DNA of 64,000 nucleotides, from NCBI GenBank assembly GCA_025594325.1, contig JANHCV010000007.1, forward strand, positions 620,001 to 684,000, in the 5' to 3' direction. This document shows positions 1 through 64,000 of this stretch, one piece after another (position 1 is the first letter of the stretch; each line of letters begins with the position of its first letter). The position numbers and the translations under genes were made by a program. This stretch comes from Blastocladiella emersonii ATCC 22665 (taxonomy: Eukaryota; Fungi; Blastocladiomycota). Below the pieces are notes generated by a model, which was not told the origin of the DNA, made no database searches, and saw nothing but the letters and a program-made list of their open reading frames with translations.

Positions 1-195
1 AAGGCGACAGCTTTGATCAAGGATCACCCGAATCCAAACACGTTTGGTGAGAGTCAACATGGCGGCGTCGGAGAGCTCGCGAGTGGCCGTGCAAAGAGCG
101 CGACATGGGGCAGCGAGCTGGACGACATAAGCAAGAAGTTCCGCTGGGAGTCTCGTCAACGTCAAATTGATCCCAGGCACATCCCGCCTAGTTGA
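1..195 (+). CDS. 3' end of an unidentified ORF running in from the window edge
   Basis: Frame is open from nt 1 (KATALIKDHPNP...) to TGA at 193-195; no recognisable motif. Confidence 0.25.
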   Translation, partial: KATALIKDHPNPNTFGESQHGGVGELASGRAKSATWGSELDDISKKFRWESRQRQIDPRHIPPS

Positions 196-315
196 TTGCA
201 TCAAGTTTCGCTCCATGGTAGCCGATACATCGAGAGTTTTAGCGGGGTGAAGCAGTGAGCGCATCGGTCGTCGCTCGCTTGCCAGCCAGCCAGCGCCAGT
301 CACCTGGCCTGTCAC

Positions 316-824
316 ATGATTTCTCGACGCGTCTCGCAGTTAATCTCGCTTGGTTGCATCCCGTCCGGCGCGTCGCGCGGCGGCTGGGAGTACTTTGGCG
401 GGATCTCCGATGTCGTCCGGCGGCTTCCGCGGCGGTCCGCCCGCAGGCGCCGGCGCGTCGCGCGGCGGTTCGCGCGGCGGCTGGGAGTACTATGGCGCGA
501 TCCCATGCCCGATGCCGTCCGGTCTCTTCCGCGGCGGGCGGCCCACGGACGCCGGCGCGTCGGCCGCCGCGACCGCGGCCGAAAACCACGGCGACAGCGG
601 CGCACCCCCCGCTCATGTACGCGTACGTGCGCCCGCCGTGCTGGAACTGCTGCGCGCCTGCCGGCTTCTTCGCTCCCGCGGCTGCCGCCGCCGAGTCGGT
701 TGCTGCTCCTGGGGTACCCGGTGCTCGCGCGCGCGGCGGGGCGCCGCCGCCCCTGCAGAACTACAGCCCGTACGGCCCCGGCTACGGCTACGGCTACGGC
801 TACCACGGTACTACGCAGTACTAA
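316..824 (+). pseudogene. RGG/GY-rich low-complexity gene with apparent frameshifts (or assembly indels)
   Basis: Unit GASRGGWEY[F/Y]G..PM[S/P]SG[G/L]FRGG is duplicated across two frames; a third frame gives MYAYVRPPCWNCC...YGPGYGYGYGYHGTTQY* (615-824). Confidence 0.3.
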
Positions 825-1424
825 GGCGGGCGCGAGGCATCCGTCGGTGGGGCAGTGCTGCTGGTGCTGTCCAAGAGTTTGTTGTTGATTCCCTCCCCTT
901 TTGTTTCTATCTGTCTTGTTGTCCTCGGAGTTGTCCTGTTGGTCCACAGCCTGTAAATTTCTCGTGACTCGTCCGTGTCCGTGTCCGTGTCCGCGTCCGC
1001 GTCAACGTTCCGCGTCAACGATCTCAAAGTGAAGAGAAGAACGAGCCGCGAGAGCCTCGTGGCCGTGGCCGTGGCCGTGCCGTGGCCCCTTTTGCCGTCA
1101 CGACCAGCTCGCTTCTGCACACGTCCACTGGAGAGGATGATCGCATATTGCGACTGCAACCCCATGCAGCTTCTCGGTCGTGCCGCGCGCACCCGAACGC
1201 GGCGTCGCCTTCAAATAGCGGTGCTCGATGAGGCCGAGTGGCGCGACGCGTCCGTCCATCAAGGGGACTGACCTGACGGCCAAGGTTGGCGCCGAGCGCT
1301 CCTCTCCCCGCTCTTCCTCGACCGACTCGACCATGCAACTTGATGCAAACAACTCATCGCATCCTTACTCAGACGTCAGAGATATTGGAACATGAGATAA
1401 AACTATATTGATCACCGAGCTGAA

Positions 1425-1830
1425 CTACTCCTCGTCGTCGAAGCTGGTCACCGAGGTGACGCCGCCGTTGCACGACCCGTTGTTGCCGCCACGGTTGCCG
1501 CCACGGTTTCCACCGCGGTTGCCGCCGTTGTTCCCACCCTGGTTGCCGTCGCGCTGGCCGCGGCCGCCGCGACCCGCACCGTTACCAGGCTGGCCGGCGC
1601 CGGGCTGGCCCTGACGCGGGTCGTTCGCACCGTTGCCGTTGCCGTTGCCGTTGCCAGGCTGGCGACCGTTGCCGTTACCCGCACCGTTTCCGGGCTGGCC
1701 AGCACCGGGCTGACCGGCGCCGGGCTGACCCTGGCGCGGGTCGTTGGCGCCGTTACCGTTCCCGGGCTGGCGACCGTTGCCGTTACCCGTACCGTTGCCA
1801 GGCTGGCCGCCGCGGCCGCCGCCGTTAGCG
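1425..1830 (-). repeat. Coding tandem repeats in the protease tail (GRQPGNGNG, ANDPRQGQPGAGQPG, NRGG)
   Basis: ANDPRQGQPGAGQPG occurs twice, GRQPGNGNG twice and NRGG three times in the translation. Confidence 0.85.
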
Positions 1831-3065
1831 AGCGCCGGGTCCATGAACAGGAACTTGTTGGGGGTGCCGCGGAGGTTACCCTTGACGACGTCGGGGGTCG
1901 CGTCGGCGAGGAGCTTCTGCTGGGCCTGCTGCGCGCTCATACCCTGCGAGCGGAGCGCGGCGACGACGCCGGCGACGTGGGGCGTGGCCATGGAGGTGCC
2001 CGAGAGCGACTTGGAGCCCGTGGACTTGGCGTCGACCGACTGGATGTTGACGCCGGGGGCGACGATATCGACGCACCGGCCGACGTTCGAGAAGGACGCG
2101 ATCTGGTCGTTGCGCGGGTCGGACGCGCCGACCGTGATGGCCTCGGGGATGAAGGCCGGCGACACGTTGCACGCGTCCTGCGACTCGTTGCCCGCGGCCA
2201 CGACCACGTTGACGCCCTGCTGGACCAGCGACTGGATCGCGCGCGCCATCGTGCTGTCGCCGTTGCCGCCCGCGCGCGGGCCGCCGAGCGACATGGACAC
2301 GACCGACGGCTTGCGCGTGCGCTGCACGTCCTGCGACACGGCCTGCAGCGCGCGCAGAATCGCCGTGTTCGAGCCGCGGCCCGACCGGTCGAAGACCTTG
2401 AGCGCAACGAGCTCGGCCTTCTTGGCGACGCCGAACGTGCCGCCGCCGATCGTGCCGGCGCAGTGCGACCCGTGGCCCTGCTGGTCGCTGTTGCCCTCGC
2501 CCGTAAAGTCCTGGAGGAACCGGGCGCGGCCCTGGAAATCGGGGTGCTGGGTGTTGATGCCCGTGTCGATGACGTAGACGGCGACGCCCTGGCCGGCGTT
2601 GTCGGGGAACGTGAAGGACCCGTCGGTGCCGCGGCGCGCGTCGATGCGGTCGAGACCCGCGGGCGCGTTGCGCTGCGCGCCCATGATCTTGTACTCGGCC
2701 TCCTTCTCGACGGCCGACACGGCGGCCAGCTTGGCGAGCTCGGCCTTGAGCTTCGGGTCCGCCGCCGGCATCGTCATCGCGCGGTACTTGTCGCCGATCT
2801 GGATCACCTCGGCCTGGTCGGCCGCGATCGACGACACGCCCTTGGACGCGTAGAAGTCGAGAATCAGCTTCTTGGCGGCGGCCATGTCGGCGTCGCTCTT
2901 GAACTCGATGATCCACTCGCCCGACGCGGCCGGCGCGGCGGACGCCGAGCCGAGGAGCACAAAGGCGATCATCGCGACCAGCGCGAGGACCGACCAGCGG
3001 CGGGGAGCGAAGGTGCGGCGAACAGCCGAGGTGGCGGAGCGGGTGGCGGTGTTGTTGCGGGGCAT
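1425..3065 (-). CDS. Secreted subtilisin-like serine protease (S8A, proteinase K type) with I9 propeptide and G/N/Q/P-rich C-terminal tail
   Basis: Signal peptide (WSVLALVAMIAFVLLGSASA). Catalytic triad motifs VYVIDTG, HGSHCAG and GTSMATPHVAG; oxyanion AAGN; intronless 546 aa ORF. Confidence 0.95.
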   Translation of the reverse strand: MPRNNTATRSATSAVRRTFAPRRWSVLALVAMIAFVLLGSASAAPAASGEWIIEFKSDADMAAAKKLILDFYASKGVSSIAADQAEVIQIGDKYRAMTMPAADPKLKAELAKLAAVSAVEKEAEYKIMGAQRNAPAGLDRIDARRGTDGSFTFPDNAGQGVAVYVIDTGINTQHPDFQGRARFLQDFTGEGNSDQQGHGSHCAGTIGGGTFGVAKKAELVALKVFDRSGRGSNTAILRALQAVSQDVQRTRKPSVVSMSLGGPRAGGNGDSTMARAIQSLVQQGVNVVVAAGNESQDACNVSPAFIPEAITVGASDPRNDQIASFSNVGRCVDIVAPGVNIQSVDAKSTGSKSLSGTSMATPHVAGVVAALRSQGMSAQQAQQKLLADATPDVVKGNLRGTPNKFLFMDPALANGGGRGGQPGNGTGNGNGRQPGNGNGANDPRQGQPGAGQPGAGQPGNGAGNGNGRQPGNGNGNGNGANDPRQGQPGAGQPGNGAGRGGRGQRDGNQGGNNGGNRGGNRGGNRGGNNGSCNGGVTSVTSFDDEE

Positions 3066-4063
3066 GGTGGTAATGGTGATGGGTTTAGGGGTGGTGTGTG
3101 GGGTGGGAACGACCAGCGTCTACGTGGTTGTAAGGGAAGAGGTGGTGGAGTCGAAGCCTGCGACGCGTATACTCGTCTAGAGTAGTTGAGGTACTGAACA
3201 AAGATGAGGGCAGCGGGGGAGGCCCGGTATTTAACTCCCCCGCGCTCCCGCCCCCACGTCGCACGCTTCGTGCTCGCGCCGCGCAAGAATAGCCATCGCC
3301 ACCCTTGTCCCTGTGCGTGCGGCGCCCTTGCGTCTCGACTTCAGTGCGCGACCGACGGCGTAGTGGCTGAGGAAGTGGCGCATTGCGCGGGCGGTGGCGC
3401 GGTCGCCGCGCTCGCGCGGGGGACCCGTTAGGGTGAAACGAGGCGCGCCGCGCGCGCGGTGCGCGGATTGGCTGAGCCACTACTCACTGGCGTGCGGGGA
3501 CGCCAAGTCATGACGAGAGACGCGCGCGCGTGGTTGTCCCTCAAACGTGAGCGGGCGTCGCAGACGACGTGTACCGCAACACGAGGCGAAGCGGCTTTTG
3601 TTGGACTCACTCAAACAGACAGCGAACAGTCGTTCAGGCCCGGTTTCGGGCGGCGGGTTTCGAGTTGATGGCCAGAGTCATGGTTGATCGGACGCGTGAT
3701 CCCGCGAGGCGAGGTCGGGCGGGTGGCGCGACGCGTCTCGCAGCGACGCGCGAGACCGCCAGCGGTGCAGGCCGTGTCCGAGCTCGATGGCATTTTCGCG
3801 GTCCTGGATGGAGGTTCGCGAATGAGCTTGCCTCCGAGCTTGAGTGGTATCGGGAGACTTTAGTTGAGAGGAGTCGCGAGCGAGGCCATCGGAAGTCGTT
3901 GCTTGGACGCGAGGTTCGCGAATCGATTCTGCCTCAATACTTGACCGACCAGTCCGAAGCTTCGAAGCCTCCCGCTCGACATGCGCATGAAGACGATGGT
4001 AATAAACTCTTTTGTGACCAAACTCCATGCATACGCAACAACAAAACAAAAACTACCCGCTGC

Positions 4064-6848
4064 TCAGACCCGGAACCGCTGCCGGAGCGCCTGCTGGGAC
4101 GCCTGCGGGACGGCAGCGATGATGCGCTCCCACTGCTGCGGACCGCACATATCCTTGTACGCGTTGGCGACGCCGACAAACTGCTCCTCGGTCTGTGGTG
4201 CGACGACCTGGTAGTGGACGAGGGCGTCGAGGAAGACGGGGAGGACAGGGACGAGTCCCGCGGGGTTGGCCTGGATGATCTTGAGGAAGCCGAGGAACGA
4301 GGCCTCCTTTTCGGGTCCGTCGCGGGTGTTGATCATCTGCGTGGCCCACACGCCGCCGAACCGGTTGAGGTCCTTGGCGAGGAGCTCGGGCGCGATGTTG
4401 CCGAGGCGGCCGGCGGCGAGCGCGCAGTTCTCGGCGAGCATGGCGGGGGGCTCGCGGCCGTGGCGGTTGCACAGGATGGCCAGGATCCGGTCCCACAGCG
4501 CGGGCGCGACGCGCTGCATCTCGAGCCCGAGCCGGTCCGTGAGCTCGGCGCACACCCACACGGCGTTGTTGGACAGCCGCAGCCACGACTGCTCGTCCGA
4601 CGACTGGATGTAGTTGATGGCGACGGCCAAGAAATCGTGCGCGTACGGGCGCACGTGGATGAAGCTGTTGACGACCAGGTCGCCGAACATGCCGAGCGCC
4701 GACTGCTTGACGGCGGGCAGCGGGTCCTCGAGCGTGAGCTTGAGGCACGTCATGAGGTCGTGCTGGTACATCTGGACGAGCGACTCGGACGACGCGCCGA
4801 GGCCCTGCACGACGCCGGCGATCAGGTCGAGCGACACAATGTAGTAGTCGCGGTTGGGCTCGGGCACCTGGGCGGGGTTCTTGGCGTGCTCCTCGATCGC
4901 CACGTACGTCTTCTGGATGATGCGGATGCACCGCTCGACGACGCCCTTGGCCTGCGGCGAGAACCCGATGCCGAGCGCGATGGCGACGGAGGCGAGGCAC
5001 TCGAACAGGGCGAGGAGGGTCTCGTTCTCGTCGCTGAGCGCGTTCCACTGGCCCATGAGCACGGGGACGAGCACGTTGATGTACTCGGGCCGGTTGAGCT
5101 CACCCCCAACGGCCTCGGCGAGCGTCGACGTGCAGTCGTACAGCACGAGCATGTTTCGCCGCTGGTAGTGCTGGAAGCAGGTGATGAGCGTGGGCAGGAT
5201 GGCGGGGATGTAGGGCGCGATGTTGGGCCCGGCGGCCTCCTCGAGCGTCGCGAGCCCGGAGCAGCTGGCCTCCTGCACCTTCTTGTTGCCGTGCTTGCAG
5301 TTGGCGAGCAGGCCCTCGACAAACTGCGGGAGAAACGACGAGCCCTCGTAGATGATCCAGTTGGCGAACCGGCCGAGCGCCCACGCCGTGATGCTGCGGA
5401 CGAGCGGGCGGTCCTGCAGCATGTTGAGCAGGTACGGCACGAGCTGCGGCAGGTGCACGGCGATGCCCTCCATGCACCCCTCGGCCGTGGCGCCGAGCGC
5501 GAGGATCCCGGACTCGCGCACCAGCCAGTCTTTGCTCGAAAGCCGCTCGTGCAGGAGCGGGAGCAGCGTCTCGAGGATGGCGGGCCCGTACACGTTGGCG
5601 AGCGTGTCGAGGGCGGCGGCCGAGCACTTGCGCAGGGTCCACTGGTTCACGGCGTCGTCCTCGTCGTCGTCGTCGTCCATGTCGAGGTCGCTCTCGTCCG
5701 ACTCGGCCGCCGCGGCGTTCGGATCGCGCGGCGCGCTGCTGCCGCTGCTGGCGTCGTGCGACTTGCCGCGGTAGTGGCGGGGCTTGAGGTCCTGGTCGGC
5801 GTCGGGGACGTGGGCGTCGTCCTCGTCGCCGCCGAGCTCCTCGAGCTCCTCCGCGGAATACACCATGCGCGAGAGGAGCGTCGGGACGAGCTGCGGGAGG
5901 TACTGGGCGAGGGTGTCGGCGTAGTCGGGGTGCTCGGCGATGACGAGCCAGAACTCGCACGCCTCGAGGGCGATGGCGAGGTCGGCGTTCTGGGTGCAGG
6001 TGATCATGTAGGCGATGATGTCGTCGAGCTGCGCCTCGAGCTTGTCGGGGCGGAACTCGAGGATCTTGACCAGGCAGTAGCACACGGCCTTGCGCAGCTC
6101 GGCCGAGGGTTCCATGGCGCGCGAGAAGAGGCTGGGCAGGAACGCGTCGATGCCGCGGTCGACGACGTGCGTCTCGCCGTGCACGAGCTCCGAGATACTG
6201 CGGATCGCGTCGACGGCGACGCGCTCGTTGGGCGACGGGACGAGCGCCGTGAGCCGCGGCAGCAGCGTGGCCAGGGGCTGCTTGGGCGACAGGATCAGGT
6301 CGTCGCTGTCGTCCTCGCACACCTTGTGCACGGTCGACAGCGCGGCGTTGAACGCCGGGTGGGCCGGGTCGGCGAGCAGGTCGCACAGGCGCGCGAGGGC
6401 CTCGGGCCACCCGTCGATGCGGACCTGCGACAGCAGGAACGAGATGAGGGTGCCGGCGACCTTGTTCACGTCGTCGTCGCGGTCGCCCAGCACGCTCAGC
6501 ACGGCGTGCTTGACGTACTGGAGCACGGCCGGCTGCACGACGCGCAGATAGTTGATGAGGTACGACTTGAGCGCGTAGCCCGCCACGGTGCGCAGGTGCG
6601 CCGGGTGGCCCGACGTGCCGGCCAGGATCGTCGCCAGGTAGCACGGGAACTCGGGCAGGTTGGTCGCGAGGTTGTGCATTTCCTGTTGAGCGGGGATGGT
6701 CGTGGTTAGCACGGCCGGTCTGGCGCCGATCTTTTCCGCAGAACCGTACCTGCTGCACGTGGCGCTGGACCTCGTTGTCGAGGCTGTGGCCGCCGACGAG
6801 GAGGTCGGCGATCGTCGCGAGCCCTTCGGGCTGGGGCTGCCACGTCAT
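4064..6848 (-). CDS. KAP104: Transportin-1 / karyopherin beta-2 (2 exons: 6848-6750, 6682-4064)
   Basis: N-terminus MTWQPQPEGL. GT-AG intron 6749-6683 keeps the frame. HEAT repeats, ALEACEFW, acidic H8 loop followed by WTLRKCSAAALD, RESGILALGA. Confidence 0.95.
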
Positions 6849-7273
6849 GATGGTGCTGCTGCTGTTGCGGGAGGTGGCGGTGGTGGTTGCGGAATCGTGG
6901 TGTCGGCGGAATGAAGGCGGCAGGCGACGGCGGGCCGCGTGCGGGGGATCGCAGTGTGCTGACAGCGACGGCAAGCGACGAGAGTGCGTGATGCGTAGCG
7001 ATTCCGTGAGCGCGGCGACGGCGGCGGGTGCAATCCAATCCGGTCTCCAAGAAGAACGAGAGGAGGGGAGGGGAGCGAGTCGCGACGAGGCTTGCCCTGC
7101 TCTGACCACCGCGAGGCCGGCGAGCAAACGAGATGAGCGGCGTCAGCTGATCCCACCTGACGCGATTCCAGGCGCGATTTCGCGTCACCCCTGGTTGCTC
7201 TCGTTCGAGGGGAATGCCGCGAAATTTGTCCAGTATATTCCAAATGGGTCTCTCCGATATCTGACGTGGTCGC

Positions 7274-7892
7274 TTACTCGGTTGGGCCCCTACAGTCGGC
7301 GCGGCGGCCGCGTGAGTCTCGCGTCGCGTGTGATCGGGCGGCGGCGGGACGTACTCGCCGCCGGGAATGAGCTACAGGGTGAGACAGGGTCAGGTTAGCT
7401 CAGTTGGGAGAGTAGAGAGCGGGTGGGGACGCGTGCCATGACCACGGAGCTGCCGTTGAGCAGGATCTGCTTGATCTGCGTCGGGATGAGGCCGCCCGCC
7501 GCGTCGCGGGAGCTACGAGGAACTGTCAGCGACACGCCCACCGAGCAAACACGTCCCGACACGTACTACTCGACCACGTCCTCAAGGACCATGTCTACAC
7601 GGCGGAGGGCGCACTTGGTCAGCCCGACACCCCCAAGACGGCCTCGCCCGCGATACGCACTCACAAAGTCGTCGAACCCGATCAGCGTGCCGGTAAACTC
7701 CTTCTCGTTGCGCATCACCACCCATATCCGCGACCCGATGCACTTGTCGATGAGCTCTGCGTGCGGGCGAGCGTCGTCGATCGGGGAGACGGCGTCGCGT
7801 CAGTTCCAGTTCCGGTTCCCGCCAGCGGTCGGTCCATTCATGCTGATGACATTGCACCCACCGAGAGGGAGAAGCTGCGATGGATTGGCCAT
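7274..7892 (-). CDS. LSM5: U6 snRNA-associated Sm-like protein Lsm5 (6 exons: 7892-7862, 7756-7661, 7594-7567, 7512-7437, 7371-7355, 7289-7274)
   Basis: Manual splicing gives 87 aa: [52 protein letters not shown]...[21 protein letters not shown]. One intron is GC-AG. Confidence 0.93.
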
Positions 7893-8077
7893 GTTCGGGT
7901 GTGGTCAAGATTCATTCGCGGGAGAAGCAACCAAGGTCGGCGCAGCGCGAGAGTCAAGTCTCCTCGCCCTTTACCTTGCTTTCGCCTGTCCGACCTCGCC
8001 AACGAGAGACTGGCTGCAAGGGCTTTATGACAATCGCTTATATGCTTTGAAAGAGGTCAACAGGGTATCCTTAGTCG

Positions 8078-9183
8078 TCAGTCGAACGAGGGTAGCGCCG
8101 ACATGTGGTACCCGCTCGCTCCCTACCCGCTTGCTCGCGTCAGTCTCAGAACCACAACCCCACCTCAGAGCACGCGCACCTTGAGGGCCATGTAAATGTA
8201 AAACGAGACGTAGGCGCCCGGGAAGAAGGTGAAGAGCGCGAGCAGGCCGAACAGGAGCCCGCGCTGCGGCTCGGCCGTGATGGTCCAGATGAACACGGAC
8301 AGGAATGCGGAACCGACCAGCAGCAGGAACAGCGCCGTCACGATGGTCCGCGGGTACCGCGCGAGCAGCGGGCTGCGCCAGACCCTACGGTTTGATGGGG
8401 ATGGGTCAGTTGGGAGGGGGATCGGTGAGAGGAGGGGTGGGAGCGTACGGCGTGCTGGGATCCCCGCGGAGCGTGTCGTCGTCGAGGAGGTACACGTAGG
8501 GGCTGCGTCGTGCGCGCGGCGAGTGTTAGCGGATCGAGGTCGCGGGATGCTCGTCACAGTGAAGCGGCGCACTTTTCGGAGCGGCCAAAGATGACCGATT
8601 TGACCTACACAAGGACTCGCACGCGTCAGCGTCGTCCTTCTCGCGCACCAGCGAGTCGTACAAACGAGACGGGACCCACGCTCACCACCTGACCCGCCTC
8701 GGGCGAAACAGGTGAGCCGAGGTACGACGGCACATCGTAGGCACGCAACGAGGCTAGTACCGATTGCTGCTGCGCGGCGCTGCCGCCGCCGCCCGGCACG
8801 AGCGGCTTCCCCGTTGTCGATGTGGGCGAACGCCGGTGGTGCTCGGACCCGAGCAGCGCAGCGTGCGACCTGGACGGCAGCTCGCCCTGGCTCGCAACCG
8901 CCTTCTTATCCGTCGTGGCGGAGTGGAACGCGGCGAGCGTCGGCGACATGGCGGCCACGGGCGAGTGCCGCGTGGGGGACATGGGCGGCGCGGTGCCGTC
9001 CGCGACGGCGGCCTCGGTGCGCAGAGCCGACCCGCTCCGCGCGTGGACCGACGCGCCCGAGGCCAGGGCCACGTCGGACCCGTACTGGTCGCCGGTCGCG
9101 GGCTGGATGCTCGTCCGCCGCACGGGGACCGGTGACGACGCGGTGTTGCTGCTGCCCGCGTAGCGGGAGTTGGTGTCTGACAT
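8078..9183 (-). CDS. TMEM134/TMEM230-like (DUF872) two-TM membrane protein, multi-exon
   Basis: Low-complexity N-terminal exon (ORF 8626-9183). Hydrophobic core PLLARYPRTIVTALFLLLVG...FFPGAYVSFYIYMALK. Last exon GASGYHMSALPSFD* follows a GT-AG intron. Confidence 0.7.
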
Positions 9184-9700
9184 GGTTGCTTCACTAGCGA
9201 TGATTCATGGGATCGACGTGCGATGCGACGAGGGGGAGCCGACGACCTCCGAAGCGAATGCAGGCGGGGCGGAAAACGTGTCCCGCGCGCGCGTCGCGCA
9301 CGGCTCACCTGACCGCGGCCGCCGCGCGTTTGTCTCTGGCCGGGTGCGAGACACGCGCTATAATTAGCCGGGTTGCCCTCTCCCGCCGCAAAGCACGGCC
9401 TTGACCGCCGCGCCCTCGAAGAATTTGATCGGGGCGGCGAGCGCGCGATCAATTGGCCAATCACGGCCTACGCCGCCGCCGTGGAGGCCAGGGTTGAGCG
9501 CTCCGTTGCGGCAGCGCGCCGCGTCGCCACACCGGCCGGGTCGGCCGTCGCCGTGGTCGGTGGGTCGCGCCTGCCGCTCCTGTGCGCCGTCGACAGCGAT
9601 CGAGTTGATTGGAGTGCCGCGCGGCGGCCACGGGGGACCAGCAGCTCAAGCCGGGGCGGCGCCTCTGCTCCTGCCCTCCTTTCCCCGCACATCCTCCCCT

Positions 9701-9758
9701 CTCTCTCCCTCTCTCTCCCTCTCTCTCCCTCTCTCTCCCTCTCTCTCCCTCTCTCTCA
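9701..9758 (+). repeat. (CTCTCTCCCT)5 decamer tandem repeat
   Basis: Five exact 10-nt copies at 9701-9750 plus one partial copy, upstream of the channel start. Confidence 0.9.
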
Positions 9759-9839
9759 CTCGCAAACCCTCCCTCCCCCTTCCACCTCAGAGCCCCCATA
9801 GAGCGCCGGCATACCCTGCCCGCCCACCCACTGCCTGCA

Positions 9840-12800
9840 ATGGAACGCCCGCGGCCGCCAGGGACCGCCGCCGCCGCCGGGGCCTCGGCCGCGCCGCCGC
9901 CGACTTCACCGGGTGACCGCCGCGAACACCACGCCGTGCCTGCACCTGCATCAACTGCGCCCGCGCTCAGCTACGCCACCCCGCTCGTGCTCCCGTCCAT
10001 GTCCGCGGCCACGCACGGCCACGACCTGGGCGACGGCGCCGCCGCCGACGCTGCGCCACACTCGCACCTGCTGCCCTCCGCCTCCTCCAACAACTCGCCG
10101 GCGGTGCCGCGTCTGCACATCACCGTGCGCCCGCCGACCGCCGCGGATCGCGCCTCCGATGGCGACGCCGCCGAGGATGCGGGCGGCGACCGCCTCGGCG
10201 ACCTGCTGCACCTGCACCACTCGACGTTTGCCGCGACGGGTCTGCGCCGCCGCCGGAGCGCCGCCAGCACCACGACCACCCCGACGTCGCCGAACGCGCA
10301 CGAGCCGCTCGTCGACGACTGGCTGTCGCACAAGTCGTGGGACCAGCCGTCGCGCACCTCGTCGCTGCTGTCGCCCGCCGAGCACAACCCCGCCATCGCC
10401 GCCATGCCCGGCGCGACCGCCACGCTGCCGCGCACCCGCGCCGGGTCCGCGGCGGGTAGCAGTTTGCACCGTGCGACGGCCGCAGGGACTGCGCTGGTGC
10501 GTGCTGTTGATGGGGACTCGGACGAAGACGACGTCGATGACGAGGAGGTCGTCTTCGCCATGAAACCCGGCGCAACCGTCCCGCCGCCGTCCATCACCCG
10601 CGCGCTCGCCCTCTCGACGCGCCGCGCCCTGTCGCGTCTCGCCGACGGCGCGGTCCGGATCCTCGGCAACGAGGCCGACCGCGTCATCGTCGTCGCGCGC
10701 GGCGACCCGACGCTCCCGCTCATCCAGCCCGCCGACGCCGTGTCCGTCATTGGCACCGTGGCCGCCGACTCGTCCTCCGCGACCATGGTCCCGCCCGCTG
10801 CCGACCCACACGCCGCGTCGGGCGATCTCGCGGACCGCGCGACGCTCGCGGGCTCCGACTCGCCCGCGACGTTCGTCACGGCCAACTCGGCGCCGCTGCG
10901 CCCGCCGACGCCCAGCGGGAGCAGCAGCAAGGAGACTGCGTCGCCGGTACCAGTGCCGACGTCGCCGACCGAGTTCCCTACCTCGGGCTTCCTCCTCGCC
11001 GGCAACGAGCAGGGCGCGCGCGACGCGGCCATGGAGCGCGCGCAGCTGCTCGCGGCGCCGACCAAGGCCAAGCGGCTGCGCCGCCGCCGCGTCCTCGCCC
11101 TCGCCGGCCGCTCGCTGTTCATCTTCCCCGCGAGCCACCCGCTGCGGCAGTGGTGTGCACACTTTGTCACGTCCAAGTACGTTTCCCAGGTCTCGGCGTG
11201 TCGTCCCCACCAGTCACTGATGGTCCGCGTCGTTTCCGTGTAGGTACACGAAGCTCTTCATCGTCGTCTGCATCATGATCCACTGGCTGCTCATGGCCCT
11301 CCGCTCGTGGAGCAAGGGTGAGGCCAAGGAGTTCACCCTCTTCACGTCACCGTACGAGACGGCGCTGATCCCCGTCTTCGCCATCTACAACCTCGACATC
11401 ATCCTCAAAGTCATCGCGTTCGGCGGGTTCATCCTGCCGACCGCGGGCGTCGCGGCCGACGGGTCCGCGATCGTCCCCGACCTCGACGAGCCGTACGTGA
11501 TACGCGACGACCGCCGCGAGGACGACGCCATCGACGCCGAGCAGCGCGAGCAGGACGCCCTCGAGGTCGTCGCCGAGGCCTTCGACGCGTCGCGCCACCG
11601 CGCCGCGTCTTCGGCGTCCGCCATGTCCAAGGGCTCGCGCGTCGACCTCTACGGCCTCAGCCCGCTCCCGCCGCAGCCCCTGTCGCGGCGCGCGAGCGGC
11701 GTGTCCCGCCACCCGGATATCGAGCACGCGGGACCGAAGCCGACCATCGACGAGGCGCTGCACGCCGCCGCAGAGAAGCTGCAGTCGCACCGGGGCGGCG
11801 ACCACATGTCGACGGTCGCCGGCACCGTACCCGGGACGGTCCTGGGCGTGCCGACGCCGACGGGCCGGTTCATCGCGTCGAAGCCGCACCTGCGCAGCAT
11901 CTCGAGCGTGCTGGACCTAGTCGCGGTCCTCGCCTTCTGGGCGTACTGCATCTGCGGTGCGGCCGGGTGGACGCCGCTGCTGTGGCTGCTGCGTGGGCTG
12001 ACGGCGGTGCGTCCGTTCCGCCTGCTGGCCGTGACGCGCGGCACGCGCATGATCCTGGCGTCCCTCAAGGCGTCGCGGCGCCTGCTGCGCAACGTGGCCG
12101 TGTTCGCGGCCTTCTTCTTCGTCGTGTTCGGGATCGCCGGGGTCCTGACGTTCAAGGCGTCGTACCAGCGCCAGTGCGTGCTCGACGGCTCCCCCGTCAG
12201 CCCGACCATGTACTGCGGCGCGACGCAGCTCGAGAACGGGACCGTGGTCCCGCCCGCGTACCCGCCGGGCGTCGACGCGCCGCCCACCATGTCCATGGCG
12301 GCGTCGCTCGCGCTCACCAAGGGCTTCGCGTGCCCGTTCCCGACCGAGTGCTGGTACGACCAGCCGAACCCGGAGAACGGGCGCGCCGCGTTTGACAACA
12401 TCGGGTCGACGCTGCTCCTGCAGCTCCAGATCGCCGCCGGCGAGAACTGGGGCCCGCTCATGTTCGGGCTCATGGCCAGCGAGTCCGAGGCGTCGGCGCT
12501 CTACTGCGTCGTCATCATCGTCGTCCTCGGCTACCTCATCCTCCAGCTGTTCGTGTCCGTCACCACCGAGACGTTCGGCGCCGTCCGCGAGGTGTACCTC
12601 GAGGAGAAGGCGCGCGCTCGCGAGGACAAGGAGCGCGCGCGGCAGAAGCGACTGCTCGACGAGGCCAACGGCGGCGTGCTCCCGCGCCGCGCCGACTCGC
12701 CGACGGCGGCTATCGCTGCCAAGCTCGCCGAGACTGCCGTCGGGTCGCGCGTCCTGTCGCTCGCCGACACGCACCTGCCCGCGGCGCGGCGTGTGGCGAC

Positions 12801-15800
12801 GGCGATTGACGAGAGTCTCGCGTGGCGCACCATCTTCTTCCTGGCGCTGTGCGTGTACACGGTGCTGATCTCGATGGTCGCGGGCATCGACAACGAGGAC
12901 GTCAAGATCCGCAAGATCCGCGAGTGGTGGGCGCTCGAGATCGGGTTCACGCTCGTGTTCGCGTTCGAGGTGGTCCTGCACCTGCTCACGGCCAAGTCGG
13001 CGCGCCAGTTCATCCGCGAGTACCCGTGGGACACGCTGCTGGCCACGGCGACCGTCATCATGCTCGCGCTGCCGTTCAATCGGTATCTCTCCGGGTTCCA
13101 GTGCTTCCGGGTGTACAAGCTTGTCACGTACCTCCCGCCCGTCAAGAAGCTGCTCGTCAAGACCAAGCAGTTTATCGGGATCTCGGCCGTCATCGAGTTC
13201 ATGGCCGTCGGGCTCGGGTGCCTCGCCACCATGGCCATGCAGCTGTTCGGCGGCGTCTACGAGTCGGGCAGCAGCGGGTCGGCGTGGACCACGTTCGACG
13301 ACCTCGGGTCCGCCTGGCTGTCCCTGTTCGCGCTCCTGACCGGCGACAACTGGACCAACTACCTGTGGCGCGGCATGGACGCGCACGGCGACGTGCCCTT
13401 CTTCGGGTCGTTCCTGTCGGCGCTGTGGATGGTGACGGCGTTCACGGTCCAGAACCTCGTCCTGCTCAACCTGCTGGTCGCCGTCCTCCTCGACGTCCTG
13501 CAGATCGACGACGACGAAAAGCGCGAGCGCCAGGTCGCCATGGTCGACGGGATCCCGCGCAAGCACCAGGAGACGTCGCGCGCCGCGGCCGTCCGCCGTC
13601 TGTTCGGCCAGGTCACGGGCGTCATCACGCAGGCCGCCGAAGTCATCGTGCGCCGCGTCGACGGCACGCCAATCGACTCGCGCCAGCAGCGCACCCGCCA
13701 GCAGCGCGACCAGGACGCGGCGCCGCAGCAGGCGCCGCCCGGCGGGTACGCCCTGGACGAGAACATGGTCGAGAACTCGGACGCCGCATCGGCAGTGGGT
13801 CGCCGACCTAGCTACAGCTCGCAGGCGCCCAACCTCTACTACGCCAGCCGCCAATTCAACGCCAGCGACTCGTACCTCAGCCGCCGCGCGCCCAAGTTCA
13901 GCTCGCTCGCGTACGGCATCGACCCCGACGACCCGATCCGCCAGGTCGAGGTGCCCGCGTCCTCAGGTATCAACGAGATCGCGATGCCGTCGCCGCTCCT
14001 GCTCCAGAAGGGCTCGCTCGATGGCACGGATGCGGCCGCCGCCGCCGGCAAGTCGCCCGGCAACAGCCGCCGCGGGTCGACCGCGTCGGGGCTCAAACAG
14101 CGGTCCACGGCCGAGTCCAGCCCGGCGGCGTCGTCGGCGGCCCTTCACGAGAGCCACGGGCACGTCGAGCACGCGGCGCCGCCCGCGGTCCCGTTCCGCG
14201 ACCGCATCATGAAGATCGTCGAGTCGCAGTGGTTCTCGGTCGCGACGTTCCTCGCGATCCTGTTCTCGATCGTCACGGCGGCGCTCGACACGCCCGAATA
14301 CCGGCTCGAGCGGCTGCGCGACAAGGACAGCGTGACGTGGGACCTGTACTTCACAGGCGACGTGGTGGCGACGGTCGCGTTCGCGCTCGAGTTTGCGCTC
14401 AAGATCGTCGGGATGCGCGCCGACTACTTCCGCGAGGGGTGGAACATCCTCGACTTCATCGTGCTCGTGACCATGGTCGCGAGTTACGGCGCCGACGAGG
14501 CCACGTCGCACGTCCTGCGCATGTCGCGGTCGCTGCGCCCGCTCAAGACCATCGTGTACCTTCCCGGCGTGCAGTCCATTTTCGCCGCGCTCGCGCTCGG
14601 CATGCCGCGAATCCTGTCGGCCATCGCCTTCTCCATGCTCATCCTGTTCCCGTACGCGCTGTACGGCATGTTCCTGTTCGCGGGCCGCCTGCGCCGGTGC
14701 AACGACACGGGCGTCAAGACGCGCGCCGAGTGCGCCGGCATGTTCGTGCACCCGGACTCGGGCCAGTGGGTGCCGCGCACCTGGGACAACGCGTACACGG
14801 CGTTCAACTGGGACTCGATGGGCAACTCGCTGCTGACGCTGTTCGTGATGGCGAGCGGCGAAGGGTGGACGGACCTCATGGCCATGACGCAGGCGATCCG
14901 CGGGCCCGACCTACAGCCGGCCGACGGGCCGCGCGCCGACGACCTCCCCGCGGCGTCGTGGTGGCACGCCCTGTACTCGGTGTCGTTCATGTTCATCGGG
15001 TCGCTCGCCACGCTGCAGCTGTTCATCTCCATCATCATCCAGTCGCTCGACGAGGCCACAGGCGCAGCGTACCTGACGGGCCCGCAGCGCGCGTGGCTCA
15101 CGGCGTGCAAGCGCATCTCGTCGCTCCGCGCGCGCCCGCTGCACCAGGCCCCCGAGAAGCGGTCCAAGCTCGGCCGCGCCGTCGGCACGTTCCTGCTCAA
15201 GCACGGCGATCGGCTCAACACGTTCGTCACGGCCACCATGACCGTCCACGTCCTCATGATGTGCGTCGAGCACGCCGGCCAGCCGCTGTGGCTCGACCAG
15301 ATCCGCGAGGTCGGCCTCCAGGCGCTCGTGTTCGTGTATTTTGGGCAGATGTGCCTCCTCATGGCGGCGCGCGGGCCGCTGCACTACTTCAAGAAGTCCT
15401 ACTGGAACGGCTACGACTTTTTTATCACGTCGACCGGCGTCCTGTTCGTCATCCTGCAGCTGTTCATCGACAACCCCATCTTCACCCGGCTCCAGAAGAC
15501 CCTGCTCATTGGGTACGCTCTGCGCCTCGCGCGCCGCGTGTCGGGCCTGCACACGCTGTTCAAAACGATGCGGTACGCCACTTTGTTCACTTCTCCCGTG
15601 CCTTGACGCTCGCTGACTTGCCTCCCACGTTTGTGCAGCGCTTCGGCCAAGGACCTGATGCGAATCTTCTACGTGCTCGCGATCGTGCTGCTCTTCTTCA
15701 GCCTGGTCGCGACCGAGCTGTTCGGGCTGACGCGGTACAACAACGCCTACTCGGGCTACGGCTCCGTGCGGTCGACGTGGCTCGCGCTGCTCGCCATGTT

Positions 15801-16712
15801 CCGCCTGACCACGGGCGACGACTGGCCCAACACCATGGACGCGCTCCGCGTCTCGTCGCCCATGTGCGTCACGGGCGCCGGGTACATGGGGTCCGATTGC
15901 GGGAGTCCGGTTTGGGCGTACGTTGGCGCGGGTTTGGGGGGTGGTGGTTCCGAGACTGACGAATTTGGGTGTACGCGTGTAGGATCGTGTTCTTCATCAT
16001 CTTCTTCATCGTGACGACCTACGTCGTGCTCAACCTGGTGGTTGCGCTGCTCACCAGCAACGTGCGTTTCATTGACCGCTGGCTCGCCAACTCCCGCAAT
16101 CTGACACCCATTCGCGACTGTAGTTTGACTACGTGTTCAGCTCGGACCACCTCATCATCTCGGACGACGCGCTGCGGTCGTTCCAGCTCGCGTGGGCGAC
16201 GCTCGACCCGCTCGGCACGGGCAAGATCAAGGCGTCGCAGGTCGCGCTGCTCCTGCACCGCTCGACGCTGCAGAAGATCGACTCGGAGCTCGCCGAGGAC
16301 CGGCGCTGGCGGTCGAACCTGCTGTACTACGTACGTCGTCGGGCAGCCGCACGCTCCACGGTCGCGATTTTGACTGACCACTCTTCATTCGATCGCGTAG
16401 GACCTCAACGCGCAGTGCAACGCCAACGGGCAACTCGGGTTCCAGACGGCGCTCATGACGCTGTGCCTGCACGTCATCCCGCTCGAGGACTGCCTGACGT
16501 ACCACCAGTACAAGGCGCGCGTGCAGTACCTGCGCAGCATCAGCTCGCAGATCGCGCGCGAGCGGCTCGTCGGCCTGTTCCGCATGGCTGTCGAGCGCCG
16601 CCGGTTCGTCCGCCTCGTCCACGCCGCGGTTCGTCAGCACCGCGAGGACGCGGCCGCCGCCAAGGCGGCAGCGGACACGGAGTCGGAGGCGGCGCGGGTC
16701 GTCATCGAGTAG
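9840..16712 (+). CDS. CCH1: Four-domain (4x6TM) Cch1/NALCN-type cation channel, about 5 introns; start is 9840 or 9999
   Basis: Four S1-S6 repeats. Pore loops AAGENW, LTGDNW, ASGEGW, TTGDDW. Charge-poor S4 segments. C-terminal FQLAWATLDPLGTGKI as in fungal Cch1. Introns near 11178-11242, 15572-15639, 15920-15982, 16062-16122 and 16331-16400. Confidence 0.88.
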
Positions 16713-17167
16713 AAGAGGGTCTTTTTCTCCGTTTTGGAGCTGTTTGCACGCCCCCCATTTCCAACCTCCACCACACAAACCAAACCCGTCCCGCATTAGC
16801 ATCATTTCGTAGTTTGGGTCGGCACCTCCATCATAAACTGTAACTTTTTAGGCACTCGGTTGTCATGGGTTCGGCCTGCAGCGACGCAGACGCTAAAGCT
16901 TGTCAGCACGCTCCGAACGCGGCGACCAACTGCCGCGCGGTCGCAGTTTCGCTCGGCCATGAGCGAGTGGACGCCAGACACCGCGTTGGGTGCGAGGCGA
17001 CCACACGCGGTGGTCAGGACGCGCGGCCTCAAAAGGCCCTTGCGTCGCGGGCGCTTTCCACACACGGCGGACTTGGTGCACACGGGACCGTACGCGCTGC
17101 ATCGCTTTCGGATACGTGCGCGTGAAGAAACCGTAGAGACGGTGGTGATGGTGGTGGCGGCGGCAGA

Positions 17168-17375
17168 TCAGGACGAGGTCGACGGTGAGGAGGGCGAGAC
17201 CCGCGGCGACGATGACGACGTGGACTTGGGCTGAGGCGCGACGCGGACAAAGTGGTAGCGGCCGAGAGCGAACCCGAAGATGTTGACCGCGGCGTTGCGG
17301 TCCCGCTGGACCCGAACGCCGCACGTCCGGCACGTCCGCGTCTTGTACAAACACGCCTGCCGCGCTGCTTTACGT
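17168..17375 (-). mobile_element. TnpB/Fanzor C-terminal remnant (Zn-ribbon + RuvC-III)
   Basis: YKTRTCRTCGVRVQRDRNAAVNIFG matches the CxxCG-x4-RDxNAAxNI signature. No RuvC-I/II found upstream, and the frame breaks near 17352. Confidence 0.75.
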
Positions 17376-17725
17376 CGGGCAAACCCATCCCACGCTCATC
17401 GCGGGTGGTCTGGCTCCGCACGACTGGGATTACTGCGATGCAATCCTGAAGTGGTCCGCCGATAGTCTCACCGCGTCGACTATCGTCTCGCTTCACGAGC
17501 TCGGCCTTGCAAATGACTCGGGTCGAGGACGCGCCGCGCCACTCACGTGAGGCACGGAACAGGTGATGCTCTAACGTGAACGCCCAGATGATAAACGTTT
17601 CTAGGGTAAACCGTACTTTTATGACTAAAAATAAACGTTGAAGCCATGAAATCCGGACGGTTCCCGCCGCCACGAGGCGTCCGGAGTGCACAGAATCGGT
17701 GAAGGGAACGAGGGAAGAAACAAAT

Positions 17726-20234
17726 CTAGGGGGAGGCCACGAACCACGCGCGGACCGCGGCGATGCGCGCGCAGAGCTTGCGGATCCACTGCGGCTTCTT
17801 GACACCCATCGGCTTGCCGTGCTCGCGTCGCCCCTGGGGCGAGGGCGCGACTGAGCCGACCACGGCGACCTTGGACGAGGTAGCCGCCGAGGAGCTGAGT
17901 ACGCGCTATGGGGGCGCGTCAAGTCAGTGATGGTGCCCACGGGGAGAGGTCCGAATCGGCGGCGAGCGAACGTACCTTGCCTCGAGCTGCGCTGGCTCGA
18001 CACGCGCGTCGACCTTGAGCAAGGCCGACTGGTAGTCGAGGTGGTCCTGGACCTGGACCGACTGCTGCTGCTCCTGGACCGAGTTGCCGTCCTTGTCCTC
18101 GCCGCTTTCCGGCAGCAGCGATGCATCGGCCTGGACAGGGAGCCGCCGATGGAGCGGCGACGTCGCAATGCCGTCAACCGCAAGCGGCTCCGCTGCCAGA
18201 TGACGACCGACGACGCACTGCTGCGGGACCGCGGCGATGATGGCCGTCGTCGTGTCACACGAACCGCCGTCTGGAACGGCGAGCTCGCACGACTCGACAA
18301 TGTCCCTACGATAGCGGGCGGCGACGTGTCAGTCCCGCTCGATACATGCGAGAACGCGGAGCAACGTACATCTCCTTGACTTCAGCAACGACGGCCGACG
18401 TGGCCGACACTGCGTGCGCCGCCGCCCCGCGCGCGAGTACCGAAGCCTCGCGACCTTGAGCGAAGGCGACGTCGGCGAGTGCCGGCCCGACCGCCTCGGC
18501 ATCAGCCGCCCGACGCGTGGGTGCAGAAGCCCCACAGACGTCGGCGAATGTGGCGTCAGCGTTGACGGTCGTGTCGGTGGTGCTGGCCGTCAGGTGGATC
18601 TCGGACGACTTGATCTCGATCTTGATCGCGCTGGCAGGAGCAGCGGGAAGCTTGGGGGCTATGGGCAAGCCCTCGCCGCGCATCGACGACGTGTGCTGCT
18701 CCTGCTCCTGCTCGTCGGCCTTGGTCTCGGCGGCGCGACGCTCGATGTCACTACATCGCCGAGTCGGTCAGCATCGCGTTCGACCCATCGAGTTAAGGCA
18801 ACGGAGGCGTACCGAGGGGACTGAGCGACCTCAGCGAGCGACGACTCCATCGGGTACACCGAGTCCACGAACTGCGCGGGAACCGTCGCGATTGACTTGA
18901 GAGCGCTGGATGGGTGCTCGACGTGGCTACACGTTACGCTCACTCGGGTTAGCGAACGTGGATCACGACGATCAAGCCGAGAAACGTACCCCGAAACCTG
19001 GTTGGCCTCCTCGGGCGTGGGCTCGTCCACCTCGGGGATCGACTCCAGCCGGAGCTCAAACATGACGAGCTTGGCGGCCGTGTACTTGTTGGGCACCCAC
19101 TCGCCATCGGCGCAGATCTTGATCAGGCGCTTGAGGCTAATGCAAGCACGAGGGCAGAGCGTCAGTGCCGTGGTCGTCGCTGGTCGACATCGAAGCTGAC
19201 GCACCTCGATGGCTCGATGAAGTCAGCGGCCTCCTGGATCAGCTCGGCAAGCGAGAGCGGCGCGAGAGTCGCGGTCGCGGTCGTGGTGCAGTCGGCCATG
19301 ATGATCGTCTCGGGCTTAGTCTGCGCGTCGACGTTGGCGTCGTCGACAATCGAGAGCTCGAAAGGGCAGCTACACGTTTGCACAAGTCAGCGATCAAGGG
19401 TGTGGTTGGTCGACTCACAACGCGTACCTCAAAGGCTCGCCCAGCTCCTCAGCCTCCTCGAGGATCGAGTCCAGCGTGGGAACCGCCGCCGTGGTGCGCT
19501 TGGCGGCCTTGCGCAACTTGGGCTTGGGCTGGATGCTGGCAGTGACGGTGCAAACGATCGGGAACTTGGGGAGGCTACACGCGAGGATCGCCCACGTCAG
19601 CGAATGTCCGCCCCTGCGAGTTATGAAGGAGATGTACCTCGCGGTCTTGGCCTCGATCATGTTCTCGAACGAAGTGTAGGTCGACTTGACGGCCTCGATG
19701 AGGCCCTCGAAGATCTCGGACGGGAACTCGGGGTCGAACGGCTCGGCCTCAGCGGCGGTCGAGGCGTCGGCGCAGGGCTCGTGCTCGACGAGCGCCTTGT
19801 CGAGGAGGTCCGTTGAGCTGTTGTTGGCGAAGACGCCCGAGTCGGCGGCGAGGATGGCGGCCTTGCGGGTCACCTCCGTGACGGCGGCGGTGGCGACATG
19901 GTTGCGCGGGAAGGTTGCGCGGATGGGCCTGGAAGACGTTGCATGGAGTCCATTAGTGATTCATCGTGGTGGGTGAGCGGATCGGGAGTGGTAGAGGTGG
20001 CGAGAGCGGCGACCGACGCGTGTGACCGCCACACGGAATGAGCGCGCTGCGCCACCATCCGAGAGCGACCATCACCACCGCTGGTACGGCAACGGTGCCG
20101 CTCGACCGGATCGGGCGAGATGGGGTGAGAGAAGCGCGGACGTACTTCTTCGCGAGGAGGTGCGGTCCAGCCGGCGCGACGACCCCAACGCCGACGTGGC
20201 CGACAAAGATCTTGAGCCCGCGACGGAAGCCCAT
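17726..20234 (-). CDS. Hypothetical multi-exon protein (no recognised domain)
   Basis: Coding-like segments with GT-AG borders: MGFRRGLKIFV (20234), MTRKAAILAADSGVF...EELGEPLR, CISLKRLIKICADGEW..., ...KKPQWIRKLCARIAAVRAWFVASP* (17726). Exon chain not fully resolved. Confidence 0.45.
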
Positions 20235-21602
20235 GGTGGCGGATCCGTGGATGCCGGTGTTGGATGAGCCGCGTGAGGGCGATGTGGAGAACGGCGGGGA
20301 GGGCGTGCGCGCAGTCAGCGGCGAGTCGAGGTGCTCGGGTGTTGGTGGATCAGCTGCTGCAGGCGGATGATAGATCGGGTCCGGGCGGGTCGTGTCCGAG
20401 GTAATGCACGAGTTCCTGCTGCTGCGGGTGCCGGTGGTCGCTGTTGGTTGGTCGAGGAACGATGGCGAGGACGGACGAGTGTGGTATGCGATTGATCAGC
20501 TGCGAATGGCCGAGTCGAACTGCGCGGGCGGACAGGTTGGGTGAGAGAGCAAGTCAAGGAGAGGGGAGGGGAGCTGTTTTCAGTGTGCCGGCCAGCAGCA
20601 GCGCAGGCGGTCCAACTGGATCCGTCGGCCGGGCGAACCATCTGTCTCCCTCCTGATACCTCGCGATCCAGTCCGTTCCATCGCATCGCGTGACAATTCT
20701 GTCAACCCGAGCAAGTTACACGGGCAAGGTGGGCGACACGCGACGCGCGAGGCCACGCGCCATGGGAGGCTCGGCTGCCCCACCACGCAGATCCTCGCGG
20801 TGCGTCATCGTACGCGTGCGTGTCGCGACCAACCGTGGCCACCACGAGCTCGAGCAACAGGCTGGACGATTTGTGATTGGAGCTGGTCAAGGCCATCGTC
20901 GAGATCCAACACAGCCAGGTCAAGTAGTACTCGACGTCTTGGCCGCGGTCGGACGCCGAATGACGCGGCCACGAGCAACACGCTGCTCAACTCACTTGCA
21001 CGCAAGCTGTCGGTTGTTCCGCAACAGGCACTGCACACGACTTGGTCGTGATGAGTCCTCGCTGCTGATCAGTTTGACCATGGTCGCGACGCGCTCTCTC
21101 ACGCCGTCTTCTCGCTGGCAGCTAAGCGTTCAGGCGATGAACGTCTCGGAGATCCTTCTTACGCGGTCACAGCATCCATGGCGCAAGTGCATGAGGTATT
21201 GCTTCTGATCTGTGCCAGTTGAAGGAGAGCAAAGAGGTCTGGCGCTCACCCACGAGGCGATCTGTCACAGCCAGCACGGGCCGCTGTGTCCTGGTCGATG
21301 GCCACGCTCGCGCGCGTCGCGACGGTCGCCGTCAAACGGGAGTCCCCTTCAGGGACACCGCACCACGGGCGACGGGATCTTCCGCCGATGGCCATGGGAA
21401 TTCGCGTAGTCGCGTAGTGTGAGACGGGTTGCAACGGAATTGGGCGACGCGTTTTTGCGACGCGACAAATGACGCGTTGTTCATGTCGGCTGGTCGCAAC
21501 GCGTGCGCGTCTCCCACTCCGCGTCCGCACTGCGACCAGGACAGCTTCCCCGCATTCAAGGTTGTGCCGTCGAAAAATGTATCAAATACTCTGCCGACCA
21601 AT

Positions 21603-22448
21603 CTAGCACGTCCCGTCCTCGAGCGAACAAGCGATCCCCGCCTCGACAGCGTCCGCCGCCTCCTTGCCTGCTGTCTTGGGCTCCGACGCGAGCCGTTCGG
21701 CGCGGATCTGCTCGAACACCCGGATCCATGCCGCGGGGCCCTCGGCGCCATGGATGCGGAACTTGCCGCCGGCAATCGAAAAGTCGGGCACGCCGCTGAT
21801 CCCGCTGCGGCATGATTCGTCAAGAGTGATGCGGGTCTCGTAAGCGAGCTCGCCCGAGGCCAGAAACTCGAGAACTTGAGCGCGGTCGAGCCCGGCCTGC
21901 TCGGCCCCGTCGGCGAGCACGGCGTGGTCCGACAGCGGACGGCCGTTCTCAAAAAACTCGACGAACAGCGCCTCGGCAAGCTTGTTCTGCACGTCGGCGC
22001 CGCGCGTGTCGAGGACGTGCGTCATGAGCCGGTGGTAGTCGAACGTGCTGCCCACGAGCCCGTCGTTCTTGATCGTGATCCCGACGCTAGCGGCGACGGC
22101 GTCCGTGCGCGCCCACTTGAGGCGGTAGCTGGGCCCGAAGAGGTCCTCGTACATCTGGGCCTTGGGGATGGCCTCGGCCGTCAGCAGCGGGTTCAGGTCG
22201 AATGGGTGCCACCGCGTCTCGACGACGAACGCGGGCTCGTTCGGGCGGGACGCGTTGTACTGCGCCACGGCCATGTCGAGCTTGCGCTTGCCGATGTAGC
22301 AGAAGGGGCAGATGCCGTCAGACACGACGTCAACGACGATGGGAGCTGTCGTGGTCGTGGTGGCCGACATGATGGTGCGGAGAAGAGTGGTGCTGGTGCG
22401 TTGGCTGATGAAGAGCCGAGTGAACATGGGTGTTCGTTTGTTCTTCAA
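21603..22448 (-). CDS. DsbA-family FrnE-like thiol-disulfide oxidoreductase (start may be the Met near 22370)
   Basis: VDVVSDGICPFCYIG (CxxC), WHPFDLNP, GISGVPDF (cis-Pro loop); intronless. Confidence 0.9.
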   Translation of the reverse strand: MKNKRTPMFTRLFISQRTSTTLLRTIMSATTTTTAPIVVDVVSDGICPFCYIGKRKLDMAVAQYNASRPNEPAFVVETRWHPFDLNPLLTAEAIPKAQMYEDLFGPSYRLKWARTDAVAASVGITIKNDGLVGSTFDYHRLMTHVLDTRGADVQNKLAEALFVEFFENGRPLSDHAVLADGAEQAGLDRAQVLEFLASGELAYETRITLDESCRSGISGVPDFSIAGGKFRIHGAEGPAAWIRVFEQIRAERLASEPKTAGKEAADAVEAGIACSLEDGTC

Positions 22449-24262
22449 GAGGGGAGGGCAGTGACAACGTTTTGTACGAGTCGCGCTTCAGCGTCCCGAG
22501 CCCGTGGATTGTCCGCGCATAAGCGGATGGCGCGAGATGCTGACGGAACGCCACTACGCCGTGTACAGCTAAGCCCCCATTCTTAGAAACCTCGCGCTGC
22601 TACAGCAAGTCAGCATCCGCCGGATAGCTCAAAAGTGGACGTGACGTTGAAGATGACTGTGCTTCGTCCAGAATCACGTCAGAGCCATTCCTGGATTTGC
22701 TGTCCGTGCCTGGTTCGCGCGCTCTGCGACTGGGTTGATGGCCATGTGATGCCCTTTTGCCCAGTCATGTCATGCTACTGCGACACTCGTTAGCAAGGTA
22801 GCCTTCATCACGGAGCGACCCGGGGTGCGGAGCGACCCGTGTCGGCAAGCGGCCCGTGGTGCTGTTCTGTGCTTGGCGGCGGTGGCCGAGTTCAGGGACG
22901 CGAGCGGCCGAGTTTGGACACGCGATCGCTCGGCAAAGCGACGCTGCCTTCGAGTCCAGGCGAGTTTGCTTGGAAAAGGCTCGCCGAAATGGGTCGAGCG
23001 ACGCGATGCGCCACGGCGTGATGTGGCGCAGCGCGCTTGTTCTCTGACCTGATCAGTCCGTCGATCAGGCAAGCTTCCAACCGCTTTGGTTCACGGGGGA
23101 AAGCAACCGGTTGTGAGCTCTCGCCGTTCAAACGAAGGCAAACCACTTCTTCTTCGACTGGAGTGGTCCGCAGCAAGGCGCGGTGACATGAGCTGCGGAG
23201 GTACGCTGGTGCCCACGGGCGTGTGGGGAGGCCATCGCGCACCTTGTGAATCTACCACACCAAAAGCCTTTCAACAGAGTCAGACATCAACATTGTGCCA
23301 GATCAGCACTGGTCGAGATGATCCCGCACGTCGAGCGGGATGTATTAGGCTCCAAGCTTCCAGCTCGACGATGGCCAGGACAAGACCGGTCCGGTCGCGC
23401 ACAAACCCCGTCGGAACACGGATTACGTCGCACACGGATTTAGATGGCTCGAAGGTGTCGGCAATGCTAACGCCAGCACTAACCGAGCGGAGGCGCAAGA
23501 GCTCGCCGCTGCTGCGGTGCAGTCCGAGGAGCCCAGCTGGCTTCGTTACTCACGACGCGGCCACCAACGTCCAGAGGGCGGCAGGGCCACCGGCGTAGAC
23601 CACCGTGGGCGAGTCGCTCGGGGCAGCCGCCTCGGCACTCTCCTAGTTGCATCATGCCAGGTCAGGAAACTCAACTCGGTGGTCACTTCCCGCTGCAAAC
23701 GACGTGCGGTCGCCCATGGCGACGACGCCACCCAACAGCGATGTTGACCGGCCCCGATGCCGGCCGCTCTTGCCCACCCTCGACCATCGTCGCCGGCAAG
23801 GTCCCCGCGCCGAATGCAGCAAGTCTCGTTTACTCGGTGCGCGTGTTCATCCTCGATCCATGGCGGGCGTGGGAGAGCGAGCGAAAGTAAGCGACCCGGC
23901 TCGCGCTTTGATGCCGGTGTGAAGCGGCTGCTCCAGCCTCGGCCGTCATCATCGCGGGGAGGACAACGTGAGAAGAGGCGCCGAGTTGGGCGTCCGTTCT
24001 TCGCCGGCGAGTGGCGCGCTTCGTTTCTCTGAGCGAGCGAAGGACGGCCTGCCTCGCTCGCCGCCACCGTTCTTCGTCCCTTCTCCCTCTCCTCGAGCGA
24101 CAGCAGACAAGGAATATACGATAAACGCAACGAGTCGTAGTACTGCTGGCATGCATCACCGTCCCGTTGGCGCTGCAGCCCGACTCGAGAGCTGACGCCG
24201 TCGTCGCCCACCCGATGTAGCCTGCACCCCTCCAACCCACCGCAACCCAACACTACACCAAG

Positions 24263-25738
24263 ATGATGGCGCAGGTCCCGACGCACACGACGGGCGGCAG
24301 CATGACGATGCCGCTGGGCATGCCCGGTCTTCCGACGGGCGGCGCGATGCTGGCGATGCCGCCGCTGCCGACGACGCACGTGGGCGGCGCCGTGGCCGAG
24401 GACCGCGAGGAGATCCTGACGGCGTGCGTGAGCTGCGCGGACACGTTCACGGGACTGGCGGACCTGCGCGCGGCCAACAAGTACACGGACATCAACCTGG
24501 TGATCCCGGACGGCGTGACGGCGGTGCGCGCGCACCGCGTGGTGATTGCGGCGAGCTCGGCGGTGCTGGCCAAGGTGCTCGACACGGGCGAGGCGGTGCG
24601 CGAGATCCAGCTGGGCCAGTTCATCCCGCCCATGCCGACGCCGCCGCCCGTGCACCCGGACGACGACATTGACGGCCGCGCGCAGCGGTCGCAGGACCCG
24701 ATCGCGACCACCAACGCCCTCGCGCTGTCCATGATCGACTTCATGTATATGCGCAAGCTCGCGGTGCGCGGCGCCGTGGCCGCGGTCGCGACCTCGCGCG
24801 CGGCGCGCGACCTCGGGCTCGCCGAGTTGATCCCGCTCGCCGACCAGCTCGTGCAGCGGTTCATTGTGGCGGACCCGACGCGCGTGCTGCGCGCGGCCGT
24901 GCAGTACCGTGCGTCGGAGCTCGTCGACACGTGCATCCGCGTGATGCTGTCGCAGCGCATGCTGTACGACGCCAAGGTGCGCGCGTCGCTGACGTGCCTG
25001 CCGCTGCCGCGGTTCCGCGCGCTGCTGTCGCGCAACGGGCCGAGCGCGTCGGCGACGGGCGGCGCGGACGTTGGGGGTGAGCTGATTGGGCTCAGCCCCG
25101 TGGACCGGTTCTCGCTCATCTGCGCGTACGTCGACCGCGCCACGGCCGCGGCGCCGTGCCTGATCCACAACCGCAAGTCGTCGCGGCCCGGCGCGTACCC
25201 GCCGCAGGCGTCCGAGGCGGTGCTCGCGCACCAGTACTGCACGTGCGACAACGCGCGGCCCGTCGACTCGGCCCAGCTGTTTGCCGACACCATGGACTTC
25301 TCGACGCTCGACCTCGCCACACTGCGCCAGGCGTCGTCCATGCCCAACGTGCCGTCGGCGCTCGTCATGCAGGCGCTGTTCGCCAAGCTCGAGATGCCCG
25401 GCGGCGGCGCTGCCGCGGCCATGGCCCCCGCGTCGGTGCCCATGGCGACGGGCGGGATGCCGGCCATGATGCCGATGCCCGCGTACGGCGGGTACTACCA
25501 GCCGCAGCAGCCGCAGCAGCCGATTCCGAACCAGGGTACCGGCGGGTCCGTCACCGGCAACGCGACGGGCGGTAATGCGGCCCCCGTGTACGGCGGGTAC
25601 TACCAGCCGCAGCAGGCCATGCCCGTCCAGACGCACCACACGGGCGGGTCGATGCACGCGCCGTCGCCCCGCATGAACGCGGCGCACGCCCCGCTCCCGC
25701 CGCTCCCGCACCAGTACTACCAGCAGCCGCAGCAGTAG
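24263..25738 (+). CDS. BTB/POZ-BACK domain protein with M/P/Q-rich termini
   Basis: YTDINLVIPDGVTAVRAHRVVIAASSAVL (BTB start) and a BACK-like helical region; single 491 aa ORF. Confidence 0.8.
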   Translation: MMAQVPTHTTGGSMTMPLGMPGLPTGGAMLAMPPLPTTHVGGAVAEDREEILTACVSCADTFTGLADLRAANKYTDINLVIPDGVTAVRAHRVVIAASSAVLAKVLDTGEAVREIQLGQFIPPMPTPPPVHPDDDIDGRAQRSQDPIATTNALALSMIDFMYMRKLAVRGAVAAVATSRAARDLGLAELIPLADQLVQRFIVADPTRVLRAAVQYRASELVDTCIRVMLSQRMLYDAKVRASLTCLPLPRFRALLSRNGPSASATGGADVGGELIGLSPVDRFSLICAYVDRATAAAPCLIHNRKSSRPGAYPPQASEAVLAHQYCTCDNARPVDSAQLFADTMDFSTLDLATLRQASSMPNVPSALVMQALFAKLEMPGGGAAAAMAPASVPMATGGMPAMMPMPAYGGYYQPQQPQQPIPNQGTGGSVTGNATGGNAAPVYGGYYQPQQAMPVQTHHTGGSMHAPSPRMNAAHAPLPPLPHQYYQQPQQ

Positions 25739-26014
25739 GTGGTGGTGGTGGGAGGAAGAGGAGATGAGAGTAGACGAGCGTGGTTTTGTTGGATATGCGA
25801 GCGATATAGCACGGTTTTTGGCTCTCTAAAAGCGATCGGCGCGAACATCAGGGCAGCCCCCCTGATCAGGGGTGCGAGACGCGTCTTGAAGCGGGCCACG
25901 CGTCGGTCACGCGGGAGTTGAGTCCGCGCCTTTCGCTCGTTTCCCCCCCTCTCCTCACTCTGCCCCCTGCCCTCCCTCGTGCATGCATCTCGAACCCAGC
26001 CGACCCGCCGCACC

Positions 26015-28679
26015 ATGAACCAGGATGACGACTCGCCGCCGCGCAACCGCTCGACGACCCCCGATCGCGCCGCTCTTTCGGCTTCGAAGCGTCCCGAGGA
26101 CGCCGAGTGGTGGCTGACCCGGGCGACGCAGGACCCCGAGAAAGAGGACGATGAGCGGCAGGACTGGGTCGGCGCGCTGGGCCGTGCGACGCCCGAGGAG
26201 GAGGACGGGGTGGTGGTGGTCGAGGTAAGCGAGCCGCCATCGCCCGGCGCGATGCGATGGGTCGCACTGTTCCTGTGCTGTCTCCTGCTGTTTGGCAACT
26301 ACTACGGTACGGTGCGCGCTGGTTTGTGAATGTGGCCGTGGTGCGGGGCTGACTTGTCGTTGTGCGTCGTGTAGCCTACGACAACCCGTCCGGTACGCGC
26401 TGCTGGCGCTCCCATCGATCCCGCCTCCGTCCTCACCCTGCCCCTACCCACGCGTAGCCCTGTCGGTGCAGATGCACGAGTACCTCGGGATCCCGTACGC
26501 GCAGTTCGCGTACTACCTGAACCTGTTCTACTCGGTGTACTCGCTGCCGAACGTGCCCATGACGCTCGTGTCCGGCTGGCTCATGGACCGGTTCGGGACC
26601 CACCGCGTGCTGCTGATCCTGAGCGTGTGCGTGTGCGTGGGCCAGCTCGTGTTCGTGCTCGGGCTCGAGTGGAAGAACCTCAACGTCATGCTCGCGGGCC
26701 GGATCCTGTTCGGGATCGGCGGCGAGTCGGTCGGGGTTGCCCAGGCGAGTATTACGACGTCGTGGTTTCGGTACGCGCACCTGTTACGACTTCGCGCGCC
26801 TCGGCTCACTTCGTGGGAGTCGTGTAGCAACAAGGAACTCGCGTTCGCCCTCGGCATCAACCTGTGCGTCGCGCGGCTCGGGTCCGTCGTCAACGCGGTC
26901 CTGAGCCCGCGCACCACGCTGGCGTGGGGCGTGACGACGGCCGCGTGGATGGGCTTCTTTTTCTGCCTCGCCTCGCTCGCCTCGGGCGTCCTCCTCGTCC
27001 TCGTCATCGGCACCCCCGACCCGGCCCCGCTCGTGTTGGACAGCGAGGCGGTGGTCGACGAGCGCACGCCGCTGCTCGTGCGCGTCGACGTGGGCGCGGT
27101 CCGCGACGCGTTTGACGCCGAGGCCGATTCCACGGCGGCGGCGGAGCGCGAGCTCGTGGACGCGGCGGGCAAAGTGGTCGCGGACGCGTCGCACCTGTCG
27201 ACGAGCGCGGGGACCGGGTCGTCGTCGACGGCCGTGGACGCCGGCGGGTCCGCGACCCCAACAACGACGAGCAGCCGGTCGAGCCACCGCACGCCTGCAC
27301 TCCTCGCCGCGGCGCTCGACACGGGCATGTTCGCGTCGTGGCGGCAACTCCCGCCATCGTTCTGGCTGCTGTGCCTGGTGTGCATCACGCTGTACGGGAC
27401 GGTGGTGCCCTTTGGCGCGGTCGCGAGCGAGTTCTTCCAGGCGAAATGGTACCCGGGTGACCCGGCGACGGCCGGGCTCGTGATGAGCACGCCCGACAGC
27501 GTTTCCGCGTTCCTGGTGCCCATCATGGGGGTATTGATCGACCGGTACGGCCGGCGGTGCTCGTCGATGCTGGTGTGCGCGGTGCTGATCATGGGCGCAC
27601 ACTCGGCGCTCGCGCTTGCGCCCGCCGACGCGATGCCGCCGCTCGCGGCCATGCTCCCGCTCGGCGCCGCCTACTCGCTGTACGGCACCGCCATGTGGCC
27701 CAGCATCGCGTGCCTCGTGCACGACCCGCACCTCGTGGCGACCGCGTACGGGATCGCGACGTCCGCGCTCAACGCGAGTCTGGCGGTGGTCCCCGTCGTC
27801 GTCGCATCGCTCCTCGTCGCGGCCGACGACCCGCAGGGCGGCGACCCCGTCGCCAAGTACCTCCCCGTCGAGTTCTTTTTCGTCGGGCTCGCGGCCGCCG
27901 GGCTCGTCGCCGCCGCCGCCCTGTACCGCGCGGATAAGCGGAGCGGCGGGTTCCTCGAGTCCGCGGCCCTCGCTCCACCCGCAGCCATCACCGCGGTCGC
28001 GGAAGACGCCGAAGCCACCGTCTCAGGTATCCTCAATCCGCCGCTCGCCCGCCGGCTAAGGTCGCGCGAGGCGTCGTACCTGTCGACGCAGAGTCTCGCG
28101 ACGGTCGCGTCGCGTGCCAGCAGCGCAGCCACAGCCGCGGCGCCGCTCACACCCCCACCGCTCTTCTTCCACCCGATGATCCGCAGCGCGTCGCAGGGCT
28201 CGCTGATCGCCGCCACCAACGCCATGGCTGCCGCCGCCGCCGCCTCGTCGGTTCCCCTCACCCGGTCGCTCAGCCTGTACGGCGGCACCGCCAGCGGGCT
28301 GTCGAGGCTGCACTCGCGGCGCGGGACCGCGGCGACCGCGCAGACGCAGCAAGGGATGCACCAGCCCCTCCGCCGCGCGGTCACGGCGAGCAGCGCGAGC
28401 AACGCGTCGTCCAGCTCGAGACCGCAGCAGCAGCAGCAGCAGCAACAGTGGTACCGCCGCGTGCGGCGCGGCGAGACCCTACCGCTACCCCCGTCCTCGA
28501 CCGCAGGCGCGCCGCTGCCCGACATGGAGCAGGAGGCGAACGGCAGCGGGCCGCGGCGGTGGTCGTCGCGCGGCGCGCCCCGGCGGTACGCGGCGGTGCA
28601 CGTCCACGACGTGTTTGCGCCGGCGGGCGACGCTGAGCGGGTCGTTGTGGGCTCACCCGAAGAGCACCAGCAGCAGTAG
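26015..28679 (+). CDS. MFS transporter, MFSD1-like (lysosomal dipeptide transporter family), multi-exon
   Basis: RWVALFLCCLLLFGNYY-[intron]-YDNP, YSVYSLPN, GWLMDRFG, GRILFGIGGES, ELAFALG; 12 TM segments expected. Confidence 0.85.
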
Positions 28680-29461
28680 GAAGAGGTTGGATGCAAAGCC
28701 GTATACATGATCCCTCGATTGCACGCACGCCACAGCGGGACCGCGCACAGACTCATCCTCTGTCGCGTGAAATCGGCGGTCGCGTCGCCGCAAGCGCGAT
28801 CGTGGCCGTGTGCGTGTGGCGCGGACAGCGAGGATCCACGAGGGCCGCGGTGCTGAGCCACCACCACGCGCGACTGTCTCGCGCGCGAGACACGAGTGCA
28901 CGTGGAAGGGGTCGTGACCGCGACGCCATCAGATCAAGCAAGAGAGCAGGGTCGAGAGGTGGGCGACCGGATTCCCACCCCCGCGCATCGACGCGAGCGA
29001 CCGGGGGAGCGTGTCACCGCCGACGCGGCGTGACGGCGATTGACGCGCGCTGGCGTCGACCTCGGAGCACGGACAGAGTTGCCGACCACGCGTTTCCTGC
29101 CGGGTCGCCTTGTCCCGAGCACTCGGCCACGGCGGCGTCGCTGGCGAGGGAGGGGTGTGGCACGGTCGCTGCGAGGGCGAGCCGAGTGGGCCGAAACTTT
29201 CTTCTTGGCGTGCTGGCGGGGGCGGCCTGGTGCGCCCCTCCCTCGCCGCCCACTCTCCCTCCCTCGGGCCCCCGCACGCTCTTGTCTCTCTCCCCTCCCT
29301 CTCGACTGGTCAACTCGACCTTCCTCCCCTCTCGTCGCAACGTATCAAGCGTCCCCGACTCGGCCCACGACGGATCGCCGGCTGGACTGTATCCTCGACT
29401 ACGCGGCCGTGAGCGCCACCGACTTACTTCTTCTTCCCCTCCCCCCTCGGCGCCACTGAGG

Positions 29462-29531
29462 GTAAGCAGCAATTCCCGCCCGCACACCGCTGCCGAGCAC
29501 CCATCTGATCGCCGCCCCTCCCGCTCCGTAG
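29462..29531 (+). other. Probable 5' UTR intron ending 2 nt before the desaturase ATG
   Basis: GTAAGC donor at 29462; CCGTAG|CCATG acceptor. Confidence 0.6.
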
Positions 29532-29533
29532 CC

Positions 29534-30808
29534 ATGGCAACAACGACGCTGACGACGCCGTACACGGTGCACGACCGCGCGGTCCCCGGTCTGCTGGACG
29601 AGCGGCAGGCGGCGCGTGCGGCGGCGCGCAAGCGCGGTTCCGCCAAGCACGCGGCGAACGACAGCGCGACGTCGGACCTGATCGACGACGCCAACGTGAT
29701 CCCGACGGGCCTCCCTCGCCTGCCCGTGCCCGCGGGCCCGCAGGCCAACTGGCTCGACCCGTACGTCGTGGGCCTGGTGCGCGACCCGCGCGACACCGTG
29801 TTCATCAAGACGACGCTATGGCTTCTCCTCGGTGTCGCGTCGGCCCTGACGCTGGTCCTGTACCGGTTCTCGTGGTGGCACTTTGCGGTGCACACGGTGT
29901 GGGTCGGCAAGTACGCGACGACGTTTGTGCTGATGCTGCACTGCGTGTGCCACCGGCCGCTGTACACGCGTCGCGTGCACGCGCTCAACTGGGTCGTGCC
30001 GTACGTCCTCGCGCCCTTCTACGGGCACACGTGGGATACCTTCTACTACCACCATATCAAGCACCACCACATCGAGGATAACGGGCCCGGCGACCTCTCG
30101 TGCACGCTCGCGTACCAGCGCGACTCGGTCGTGCACTTTCTGCACTACTTTTTCCGGTTCCTCCTGTTCACGCCCATCGAGCTCCCGCTCTACTTCGCGG
30201 GCAAGCGGTGGTACGGCACCGCCCTGCGCGTCGTGTCCATGGAGGCCGGGACGTGGTGCTTCTTCGCGGGCGTGACGTACGTCGGCGCGCACTACACGTC
30301 CACGACGCCCGAGTCCGCCCCGCTCGCGGGCCTCCTGTGCTTCGTGGTGCCCGTGCTCCTGATGCGGTTCGGCATGATGTCCGGCAACTGGGCGCAGCAC
30401 GCCTTCGTCGACGTGACTCGGCCCGACTGCGACTACGTGCAGTCGCTGACGTGCATCGACAACGACTACAACGCGCTCGCCTTCAACGACGGGTACCACA
30501 CGTCGCACCACCTCAACCCGCGCCGCCACTGGGCCGACCACCCGGGCAACCTGGTCGCGTGCGCCGACGACTACGCGAAACACGGCACCATCGTGTTCAA
30601 GGGGATCGACTTCCATGTCACCTGGTTCTTCCTCATGACCAAGAACTACCGCGCCCTGGCCCGCGCGTACGTGCACCTCGACACGAGTACCGAGCGGCCG
30701 AGCGACGAGACGATTGCGGCCATGCTGCGCGAGCGCACCAAGATCATGTCGGCCGAGGATATCAACAAGTACTACGCCGCGACCAAGGTCAAGGCTGCCG
30801 CTCGCTAA
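29534..30808 (+). CDS. Membrane fatty-acid desaturase-superfamily protein
   Basis: Three His boxes HCVCH, HHIKHHH and GYHTSHH with hydrophobic segments between them; intronless CDS. Confidence 0.85.
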   Translation: MATTTLTTPYTVHDRAVPGLLDERQAARAAARKRGSAKHAANDSATSDLIDDANVIPTGLPRLPVPAGPQANWLDPYVVGLVRDPRDTVFIKTTLWLLLGVASALTLVLYRFSWWHFAVHTVWVGKYATTFVLMLHCVCHRPLYTRRVHALNWVVPYVLAPFYGHTWDTFYYHHIKHHHIEDNGPGDLSCTLAYQRDSVVHFLHYFFRFLLFTPIELPLYFAGKRWYGTALRVVSMEAGTWCFFAGVTYVGAHYTSTTPESAPLAGLLCFVVPVLLMRFGMMSGNWAQHAFVDVTRPDCDYVQSLTCIDNDYNALAFNDGYHTSHHLNPRRHWADHPGNLVACADDYAKHGTIVFKGIDFHVTWFFLMTKNYRALARAYVHLDTSTERPSDETIAAMLRERTKIMSAEDINKYYAATKVKAAAR

Positions 30809-30955
30809 ACCGATTGCACTTGCACATTCATTCCTTGTTTTCCACAATTCATCTGATCGGATTCGCTTGACTGACTGGCTGCAGGGTGTATCGGGAGAGG
30901 ACGGGTTCGGGTGACTCGGGAATATGTACAGACGGAGGAGAGGTTCGGGGGAACG

Positions 30956-32439
30956 CTATCCTAGGGAGGCGGGCATCGCAGGTACCGGTGGTGGCGGCGG
31001 CGGAGGGACCGAGGAGGCGGCCATGAGCGGCACGTCGATGGCGGCCGACGACACGGGAGGGGACGACGACGACGCGATGCCCTCGAGCGGCTGCTGATGG
31101 TGCTCGTGGCCCGTCGGCACCTGCCCGTTCGCGATCGCTGTCCGTTCCACATCCTACACACGCTTCGAGTTAGCAACCCATCCATCACCCACACCATTCC
31201 GCGTCCATCCGTACCCGCTTGCACATGGGACACGCGGTCGCAACGCCGAGCCACTGCGTGACGCACTCGCGATGGAAGACGTGCGCGCACGGGAGCCGCG
31301 CGAGCTCGACGTCGGGCGCGTAGTCGTCGAGGCAGATGACGCACATGGCGCGGTCCGCGGGCACGTCGAGCGGCGGCAGGTGGTCGAGTTTCGTCGGCTG
31401 GTACACGCCGAGGTGCAGGTACTGCACCGCCGACGACGCGCCGCGCGGGGTGCTGCCGTCGCCGCGGTTGGCCGGGTTGGTGGAATCCGAAGGGTTGGAT
31501 GAGGAGCGGAAGATGCGCCGGCCGATCCAGTTCCAGAACAGCGCGAGGAGGACGAACGGGACGGCAAAGGTGACGGCGAGCAGGATCACGAGGACGACGC
31601 CGTACTGCGCGACGGCGAGCCCGATCCACGCCCACGCGAGTTTGCCGACGGTCAGCGAGACCGAGCACTCGTCGGGCGCGGGCCACAGGATCAGCACGCC
31701 GACCACGATCAGGCCGAAGCGCGCGAGTTGGAGCATCTCCTTGTACCTGTTTGGCGAGCGAGCGGGACGTGTCAGCGGGCGCGGATGTGATAGAGCCCGC
31801 GAGAGCACGTACGCGACGAGATGCCGAAACCACGGCCGCTCGGCATACCCGCCGCCGCCGGGACTGCTCCTCGCGAGCTTGACGCGGGCGCGGACGGGGA
31901 GCACCGCCATGGCGACGACCCCATGCGCGAGCGCCGCCAGCTCGAACTTGAACAGGGACGTGCACGCCTCGCTCGGCACGCGGCCCGTGGTCCCGTCGGG
32001 CCGCAGCGCAAACGCGACCGCGACCAGCGAAACCGCCAGCGACGCGACCGTCAGCAGCGTGTCGAAGACGACCATCAGCCGCGTCGACCCGTTCGCGGTC
32101 GTCCACCGCGACGCGCGCAGGGCGGCCATGTTCTGGTGCGCTTGACGCGCGGCGGAGTTGTTCACTACGATAGAGGGGAGGATTAGGGTGGGTGATGGGA
32201 GGGGGAGGGGAGGGAGACGGACTCAGAATGCGCGACCGCTCGAGCGCGCCGGGCGGCCCGCGCCGCGCCACCACGGGGGCCCCGCCGCCCGCGGCCGCCG
32301 TCGCTTCCGCGTACAGGTCCTCGATGGACGCGAGCGGCGGTTCCGTTGCTGGCTGCGATGGTGGCGCGGACGCGTAGGCGGGCGGCATCGGCGGCATCGC
32401 GGCCGGCGATGGCGAGGGTGTTGGTCTCGGTGTCTCCAT
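30956..32439 (-). CDS. Multi-TM RING-H2 E3 ubiquitin ligase, multi-exon
   Basis: CVICLDDY...LPCAHVFHRECVTQWLGVATACPMCK (C3H2C3) preceded by several TM helices; last exon 31150-30956. Confidence 0.85.
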
Positions 32440-33300
32440 GGTTGTCGTGTCTCGTGTGGATCAATCAATCGTGTGCGTGGAGCAGTTCCATCAAGTAGCA
32501 GTTTGCATCGACATGGGCAGGGAGAGAGAGCGGAGAGCGGGGATGCGGTGCAGAACGAACGCGACGATGGCGATGCCAAGCGCTCAGTCGCTCGCTCGCC
32601 CCAGCCGCGTTGGATCGCGGCGCTGCGCGGGACACACGCCTCACGCCGCGGCGGCGGGCGGTGGGCGCGATCGCAACGAGCAGGGGTTCTGCAACGAGGA
32701 ACACCGCGGAACGGTCAGCACCGTCGCCGTCTCCGTCAGAGCAGAGCGTGTCACGCGCCCCTCTCCCTCCCCCTCTCCCGCTAAAACTGTAACAATCGCG
32801 CTGGCCTGCACGCCTGCATCGGCCACGCTCGCGGCAAGCGCCGATCGCTGGCCTCCCGCTGCGCTCGCGCTACGCCCGGCGCGCGTCTCTCCGATGGCGC
32901 GGAGGGACGGGGTAGTGGAGTCAAGGCGCGAGGGCCGAGCCACACGCTTCTCACGCTCGCTCTCCGACGCTGGGCAAACGTCAAGGGCAAACGTGCGACG
33001 CGTCGCCGCGCTGTCTCGCGCCTCGTCTCCGCCTCTCGCTGCTGGCTGCTTTTGCTTGAGACGCGACGCGAATGGCAGCGAGTGCACGCCGGCACGCCGG
33101 CGAGGGAGTTGACACGTAAGCAATACGGGCCGGTGGGGAGGACGGCGTGGTGCTGGCAACTCCGCGGCGTGCTCTCCGGCTCTCTCTCTCGGGGCATGAG
33201 ATAGTGCTAGCACACTTGTCGCAACGTACCACACATGTATGCCCGCCCGCCGACACCATGAACTCTGAGCGCGAGCGCTGACGCCAGCATCAGCAGCAGC

Positions 33301-34064
33301 ATGTCCTCGCCGCTCCTCGCCTCGGTCACCGACCTCGCCACGACGCTGTCGACGGCCGTCGACTGGTCGCAGCCGTCGCTGTCGATTGCCGCCGGCTCCG
33401 TCGCCTTCAACCCGACCTTCTGGAACATTGTCGCGCGCGCCGAGCACCGGTCGCAGATCCTGACGCGGCTCGCCGGCGGCAGCGCCCTCGCCGGGTGCTA
33501 CGCGCTCGCCGCTACCATCTTCTCGCTCGGCATCCTGCGCGACTACCTGTACGCCGCCGCCCTCGACGATCAGCCCGTCGTCGCCATGCTCGCGTGCGAC
33601 ACGGTGCGGGTTGCGGGCGCGGCGATGTTGGCGGTCGGGAACGTGTTTGTCCTCTCGTCCATGTGGCGGCTCGGCGTCACGGGCACCTACCTCGGCGACT
33701 ACTTTGGGATCCTCATGGAGCAGCGCGTCACCGAGTTCCCGTTCAATGTCATGGAGAACCCCATGTACACCGGGTCGACCATGTGCTTTGTCGGTACCGC
33801 TCTCTGGTACGCCAAGGCGTGTGCACGAGCTTCTCCGTCAGACACTCACATGGTTCGTCACCGTAGGAAGGGCTCGTTCGCCGGCCTCGTCCTCTCCGTC
33901 TGGGTCTGGATCGTCTACCAGCTCGCGCTTGCGTACGAGGGGTACGTCTTCCTCCCGCTCAACGACGCCTCCCTGCTCACGCTGACCCGCGCGACTGTAG
34001 CCCCTTCACCGCCCAGATCTACGCCAAGCGCGACGAGCTGCGCCGCAAGCAGAAACAGGAGTGA
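33301..34064 (+). CDS. OPI3: Phospholipid N-methyltransferase (PEMT/Opi3), 3 exons
   Basis: FNPTFWNIVARAEHR, GVTGTYLGDYFGILM, FPFNVMENPMYTGST, YEG|PFTAQIYAKR. Confidence 0.93.
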
Positions 34065-34199
34065 GTCGCGTTGCTTTTGCGCGAGTAAAAATACACCTTT
34101 TGTGGACAAACGGTGGACACACGGCGGCTTCGCCTCAGCGGCGCTTCGAGCTGCACTCCTGGCACACCTCCACGACCATCACTTCATCACGCGCTGAAC

Positions 34200-36647
34200 A
34201 TGGAGCGAATGAATCCCGACTTGGCGCAGTCGTCCGACATGGCCGAGCGTGACCCGCCGCCGCTCGGTGAGCTTGACTTCGACGACGTTTACTTGGACAA
34301 GCTCCTCGACGACTTGCTCAACACGCCGCCTACAGCGCCGGCGCAGCCGCGTCAGCTCTCGTCGCCGGACGCGACCATCGCGCCGGCCTACAATCCCGAC
34401 GCCTTCGCGCCGTCCAACGTGGCGCAGGCCTTGCAGGTTATGGCCGATCTCGCCCAGCCTGTGGCCGGCGCGGAAGCGGTGTTCGCACCGCCTCCGCAGC
34501 AGACTTCGCTGCTTCAACCTTCAACACTAGTCCAGCCCGACCTTGCGCTCGCGTACGAGCAGCAGCAGACCTCGCTCTCTGAGAACGGCTCGTTGCCCGT
34601 CTCGTTTCAGCATCACGCTGCGCTCCCGCATCACGCTGCGTTCCCGCATCACGCTGCGCTCCCGCATCACGCTGCGCTCCCGCATCACGCTGCGCTCCCG
34701 CATCACGCTGCGCTCCCGCATCACGCTGCGCTCCCGCATCACGCTGCGCTCTCGCATATCGCTGCTCCTCTGGCTGCGACCGCCTCGGCGCTGCTTCCGG
34801 CCGCGCCGCTCCCTCCTCTGCAGCCCCCTCCTTTCACTCAAGTCCCGCAGGCAATGCTTGGACCTTTCATGGCCACCCAGAACCCCAGCGCTTTCATGGC
34901 GGCCCCGCCGACCGCCACACCCCCTCCAGCGAACAATCAGTTTCTGCCGCGCATTGAGCGCCTGGACGATTGTGTCGTTGGAGACACAGACTACTCGTTC
35001 GTCGAGCGCAATAAGTCTCAGTCTTGGCTCGTGCTGCGCCTCGTTTCGAGCGCAGTGAAACCAGGCAAACCCCGCAATTTGAAGCGCGTCGACAGGAAGG
35101 GCGACATCGTGTTCTTCCCTGTCGTCGTGTACGCGCCAGAGTTCCACCGCGCGCCCAAGCTGCGCATCGAGTGGACCGTCGATCTCACCAAGGTCAACCC
35201 CGAGCAAAAGCTTGCGCCGCCTGGCACGGCCAAAGCCGAACAAGAGCTTCAACTCAAGGAGATCGAGGGGACGTTCCGGTACGAGGGCGTGATCCGTATT
35301 CAGCAGCATTGGACCTTCGTTGGCAGCGACTTCAATACCGAGGAGCAGCTCTTCAACTGCGTCCTGACCATCAACGGCATGGCGGCCATGGTTGGCGGAC
35401 AATGTACGGACCACACCGATTGTTGGCTCCGCGACCGAAGATTCACTCACCCGCAATTCTTTTCGTAGCTCCGTTCAAGATCCAAGTCAAGTCTAGCAAA
35501 AACCGCGAGCCGAAGCGCCCTCGCCCAGCTGACGACGGCGACGAGAATGCTTCTTTGCCGTCCGCTGCTTCATCAGCCGAGTCGACGCCGTTGTCATCGA
35601 GCGCGTCGGCCGAACCGTCGCCGTCGTCAGCGAGCGCGTCGCCGCTTCCTGTGCCTCAGCCGCTTCCTGTGCCTCAGCCGCCCAAGAAGCAGGAGCTGCT
35701 TCTTGCCGCCATGCAGGCCAGCCGCGACCCGCTTGCGCCTGAGCTGATTGCTGCGCTCGCGTCGCCCGACGTGCATTTCACGCCGTACGCTCTCACCCAG
35801 GCCTACTCGCTCCTCATCGACCGGCATCTCGCAGACGAGGAGTCGGAGTGGCAGCCCGACGACATCGCGCGCGTTCTTGTCCTGCTCCTGCGTCGCGGGA
35901 ACTGGACCAACCCTGGTGCGTGCCACGCTCGCGGCGCTCGTCTTTCTCGAGCACCTGCTGACACACCACCGGCCCCCTGTAGCCGCTTGGTCTGCTGCCG
36001 CGAATGGCGCCGTCAAGTTCCCGTACCTGTTCCACCACGTCGCCGAGCACGTCCACGATCCCGCCCGCGTCAACGCCGTCTTCTCCGCGCTGCGCACCGG
36101 CGACGCGCCCGGTCTCCCTCCGCAGCTCGACCCGCGTCCCGAATGGCCGCCCGCCGACTGGTCCGCCGCCGTCTTCCACCCGCTCACGCTGCAGGACCGC
36201 CCCGACCGCCACCGCGGCCGCGCCATCAACCGCCGCGCGATTCACACGGCCGCGTTCTGCAAGAACACGGCGTTCGTCGTCGCGCACGTGCGGTACGCGA
36301 CGCCCGAGGCCTCGCTCGCCAAGAACCCGGACCACGGCGGCAACCTGTTTCACACGCTGTGCGCGTCGGCGTCGGAGCATGTGACGCTGCGGCTTCTGTG
36401 GGCCGAAATCGAGGCCTGCGGCGATCCGGCCAAGCGCGCGGCGTTTGAGCGCGCCGCGGTCGAGCCGAACCGGAAGGGCACGTCGCCTAAGGGAATGGCC
36501 GAGTACCAGGTCAAGCACCCGTTTGGGTCCCACGAGGCGAACGAGGCCAAGCGGATGACGCTCGAGTGGATCGACCAGCTCGAGTCGCAGTTCAAGGCGC
36601 TCAGCATCAGCGACGAGCTCGCGATGCCATCGCCAACGTGGATGTGA
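34200..36647 (+). CDS. Hypothetical protein: acidic/Pro-rich N-terminus, HHAALP repeats, beta-rich domain, ankyrin-like C-terminus (3 exons)
   Basis: Frames join through GT-AG introns 35404-35468 and about 35917-35982. Ankyrin-like GGNLFHTLC and NRKGTSP segments. Confidence 0.6.
34611..34766 (+). repeat. 18-bp coding tandem repeat (CATCACGCTGCGCTCCCG)8 encoding HHAALP
   Basis: Eight near-identical units plus a partial ninth. Confidence 0.95.
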
Positions 36648-36704
36648 TTGATTAGTTTTGTGATGTGTGTGTATGATATACAATCCCCTGTTTTTGTGTC
36701 CATG

Positions 36705-38370
36705 TCACAGCTCCATGACCGCCTTGAGCGTCGGCATCAGCTCGCTGCCGGGGAACCGCCCGAGACACCCGCGCGCGACTGAGATCTCGTCGAACTGCGT
36801 CACGCCGTCCACGGCCGCGGTCTCGCGGCGCCGGCCGAGGTTGGCGAGCACGACAGGGACCGGCTCGTGCGAGTGGTCGCCGTACAGCACCGGCGTCGAG
36901 TGGTCGCCTGTCACGATGGCCATGTACTACGGAACGTGGGGTGTGAGTGACCGCGGGTTGCAATGAGGGTGGGAAAGCGTACCCGCGTCGTCGCGTCCGC
37001 ATCGAGCGCCTTGACAGCGTGGCCGATGGCCGAGTCGATGAGCTGTAGGAAATGGACCTGTTACGCGTCGCGGCAGTGAGCGATGGACACTATGGGGCGA
37101 TGGCCGTGGTCGCCGTACCTTCTTCTCCACGTCGCGGTCGTGGCCAGCGTCATCAACGGCCTTGAAGTGCACGAATCCAAAGTCGTAGTCTACGCGTTAG
37201 CGCGAGATTCGGCCGTCAGATTCCCTTGAGTGAGAAAGCGACAGATCGCGTACCATCCGACTGGATCAGCTCAACGGCGCGGTTGACCTTGGCCATAAAG
37301 TCGGACCGGTAGTCGCCCGTCGCGCCCTTGACCGGGATCACGTCTACCTCGCCACCCGCCCGTCAGCCTCACACCTCTCACCCCCACCACGCCCGCGCGT
37401 ACCCATGCCAACCGTCATCCCGAGCCCCGCGATGATACACGTGGGCGCGACCATAAACGCTCCCCGCGCAAACCCGTGCCGCTCGGCGAACGGCGTGACG
37501 CGGATCCGCATCCCGCCGCCGCGCAGCAGCACGCAGTTGGCCGGCGGCTTGCCGTCGCGCACGCGCACCGCGTTGATCGGATGCGCCGATAGGATCGCGG
37601 TCATGGCGGCAGTCAGCTCGTTGAGGAGGAGCGCGGTGCGCGCGGATTCGGGGGTCGCGGTGAGGGGGATCGACGTGATGAGTGGGAGGCTACACGGGCG
37701 CGCGGGCGGGTGTGAGTGGTTGAGAGAGTGATGAGTAAGGGGAGGAAGGACGTGCTTGTCCTTGAGCGGGTCGGTGCCGAGGATCTCGTCCGACAGGCCG
37801 GGCCCGCGCAGCCGCACGCCGCACCGGTGCTCGGTCGCGTACTTGACGGCGACCTCGATCTCGGGGAAGTTGGGCAGTTTCCTAGCACCGCTCGCGAGTC
37901 AGCGTACATGGGGAAGGCGAAGCGAGTTGAAGAACGTGCAGTCCGTTGAGCGCAGCACACAGGTCCGGCCCGACCCCCTCGAAATGCCGATCCGCGCGCC
38001 GACTCACGACCACGCCCGTTGCCGTATCCAGCACCGCAAAGTTGCTCTTGAACGCGACGTCGCCCGGGCGCATCTCGAGCCCGGCGCCCATGCACTCGAA
38101 GGCGCCGCGGCCGCGGTAGTGCTCGCGCGGCGGGTACCCGAGCAGGCTCAGGTGCGCCGTGTCGGACCCGCACGCGAGCCCGGGCTCGACCGGGTCCATG
38201 AGCCCCGTCACGCCGCGCGCAGCGAGGGCGTCGAGGTGCGGCACCGACGCGGCCTGCAGCGGGGTGCGGTGGTTGAGTGTGGGGACGGCGACGTCGCCGA
38301 TGCCGTCGATCAGGAACAGCAGCGCCTTGCGCCGGGTTGTGGTGATGCGTTCGTGCGTGGTAGCTAACAT
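36705..38370 (-). CDS. apgM: Cofactor-independent phosphoglycerate mutase, archaeal/ApgM type, about 6 introns
   Basis: FLIDGIGD, TPLQAA, GSDTAHLSLLGY (phospho-Ser), YRGRGAFE, YATEHRC, ANCVLLRG, HFKAVDDAGHD, VTGDHSTP, DHSHEPVP. Confidence 0.92.
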
Positions 38371-38693
38371 GGTTGTCAAGGCGGTGTTGGGGAGAGAGAG
38401 CGAATCGTTGGGAGAGCCGGCCTTCTTGTAGTGCGCCGAGTGGAGCCAGTTCATTCGATCGACGCGCTCTCACGTTTGGCGAACGCGTCGCGTCGCGTGC
38501 AACGAGTGGCTTGACCCGCGAGACGTGTATAAAGGGCATTTAGGGCCACAGTACAAGAAATGTGGGGACCCAGTCGGACTCGCGCACGCGCAAAAACAGA
38601 CCGAGTGCGCCCAGGTAAGGCGGGAAGGGTGGGAGGAAGGGAGGGGAGGACAAGACCGTCGAGCGAGGGTGCGACGCCTTGGACCGAGCGGCC

Positions 38694-39560
38694 CTAGTTG
38701 CCGCCGCCGCGACCACAGCCACGGCCGCGACCACGGCCACGGTGACCGCGGCACCCGCGCGCGCGAGCGTGCTCGTACACGCGCGCCGCCACCGGGTTGA
38801 CAGTGTTGTTGCTGCTGCTGCTGCTGCTGCTGCCCATGGTTATGGCCGTGGTACCCGTCGAGGGCGCCACCGCCGCCGCCGCCATGAGCGCGCGCAAGAT
38901 CTGAGCCGCTGTCCACGGCTGGCCCGCGGACCGCCGCGACGCCGAGCCGAGCCCCATGGCCCGTGCTGCCGCCACCGTCGTTGTCGCCGCCGAGGAAGTC
39001 GGGCGACCCGACGTCGCAGTACGAGACTGGACAGTCGAGGCCGACGAGGGCTGCATGTTGACGGGGCTGGGCGACGAGGGCCCAAAGGACGCGACGCGAC
39101 GGCGCTTGTGGGACGCGGTAGCAGGCGCGGAGGAGCGCGAAGGCGAGGACGCGCTTGTTGATCTTGATCTCATTCTTGACGCCGAGCTTGGCGAGCGAGG
39201 TCTTGGCGAGGGCGAGGGCGAAGACGACGATGACGAGCGGCTGCGGGCTTGGCCACGCGCGAGCCCGTGGTCGCCGTTGTTGCCGTGGTCACGGTCGTCG
39301 AGGTCCGTGGCCTTGGAGCCGCGGTGGTCGTCGCCTTGGTCACCACCTCGACCGCCACCACCTGGACCACCATCTGGACCACCACCACCGCCATCTGGAC
39401 CATCACCACCACCACCACCACCACCTGGACCGTCGGCGGGCTCGTCCGCGTAGCCGGGGTCGCCCTCGAACCGCGACGCGTTCGTTACGTTTGCGCCTCC
39501 TCTAAACTTTGGAACACCTTGTTGGAAATCACCTCGAATACGTCCGCAACCAAGTGCTCA
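38694..39560 (-). pseudogene. Headless low-complexity coding tail (G/D-rich, then S/R-rich)
   Basis: Frame is open from about 39560 (GCGRIRGDFQQG...DGPGGGGGGDGPDG...) to the stop at 38694; an in-frame TGA lies upstream and there is no convincing start. Confidence 0.35.
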
Positions 39561-39635
39561 CTTCATGCATGCATCTCCTCACATCCTTCCTAACGGCTGC
39601 ACTCATTTCCGCGCAACAGAAACACATCCAACACC

Positions 39636-40031
39636 ATGGATCCGCAGCAGCCCGCCGAACAACAGCCTGCCCAGCACCTCAATTACACCGGCCCAGGTGC
39701 CGAGCATCTTAACGGGCTTGTCACGGTGAGTCTTCAGATGGACCAGCAGCTGACTGAGCAGAAGGTACAGCTTGAAGCGCAGCAGGCGCAGCTTGACGCA
39801 CAGCAGGTGCAGCTCGACACAATCCCCGCCATGAAGGCTCAAATCGCCAAATTGCAGGCGCAGCTTGACGCGCAGCAGGCCCAGCTTGACACGGTGCCCG
39901 GCATGAAGTCCAAGGTCGCCAAACTGTAGGCGCTGGTCAACGCCTCGCAACAGGAGCAGATCAAAGCGTATCAGTTGCAGTTCAACCCGCTGGTGGCTGT
40001 TGTCCGGGAAGAAGTCCCAGAACCGCATCCA
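39636..40031 (+). pseudogene. Small coiled-coil ORF with a premature stop
   Basis: Internal 63-nt repeat (QAQLDAQQxQLDTxPxMKxxxAKL)x2. TAG at 39927-39929 aligns to CAG in the first repeat copy, and the frame continues past it. Confidence 0.5.
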
Positions 40032-40153
40032 GGTTTGAGTTGTTTTCGATAATTTCTATGTGGTTTTACGCCATTTGAATACGCCAAATAGCCGCACGCA
40101 AGTGCTTATAAGCAGCACACGGACGACTTCGCTCATCCAAGCGTGCCACGGAT

Positions 40154-40191
40154 GTGAGACGCGTCTCGAAATCACGTCCGGATCACGTGGG
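40154..40191 (+). promoter_or_regulatory. Conserved upstream motif GAGACGCGTCTCGAAATCACG...GATCACG (copy 1)
   Basis: Near-identical motif about 120-150 nt upstream of each LRR ATG. Confidence 0.55.
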
Positions 40192-40322
40192 AACAGCGCA
40201 AGCCTCGCGCTTCGCCGCTCCGGTCAGTCAGCGGCTGAGCCACCCGAGGGTTCAAGGCGGCCGCCTCTTGTGCTGAGCCCACCCTCCCTTCGTGAACCAT
40301 GCTATTGTGTCATTGAAACACC

Positions 40323-42023
40323 ATGAAGCTTCATGTAACCGTTCTAGTCGAGGACATACTCGTTCGAGCGGTCCATCTCCACGACCCGATGGACGGAACT
40401 GGTCTGTTGCAGTACGCACGAGTCCTTCCGCAGAGCCAAGCACCGCGCGTCTTTCGCGCCGTCACGGAACGCGCGCTCAACGAGGTTTCTGTTGGCGACG
40501 CAGTGGCGAAAGGCCACGTCTGGGCTCTCAATTTATGGGCGGCGAGCGGTCAAACTCTTCGCATCGAGCAAGCCCAGTTCATGAAGGCTGTCCATGGCGG
40601 TCACTTTAACGTCGTGAACTGGCTGCGTCGTTCGCACATTTTTGTCAAAGAAGAGAGTCGTAATAGCGACGAGCGGAGACTGATGCGCTTGCTCTTGGAC
40701 GAGCAGCCGCCATGGTTTGAAGCCGTGCGCAGCAGTCTTGGCCCGGTGCGTCCTTGCCCGCTGCGGGCACGTTTCTTGGTCGACTTTGCTGACAAACCCT
40801 TTCCCATGATACAGGGCAGCCTCTCTTGCGCACCAGGCGACCTGCTTGCACTTCTTCTCTGTAAACGCATTGCTTCAGGCGAGACGAGCTTCCTGGAACT
40901 CAAAAATGCTCGACTGACCGAGTACGGCGCCCGCTTGCTTGCAGACGCGTTCGCCAGTCCAGCTCAACGGGTGGAGCTGATCAAGTTCAAGGATCTTTGC
41001 CTCTCATTTCCTGTGCTAGCGACGTTTGCTTTATCGAGCTCCGCGAAAGTGTTCAAGCTGTACGATGTGTTCTACGTCGAGGATGTTGCAGGCTCACCAA
41101 CTGCAATGCAGTGGCTCCCCAAAAGCGCCAAGGAGCTCTACTTTATGGGTTATAGGGACTTTCAGATGCCCAATTCAGCCCTTTACTTCCGCAACCTCCC
41201 TGATTCGCTCGAGCTGATTGATATCAACTCTCTTGACATGGACGTCGAAGACTTCGCGAACTTGGCGCATGGTATTCCCGGCAGCCTTCGCTCCCTGACC
41301 ATCATGGAGTTCTATCCTTGCCACGAGTCTTGTCAGGTCCTGATGGCACATCTTCCACCCACGCTCGAAGTGCTCAGGTTTGGGCCCGAGAAGTTTTACG
41401 CCAATACCGCACTTGCAATCGTTTCGAATCTACCACGATCTCTTCGCGAACTCGAACTTCAACTCAGTGAACTCAATTCGGATGGAGCCAAGGCTTTGGC
41501 CCTCAACATGCCACCTAAGCTCGAGATCCTACACCTAATGACGTGCGAGATTTATGGCGACGGACTACGCGAGCTTCTTGGTTCACTCCCTTCTACGCTT
41601 ACAATGCTTATTATTGAACGAGAAGCCAAGGTTACAGACGACTGCGCGGCCGCTCTCGCGCACAACTTTCCGCCGCGACTCAAGTCTCTCACCCTCGAAG
41701 GCGTAGTAGACCTGACATCAACTGGAGCGATGATACTTGCCGCGCATCTTCCCGCCGGACTCGAGATGTTGAATCTTGGGGGCAATGAGAGCATTGGTTC
41801 TGAAGCTGCGTTTCTAGTCTTTGCGAGTTCGCCCGCTTCATTGCGACATCTCTATCTGCAATCGGTTGGTTTGGATGACGCGTTTTTGAACAAGCTCAAC
41901 TGTTACATGATCGAAAACGGAAAGTCGTCGCTGCAAACACTTTCACTCAACCTTGAGCACAACGAGTTTGCCGCGGAAACTTTAGCCAAGTTTCGACCCC
42001 AAATCGATGCCAAGTTTGATTGA
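40323..42023 (+). CDS. RNI-like leucine-rich repeat protein, paralog 1 (intact; in-frame intron about 40747-40816)
   Basis: Repeats of the LPxSLxxLxL type. N-terminus MKLHVTVLVEDILVRAVHLHDP is shared with the two downstream paralogs, and the intron position is conserved. Confidence 0.8.
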   Translation: MKLHVTVLVEDILVRAVHLHDPMDGTGLLQYARVLPQSQAPRVFRAVTERALNEVSVGDAVAKGHVWALNLWAASGQTLRIEQAQFMKAVHGGHFNVVNWLRRSHIFVKEESRNSDERRLMRLLLDEQPPWFEAVRSSLGPVRPCPLRARFLVDFADKPFPMIQGSLSCAPGDLLALLLCKRIASGETSFLELKNARLTEYGARLLADAFASPAQRVELIKFKDLCLSFPVLATFALSSSAKVFKLYDVFYVEDVAGSPTAMQWLPKSAKELYFMGYRDFQMPNSALYFRNLPDSLELIDINSLDMDVEDFANLAHGIPGSLRSLTIMEFYPCHESCQVLMAHLPPTLEVLRFGPEKFYANTALAIVSNLPRSLRELELQLSELNSDGAKALALNMPPKLEILHLMTCEIYGDGLRELLGSLPSTLTMLIIEREAKVTDDCAAALAHNFPPRLKSLTLEGVVDLTSTGAMILAAHLPAGLEMLNLGGNESIGSEAAFLVFASSPASLRHLYLQSVGLDDAFLNKLNCYMIENGKSSLQTLSLNLEHNEFAAETLAKFRPQIDAKFD

Positions 42024-42035
42024 TCTCTCGTACGC

Positions 42036-42056
42036 TATATATATATATATATATAT
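42036..42056. repeat. (TA)10 microsatellite
   Basis: Pure TA run just after the LRR1 stop. Confidence 0.9.
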
Positions 42057-42494
42057 TCTATTTGTTACTCGTTGTGAAAAGGTTTGCCTTCTGTCTGGTT
42101 CGCCAAAGACCATTCGAGGGCTAAAGCCCTCTTTCTAGACCGGGTCGCTGCCGGATAGGGTGCCGACGCTCACGTGAGCGCCATGCACGTGAGCGACCCG
42201 AAAACGCGTGACAGACGCGTCGTTTCTCATGTGACTGCTGTGGCGCAACGCGTCCTGGCCTTGCACGTGATCGGCCTCGGCCCAACCCGCGGAAGCGCCG
42301 CGCCGCGCCAACCACTCAAGGGCGAGCGGAGCGCGTTGCACCGACTCGCGTGCCTTCGCCAGCTTCAGAGTTCAAGAGGATCGGAGCGATGTGAACGTAG
42401 GAGAACGAAAAGTACATCTTTGTGCGGGAGGAAACAAGAGTCTGCGCGAGTCTGCGCGAGGGGAATGAACAGAGTCGGGGCGGGAGCGAGTGCA

Positions 42495-43376
42495 TCAGGT
42501 CGACGAGGACAGGCGGCCGCTGCGGCGCCGCTTGGGCTGCGCCTCGTGCTCGTCGTTGACGACGCACTCCTCGTGCTCCTCCTCGGCGGCCGCGGCGGCG
42601 GTCGCCGCCGTGCGCTTCGTCGCGTTGGCGGTAGACGTCGGGACACCGGCTTGGTCGTCACCGATGGCGGCGGGCGTGCACGCCGCGAGCGCAGCGGTTG
42701 TCGGAGCCGCAGCTGCGGCCGCGTCGTCCATGTCGCACCCGACCGACACGGAGTTTGAGTCCGGCACCCCCACGACGATTTTGTCGATGCTGCCGATCGC
42801 GATGAACGAGTGCGTCCAAATGGGGTCCGCGCAGCTCGGGAAGCCGCCGTACTTCTTGGTGCCGGTGTTCTTGCCGCCGGCGTTCTTGGTGTTGGCGGGC
42901 GAGTTGATGGCGGGCGGCACGACAGCGGGCGGCTGGATCGCGTGCTCCTGCGTCACGGGCGCCGCGGCGGGCGAGACGACGGCGGCCGAGATGTTGACGG
43001 GCTGCTGGATCGTGAGCTGCTGCGCCGCGGGTTCCGCGGCAATCGAGGCGGCGACCTGCTGCACACCGTGACCAGCGGCGCCCGATGCGACGCCGTTTGC
43101 CGCGGCGCGGGCGGCCTGGTGCGCGGCGAGGTTGTTGACAAAGTTCTCGCGGCCGTCGCGCATGCACTCGTGGTACACCTCCGTGGCCTCGTTGAGCTCG
43201 GCCCGCATGCCCTTCATCGTGCGCGGCACGCCTGCCGAGGTGAAGGCCTCGTCGCCGGGGAAGCCCGGGTCGTCGTCGGATTCTGAAGAGTCCGACGCGT
43301 TCACGTCGCAGAGGAACCGCGGCTGCGGCGGTGCCGTCAGCGTCGCGCGAGCCGGAGCCGTGCTTGGCGTCGTCGG
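42495..43376 (-). pseudogene. Element A antisense accessory ORF (N-terminally truncated)
   Basis: Shares QPRFxxDV..DPxF, MxGxxxELN and KRTAA..EAxPKRRRxGR with the element B antisense ORF; no ATG. Confidence 0.7.
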
Positions 43377-43377
43377 T

Positions 43378-45891
43378 CAGTCGGAGAACGACATTGTTCT
43401 CGACCCGACTATCGTCAACTCGGACGTGGAGGGCATCCTGGCCGACAACGGCGAAACCGAGGCGAACCTCGAGCGCATCAAGAGCGTGACCTCTACGCTG
43501 ATCCCTGGAATGGGCCACGGCATGATGGGCACCCTGCTCTTCCCCGACGTGCAGCCGTTCGATGTCAACGCCGCGCCGCCGCCGCCGTACCTCGAGACGC
43601 CCATCTCGCCGACTGACGTCAAGAAAATCATGGCTCAACTATGCGCTGCCGCGGCTCAAGGTCATCCGACCGCGGATGTCGGCGCCGTACCTGTCGTTCC
43701 CGGGCCCAGGCAGCCGCCCATGATCGGTATTGTTCCCGCAGTGCCATCTGGAGCCTTGAAAAACACATCTCAGCATGGTATCGACCCGGAAATGGCCGCC
43801 GACGTGCCCGAACCAGAACTCGGACCAGCCGTCGACGTTTGGCGCAGCGCCTTCACAACCACGCCAACGGATCCTGACGCGCGCGCGCGGTTCCTCATCA
43901 CCAAGGCCGCGCACTCGATCAGCAACTTTGCCTACGACACACGCGGCGACGAGTGGAGCGACGGAAAGCAGCGCACTGTGCACACGCCCGCGTACGCGAG
44001 CCTCGCGCAGGTCTCGCTCAAGTTCAACCTCAACGAAGAGCAGCACCGCGCGTTCGTGCTCTTCCTCATGCCGCTCATCGACATCTTCATCGGCGGCAAC
44101 GCGGGTATCGCTCGGCCGAGCAGAACGTGATCCTGTTGGGCCGCGACAACGTCCAACATGTCGTCGGCACCGCGGCCCTCCCGCCCATGAGCAAGGACCG
44201 GACGCCGATCATCCTCACCGGCTTGGGCGGCACGGGCAAGTCGCGCGTCGTCGATGCAATCCGATACTTTCTCGCGTCCTGGAACCGGGAAAGTGCCTCA
44301 TGGTCATGGCCATGACCGGGATCGCGGCCGCCAACATTGGCGGTACGACCATCCACGCCGCGTTCTCTTTTTCGCTAAGGCCGAAAGAAAACAGCCCGGA
44401 CGTGGCCCGTTTGCGTACCGATCCTGCGGTTGCCATCGCGTGGAAAGGGCGTCTCGGCGTCGCCATCGACAAGTTCTCCATGTGCGATGCGACTTTACTC
44501 GGCCGTATCGACGCGAACCTGCGCCTCCTGCGGCGGTGCGACGAACCATTCGGCAGGTGCATCGTCATGCTCGCTGGCGATCATTTACAGCTGCCTCCCG
44601 TCAACGGAACTGCCCTGTACAAGGTGCCCGCCGTGCTCAACGACGCGCCGGACTCGTTCTACCTGCGCATGACGTCAAATCAATTGACGGTCCCCGAGCA
44701 CGTGGATCGAGGCCAGGTCGCGTACTGGCGCACTACACGCGCTGTTCGTCTCTTGAAGAGCAACCGATTTGTCGACGATCCACCATGGGGCAACGAAATG
44801 GACGCGCTCCGCCTCGTCGAGGCGTCGGACACGCTGTGCGACCTGATCAACTCGCGTACGAACACTCAGCTTCAGCAGCAGGTCGACGAAAACGGCAACA
44901 ACATCCTCAAGGAGATCCTCAAGAAGCCCGGACTCAAGGTTATCGCGCCCGACAACCACACGCGCCACGCCTTCAACCTGCTCTACACGCGGCTCGCAGC
45001 AGCAAACCCGAACCGCGTCGTGTTCCAGATCAAGGGCAACATCACGCGCCCGCGTGATAGGCGCCGCACGCGTGAACGCGTCGCCATCTGCGACAAGGAC
45101 GTGTTCCGCCTCGGAGGAGAGCCAGAAACCACGACTGAACTGCCGGCCATCCTCGAGCTCTTCGTCGGAATGGAGATGCGCGTCAAGACCAACCAGTGCG
45201 TAGCAAAGGGGTGCGCGAATGGTGCGGTTGGCGTCGTGCACCACATCGACTGGAAGCCCGAGACCACGTTCACGCGAACCGCGTCCAACATGTACCGGCC
45301 ATCCTGCGCTCCACTCAACGTGTGGATCGACCTGCCCGACGCTCCTCGTGGCCCTCGCTTCCCGGGCATGCCGGCCGCGTGGCCTGACACGGTCATCCCG
45401 CTTGCCGTGGAGAAGAAGGACTTCCTGTACATGGCGGGCAGTTCCACGTCGCGAGAGCGGGTCGTCAGCACAACGGGGGATTCGCTCCCGCTCTGTGTCA
45501 ACAACACCAAAACCAACAGGAGCAAGTATCCTAATCATGTCGTTGCGCACATCAAGCAGTACCCGATGGTACCAGCCTTCGCCATGACCCAAGAGCCGTG
45601 CTCAAGTCCTTGAAGCCGGATCCACTCGCAGTGGCCGAGGACAAGCGGCTCCAGATGCTCGGCGAGCTGACCAAGACCGCTTTCGATCAAGGTACAGCCA
45701 TCGCACCAGGCGACCCGCGCATCGCCAAGCTCTTCGACGACGCGATTCTCTTCTCGCGCCAGCACGCGGCTGAGAAGCTAGTCACCAAGCGCGCGTCAGA
45801 TGCTCTCAACGCAAGGTTTTGGCGATTGGCCAAGAAACGTGCTGGAGGCGAGGACGGCTCACAGAACGCCAAGAAACAGAAAACACAGTAG
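43378..45891 (+). pseudogene. Element A PIF1-family helicase (RepHel C-terminal part), disrupted
   Basis: LNEEQHRAF, GLGGTGKS, MTGIAAANIGGTTIH, IDKFSM (Walker B E->K), GDHLQLPPV, VGMEMRVKTN..CANG, YPMVPAFAMT. Frameshifts near 44105 and 44290; motifs V-VI deleted. Confidence 0.88.
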
Positions 45892-46332
45892 AGTATTAAC
45901 GTAGTGTATTCCATCATCTAATCCGTCAATAGCACGATTTCCATAGCTCGATCACCTAAATCTCCTGTGCGGGACGCACGGGACAGCACCTCCACCAGAC
46001 GTGCACCATACGGGGCGGGGGCTTTAGCCCTCGATTGAAAGCCAAACGCGAAGCGTTTAGGTGCCTCAAGTATAATTTGTTATCGAGGGCTAAAGCCCTC
46101 TATTTTTGCCTAGCCGACGCGCGTCCTTGGGATCTGACGTGTCTCCCTGGCCCACGTGCGTCACGCACGTGTTTCACGGGATATAACCAACGCGTCTGAG
46201 TCTCCCACCACCAAGCTCTCTCGCCTGCAGTCAATCGTGATAGTAACAAAAAAAAATCAAGTATTGTGAATGAGAGGACAGCAACAACAAAGGAGGGAAA
46301 CGGAGGAAGTGGAGAGAGGAACACGACGTCGT

Positions 46333-47325
46333 TCAGTTAACTGAACGGCGGCCACCGCCACGGCCGCGGCGACGCTTGGGCATCGCCTCGAACTCGTCCT
46401 CGTCGTCGTCACCGCCCTCTTCGGCGGCCATGGCGGCCGTGCGCTTGGGCGCGTCAGCAGGAACGGCCGTGGCCAACGCGACCCCGCGATCCGTCGTGCC
46501 CGCCTCCTCAATGATGGGCGCCGCGAGCGCGACTGTCGCACTTGAAGTCGACGACGACGACAATGACGACGACGACGACGCGGCCGACGACGCGGCCGAC
46601 GAGCCGACCGGCGGCCCGGCGGGCTGTACGGCGGTCGAGAGCGTCGAGGTCGACAACGACGAGGCGACGGTCGCGTCGACCTGCGAAAGGGCGGGCTGCA
46701 CGGCGGTCGAGGATGACGACGACGCGTTGGTGATCTGCGGTGCGGCGGTCTGCACGGCCGTCGTTGAGGAGGACGACGAGGCGACGCCGTCGTTGAGCTC
46801 GCGCAGGATCCCCGCCATGCGCGTCGTGAACTTGGGGTCCGAGTCGCCCTCCTCGTCGGACACGTCAAACACGAACCGCGGCTGGCGCACGGGCGAGGAC
46901 AGCGCCAGCCCCGACAGCTGCGTGGCTGGGGTCGGCGGGATGGACTCCTGCGGGCGGGCGCCGTACGGGTTGCTGCGGCCCGCGGGACCGCCGTGATGGT
47001 GCGCCGGCGGCGGCAGAGCGGGCGCCGACGACGAGCCCGCGGGACCACCGTGATGGTGATGGTGATGGTGGGCCGGCGGCGGGACGGCGGGCGCCAACGA
47101 CGAAGAGGGGGTCGACGGCGGGTTGAAGGACGCGGCCGTCGACGGCTGCTGCGGCGGGACGGCGGGCGTTGACGAAGAGGCGGGCGCCGACGACGAGGAA
47201 GAGGGGGTGGAGGGCGGGTTGAAGTACGAGGCCGGCGGGGGCATGGCGGGCGCCGTGGGCGCCGAAGGCGGCGGCGCCGGCTTGGTGATCTGCTGCTGCT
47301 GCTGCAGCTGCACCTGCGCAATGAA
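46333..47325 (-). pseudogene. Element B antisense accessory ORF (S/P/A-rich, C-terminal NLS-like motif, N-terminally truncated)
   Basis: Open frame of more than 326 aa, homologous motifs to the element A ORF, followed by a pyrimidine-rich host-like 3' UTR. Confidence 0.7.
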
Positions 47326-47349
47326 GTCACATAGCGGCCGCCGGGATCT

Positions 47350-50300
47350 TCTCGCACAAGTTCGCGCCGCTGCTACTGTACCAGGCGATGCCGTGGCTCG
47401 ACCTCACGGGCGTCGCCGCTGGCGAGGTGTCCGAGCAGGATGTCGAGTGCATCGCAAGCACCATCAGCGTTGACGGCAAGCCGATGCTCAACGTCGCGCT
47501 GCACGACTACGTGTTCCGCCCGCCCGAGCTCGAGAATCTGTTGTGGTACGAGTTTATCTCCTCGTGGTCGCGCGTCAACATGCCGCCGAAAATGCACGAG
47601 GTCCTCGCCAACGGCGGGCGCGTCGTGCCCGCGCAAGCAGAACTCGGGCCAGCTGCCGACATGCCGCCCGGCACGAGGCTGTCCTTCATGGCCGACCACC
47701 CGCAGGCCAAGACGCACGAGCTGCGCAAGAACATCGTCGAGGTCGTGCCCAAAATCGTCGGCCCGCACATGCCCGACCCGGGCAAGTTTGGCGACGTGCC
47801 CAGGTCCGAGGAAAAAGTACTCGCGCATGGCGCTGCTGCTGCTCCGCCATTTCCGCGTCTCGAGTGACATTCTCAACGAGAACGGCTCGGCGATCGCCAA
47901 GTTCAAGGCGTTCAAGAAGGGCCTCCAACCCGGCGACCCTGCGCTCAACCACCTCGAGTACGCCCAGGAGTACTACTTCAGTCTCGACGGTGCGCGCGCG
48001 TACCGTGAGTGCCGCGATCGCGAGAACGCCGAGCTCTCGGCCAGGCTGTCGCAGGAGGAGCGCGGCGAGCTGTTCGTTCCATCTCGCGACGGCGACCGCA
48101 ACGCGTCAAGCTCGCGCGCCAAGGCAACCGCCAACGAGGACCCGACTGCAGAATGGACCATGTTCACTCAGTCGCAGCAGGACATTGCCCTCGATCTGGT
48201 CATTGCCAACAACGCCGTGAACGGTGCTGGCGCCGAGGTCGCGCCCACCGTTAGCGAGCAGAACTTCAAGCTGGTGATCGACGCGCTGGTCCCTGGTGCT
48301 GCTGCAGACCTGGTCGACCACCTGCGCCTCCCTCCAGTGCGCCCGTTCGACGTCAAGGCGGCCGTCCCACCGACGACGCTCAAGGAGCCCATTTCGGCGA
48401 ACACGCTGAAAAGATTCCTGGCGCAGCACCGCAGCGCCGCATCTGCAGCGCCGGCCGCTGCTGGAACAGCTCCTGTCGCTCCGCAAGGCGGGCAGTCGCC
48501 GCTCGTCGGCGCGTCAACCACGTCAGACGCTGCTGCCGAGTCGCAGATCGGCGTCGATCCTGAAAACGTCGTTGAGGACGGTCCAGCAGCGCCAGAAGTA
48601 CCCGCCGCCGACGTTTGGCGCGGTACCTTCGCCGCGAGATCAACGGAATCTGCAGCGAAGCGCAAGCTGTTCCTCGTCATGAAGGCTGCGGACTCGCTCA
48701 ACAACTTTGACCACGCGACTCGCGGCAAGGAGTGGACGGAGGCGGAGCAGCGCACCAAGCACACGCCGGCGTACGCGAGCCTCGCGCAGGTTTCGCTCAA
48801 GTTCAACCTGAACAAGGAGCAGCACCGCGCGTTTGTGCTCTTCCTCATGCCGCTCATCGCCACGTTCATTGGCGGCGACAGCGGTGTTGTCGAGGCCGCC
48901 GCGTCATCGGATCCAGGCGCCCTCGCGTCGGGCCGCGACCGGCCAAACGCACCAGCTCTCGCCTCGCTTCCGCCCATGAGCAAGGATCGCTCGCCGATCA
49001 TTCTCACAGGCTCAGGCGGCACGGGCGGCACGGGCAAGTCGCGCGTCATTGACGCGATCCGGTACTTTCTCGCGTCCTGGAACCGCGAAAAGTGCATGAT
49101 GGTCATGGCCATGACGGGCATCGCTGCCGCCAACATTGGCGGTACCACCATCCACGCCACGTTCCAGCTCTCGCTCAAGGGGGAGAGTCTCAGCCCCGAC
49201 ATCCAGCGCATCCGCACCGACTCTGCTGTCGCCAGCGCGTGGCAAGGACGTCACGCCGTGATCATCGACGAGTTCTCCATGTGCGACGCGCAGGTGCTCG
49301 GACGGGTCGACGCGAGCCTTCGCGACCTGCGTCGGTGCGACGAGCCGTTTGGCGGGTGCATCGTCATGCTCGCCGGCGACCATTTGCAGCTTCCACCAGT
49401 GAACGGCACGGCGCTGTTCCAGCTACCCGAGGTGCTCGACGATGCGCCAGACTCGTCCTTCGAGCGGCTGCTCGCGTACGACACCACGGGCGCGAAAAAA
49501 AAAGAAGCACTCGGGCCAGCTCGCGTACTGGCGCGCGCGACGTGTCGTTCGACTCGTGCGCAGCAACCGGTTCGTCAACGACCCATCATGGGCCAGGTGT
49601 CTCGACGCGTTCCGCCTCGACAAGGCCCCCGACGAGCTGCGCCGCCCGCTCGACTCGCGCACGACCGCTCGCCTGCGCCAGCTGAGCGACGACCAGGACA
49701 ACAACGAGCTCAAGAAGATCCTCCAGACGCGCGGGCTCACAGTCATTGCGCCCGACAACTACACGCGTCACACCTTTAACCTGCTGTACACGCGGCTCGC
49801 CGCTGCGGACCCAGAACGCGTCGTGTTTCAGATCAAGGCCAGCATCACGCGCAAGAAGGAGCGAAACGGCGCAACCGTCCGCCTCCCGAATGGCGAAAGG
49901 GACCTGTTCCGTCTCGCCGAGGAGCCCGACTCGATCACTCGTTTGCCAACCATCCTCGAGGTCTTTGTCGGCATGGAATTGCGCGTCAAGGTCAACCAGT
50001 GCGTCGAGAAGGGGTGCGCGAATGGCGCTATCGGCGTCGTGCACCACATCGACTGGTTTCCGGGCACAACGTTTACCGAGATCGGCTCGCGCATGTACTG
50101 CTCATCGCGGGAGCCACATACTGTGTGGATCGACCTGCCCGACGCGCCACCTGGCCCTCAGTTTCCTGGCATGCCGGCCGATTGGCCAGACACGGTCATC
50201 CCGCTCGTCATGCACTCGGACGACTTTCTCTACAAGGAGGGCGGTATGACGTCGCGCGAGCGAACCGAACCCAAGAAACCTGAGTCCAGCGCACTGTGCG

Positions 50301-50860
50301 CCAAGATGGTCAAGAACTTCGATATTCACGAGCAGTACAAGGACCACGAAAAGGTCAAGATCAAGCAGTTCCCAATCGTGCCCGCCTTTGCGATGACGGT
50401 GCACGGGGTCCAAGGCGTGACCAAGAACGCCATCATCTTGACGGATCCGTGCCCAGCTGGCTCGTCGGGATCAATCAACGGGTCGTCGCTGTACGTTGCG
50501 CTCTCGCGGCTCCGCGAGAGCGCGTTCCTGTGGGTTCTCCATCCGATCCCGGACAGCGTGTACGACGCCATGGTCCCTGATCCGCGGGCCGTGGCCGAAG
50601 ACTTGCGGCTCCAGGCGCTAGACGTGTTGACTGAGGGCGCGTTCGCTCACGGACAAACCGTTACGCAAAACCACCCCCGAGTCGCGGAGCTCTTTTGCAA
50701 CGCGATGCAAGAGCACCGCCAGATCAAGAGCGACAAGGAGGCGAAGCAGAAGGCGCGCGACCAAGAGTACTCGAGGCGGTATCGCGAGCGTAAGCGCGAG
50801 CAGAAGCGCGCTCCAGAATTGCATGAGCAGCGGCGGAGCAAGAGGCTTCGCGAGATTTAG
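47350..50860 (+). pseudogene. Element B RepHel linker + PIF1 helicase with two +1 A-run frameshifts
   Basis: FSHKF, HDYVFRPPELENLLWYEF, DHPQAKTHEL, VPKIVGP, GGTGKS, IIDEFSM, GDHLQLPPV, FPIVPAFAMTVHGVQG, LYVALSR. Frame shifts at A5 (about 47812) and A9 (about 49495). Confidence 0.88.
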
Positions 50861-51111
50861 TGTAAGTTTTCATTTGTAGTGTTTTAAAGTATACTTAGCT
50901 GCTTTCAATTATTTTGGTGTGTGATGGGAACAGAGATGCGACTCCATAATGACGCGCGACTGTCAGCGGTACAAAACCTCCCGCGTGTGCCGTGCTCCAA
51001 CGTGGCGGAGGGCTTTAGCCCTCGATTGAAGACCAGACGCGAAGCGTCTAGGTGGTTCAAGTAAAATGGTCTCCAATTGTTTTGCGAAGTGGCTGTGACG
51101 CGTCTCACGCC

Positions 51112-51150
51112 GTGAGACGCGTCTCGAAATCACGCCATGATCACGTGTGG
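51112..51150 (+). promoter_or_regulatory. LRR upstream motif (copy 2)
   Basis: GTGAGACGCGTCTCGAAATCACG...GATCACG, about 120 nt before ATG 51256. Confidence 0.55.
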
Positions 51151-51255
51151 GCGTTTTGCTCTGGTTTTCAGCCACGTCTCTTCAGCTGCAGACTCCGCGC
51201 CGGACCCGTTCGCTTGACCCACTCCCGCACATGCATCATTAGAACGAATAACTTC

Positions 51256-52974
51256 ATGAAGCTACATGTAACCCACTTGCTCGAGGACATTCTTGTTCGA
51301 GCAATCCGCCTCCACGACCCGACCGACCGTTTCGGCTTGGCGCACTACGCTCGAGTCGTTCCACGTGCTCAGGCTCCTCGCGTCTTTCGCGCTGTTGCCA
51401 ACCATGTTGCTACCGGCTATTCTACGCTTGCAGCGGCCCAGGCTGGTCACTTTTGGGCCCTTGAGCTGAAGCAGGCGAGCGGCCACCCGTTGGAGCTCAC
51501 GGAATCTTGCGTGAGACACCTCGCGCTCCACGATCGACAGTACAAAGTCCTTGAATGGTGGCGCCGTCGCGGATTGCGGGTCTTCGGTCGCAAACAGGAC
51601 AAGTTTGTTAACGTCTTGATGGACCTGACTCCATCCTGGTTCGCAAATGTGCGGAACACCCTTGGTCCGGTCCGTGCTCACTGCTCTCTGAGACGATTTG
51701 ATTTGATGCTAACCGTGCGCCGTTTGACTTAGGACACGATTCTTTGCTCACCGGGAGATATGCTTGCTGCCCGAATGTGCGCGGACGTTGCTTCGGGCGC
51801 AAAGACCCGTGTCAAGCTCGAATCGGTTCGCCTGAGCGATGGCGGCGCCCGCATGTTGGCTGAAGCCCTAGCCAGTCCCACGCAACGGGTCAAGAAAATC
51901 GAGCTTTCGTTCTCTTGCGTTTCCATGGACGCGCTTGCAACGCTTGTTATGTCAAGTACGGCGACCGCGATCGACTTGTCTTGCAGCTATATTGTAGGCG
52001 ACATGCCGTGGCCAACCGATCCCCCGGTTTGGCTTCCTCATTCGGTCAAGGAGCTTTCGTTCCACGGCGACGACGAGTCACGCTACGATCAGTCTGCCAT
52101 CTTGCTTCGCCAGCTGCCGATTTCCCTCCAGCGGCTCTCCATCACTTACCTGCCCTCTGTCTATCCAGGGGCTATTTCGAGCCTGGTTTCTTCGCTTCCG
52201 AGCTCGCTTACTTTTCTCGCGCTCAACGAGGTCGATCTGAGCGTCGATGATGGCAAGGCTCTCATGTCGCGGCTCTCTATCGCTCTCAAAGAATTTTCGA
52301 TCTCTCCCGGGTATGATGACCCCCATTCCGTTGATTGCATGCTCGAAATCGTGGGCAGCTTGCCGCTGTCGCTCCGCAAGCTCTCCCTCAAACGGTGCGA
52401 CCTGCTCACAGAGGCCGCGAGTCTCCTCGCGTCCAAGATGCCGCCAAATCTTGAAGAGTTCCGTTTACGCGATTGCAATCTCCGCAATGATGGGGAGCGT
52501 AAGCTTTTCGCCGCTCTCCCTCTCACGCTCAAGGTGCTAGAAATCGCCGGCAATCCTGACATTCCTATTGAGTTCGATGCTGAGTCGGAGGGCACTGACC
52601 AGCTCGCCTAGGCACTTGCGCCCAACTTGCCACCCAACCTGACATGGCTTGCAGTCCAGTACATGGGTCTTACTTCCCACGGCGCGATGCTGCTTGCTGG
52701 CGGTCTTCCGTCATCGTTGCAAACGTTGATTCTGTCCGGCAACACGATCAATTCGGAGGCGGGACTCGCCGTGTTGACCAAGTCTCACGGCTTTCTCCAC
52801 TCCCTTGAGCTCGACCAAAACGAACTGGACGACGCCTTCTTCGACGGGATCAACAAGCTGCTTGATGAGCTTCAACTTGGCGTGTTGGAATCGCCTGTCC
52901 TCGATCTCTATGAGAACAATTTTTCGCAGCAGGCCTGGGAGGCCATTCGAGGTCGGATCAAGATTCACTCTTAG
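51256..52974 (+). pseudogene. RNI-like LRR protein, paralog 2 (in-frame TAG at 52609-52611)
   Basis: MKLHVTHLLEDILVRAIRLHDP; intron about 51670-51732; LRRs continue after the stop. Confidence 0.78.
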
Positions 52975-53092
52975 GCGCGGCATAGGCTTGCTCGCATGAG
53001 TACCGGTATGAATATACACGGTTTCTAGTTATCTTGCCGCTCCTTGGCAAGTTCGGGTGGTGGAACGCCACCAGCAACCCGCGAGTCGGTCG

Positions 53093-53125
53093 CGAGACGC
53101 GCCGCGAAATCACGTCTTGATCACG
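53093..53125 (+). promoter_or_regulatory. LRR upstream motif (copy 3)
   Basis: GAGACGCGCCGCGAAATCACG...GATCACG, about 117 nt before ATG 53231. Confidence 0.5.
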
Positions 53126-53230
53126 CTGAGGCGTTTGCTCGCGATCGCCTGGCTTTTGCTTCGACATCGCCGCCCGCCTCCTTTCTGCTCACCACCTCCT
53201 CGCCCATGCATCTAGAAACCAAATAACTCC

Positions 53231-54945
53231 ATGAAAATCCATCTAAATCATCTGATCGAGGACATACTCGTTCGCGCGGTCTTCCTTCACGACCCGACCG
53301 ACGGACCTGGTCTCTTGCAGTATACCCGAGTGCTTCCGCGTGCGCAGGCTCCGCACGTCTTTTGCGCCATCGTCGAAACTGTCACCGATGCTCATTCGAT
53401 CTTGGATGCAGCCAATGCTGGCCACATCTGGGCACTCGAGTTGTGGAGGCTGAGCGACTGTCCGCTCGAACTTGACTATGGCGTTGTGAAGCGCCTCGTG
53501 CTAAACCGCGGCCAGCACAAGGCGATGGAATGGTGGCGTTAGCATGGATTGCCTCTCCGTGGTCGCCCTCAATATTCGCCTTGTACTTTTGTGGATACTC
53601 TCGTGGACTTGACACCATCGTGGTTCGCGACTGTTCAAAGAACGCTGGGCTCGGTGCGTCCTTTGCTTTCGTTTGAATCAACGACGTGAGCTAACTGACT
53701 CTGCCATGTGGGAATAGGGCACGATCCAATGCGCGCCAGGAGACGTGCGAGCCGCACAGCTCTACGAGAGCGTGGCCTTGGGAAAAGCGAGGAACGTGCT
53801 GTTTCACAATGATCGACTGACCGATGGCGGTGCCCGCATCCTAGCCGAGGCATTTGCTAGTCCAAAACAGCGCGTCAATAAACTCGAGTTTGGCTCCTCG
53901 TGTCTCCCGCTGTCCGCGATTACCACGATCGCCATGTCGAGCAAGGTCAAGGTTCTTTGCCTTAATTTCAGCTATGTCTTTGGCGACGTACCCGAGTCGA
54001 GCGCTTCGCAACCCTGGCTTCCCGATACAGTTGACAAGTTTAAGCTTATTGGCGACGATTGTTCACGTTGGGATCGTTCTGCGTTTCTGCTTTGACACCT
54101 CCCGGCGTCACTCCGGCGTCTCTCAATCAAGTCCTTGAACCTTAAAAAACGGGCACTCTGGGAAGTAATCTCGTCCCTCCCTCGCGCACTCGTTGCTCTC
54201 ACGATTCGCAGCGTCGATCTCAATCTCGATGACTTCAAGGTTCTTGTCGCGCGGCTTTCGCCTGCGCTCGAGGAATTGTCCCTTTCTCCCTGCAGGCAAG
54301 CATTACAGCTTTGCGTGTTCGCTTGAGCTTGTGAACGGACTGCCGCAGTCGCTCCGCGAGCTCCGCCTGGAGGAGTTTACCCTTCTCTCAGACGGCGCTC
54401 GCCGGCTCGTTGCGAAGCTTCCGCCCAAACTTGAAGAGCTTCGGCTTCCCAAATGCAAGCTCAACGGCGACGGACTCCGCGAGCTTCTTACTGCCTTGCC
54501 CGCGACGCTTAAGTCGTTCGCGCTCTCCGTCGACGCCCGACTCACTGACGACCTCGTCGAAGTTCTAGCGCACAAAATGCCACCTTCGCTCGAGTCCCTC
54601 TACCTTGAACGCGTGGGGCTGACTCGAGCGGGCGCAGCCATGCTCGCCGACCATCTACCATCAACGTTGCAGCATCTGGACCTCACCGACAACCACATTG
54701 GCTCCGCTGCAGTGGTCGCGATCCTTTTCAAGACGCATAAATCCTTGCGCTCGCTCACGCTTGTCCGCGCACACCTGGACGACGCGTTTTTATACGGAGT
54801 GCACAAGCTACTCGAGGACCTCAACACTCCCTCCTTGGAGTTGCCAGTGATGAAAATCGGGAGCTACTTTTTCGAGCAAGCGCGGGCGGCTGTCCAGCGC
54901 CGAATTCAGTCCGACCTTCTCTTACTTAACGGAGCTCGGTCCTGA
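53231..54945 (+). pseudogene. RNI-like LRR protein, paralog 3 (stops at 53540 and 54093, frameshift about 54300)
   Basis: MKIHLNHLIEDILVRAVFLHDP; conserved intron about 53654-53718; LRRs resume after each lesion. Confidence 0.78.
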
Positions 54946-56017
54946 TTAATTGCTCATACAACGGGTATCACAGTGCATTGCGGTGAGCGGCCAGCCAGGA
55001 AAAAACTCCGCCTTTTCCCCGCCTGCGCGTTCAAGCCACGCGGCTCATCTCGGGCCCGCGCGCCGGTCACTCCACGTGCGCAAGGCGGCCCGCTCTCGCC
55101 TTCGCCTCGAGCGGCGGACCCGCACGAAGCACGTCGTCCCTCGCCCTCTCTCTCCCTCCCTCCCTGAACCGGTCGAAGCTTGGCGGACTCACATGTAACT
55201 CTTGGCAACGACAGTGGACGCCGCTGCACCGCGCACCGTGACCGTGACCAACCGGCGGCTCAGGGCGGTGGGACCGCGCCTGGGACTGCGCCGACTCCCG
55301 CCGATCCCGCGTCCTGTCACTGTTTGCGGACCCGCTGCTTGGCTCCACGGCGTTTGTCAACCCAGGCGTGCGTGCGAACCTCATCTGCCGCGTGCGACAG
55401 GACCACGGGTCGTCCCGCGCTCAGGATTCAGTTTGACGCAGGCGCAGCTCACAATGGCCGCGCAGCGACAGGGGAGGGGGGGTCCAGGGGGGAGGGTCTC
55501 CCTCTCCCCGGCTCTCAGAGAAGACCAGCTTGACTTTCCGTGAGATGCACTAGGTCGGCCGATTTCGAAGCATTCCGGTGCCGTGTGCACGTCGCGCGAG
55601 CTGGATGGCGACAACCTTCGCATGCTCAAGGCGGCGGACGCTCTCAAGGGTGCGACGCACGAGTGCGAGACGCCCCCGCAACTCGGTGGAAAGGCGGTGT
55701 CTGTGATTGTGCAGAATGTCGATTGCTGCTTCATGCGTGTTATTGGAGAGGAACAACGCTCAGGGCGACGTCGCGCGATACCAATCACTTAGAAGATCTG
55801 TCGCGCAAACACGGACTGTCATAAAGAACGGAGAGTTTATGTCTTTAGCTTCGTGAGGCGTTTCCATAGGCGGCCTGCGGCCGGCCACGGAGCTGCTAGT
55901 GATCGTGGCTCCTTCACTGGTTGATACAGTAAATCCTTTGCCGGTTCGATGCATACATTTTCTGCCGAAGCCAGCGTTTGGTGCGCCCGATCATACGCCC
56001 GCCGGAGCGTTCGTGGC

Positions 56018-56050
56018 GCGAGACGCGTCGCGATATCACGTTTTCTGACC
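56018..56050 (+). promoter_or_regulatory. Orphan fourth copy of the LRR upstream motif
   Basis: GAGACGCGTCGCGATATCACG with no LRR gene after it. Confidence 0.4.
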
Positions 56051-56200
56051 ACCGACCCTCCTCCGTTGCGTTTCGAGCTGCAGCGACAGCCGCGGCCGAA
56101 GTTTTCACCGCGCGAACACGAGCAAACAGGTGAGCAAAAAAAGACTTGTATAATATATCACGCGCCTCGCGCGCCCATTCCTCCCCGTCCTACTCAAAAC

Positions 56201-57996
56201 TTACATGCGGAACACACCATGCCCCTGTCCACGCGCGACGCCGCCGTTGCATGCGACGTGGAGGCCGAGACCCAGGACGTCGCGGGTATCGACGGGGTCG
56301 ATGACGCCGTCGTCCCAGAGCCGGGCCGACGAGAAGTACGGGTGTCCCTCGTGCTCGTAGCGCTCGACGATGGGCGCCTTGAACTTGGCCTCCATCTCCG
56401 CGTCCCACTTCTCGCCGCGCTTCTTCTTGGCGTCGCCCGTGACCTGGGCGAGGACGCCGGCGGCCTGCTCGCCGCCCATGACGGAGATGCGCGAGTTGGG
56501 CCACATCCAGAGGAACCGGGGCGAGTAGGCGCGCCCGCACATGCCGTAGTTGCCCGCGCCGAACGAGCCGCCGACGAGGACCGTGAACTTGGGGACCGAG
56601 GCGGTGGCGACCGCGTTGACCATCTTGGCGCCGTTCTTGGCGATGCCGCCGGCCTCGGCCGAGCTGCCGACCATGAACCCGGTGATGTTCTGCAGGAAGA
56701 CGAGCGGGATGCCGCGCTGCTCGCACAGCTGGATGAAGTGGGCGCCCTTGAGCGCGGCCTCGGAGAAGAGGATCCCGTTGTTGGCGATGACGCCAACCGG
56801 GTAGCCCCAGATGGACGCGAACCCGGTCACGAGCGAGGTGCCGTACTCGGCCTTGAACTCGTGGAACTCGGACCCGTCGACGGTGCGGGCAATCACCTGG
56901 CGGATGTCGAACGGCTTCTTGAGGTTGTCGCCGACGAGGCCGTACATGTCGCGCGGGTCGTAGAGCGGCGCGGCAACGGTGCCGTTGGGCGTGAGCTGGG
57001 TGGTCGCGGCGTGGCGGTGGTTGAGGTGCTTGACGATGCGGCGCGTGATGGTGAGGGCGTGGGTGTCGTCGAGCGCGTAGTGGTCCGTGACGCCCGACAC
57101 CTTGCAGTGCAGGTCGGCGCCGCCGAGGTCCTCGGCGCTCACCTCCTCGCCCGTGGCGGCCTTGACGAGCGGCGGGCCGGCGAGGAAGATGGTGCCCTGG
57201 CGGCGCACGATGACGGACTCGTCGGCCATGGCGGGCACGTAGGCGCCGCCGGCGGTGCACGAGCCCATGACGACGGCGATCTGCGGGATCCCCGCCTTGG
57301 ACAGGTTGGCCTGGTTGAAGAAGATGCGGCCGAAATGGCCCACGTCCGGGAACACGTCGGCCTGGCGCGGCAGGTTGGCGCCGCCCGAGTCGACGAGGTA
57401 GATGCAGGGCAGCTTGTTCTCGAGGGCAATCTCCTGGGCGCGCAGGTGCTTCTTGACGGTGATCGGGTAGTAGGTGCCGCCCTTGACGGTCGGGTCGTTG
57501 GCGACGATGACGCACTGGGTGCCGTTCACGGACCCGATGCCCGTGATGATGCCGCCGGCGGCCACCTCCTCGCCGTACAGCTCGTGGCCGGCGAGCTGCG
57601 AGAACTCGAGGAACGGCGAGCCGCGGTCGAGCAGCTTGTCGATGCTACGGACAGGTTCGCGTGAGTGGCAAGGCCGCGTGGATCGAGCGACTAGCCAGAA
57701 GCATACCGGTCGCGCGGCAGCAGCTTGCCGCGGCTCAGGTGGCGGGCGCGGGCAACCTCGCCGCCGCCGAGCTTGACGTGGCCGATCTTGGCGCGCAGGT
57801 CGTCGACGAGGGCCTGCATGCGGGCCTCGTTGTCCTTGAACTCGGGCGCGTTCTTGTCGACGGCGTCGGCGATGACGCCGTCCTTTTGCTCGTGGTGCAG
57901 GTGGTACGCGGCGGCGCGCTGGCGCAGCAGAGGGGCGGCAGCGGCGGCGGCGCGGGTGCGCGGCAGGGCGCGCGCGGCCCGGGCGAGGTGTAGCAT
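56201..57996 (-). CDS. MCCC2: 3-methylcrotonyl-CoA carboxylase beta subunit (2 exons, intron about 57706-57646)
   Basis: Mitochondrial presequence, RGKLLPRDR|[69 protein letters not shown]. Confidence 0.96.
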
Positions 57997-58610
57997 GGTG
58001 TTGATACGGAGCGAGTACGGGGTGGTGGGTCCGCAAGGGATGAGGAGGAGGGAGAGGAGTTCGTGGTGGCGATCGGCGTAAGCGGCGCCTTAGCTCGGTG
58101 CACCGCTGCAACGACGCGATCCCGCTCCCCCCAACGCCGTGGGGCCGGGAGCCCAAAACGCGGGATTCGCCGGGTCCGCTCACGCCGCGTGAAGCAGAAA
58201 GAGGTGGCAGGGGTGCGAGACGCGCGCGCGAGAAATTTGCCTCGCACCTGCCAAACCGCTACGCACGTGACGGTTTCGGGGGCGGGCCTGATTGTCCCAC
58301 GGGCGGGCGGGCGGCCGACGCCACTCTGATGCGCGCCCGCGGCACCGCGCCGATGACGGCGGGACCGCACCCGCCGGCCCGGCTCGCTCGCTGCCTTTGG
58401 CCTGCTGCAGCTTCCGCTCCCCCCGCTGCCATCGCTGCCGATGGATTGACTTTTCACTCGCCCGCCCTCACTCGCTTCCACTCTGCCCGCCCGCCCGCCC
58501 TGACGAGCCCTGCCCTGCCCGCCCGCCCTCCTCTCCTCGGCAGCCAGCAGCGCGAATTCTGTGACCCGCACCCGCCACCGACCGCCCGCCCGACCACCGC
58601 CCGACCGACC

Positions 58611-60137
58611 ATGTCCGAAGCCGAGAACCTCGAGGAGGCGCCGCTGTTCACGCTGGTCACCACGTACCTCGGGTACCTGATCCTGATCGCGTTCGGGCAC
58701 CTGCGCGACTTCTTCGGCAAGCGGCTGCGCGCCAAGGAGTACAGCCACCTGCTCGCCGTGGGCGGGTACGCGCCGCTCGTCAGCGACTTTGACTCGTTCT
58801 ACTCGCGCCGCCTCTACCAGCGCATCCGCGACTGCTTCAACCGCCCCATCACCAACGTGCCCGGCCGCCACATCACCCTGCTCGACCGCTACTCGGACGA
58901 CGGCAACAAGACCTTCACGCTGACCGGCAAGACCAAAAAGTGCCTCAACCTGTCGTCGTACAACTACCTCGGCTTTGCCCAGGCCGAGGGCCCCTGCGCC
59001 GACGCGGTCGCCGCCGCCGTCCAAAAGTACGGCGTGACGTGGGCGTCGCCGCGCAACGAGGCCGGTACCGCCGACATCCACACGGAGCTCGAGGCGACGG
59101 TCGCGCGGTTCGTCGGCACCGAGGACGCGCTGTGCGTGTCCATGGGCTTCGCGACCAACTCGACGGCGATCCCGGCGCTGGCCTCCAAGGGGTGCCTGAT
59201 CCTGTCGGACGAGCTCAACCACGCGTCGCTCGTGTTCGGCGCGCGCCTGTCGCAGGCCACGATCCGCGTCTTCAAGCACAACGACCCGGCCTCGCTCGAG
59301 CGCGCCCTGCGCGACGCCATCTCGCAGGGCCAGCCGCGCACCCACCGCCCGTGGAAGAAGATTATCGTGGTGGTCGAGGGCCTGTACTCGATGGAGGGCT
59401 CCATCTACCGGCTGCCCGAGATTGTCGCGCTCAAGGACCAGTACAAGTTCTACCTGTACGTGGACGAGGCCCACAGCATCGGCGCGCTCGGCCCGCGCGG
59501 CCGCGGCGTGTGCGACTACCACGGCATCGACCCGCGCAAGGTCGACATCCTCATGGGCACCTTCACCAAGTCGTTTGGCGCCGCCGGCGGGTACATTGCC
59601 GGGTCGCGCGCGCTCGTCGCCCACATGCGCACCCGGTGCCACGCGCCGCTCTACGCCGAGACGATCCCGGTGCCCGTCGCGCAGCAGATCATCACGTCGA
59701 CGCGCATCATGATGGGCGAGGACGGGTCCACGGACGGCGTGCGCCGCATCGCCACGCTGTCGGCCAACGCGCGCTACTTTTCGCAGCAGCTGCGCAAGCG
59801 CGGGTTCATCGTGTACGGGTCCGAGGACTCGCCCGTGATCCCGCTGCTCCTCTTCAACCCTGCCAAGATCCCCGCCTTCTCGCGCGAGTGCCTGCAGCGC
59901 GGGCTCGCCGTGGTCGTTGTCGGCGCCCCCGCCACGCCCATCGTGTCGTCGCGCGTCCGCTTCTGTCTCTCGGCCGCCCACACCAAGGAGGACCTCGACC
60001 GCGTCCTCGCCGTCGTCGACGAGGTCGGCGACCGACTCAAGCTCAAGGTGTCGCGCACCGACACGGACAAGGTCGTGTGCGCGCCCTACGCGTCGCACCT
60101 CGCCGCTAACCTCGCCGACCTCATTGTCTCGGCCTGA
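58611..60137 (+). CDS. LCB2: Serine palmitoyltransferase subunit Lcb2
   Basis: NLSSYNYLGF, SDELNHAS, YVDEAHSIGA, MGTFTKSFG (PLP lysine). Confidence 0.96.
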   Translation: MSEAENLEEAPLFTLVTTYLGYLILIAFGHLRDFFGKRLRAKEYSHLLAVGGYAPLVSDFDSFYSRRLYQRIRDCFNRPITNVPGRHITLLDRYSDDGNKTFTLTGKTKKCLNLSSYNYLGFAQAEGPCADAVAAAVQKYGVTWASPRNEAGTADIHTELEATVARFVGTEDALCVSMGFATNSTAIPALASKGCLILSDELNHASLVFGARLSQATIRVFKHNDPASLERALRDAISQGQPRTHRPWKKIIVVVEGLYSMEGSIYRLPEIVALKDQYKFYLYVDEAHSIGALGPRGRGVCDYHGIDPRKVDILMGTFTKSFGAAGGYIAGSRALVAHMRTRCHAPLYAETIPVPVAQQIITSTRIMMGEDGSTDGVRRIATLSANARYFSQQLRKRGFIVYGSEDSPVIPLLLFNPAKIPAFSRECLQRGLAVVVVGAPATPIVSSRVRFCLSAAHTKEDLDRVLAVVDEVGDRLKLKVSRTDTDKVVCAPYASHLAANLADLIVSA

Positions 60138-60720
60138 TTGATTCATCTGTCTTTAATTCGTTCGTTTGCATCTGCACTCCCTTCACCCCCTGTTTGGTCT
60201 CAATACTGGATCGTATCACTTGTCTCCTGGCTGGCTGGATCGTGAGAGTGAGTTCACGCCGTGGGAACCGACTCGCCCAGGCACCGCGCCCCGGCTGTCT
60301 CACGGAGTCGGACTGTCTCGCGGGTGGCGCAGGCGCGCGACGGCGCCGACGGCTCCAGCAGGGGTTCTGGCTCGACTGCGTGGGCCCGCCTTCATCGTCA
60401 TCGCGACGCGCTGCCCCACGGGTTGAGTTGGTCGGTCGGCGGCAACCAGCGGTGACGCCGGCGCAGCGCACTTTGGAAGGTGGCGTGCAGCAGTCAGCCG
60501 AGCGAGAGAGGTGAGGCAGGCCGAAAAACTCTGCTTGCACGTCACACAGCCAGGCCAGCCGTCCTGCCGCCTCGCCTCGCCGCCCATTTCGCCACCGTAG
60601 CCCGCGAGCCCCCGAGCCCGAGTATAAAGCGGCCGCCCCCCTCGCCCGCTCGCTCGCTCCTGGCGACCGTCCTTCCATCACTTGAACGTCCGCTCCACCC
60701 CCTCCCTCCCCAACTCTCAA

Positions 60721-60837
60721 GTACGTTGTGCCATGCGTGCACCGTCCTGATCAGCGTCGTGATCCGCACGCACGCACGCACGCACGCCACCGTTCCGTTC
60801 GGTTCGCTCACGAACGCCACCCTACCCGTCCCCGTAG
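60721..60837 (+). other. Probable 5' UTR intron of alpha-tubulin
   Basis: GTACGT donor; CCGTAG|CCATG acceptor; TATAAA at about 60623 upstream. Confidence 0.65.
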
Positions 60838-60839
60838 CC

Positions 60840-62198
60840 ATGCGCGAGATCATCTCCATCCACGTCGGCCAGGCCGGTGTCCAGGTCGGTAACGCGTGCT
60901 GGGAGCTGTACTGCCTCGAGCACGGGATCCAGCCCGACGGCACCATGCCGTCCGAGAAGGCCGCGGCCATTGCCGACACCTCGTTCCATACCTTCTTCTC
61001 GGAGACGGGCGCCGGCAAGCACGTGCCGCGCACCGTGTTCGTCGACCTCGAGCCCAACGTCGTCGACGAGGTGCGCACCGGCGCGTACCGCCAGCTGTTC
61101 CACCCGGAGCTGCTGATCACCGGCAAGGAGGACGCGGCCAACAACTACGCCCGCGGCCACTACACGATCGGCAAGGAGATGCTCGACCCCGTCATGGACC
61201 GCCTGCAGAAGCTCGCCGACGGGTGCGCTGGCCTCCAGGGCTTCCTCATCTTCCACTCGCTCGGCGGTGGTACCGGTTCGGGTTTCGGCTCGGCCCTCAT
61301 GGAGCGCATCTCGGTCGAGTACGGCAAGAAGACCAAGCTCGACTTCACCATCGCGCCGTCGCCGTCCATCTCGACGTCCATGGTCGAGCCCTACAACTCG
61401 GTCCTCACCATGCACACCACCATGGAGCACGCCGACTGCTCGTTCGTCGTCGACAACGAGGCCATCTACGACATCTGCTCGCGCGCCATGGCCGTCGAGC
61501 GCCCGACCTACACCAACCTCAACCGCCTCATCGCCCAGGTCGTGTCGTCGGTCACGGCCTCGCTCCGCTTCGACGGCTCGCTCAACGTTGACCTCAACGA
61601 GTTCCAGACCAACCTCGTGCCGTACCCGCGCATCCACTTCCCGCTGCTGTCGTACGCCCCGATTATTTCGGCCGACAAGGCGATGCACGAGAACCTCTCG
61701 GTTGCCGAGATCACGGCCGCTGTGTTCGAGCCCGCCAACCAGATGGTCAAGTGCGACCCGCGCACCGGCAAGTACATGGCGTGCTGCCTGCTGTACCGCG
61801 GCGACGTGACGCCCAAGGACGGCTCCGCAGCCATCGCCTCGATCCGCGCCAAGCGCACCATCCAGTTCGTCGACTGGTGCCCGACGGGCTTCAAGATGGG
61901 CATCAACTTCCAGCCGCCCACGGTCATCCCCGGCTCGGACATGGCCCGCGTCTCGCGCGCCGTATGCTCGCTGTCCAACACGACCGCCATCGCGTCGGCC
62001 TGGGCCCGCATCAACCACAAGTTCGACCTCATGTACGCCAAGCGCGCCTTCGTCCACTGGTACGTCGGCGAGGGCATGGAGGAGGGCGAGTTCTCCGAGG
62101 CCCGCGAGGACCTCGCTGCCCTCGAGAAGGACTACGAGGAGGTCGGCGCCGACTCGGTCGACGTCGATATGGAGGAGGACCAGTACGCCGAGTACTAG
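60840..62198 (+). CDS. TUB1: Alpha-tubulin
   Basis: [52 protein letters not shown]; ends in EY. Confidence 0.98.
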
Positions 62199-63637
62199 AT
62201 GGCGTCGCTCTCGTTGTCGTTGTCGTTGTTTTGTTACCCCCTCACTTCAGTATCGCTCATCATCTGTAACACTACTTTTCCTCCCTCTCCCTACATTTTG
62301 TCCCACCACGTGTATTACATTCCTTGAAACTTGTTACCCCTCCTCGTTCTCGCCGTGTTTGTTGAGGTCGCCATCGTCCTTCGACTCGGGCACGAACGCG
62401 ACCTGAGACGAGGTCAGCGTGGCACCCGCGTCGCGCTCTAGCAGTAGCCGTCCCTCTCCACGACGGTCGTGGAGGCGGCCGCCGTAGTCGTAGTCGTCGA
62501 AGGTTGTGGCCATGGTCAGACGGCTGCGCTGCAGTCGCGGGTCTCGGCCGCCACCTAGCTGAGGTGAGGGTCGACCGCGGCCATGGCCGCGATGCTCGTG
62601 GCCACCGTGTCTTCTTCACATCCTCCGACGCAGTTACACGGCATACAGCTCACTTGAATCTCGGCCATAGTGGCGAGACAACCGCTCTCATTATCGGCTG
62701 CTGAAACGACGAAAGCTACTCAACAGGGCGACGGCGGGCGGGCGCGGCCATGGTGGAGCTCGCCGCTCCCGGAGCCCGGTGCTTGTACTCCTCCGCGCAC
62801 CATACGACTCGCATGAAGGTGGGCCGTCTCGACCAAGTGCTTCAGTGCACCGGTTGACGCGACGTTCATGACGCGGTGGGTTCCCGGCCACGCCGCGCGG
62901 CTTGTCGCCGCAGCTTCTCGAGGCCGCGACCGCCGTTGGCCATGGCCATCTCGCGTCGCGCCAAGCGGCCACCACTCGACTATACTATACAACGTCCCTG
63001 TTCTTTTTTCATCCGCGACGGCCGCGGGCGGAGTGACGATGGCCAACCAGGCCGTGGAGCTTGCTTGGACGGACGGAGAAATCCGCTAGATTCGCCCGTT
63101 TCTTTCCGGCCGGCTCGGTCGGCTGCTGCCCGTCGCCGCCCGCCGTCGTCCTCGCCGTCCATCCCTTCTCCCTTCTTGGCCAGCGACCCGGCCCACGAAG
63201 GCGACACTTGCTGCAACGTATCACACCCCGCGGAGCGAGGCCCTGTCCCCTCCCGCCCTCGCGCGCCCGCCGTGCCTCCCACACGGGCCTCGATGCATCG
63301 CGCCGCCGGCCGCCTCTAGAACAAGTACACGCACGACTCGCCCCATCCCCCGCGATTTTGCTTGCAACCGAGATTTTTGCACACACGGTGCGTGCTCGTG
63401 GGGTGCCAGGGACGACTGCATCGCCGCCGCGCCCGCCGCGCTGCGCCCCAGGCGTATTTATAGCCGCACATTCGCCAATATGAGCGGAGCGCGGCGCGGC
63501 GGCGGCGGCGGCGGGCTGCGGTCGTTGGCGACGCCCTCTTCCTCGGCCTTGTCCATCGGTGCCCGGCTGCTGACCTCTCTCTCTCTCGCGCGCCTGACGC
63601 GTCTAGACACACGACTCGATACAGTACATCGTAACCC

Positions 63638-64000
63638 ATGGGCCAGTCGCAGTCGACGTCCAGCCAGCACTCGGCGCACGGCCACCATGGCGCGCACGCC
63701 GGCGCCGGCGCGCACCACCACTACCGCGACCGGCCATCGGGCGACGACGGCCTCCTGTCGCCGTCCGCCTACGCCTTCCTCGATGCGCAATCTTCTGGGG
63801 GTGGTGTGCCGCGGCGCGGCTCCGAACCCTCGCTGCCCACTTCCTCCACAACCGCCGGCGCCGCCGCCTCCGCCACCTCGCCCGTCGACACGCGCGCGCC
63901 CGCCATCGCCGCGGCGTTCCGCGACCCGCGCCGCGAACCCTCGGTGCGCACCACGCGCCCGGGCGGGTTCGGGTCCAACCCGCGCCGCCCGCGCCCGCGC
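63638..64000 (+). CDS. 5' part of a hypothetical protein with an N-myristoylation consensus (truncated by the window edge)
   Basis: MGQSQS (MGxxxS); frame is open to the end of the window. Confidence 0.5.
   Translation, partial: MGQSQSTSSQHSAHGHHGAHAGAGAHHHYRDRPSGDDGLLSPSAYAFLDAQSSGGGVPRRGSEPSLPTSSTTAGAAASATSPVDTRAPAIAAAFRDPRREPSVRTTRPGGFGSNPRRPRPR

Follow-up and report, generated by a model that had tools for sequence, protein, structure and literature searches.

FoHeli1 and FoHeli2 of Fusarium oxysporum, which belong to the Helitron2 group (Chellapan et al. 2016, PMC5148889), already provide the hairpin-forming ATIRs, the GAA loops and the adjacent insertions that characterize the pair of elements described here. 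The end design, which a preliminary description of this locus presented as special, is therefore not new, as hairpin-forming ATIRs at both ends have been published for these Fusarium elements (PMC5148889). The domain DUF6570 is a marker of HLE2 (PMC11417382). Transposons were not discussed in the genome paper of Blastocladiella emersonii (PMC9730499), and the present analysis adds Helitron2-type families with precise boundaries from an early branch of the fungi.

The window, a stretch of 64,000 nucleotides from B. emersonii ATCC 22665, carries two Rep-less, decayed Helitron2-type elements, which were compared with nine further loci from the same genome. Element e1 (family A; 42114–46076, 3963 bp) and element e2 (family B; 46083–51067, 4985 bp) lie head-to-tail, both on the + strand, and are separated by a 6-nt spacer, TTGTTA (46077–46082). 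A gap of 12 nt had been given previously, but the real gap is 6 nt, since the tip of e1 is at 46076. Both ends of e1 are common to the copies in L004, L005 and L008 (94–98% identity), and both ends of e2 are common to those in L001, L002 and L003 (92–97% identity), with unrelated flanks in each case. Altogether, termini of the e1/e2 type delimit 8/8 5' ends and 10/10 3' ends on six contigs, again with unrelated flanks and with no target-site duplication; the preliminary description had been set beforehand to stand or fall on whether its termini bound other repeated copies, and on this point it stands. The deletion junctions of the Rep-less forms are also shared, namely those of e1 with L004 and L005 and those of e2 with L002 and L003, and spread must therefore have come after deletion. 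Nested insertions in L002 and L004 were considered as well, which proved to be unrelated TIR elements and supplied no empty site for family A or B. The best explanation as a whole, which we regard as highly probable, is that e1 and e2 represent two separate insertions of related yet distinct Helitron2/HLE2-type families, both internally deleted.

The 18-mer TCGAGGGCTAAAGCCCTC opens both elements at 42114 and 46083 on the + strand and has five matches at four distinct sites, compared with 0.07 expected by chance. This left ATIR, or 5' terminal repeat (42114–42131 in e1 and 46083–46100 in e2, both +), is predicted to fold into the 6-bp self-hairpin GAGGGC-TAAA-GCCCTC, as claimed. The right ATIR, which is the 3' subterminal inverse of the 5' end, is located at 46017–46034 (+) in e1 and at 51008–51025 (+) in e2. 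As described earlier, both elements thus start with the self-hairpin and carry its inverse near the 3' end; the ATIRs were also said to be identical, which is true of e2 (18/18, no mismatches), while the inverse in e1 matches at 17/18 positions with one mismatch. In ends of this type the right ATIR stops 42 nt before the 3' tip, instead of the 36 nt first reported. The base preceding the 5' TC across eight copies reads T, A, G, G, A, A, G and A. HLE2 elements insert between T and T and produce no target-site duplication; in the copies compared here, a T is present at 8/8 5' junctions and 10/10 3' junctions with no duplication. For a family C element nested in L005, e1 and L004 serve as empty sites, and they likewise reveal no duplication, with at most one T ambiguous.

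Downstream of the right ATIR, e1 possesses the stem-loop CCAAACGC-GAA-GCGTTT(A)GG (46042–46061, +), the stem tip of which is d(GCGAAGC), and e2 possesses CCAGACGC-GAA-GCGTCT(A)GG (51033–51052, +), the z value being -4.07 when its 71-nt end is folded. DNA mini-hairpins of the form GCGNAGC have extraordinary stability (PMC13037366); only one loop change was observed, the GCGGAGC of L007, and it affects the free N position. The 8-bp GAA-loop stem, which has a bulged A, folds as described before and was found in 10/10 3' ends with 98.8% of cells paired, while the three helices together have 93.7% of cells paired versus 28–46% with partners slid. The two stems differ as AAACGC/GCGTTT in e1 versus AGACGC/GCGTCT in e2, a compensatory pair that amounts to one double change separating families A and B and that chance alone would give, by a rough estimate, about 5% of the time. 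The pair is real; its earlier presentation as direct evidence of selection was overstated, as a single event splits the two families. Conservation of the structure is suggested by the invariant pairs of the aligned sequences plus one compensatory event. The family C 3' tail in L005 folds no better than its shuffles and was not used as stem support.

Alignment of ten 3' ends from eight loci indicated that flank divergence begins only past CAAG plus 6 nt. The 3' tail of e1 (46062–46076, +) ends in CAAGTATAAT, and in 5/5 family A 3' ends CAAG is followed by TATAAT and then by divergence. The tail of e2 (51053–51067, +) ends in CAAGTAAAAT, and the family B ends compared read TAAAAT after CAAG in three copies, TAAAT in one and GAAAAT in another; CAAG itself reads CGAG in L007. 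The 3' end was previously placed at CAAG|T, but the true end is 6 nt further, at TATAAT (A) or TAAAAT (B), and the alignment puts the probable tip of e1 at 46076, or at 46075 if the last T is the target's. These corrected junctions should be of use for annotating the B. emersonii genome and for designing PCR for circular intermediates. The sequence past the L005 3' tip (GTCGAGAGC...) was also examined as an abutting 5' end and rejected, a matching inverse repeat not being found.

As for coding content, e1 carries a linker and a PIF1-like helicase remnant in three reading frames (43380–45888, +; PF05970, E = 2.6e-15), the frame changes of which were located by tblastn and which is colinear with residues 1283–1549 of P0007, a 1713-aa protein with DUF6570, Rep and Hel that serves as a distant full-length homologue (L010). 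The corresponding region of e2, a post-Rep linker and a PIF1-like helicase remnant (47325–50860, +; three frames; PF05970, E = 3.4e-26), begins past the Rep tyrosine motif and is colinear with P0007 residues 959–1499. In both elements the helicase is broken by frameshifts and the entire Rep nuclease is missing. Traces of Rep are retained by sister copies, such as the tyrosine motif FYATKYSTK in P0003 and P0156, and the HUH motif HTLHSHGLLW in P0157, which also gives a Helitron_like_N match (E = 1e-4). The 5' modules each contain an antisense low-complexity open frame (42498–43376 in e1 and 46336–47403 in e2, both on the - strand); the two have a weak motif in common (E = 6e-4). Searches with P0003 and P0157 against annotated proteins of up to about 900 aa for an autonomous copy or an intact RepHel, the combined HUH Rep and PIF1 helicase protein of HLE2, returned only the fragments P0156 and P0157, and no exact inverted repeat of at least 11 nt, as expected of ATIRs, was present between the scanned flanks of P0007.

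The pair is inserted between two LRR genes. The stop codon of gene A (40323–42023, +) lies 90 bp upstream of the e1 5' end, and the ATG of gene B (51256–52959, +) lies 188 nt downstream of the e2 3' end. Both families might favour a narrow region ahead of the genes of one F-box/LRR family, with the result that two independent insertions reached the same spot, a reading that we consider plausible although somewhat short of an even chance. Besides its short distance from the ATG of gene B, the tip of e2 precedes the conserved upstream motif of this gene by 44 nt, and in L008 a family A copy that was inserted independently has its end about 200 nt upstream of where an equally oriented LRR paralogue begins. 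However, a downstream LRR gene (E < 1e-5) occurs at just 2/8 examined 3' ends, and a common target sequence is not visible at the junctions. Alternatively, and with less probability, the transposase could be attracted by elements already in place, through their ends or hairpins, with new copies settling beside old ones. Accordant observations are that e2 begins 6 nt past the e1 tip, that the third hairpin-ATIR element (family C) in L005 sits within the 5' end of a family A copy, 21–22 nt in and directly after the hairpin, and that FoHeli4 lies 2 bp from the 5' end of another copy and three tandem copies occur in Metarhizium acridum (PMC5148889). Nevertheless, no element of these families adjoins the other ends examined (L001 to L004 and L008), and the two cases in B. 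emersonii are indistinguishable from a shared hotspot. The intergenic regions of the tandem LRR paralogues in the window, searched for an empty site, share the promoter motif only and are unalignable, and an exact-protein look-up of gene A for other assemblies or alleles found no record.

On present evidence, the adjacency and the LRR-gene association are not surprising. The broader suggestion that target choice of these blastoclad Helitron2 families may be non-random, through the F-box/LRR promoter-proximal zone, resident hairpin ends or both, is speculative and rather unlikely. If it were true, pairs such as e1 and e2 would be the regular product of a site-selecting rolling-circle transposase, and such elements could influence the birth and death of the F-box/LRR gene family.

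With regard to classification, the closest long, full-length homologues (n = 23) contain Helitron_like_N in 22/23 and DUF6570 in 19/23 cases, and the region expected to hold DUF6570 is deleted in e1 and e2. The assignment of e1 and e2 as Helitron2/HLE2-like elements, already made in the preliminary description, is supported at the sequence level by the PIF1 helicase, the Rep remnants in sister copies, DUF6570 in the nearest full-length homologues, an ATIR of 18 nt within the HLE2 range of about 11–18 nt with a subterminal right copy, and a 3' stem-loop downstream of that copy in every 3' end aligned. The Exo_endo_phos (apurinic-endonuclease) domain that is a trait of Helentrons (HLE2 subgroup b) had no Pfam match in the element open frames or sister proteins, and the elements are therefore of the Helitron2 type and not Helentrons. 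It has also been proposed that the termini mix canonical Helitron sites (A|TC...CAAG|T) with HLE2 features. That e1 and e2 are canonical Helitrons (HLE1), or hybrids with HLE1-type cut sites A|TC...CTRR|T, might be read from the 5' TC and the CAAG near the 3' end, but is very improbable: HLE1 has a CTRR tip 10–12 nt past the hairpin and inserts between A and T, whereas here CAAG is internal (and altered in L007), TAWAAT forms the tip, 15 nt past the stem, the 5' flank base is not fixed, and the closest homologues carry DUF6570. Least credible of all is an origin of the pair from one element, either as a rolling-circle concatemer or by a single tandem duplication, which the shared head-to-tail orientation might recall, but against which stand the 74% DNA identity of e1 and e2 across the helicase and their unalignable 5' 1.3–2.1 kb (a divergence of interiors that had been correctly taken to exclude a recent tandem duplication), the 92–98% identity of each to dispersed copies of its own family, and a 6-nt spacer instead of joined ends.

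For two separately inserted, internally deleted elements, a mechanism of mobilization can be proposed on the analogy of Helitrons that have been studied and of other HUH transposases. Transposons of the IS200/IS605 HUH family, such as IS608, have a subterminal hairpin at either end of the single strand that is transferred, resembling the e1/e2 design, and are cleaved at a set distance from these hairpins with no target-site duplication; they are prokaryotic, use a Y1 transposase with no helicase, and offer an analogy of mechanism only, with no sequence relationship to e1 and e2. With Rep gone and the helicase frameshifted, e1 and e2 would be movable only in trans, by the Rep-Hel protein of a complete relative, and we infer such a trans-acting mobilizer, a complete copy of which was not found among the annotated proteins searched. 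The GAGGGC/GCCCTC hairpin would form twice on the transferred + strand, at 2 nt from the 5' tip and at 44–59 nt from the 3' tip, and this same shape at both ends may be the recognition signal for Rep. The point where transfer stops could then be marked by the stem with the GCGAAGC tip, which is very stable and lies 15 nt away from the 3' tip. Cleavage would come next, after ...TAWAA(T), and the excised strand would enter a new site by being joined to it at a T, with no target-site duplication. Under this scheme, the 6-nt spacing would reflect two insertions at one favoured spot and no concatemer.

Compared with HLE2 as defined with HELIANO (Li et al. 2024, PMC11417382), the B. emersonii elements share the short terminal inverted repeats of 12–18 nt with a stem-loop after the right repeat, the T at both junctions and closest RepHel homologues with DUF6570, while they differ in that the B. 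emersonii copies have lost DUF6570 and most of Rep. The likeness to FoHeli1/2 (PMC5148889) extends to a TC start followed by a terminal hairpin that is the ATIR itself, an inverse copy that also forms a hairpin (38–51 bp before the 3' tip there, 42 nt here), GAA triloops, an A/T-rich 3' tip, no target-site duplication, a length of about 5–6 kb, and adjacent or tandem copies now and then. The terminal sequences, however, are unrelated, those of FoHeli being TCAGCC-GAA-GGCTG and ATATTTT (PMC5148889). Moreover, the GAA loop of the B. emersonii elements is in a separate third stem and not in the ATIR, all copies seen are without the Rep N-terminal half and with an antisense open frame, and the host is a blastoclad, unlike the ascomycete host of FoHeli. 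A hairpin at each end together with a GAA-loop stem, as known from Fusarium, is thus a design that reaches across very distant fungi.

The two elements, e1 (family A, window 42114-46076, plus strand) and e2 (family B, window 46083-51067, plus strand), form a genuine pair of Helitron2-type elements, decayed but with well-defined ends. They lie on contig JANHCV010000007.1 of Blastocladiella emersonii ATCC 22665, where locus L006 is identical to the window at an offset of 33206. The 18-mer TCGAGGGCTAAAGCCCTC is located at 42114 and 46083, and its inverse at 46017-46034, with one mismatch, and at 51008-51025, with none, against 0.07 matches expected from shuffles. Nine further loci of the same genome, reached through exact-protein matches, were compared with the window. 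Family A comprises e1 and the copies L004:2984-11662, L005:7003-13068 and L008:8546-12622, while family B comprises e2, L001:9093-14099, L002:9055-20590 and L003:8315-11648, as well as a fragment in L007 (84% identical) ending at 12788. As had been predicted, the shared termini bound these other copies. All eight 5' ends open with TCGAGGGC, with unrelated sequence upstream, and all ten 3' ends contain the inverse repeat and the stem, followed by CAAG (CGAG in L007). The preliminary description placed the 3' end directly after CAAG; every one of the ten runs on, with TATAAT in family A and TAAAAT in family B (TAAAT in L003, GAAAAT in L007), before unrelated flanks begin. Since these last six bases are family-specific, they travel with the element rather than belonging to the target, and the earlier cut was therefore 6 nt too early. 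With the ends corrected to 46076 and 51067, the inverse repeat stops 42 nt from the tip rather than 36, and the spacer between e1 and e2 is TTGTTA, 6 nt instead of 12. No target-site duplication was seen at the junctions of the copies. T is the first base at every 5' end and the last base at every 3' end, which would fit the T/T rule of HLE2, each T being attributable to either element or target.

Several copies are partial or interrupted. About 7 kb upstream of the fuller family A copy in L008, the same contig also has a solo 3' end of this family (L008:1312-1371), made up of a degenerate asymmetric terminal inverted repeat (ATIR), the stem-loop and a TATAAT tip. A family A fragment truncated on both sides (L009:10435-12476) is the only copy seen still encoding the Rep HUH motif, and the annotation of its protein, P0157, joins it to unrelated upstream exons. 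The annotation of gene P0005 (L007:10001-12788) combines a DHHC palmitoyltransferase with the family B helicase fragment; this fusion probably reflects an erroneous gene model over an old, truncated insertion. One copy of family A (L004:3210-5610 and 7355-9801) and one of family B (L002:11392-13894, 15066-18802 and 20203-20536) contain nested, unrelated transposons with terminal inverted repeats, and in the L002 copy one small insertion splits the right ATIR. In the window, the 90-bp stretch from the stop codon of LRR gene A to the 5' end of e1 contains a (TA)n microsatellite (42036-42057), and the 8-mer ATTTGTTA occurs in this stretch and again across the e1/e2 spacer.

On folding, each 18-mer forms a 6-bp hairpin, and eight bases past each inverse copy in e1 and e2 there is a stem of 8 bp, capped by a GAA loop and carrying a bulged A, around which TTGA(A)/(T)TCAA pairs as a short outer helix. 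Among the ten aligned 3' ends, pairing in the three helices holds in 93.7% of cells, compared with 28-46% when the partners are slid. The stems of e1 and e2 differ at one pair, A-T versus G-C, and this is the only pair with a double-sided change in the alignment (AU in five, GC in five, split exactly by family). The compensated pair, which had been presented as direct evidence of selection on structure, is thus real, but it represents one event and is suggestive only; by our own rough calculation from the six differing positions in the 42-nt consensus tails of the two families, such a pair would arise by accident with a chance of about 5%. The stem tip is d(GCGAAGC), a GNA mini-hairpin of extraordinary stability (PMC13037366), and its sole loop variant, GCGGAGC in L007, alters the free N position. 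Near the 5' tips, each element also carries two CACGTG palindromes 10-15 nt apart (42165-42195 and 46152-46180), about 50-90 nt from the tip and in neighbouring sequence otherwise unalignable between e1 and e2, which could be a promoter or binding site.

Both elements carry a PIF1-like helicase (PF05970, E = 2.6e-15 in e1 and 3.4e-26 in e2), which is broken across three reading frames in each, while the Rep domain is absent from both. As described earlier, the interiors are diverged, with 74% DNA identity across about 1.65 kb of helicase and unalignable 5' modules of 1.3-2.1 kb. These modules contain antisense open frames (42498-43376 in e1 and 46336-47403 in e2, minus strand) of low complexity, rich in Ser, Ala and Pro, which match each other weakly (BLASTP E = 6e-4), share a short motif (PRF..DV.. 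with an acidic run) and a tail of basic residues, KRRR, and are putative genes at most.

When the open frame of e2 served as query in an exhaustive HMMER search, the matches comprised close paralogues encoded in this genome and thousands of proteins of the PIF1 type. Rep is partly preserved in three of the paralogues: P0003 and P0156 have the two-tyrosine motif FYATKYSTK immediately before the segment with which e2 starts, and P0157 has the HUH motif HTLHSHGLLW, with a positionally correct Helitron_like_N match (E = 1e-4) below the Pfam cut-off. Tblastn aligned the copies colinearly with P0007, a distant full-length homologue of 1713 aa with DUF6570, Helitron_like_N and PIF1 domains, in which the HUH motif lies at residues 652 and 654 and the invariant tyrosines at 886 and 890; e2 starts at residue 959, L001 at 835 and L009 at 584. 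Considering only homologues of more than 1500 aa, 22 of the 23 closest have Helitron_like_N, and 19 have DUF6570, an HLE2 marker according to HELIANO (PMC11417382). No endonuclease domain was seen in the open frames of the elements or in the sister proteins. One deletion junction is common to e1, L004 and L005, where L008 and L009 keep at least 1.3 kb of Rep-linker sequence, and e2, L002 and L003 have a common 5' structure unlike that of L001. These common junctions indicate that Rep-less forms were copied to new contigs after the loss of Rep, which requires a RepHel acting in trans. Such a protein was not found among the reachable annotated proteins, and any living autonomous partner is putative.

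As to why e1 and e2 adjoin, a hotspot upstream of F-box/LRR genes that took both insertions is a plausible, if tentative, explanation. LRR gene B has its ATG 188 nt past the tip of e2, and in L008 an LRR paralogue follows about 200 nt after the end of an independent family A copy; in both places the LRR gene has the same orientation as the element and starts about 190-200 nt past the 3' tip (window 51068-51260, L008:12623-12840). 3' transduction was ruled out for these neighbours, because all that the two downstream regions have in common is a short promoter motif, GATCACG with the bases next to it. Attraction of new insertions to resident element ends is a somewhat less likely alternative, favored by a third hairpin-ATIR element, of family C, nested 21-22 nt inside the family A 5' end of L005 (L005:7021-8947, 1.9 kb). 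It starts with TGCGGGGCTTTGCCCAAG, whose hairpin is GGGC-TTT-GCCC, and its inverse copy stops 43 nt short of a tip ending in AAT; no target-site duplication was found with e1 and L004 taken as empty sites (CCCTCTTTCTAGACC), and its 3' tail folds no better than shuffles. A concatemer or duplication is excluded with near certainty by the different families, each closest to its own dispersed copies, and the 6-nt spacer, and the earlier view that this is not a recent tandem duplication accordingly stands.

The genome paper of B. emersonii did not treat transposons (PMC9730499). The canonical Helitron features once read into the termini are not upheld, as the tip past CAAG is TATAAT or TAAAAT. Instead, e1 and e2 match the kind represented by FoHeli1/2 of Fusarium and the HLE2 elements of HELIANO, and their end design is already known from these. 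FoHeli1/2 start with TC, have a terminal hairpin that is the ATIR itself, carry an inverse hairpin copy 38-51 bp before an A/T-rich 3' tip, possess GAA loops and insert without target-site duplication (PMC5148889), while HELIANO describes 12-16-nt inverted repeats, a 3' stem-loop and T-T insertion for HLE2 (PMC11417382). The Fusarium study also reported one element inserted 2 bp from the end of another, as well as tandem triplets (PMC5148889).

Follow-up and report, generated by a model that had tools for sequence, protein, structure and literature searches.

A putative antisense accessory gene common to two diverged lineages of Helitron2-like elements in Blastocladiella emersonii

PIF/Harbinger elements are two-gene DNA transposons in which a non-catalytic nuclear Myb-like second protein assists the transposase. 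Very little has been learned about the proteins that act as non-catalytic partners in eukaryotic rolling-circle transposons. Descriptions of Helitron2 elements usually credit them with RepHel alone, in a single ORF (PMC4067079). The Helitron2-like FoHeli3 of Fusarium oxysporum has an extra ORF upstream of the transposase and in the opposite orientation, without known domains and found in Helitrons only (Chellapan et al., 2016; PMC5148889). The HELPO1 Helitrons of Pleurotus ostreatus carry genes named capA-capF, some of which are expressed; capA and capA2 are 45% similar across HELPO1 subfamilies (Castanera et al., 2014; PMC4289320). Accessory proteins reported from Helitrons and Helentrons are RPA70-like proteins, OTU cysteine proteases, AP endonucleases, SET proteins and Fanzor1/TnpB. 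Some of these are conserved across families and have been proposed to aid transposition (PMC4067079, PMC3627910).

We analysed a 64,000-nucleotide stretch of the Blastocladiella emersonii ATCC 22665 genome (GCA_025594325.1; contig JANHCV010000007.1, positions 620,001 to 684,000), here called the window. It holds two elements, A and B, and, as originally predicted, each contains an ORF that lies on the minus strand and points to the 5' terminus of its own element (Table 1). The carriers are best explained, judging from their ends and their coding remnants, as members of a transposon family of the Helitron2-like (RepHel) kind. Eight other loci show homology that ends at 42114, 46076/46083 and 51067, as in dispersed copies with exact common ends, and elements A and B have hairpins at both termini, the combination that characterizes Helitrons. 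The RepHel remnant of element B is homologous to a canonical RepHel and to a RepHel fragment at locus L006. This fragment and the one at L008 start at a Rep tyrosine motif of the Y-x-x-K-Y-x-x-K type and align (E 3e-21) to a canonical protein bearing PF14214 (Helitron_like_N) and PF05970 (PIF1) domains, over its residues 930-1223. The HUH motif is absent from every copy examined, only the tail of Rep surviving, and the two window copies are without any Rep. In both of them, the 5' part of the accessory gene, presumably along with its promoter, was lost in the same internal deletions that took out Rep. Both are most likely inactive, 5'-truncated relics. Between A and B, the helicases share 46-71% protein identity, with a dS of about 0.7. 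The upstream ORF on the contig of an unrelated canonical Helitron (L009) encodes an HTH-like protein and proved unrelated to the accessory gene.

Table 1. Positions of the features of elements A and B within the window
Feature	Position	Strand	Remarks
Element A 5'-terminal non-coding region	42114-42494	-	Downstream of ORF A stop; homology to other copies ends at 42114; negative codon score
Element A 5' hairpin GAGGGCTAAAGCCCTC	42116-42131		Palindrome
ORF A (A-type accessory gene)	42495-43376	-	Open frame of 293 codons; first ATG 43217; 5'-truncated at deletion junction near 43376
C-terminal module in ORF A	42522-42617	-	KRTAA (42603-42617), acidic stretch, PKRRR (42522-42536)
Motif 2 in ORF A	43191-43217	-	MKGMRAELN
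Motif 1 in ORF A	43260-43325	-	QPRFLCDV, then Ser/Asp-rich acidic tract, then DPGF
Element A RepHel remnant	43132-45613	+	PIF1-like helicase, frameshifted, without Rep; PF05970 E 3e-15
Element A 3' end	46000-46076	+	Hairpin core GGGCTTTAGCCC at 46019-46030
Element B 5'-terminal non-coding region	46083-46332	-	Downstream of ORF B stop; hairpin GAGGGCTAAAGCCCTC at 46085-46100
ORF B (B-type accessory gene)	46333-47313	-	326 codons; first ATG 47244; 5'-truncated at junction 47328-47335
C-terminal module in ORF B	46366-46446	-	KRTAA (46432-46446), acidic stretch, PKRRR (46366-46380)
Motif 2 in ORF B	46792-46818	-	MAGILRELN
Motif 1 in ORF B	46828-46884	-	QPRFVFDVSDEEGDSDPKF
Element B RepHel remnant	47388-50860	+	Post-Rep region and PIF1-like helicase, three frames, no Rep domain; PF05970 E 3e-26
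Element B 3' end	50991-51067	+	Hairpin core at 51010-51021

Several results support the homology of ORF A and ORF B, which are placed and oriented alike in two lineages that have diverged within one Helitron family. BLASTP with composition correction gave no significant match between them (E 0.15), and permutation and frame-comparison tests were used in its place. The local score was 118 against 66.7 ± 9.5 for shuffles within 15-residue windows, none of 1000 shuffles reaching it, and the chain score was 198 against 125 ± 12 (0 of 500 shuffles); z ranged from 5.4 to 6.5. Among all 18 frame combinations, the pair of minus-strand ORF frames has the highest z. The ordered motifs on which the original prediction was built are present in both ORFs in an identical order, namely QPRF..DV with an acidic tract and DP.F, M.G...ELN, KRTAA and PKRRR. 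In ORF A, the first of these lies upstream of any ATG in the open frame. A fourth common motif (AAQYTQP.. vs AAIQYVEP..) was dropped at E 0.8. At the DNA level, A and B align in the motif islands and the terminal hairpin only. All five isolated mismatches inside conserved runs are at third codon positions; within the C-terminal module there are two third-position mismatches (KRTAA), or three counting PKRRR.

The gene also occurs elsewhere in the genome. ORF B has four annotated paralogues (P0001-P0004; identity 73-86%) and ORF A has two (P0005 and P0006), and all six lie inside A-type or B-type elements, at eight further loci. The 303-residue version of ORF B that starts at ATG 47244 is itself an annotated gene in GCA_025594325.1. 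Position and orientation of the accessory gene are constant in ten copies. Some B-type derivatives outside the window have retained an additional hydrophobic N-terminal domain of 135 residues, which gives part of the fuller N-terminus whose recovery had been proposed; no full-length autonomous copy was recovered. Intact copies of the gene stand at L001 (10001-11377) and at L008. The extra 380 bp encoding this domain in L001-type copies were considered as antisense RepHel and gave no significant match by blastn, tblastx or blastx.

Database searches placed the gene within B. emersonii. With HMMER, the sole real match of the N-terminal domain among 1.84 billion representatives was the B. emersonii paralogue cluster. 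No homologue was found outside this species, in searches that were exhaustive for the N-terminal domain (HMMER) and word-based for ORFs A and B. Two bacterial tandem-repeat proteins (P0009 and P0010) proved to be artefacts of twelve weak repeated matches. Relaxing the E cutoff to 1 brought no Pfam match to either ORF, to P0001 or to P0005. A PDB sequence search was likewise empty, and feature searches of the ESM Atlas gave scores of 0.78 and 0.66, below a meaningful level. A language-model neighbour with a sub-threshold score of 0.50-0.60 hinted at Myb/SANT and was not counted as evidence.

The reading that we favour, with a probability of roughly 0.7, is that of a lineage-restricted protein-coding gene of the Helitron2-like family that predates the split between lineages A and B and was maintained under constraint, the ORFs in the window being truncated copies. 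The helicase dS of about 0.7, together with a reading frame and codon bias kept in both lineages, indicates that the gene is old in the family and was probably under constraint. This constraint would act on the reading frame, codon usage and a few short motifs, leaving the linkers free to diverge.

It is rather unlikely that the gene is passenger cargo, that is, a whole or partial host gene that the ancestor of A and B picked up, with no role for the element and with an ORF and motifs that survive by inertia. Helitrons do capture genes, fungal Helitrons carry expressed genes of obscure origin (PMC4289320), and the codon bias of the accessory gene (GC3 0.88-0.93) is more host-like than that of RepHel (0.73-0.80). 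Present copies also decay roughly neutrally. Several are frameshifted, stopped or truncated, and the variable columns within lineages, counted by codon position as 42/39/48 and 10/9/17, show no third-position excess; the present copies are therefore decaying. Because copies decay after insertion, we judged these counts uninformative for constraint. At such a helicase divergence, however, neither the open frame nor the period-3 composition nor the motifs of neutral cargo should have survived, and both lineages keep all three. In addition, no host paralogue was found outside the elements by a word-based search with both ORFs or by HMMER with the N-terminal domain. These searches likewise turned up no host gene family unlinked to Helitrons to which the motifs might belong, the annotated homologues being Helitron-borne throughout. 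A recent random capture is disfavoured, in line with the original proposal of an element-family gene.

Composition and codon usage support a real protein-coding gene over a chance ORF. GC1/2/3 is 0.67/0.58/0.90 in ORF A, 0.64/0.67/0.88 in ORF B and 0.63/0.45/0.93 in the N-terminal domain of P0001, compared with 0.64/0.47/0.95 in a Pfam-verified host gene. Six Pfam-verified host genes served to train a log-odds model of codon usage, under which the proposed minus frame is the top-scoring of the six frames. ORF A reaches +0.32 bits per codon and the N-terminal domain at L001 reaches 0.4-0.75; the low-complexity part of ORF B has only +0.07, an edge over the antisense frame that is not significant alone (95% interval -0.03 to 0.36). 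The score is positive from the deletion junction and turns negative just beyond the stop codon, where the coding signal is gone and a CT-rich, lower-GC tail follows. The host-like 3' UTRs put forward in the original prediction would lie here. Of all frames, the proposed one has the lowest omega within lineages (A 0.2-0.5; B mostly 0.56-0.73, and about 1 for B pairs involving the deletion-laden L005 copy); values in other frames are about 0.5-3, mostly near or above 1.

These data make it highly improbable that we are dealing with chance open frames in 65% GC DNA whose conserved islands are cis-acting 5' DNA, such as transposition signals or a RepHel promoter. Long spurious ORFs are common in the window, and both the non-significant BLASTP result and the confinement of the DNA alignment to short islands would fit such an origin. 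Yet it is only inside the ORFs that the period-3 signal is strong and codon usage host-like, the non-coding element ends have negative scores whichever frame is read, conservation peaks in one frame, and the isolated island mismatches fall without exception at third codon positions. Coding by the plus strand, as an upstream exon or N-terminal extension of RepHel in the frame that shares third positions, can be dismissed with still more assurance, since that frame, although partly open (193 and 206 codons) and endowed with the same GC3 and some conservation (z 2.8-2.9), contains one stop in A, four in B and more opposite the L001 N-terminal domain, has a codon score of about -0.1 against +0.07 to +0.49 for the minus frame, and lacks the excess of GC1 over GC2 that appears only in the minus-strand reading of ORF A and the N-terminal domain.

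Returning to the accessory gene, we reconstructed its layout and N-terminus from deletion derivatives. Ancestrally, it would have separated the 5' terminus from RepHel, the two genes standing head-to-head and the accessory gene being read toward the 5' end. The fuller product would have at least about 450 residues and would begin with the hydrophobic, probably beta-rich N-terminal domain that survives only in some B-type deletion derivatives. A long, presumably disordered region rich in Ser, Thr, Pro, Ala and Gln would follow, bearing a hydrophobic-acidic motif (QPRF-x-x-DV, an acidic Ser-rich tract and DP-x-F) and a putative short helix (M-x-G-x-x-x-ELN), and the C-terminus would comprise KRTAA, an acidic stretch and PKRRR. 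The product as a whole is predicted to be largely disordered. In the AlphaFold model of P0001, motif 2 lies within the sole predicted helix, at low confidence, and both AlphaFold runs are unreliable (mean pLDDT 34-37). The C-terminus had been likened to a bipartite nuclear localization signal, a comparison that fails, as 22 residues in B and 27 in A separate the KR of KRTAA from PKRRR and a bipartite signal needs a spacer of 10-12. PKRRR instead matches the monopartite pattern K-(K/R)-x-(K/R) at the C-terminus of both types and most copies. This PKRRR-type C-terminus is the one feature that makes the nucleus a candidate location.

If so, the basic C-terminus could take the protein into the nucleus, where it might serve as an adaptor, its acidic motif docking a host factor or RepHel, and might aid transposition or blunt host silencing. 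A tentative extension, which we consider possible but doubtful, is a two-protein transposon in which this largely disordered orphan nuclear protein would be a previously undescribed and required partner of RepHel, serving as an adaptor for import or tethering or suppressing silencing, by analogy with the Myb-like partner of Harbinger, to which it is unrelated. The survival of a second gene while two lineages diverged speaks for a role in the element and makes the gene a candidate for work on transposition and silencing. It also allows annotated 'hypothetical proteins' of an early-diverging fungus to be assigned to transposons. Interest is tempered by the relic state of the window copies and by analogous orphan ORFs already reported in fungal Helitrons.

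Like the known accessory proteins of Helitrons and Helentrons, the product would be a second protein on a rolling-circle transposon; unlike them, it has no detected RPA-like, OTU, AP endonuclease, SET or Fanzor/TnpB domain. The capA-capF genes lie downstream of RepHel and their expression has been shown, whereas the B. emersonii gene lies upstream and is known from sequence. The Myb-like partner of PIF/Harbinger is the working model closest to the proposed mechanism, although it belongs to a different superfamily and no Myb/SANT domain was detected in the B. emersonii gene. The original prediction, which did not recognise the gene as a described Helitron component, holds as far as known accessory domains are concerned, but the kind is not new, an upstream antisense orphan ORF having been published for FoHeli3 (PMC5148889). 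The two are alike in position, orientation and orphan status and differ in their hosts (Blastocladiomycota vs Ascomycota), a likeness known from the description of FoHeli3. Set against the FoHeli3 ORF, the B. emersonii gene is distinguished by being common to two diverged lineages, between which conservation is confined to motifs.

We examined the open reading frames at the 5' ends of two Helitron elements, A and B, which form a diverged, head-to-tail pair ~4.8 kb apart in DNA with a GC content of 65%. As the original prediction proposed, each element carries a minus-strand ORF directed toward its own 5' end. All of the motifs reported as shared (QPRF..DV with an acidic tract and DP.F, then M.G...ELN, KRTAA and PKRRR) were found in both ORFs and in identical order. 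Contig JANHCV010000007.1 has an annotated gene that corresponds to the 303-residue ATG-initiated form of ORF B.

Positions in the window of the Helitron elements and their accessory ORFs
Feature	Position	Strand	Remark
Element A	42114-46076		helicase on + strand
Element B	46083-51067		helicase on + strand
ORF A	42495-43304	-	ORF scan (mechanical ORF list); frame open up to 43376
ORF B	46333-47313	-	ORF scan

The DNA of A and B can be aligned solely at motif islands and the terminal hairpin, and BLASTP of ORF A against ORF B with composition correction on was not significant. Shuffling within 15-residue windows gives a local score of 66.7 ± 9.5, whereas the actual pair scores 118 (0 of 1000 shuffles reach it); for the chain score the values are 125 ± 12 and 198 (0 of 500). 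Reversed-sequence controls scored 63 and 96, respectively. The proposed frames have the top z (5.4 and 6.5) among the 18 same-strand frame pairs of the same DNA; they lack stops in both elements, which is true of no other same-frame pair. The plus-strand frame with common third positions reaches z of 2.8-2.9 and contains stops. When aligned in full, the two ORFs also show weak collinear similarity in the stretches that separate the motifs.

Taken together, GC by codon position, codon-usage scores and third-position mismatches indicate a minus-strand gene, with the weakest case being ORF B where it is of low complexity. At codon positions 1/2/3, ORF A has a GC content of 0.67/0.58/0.90 and ORF B one of 0.64/0.67/0.88, compared with 0.64/0.47/0.95 in a Pfam-verified ion-channel gene of the window; GC3 of RepHel, the Helitron transposase, is 0.73-0.80. 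A codon-usage log-odds model was trained on six Pfam-verified host genes and tested by leave-one-out; true frames ranged from +0.34 to +0.67 bits per codon, against -0.10 to -0.28 for the best antisense frames. ORF A scores +0.32 (95% interval of the difference from its best antisense frame, 0.21-0.60) and ORF B just +0.07 (-0.03 to 0.36); at the non-coding ends of the elements, every frame lies between -0.7 and -1.2. In sliding windows the score is positive from the deletion junctions (~43340 and ~47340) and turns negative directly past the stop codon. The conserved islands contain five isolated mismatches, every one of them at a third codon position.

Both elements encode a PIF1-like helicase (PF05970) on the plus strand, and a Pfam search found no Rep domain in either. 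The palindrome GAGGGCTAAAGCCCTC, or its core, is present at their ends. In L006, a fuller A-type copy, the RepHel fragment starts at the Rep tyrosine motif and aligns to residues 930-1223 of a canonical protein with Helitron_like_N and PIF1 domains. Because of these features, the carriers are, as judged from sequence, Rep-deleted Helitrons with Helitron2-like ends. A-type copies at L002, L006 and L007 have ~150 bp that element A lacks at 45588. A second head-to-tail composite (L002:6190-15305) shares 96.4% (A) and 94.6% (B) identity with the window copy at 42114-51067; since homology breaks off precisely at the two outer ends, A and B were apparently mobilized together as a single unit. On the same contig, 37 kb away, L003 is a solo B copy encoding the same protein, P0002. 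Its homology to window B continues 45 bp beyond the element 3' end (51068-51112; L003:6149-6190), and 51112-51147 resembles 40154-40189 (91.7%); these homologies may mean that the flanks are shared or that such sequence is favoured as a target. The flanking LRR/FNIP-repeat gene (40323-42023, plus strand) has a negative codon-usage score and a GC3 of just 0.59, against 0.84-0.95 in Pfam-verified host genes of the window, and may be young, foreign or decaying.

Among the loci found, no homologue lies outside an element. A word-based protein search with both ORFs matched B. emersonii ATCC 22665 (GCA_025594325.1) and nothing beyond B. emersonii proteins. Annotated paralogues are of B type (P0001-P0004, 73-86% identical to ORF B) or A type (P0005 and P0006, 90-94% identical to ORF A). 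The ORF is inside an A-type or B-type element at all seven homologue loci (L001-L007) and at L008, which was found via a RepHel fragment; in every case it adjoins the element 5' terminus, antisense to the helicase. With the N-terminal domain described below as query, exhaustive HMMER over 1.84 billion representatives gave the paralogue cluster and, beyond it, just two bacterial repeat proteins, which were rejected as artefacts. Searches of Pfam, PDB sequences and Atlas yielded either no hit or none above threshold. At L004, an annotated 649-residue gene (5762-7807, minus strand) with PF07282 (Cas12f1-like_TNB, i.e., TnpB/Fanzor-like) lies ~500 bp from the 3' end of the B-type derivative (8294-11530).

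In window B, L002 and L003, the ORF is joined at 47328-47335 straight to the post-Rep part of RepHel. In L001, L004 and L005, the second helicase half (window 49344 onward) is instead joined to ~380 bp absent from window B, which add to the ORF a 135-residue N-terminal domain (41% hydrophobic, GC3 0.93, +0.49 bits per codon) whose coding signal begins abruptly at the junction. Antisense RepHel was rejected as the source of this segment, its reverse strand not being RepHel-like. The gene-model N-terminus of P0001 is fortuitous, because its annotated ATG and first eight residues (L001:10001-10024) come from antisense helicase sequence at the point where the deletion joined the two parts; thus, the real N-terminus probably lies outside the recovered sequence. 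In the A-type copies L006 and L008 the Rep tail is at most ~200 bp from the upstream end of the ORF, and window A has a different breakpoint (43376). The simplest reconstruction from these derivatives would be 5' end, accessory gene (minus), intergenic region, RepHel (plus), 3' end, with independent internal deletions later taking Rep plus the head of the accessory gene.

Helicase parts of A and B share 74-89% nucleotide and 46-71% protein identity (dS ~0.7, dN/dS 0.3-0.6). In a neutral passenger, the open frame and period-3 composition should be gone at this dS, yet both lineages retain them with only short motifs alignable. This combination would fit a disordered protein bearing short linear motifs. 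In comparisons within each lineage, the proposed frame has the lowest omega (A, 0.2-0.5; B, mostly 0.56-0.73, and ~1 in pairs involving the deletion-laden L005); other frames give about 0.5-3, mostly near or above 1. Variable sites within lineages have no third-position excess, and several copies carry frameshifts (L002, L003, L004), a stop (L006) or truncations (L005, L007), so the present copies are decaying.

Ser, Thr, Pro, Ala, Gln and Gly make up 55% of ORF A and 67% of ORF B. In the AlphaFold models, neither reliable (pLDDT 34-37), the N-terminal domain contains strands and one lone helix spans DP.F..M.G...ELN. The suggested nuclear localization signal holds in part: the C-terminal PKRRR fits a putative monopartite signal, and with 22-27 residues between KR and PKRRR the spacing departs from a classical bipartite one. 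The hydrophobic-acidic motif bears at best some resemblance to acidic docking motifs, such as SUMO-interaction motifs. The protein could serve the element in the nucleus, as an adaptor or accessory factor.

Accessory genes are already known in Helitrons. Helitron2 elements were described with a single RepHel ORF, while Helentrons and plant Helitrons carry RPA-like, OTU, SET and hypothetical proteins (PMC4067079). Fanzor1 is carried by Helitron2 non-autonomous elements (PMC3627910), and Pleurotus Helitrons have expressed cap genes of unknown origin (PMC4289320). On a Logan contig (SRR15309533_2994), a divergent ORF (L009:2-814, minus strand), cut by the contig end and with weak HTH_28 and HTH_23 matches, lies upstream of an unrelated canonical 1716-residue RepHel (Helitron_like_N and PIF1); this is a further head-to-head arrangement, but the upstream protein is not related. 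The closest case is Fusarium FoHeli3, with an upstream ORF in opposite orientation that has no known domains and is confined to Helitrons (PMC5148889), a likeness of position, orientation and absence of domains. What stands out in B. emersonii is the unusually clear sequence evidence that the gene was long retained.
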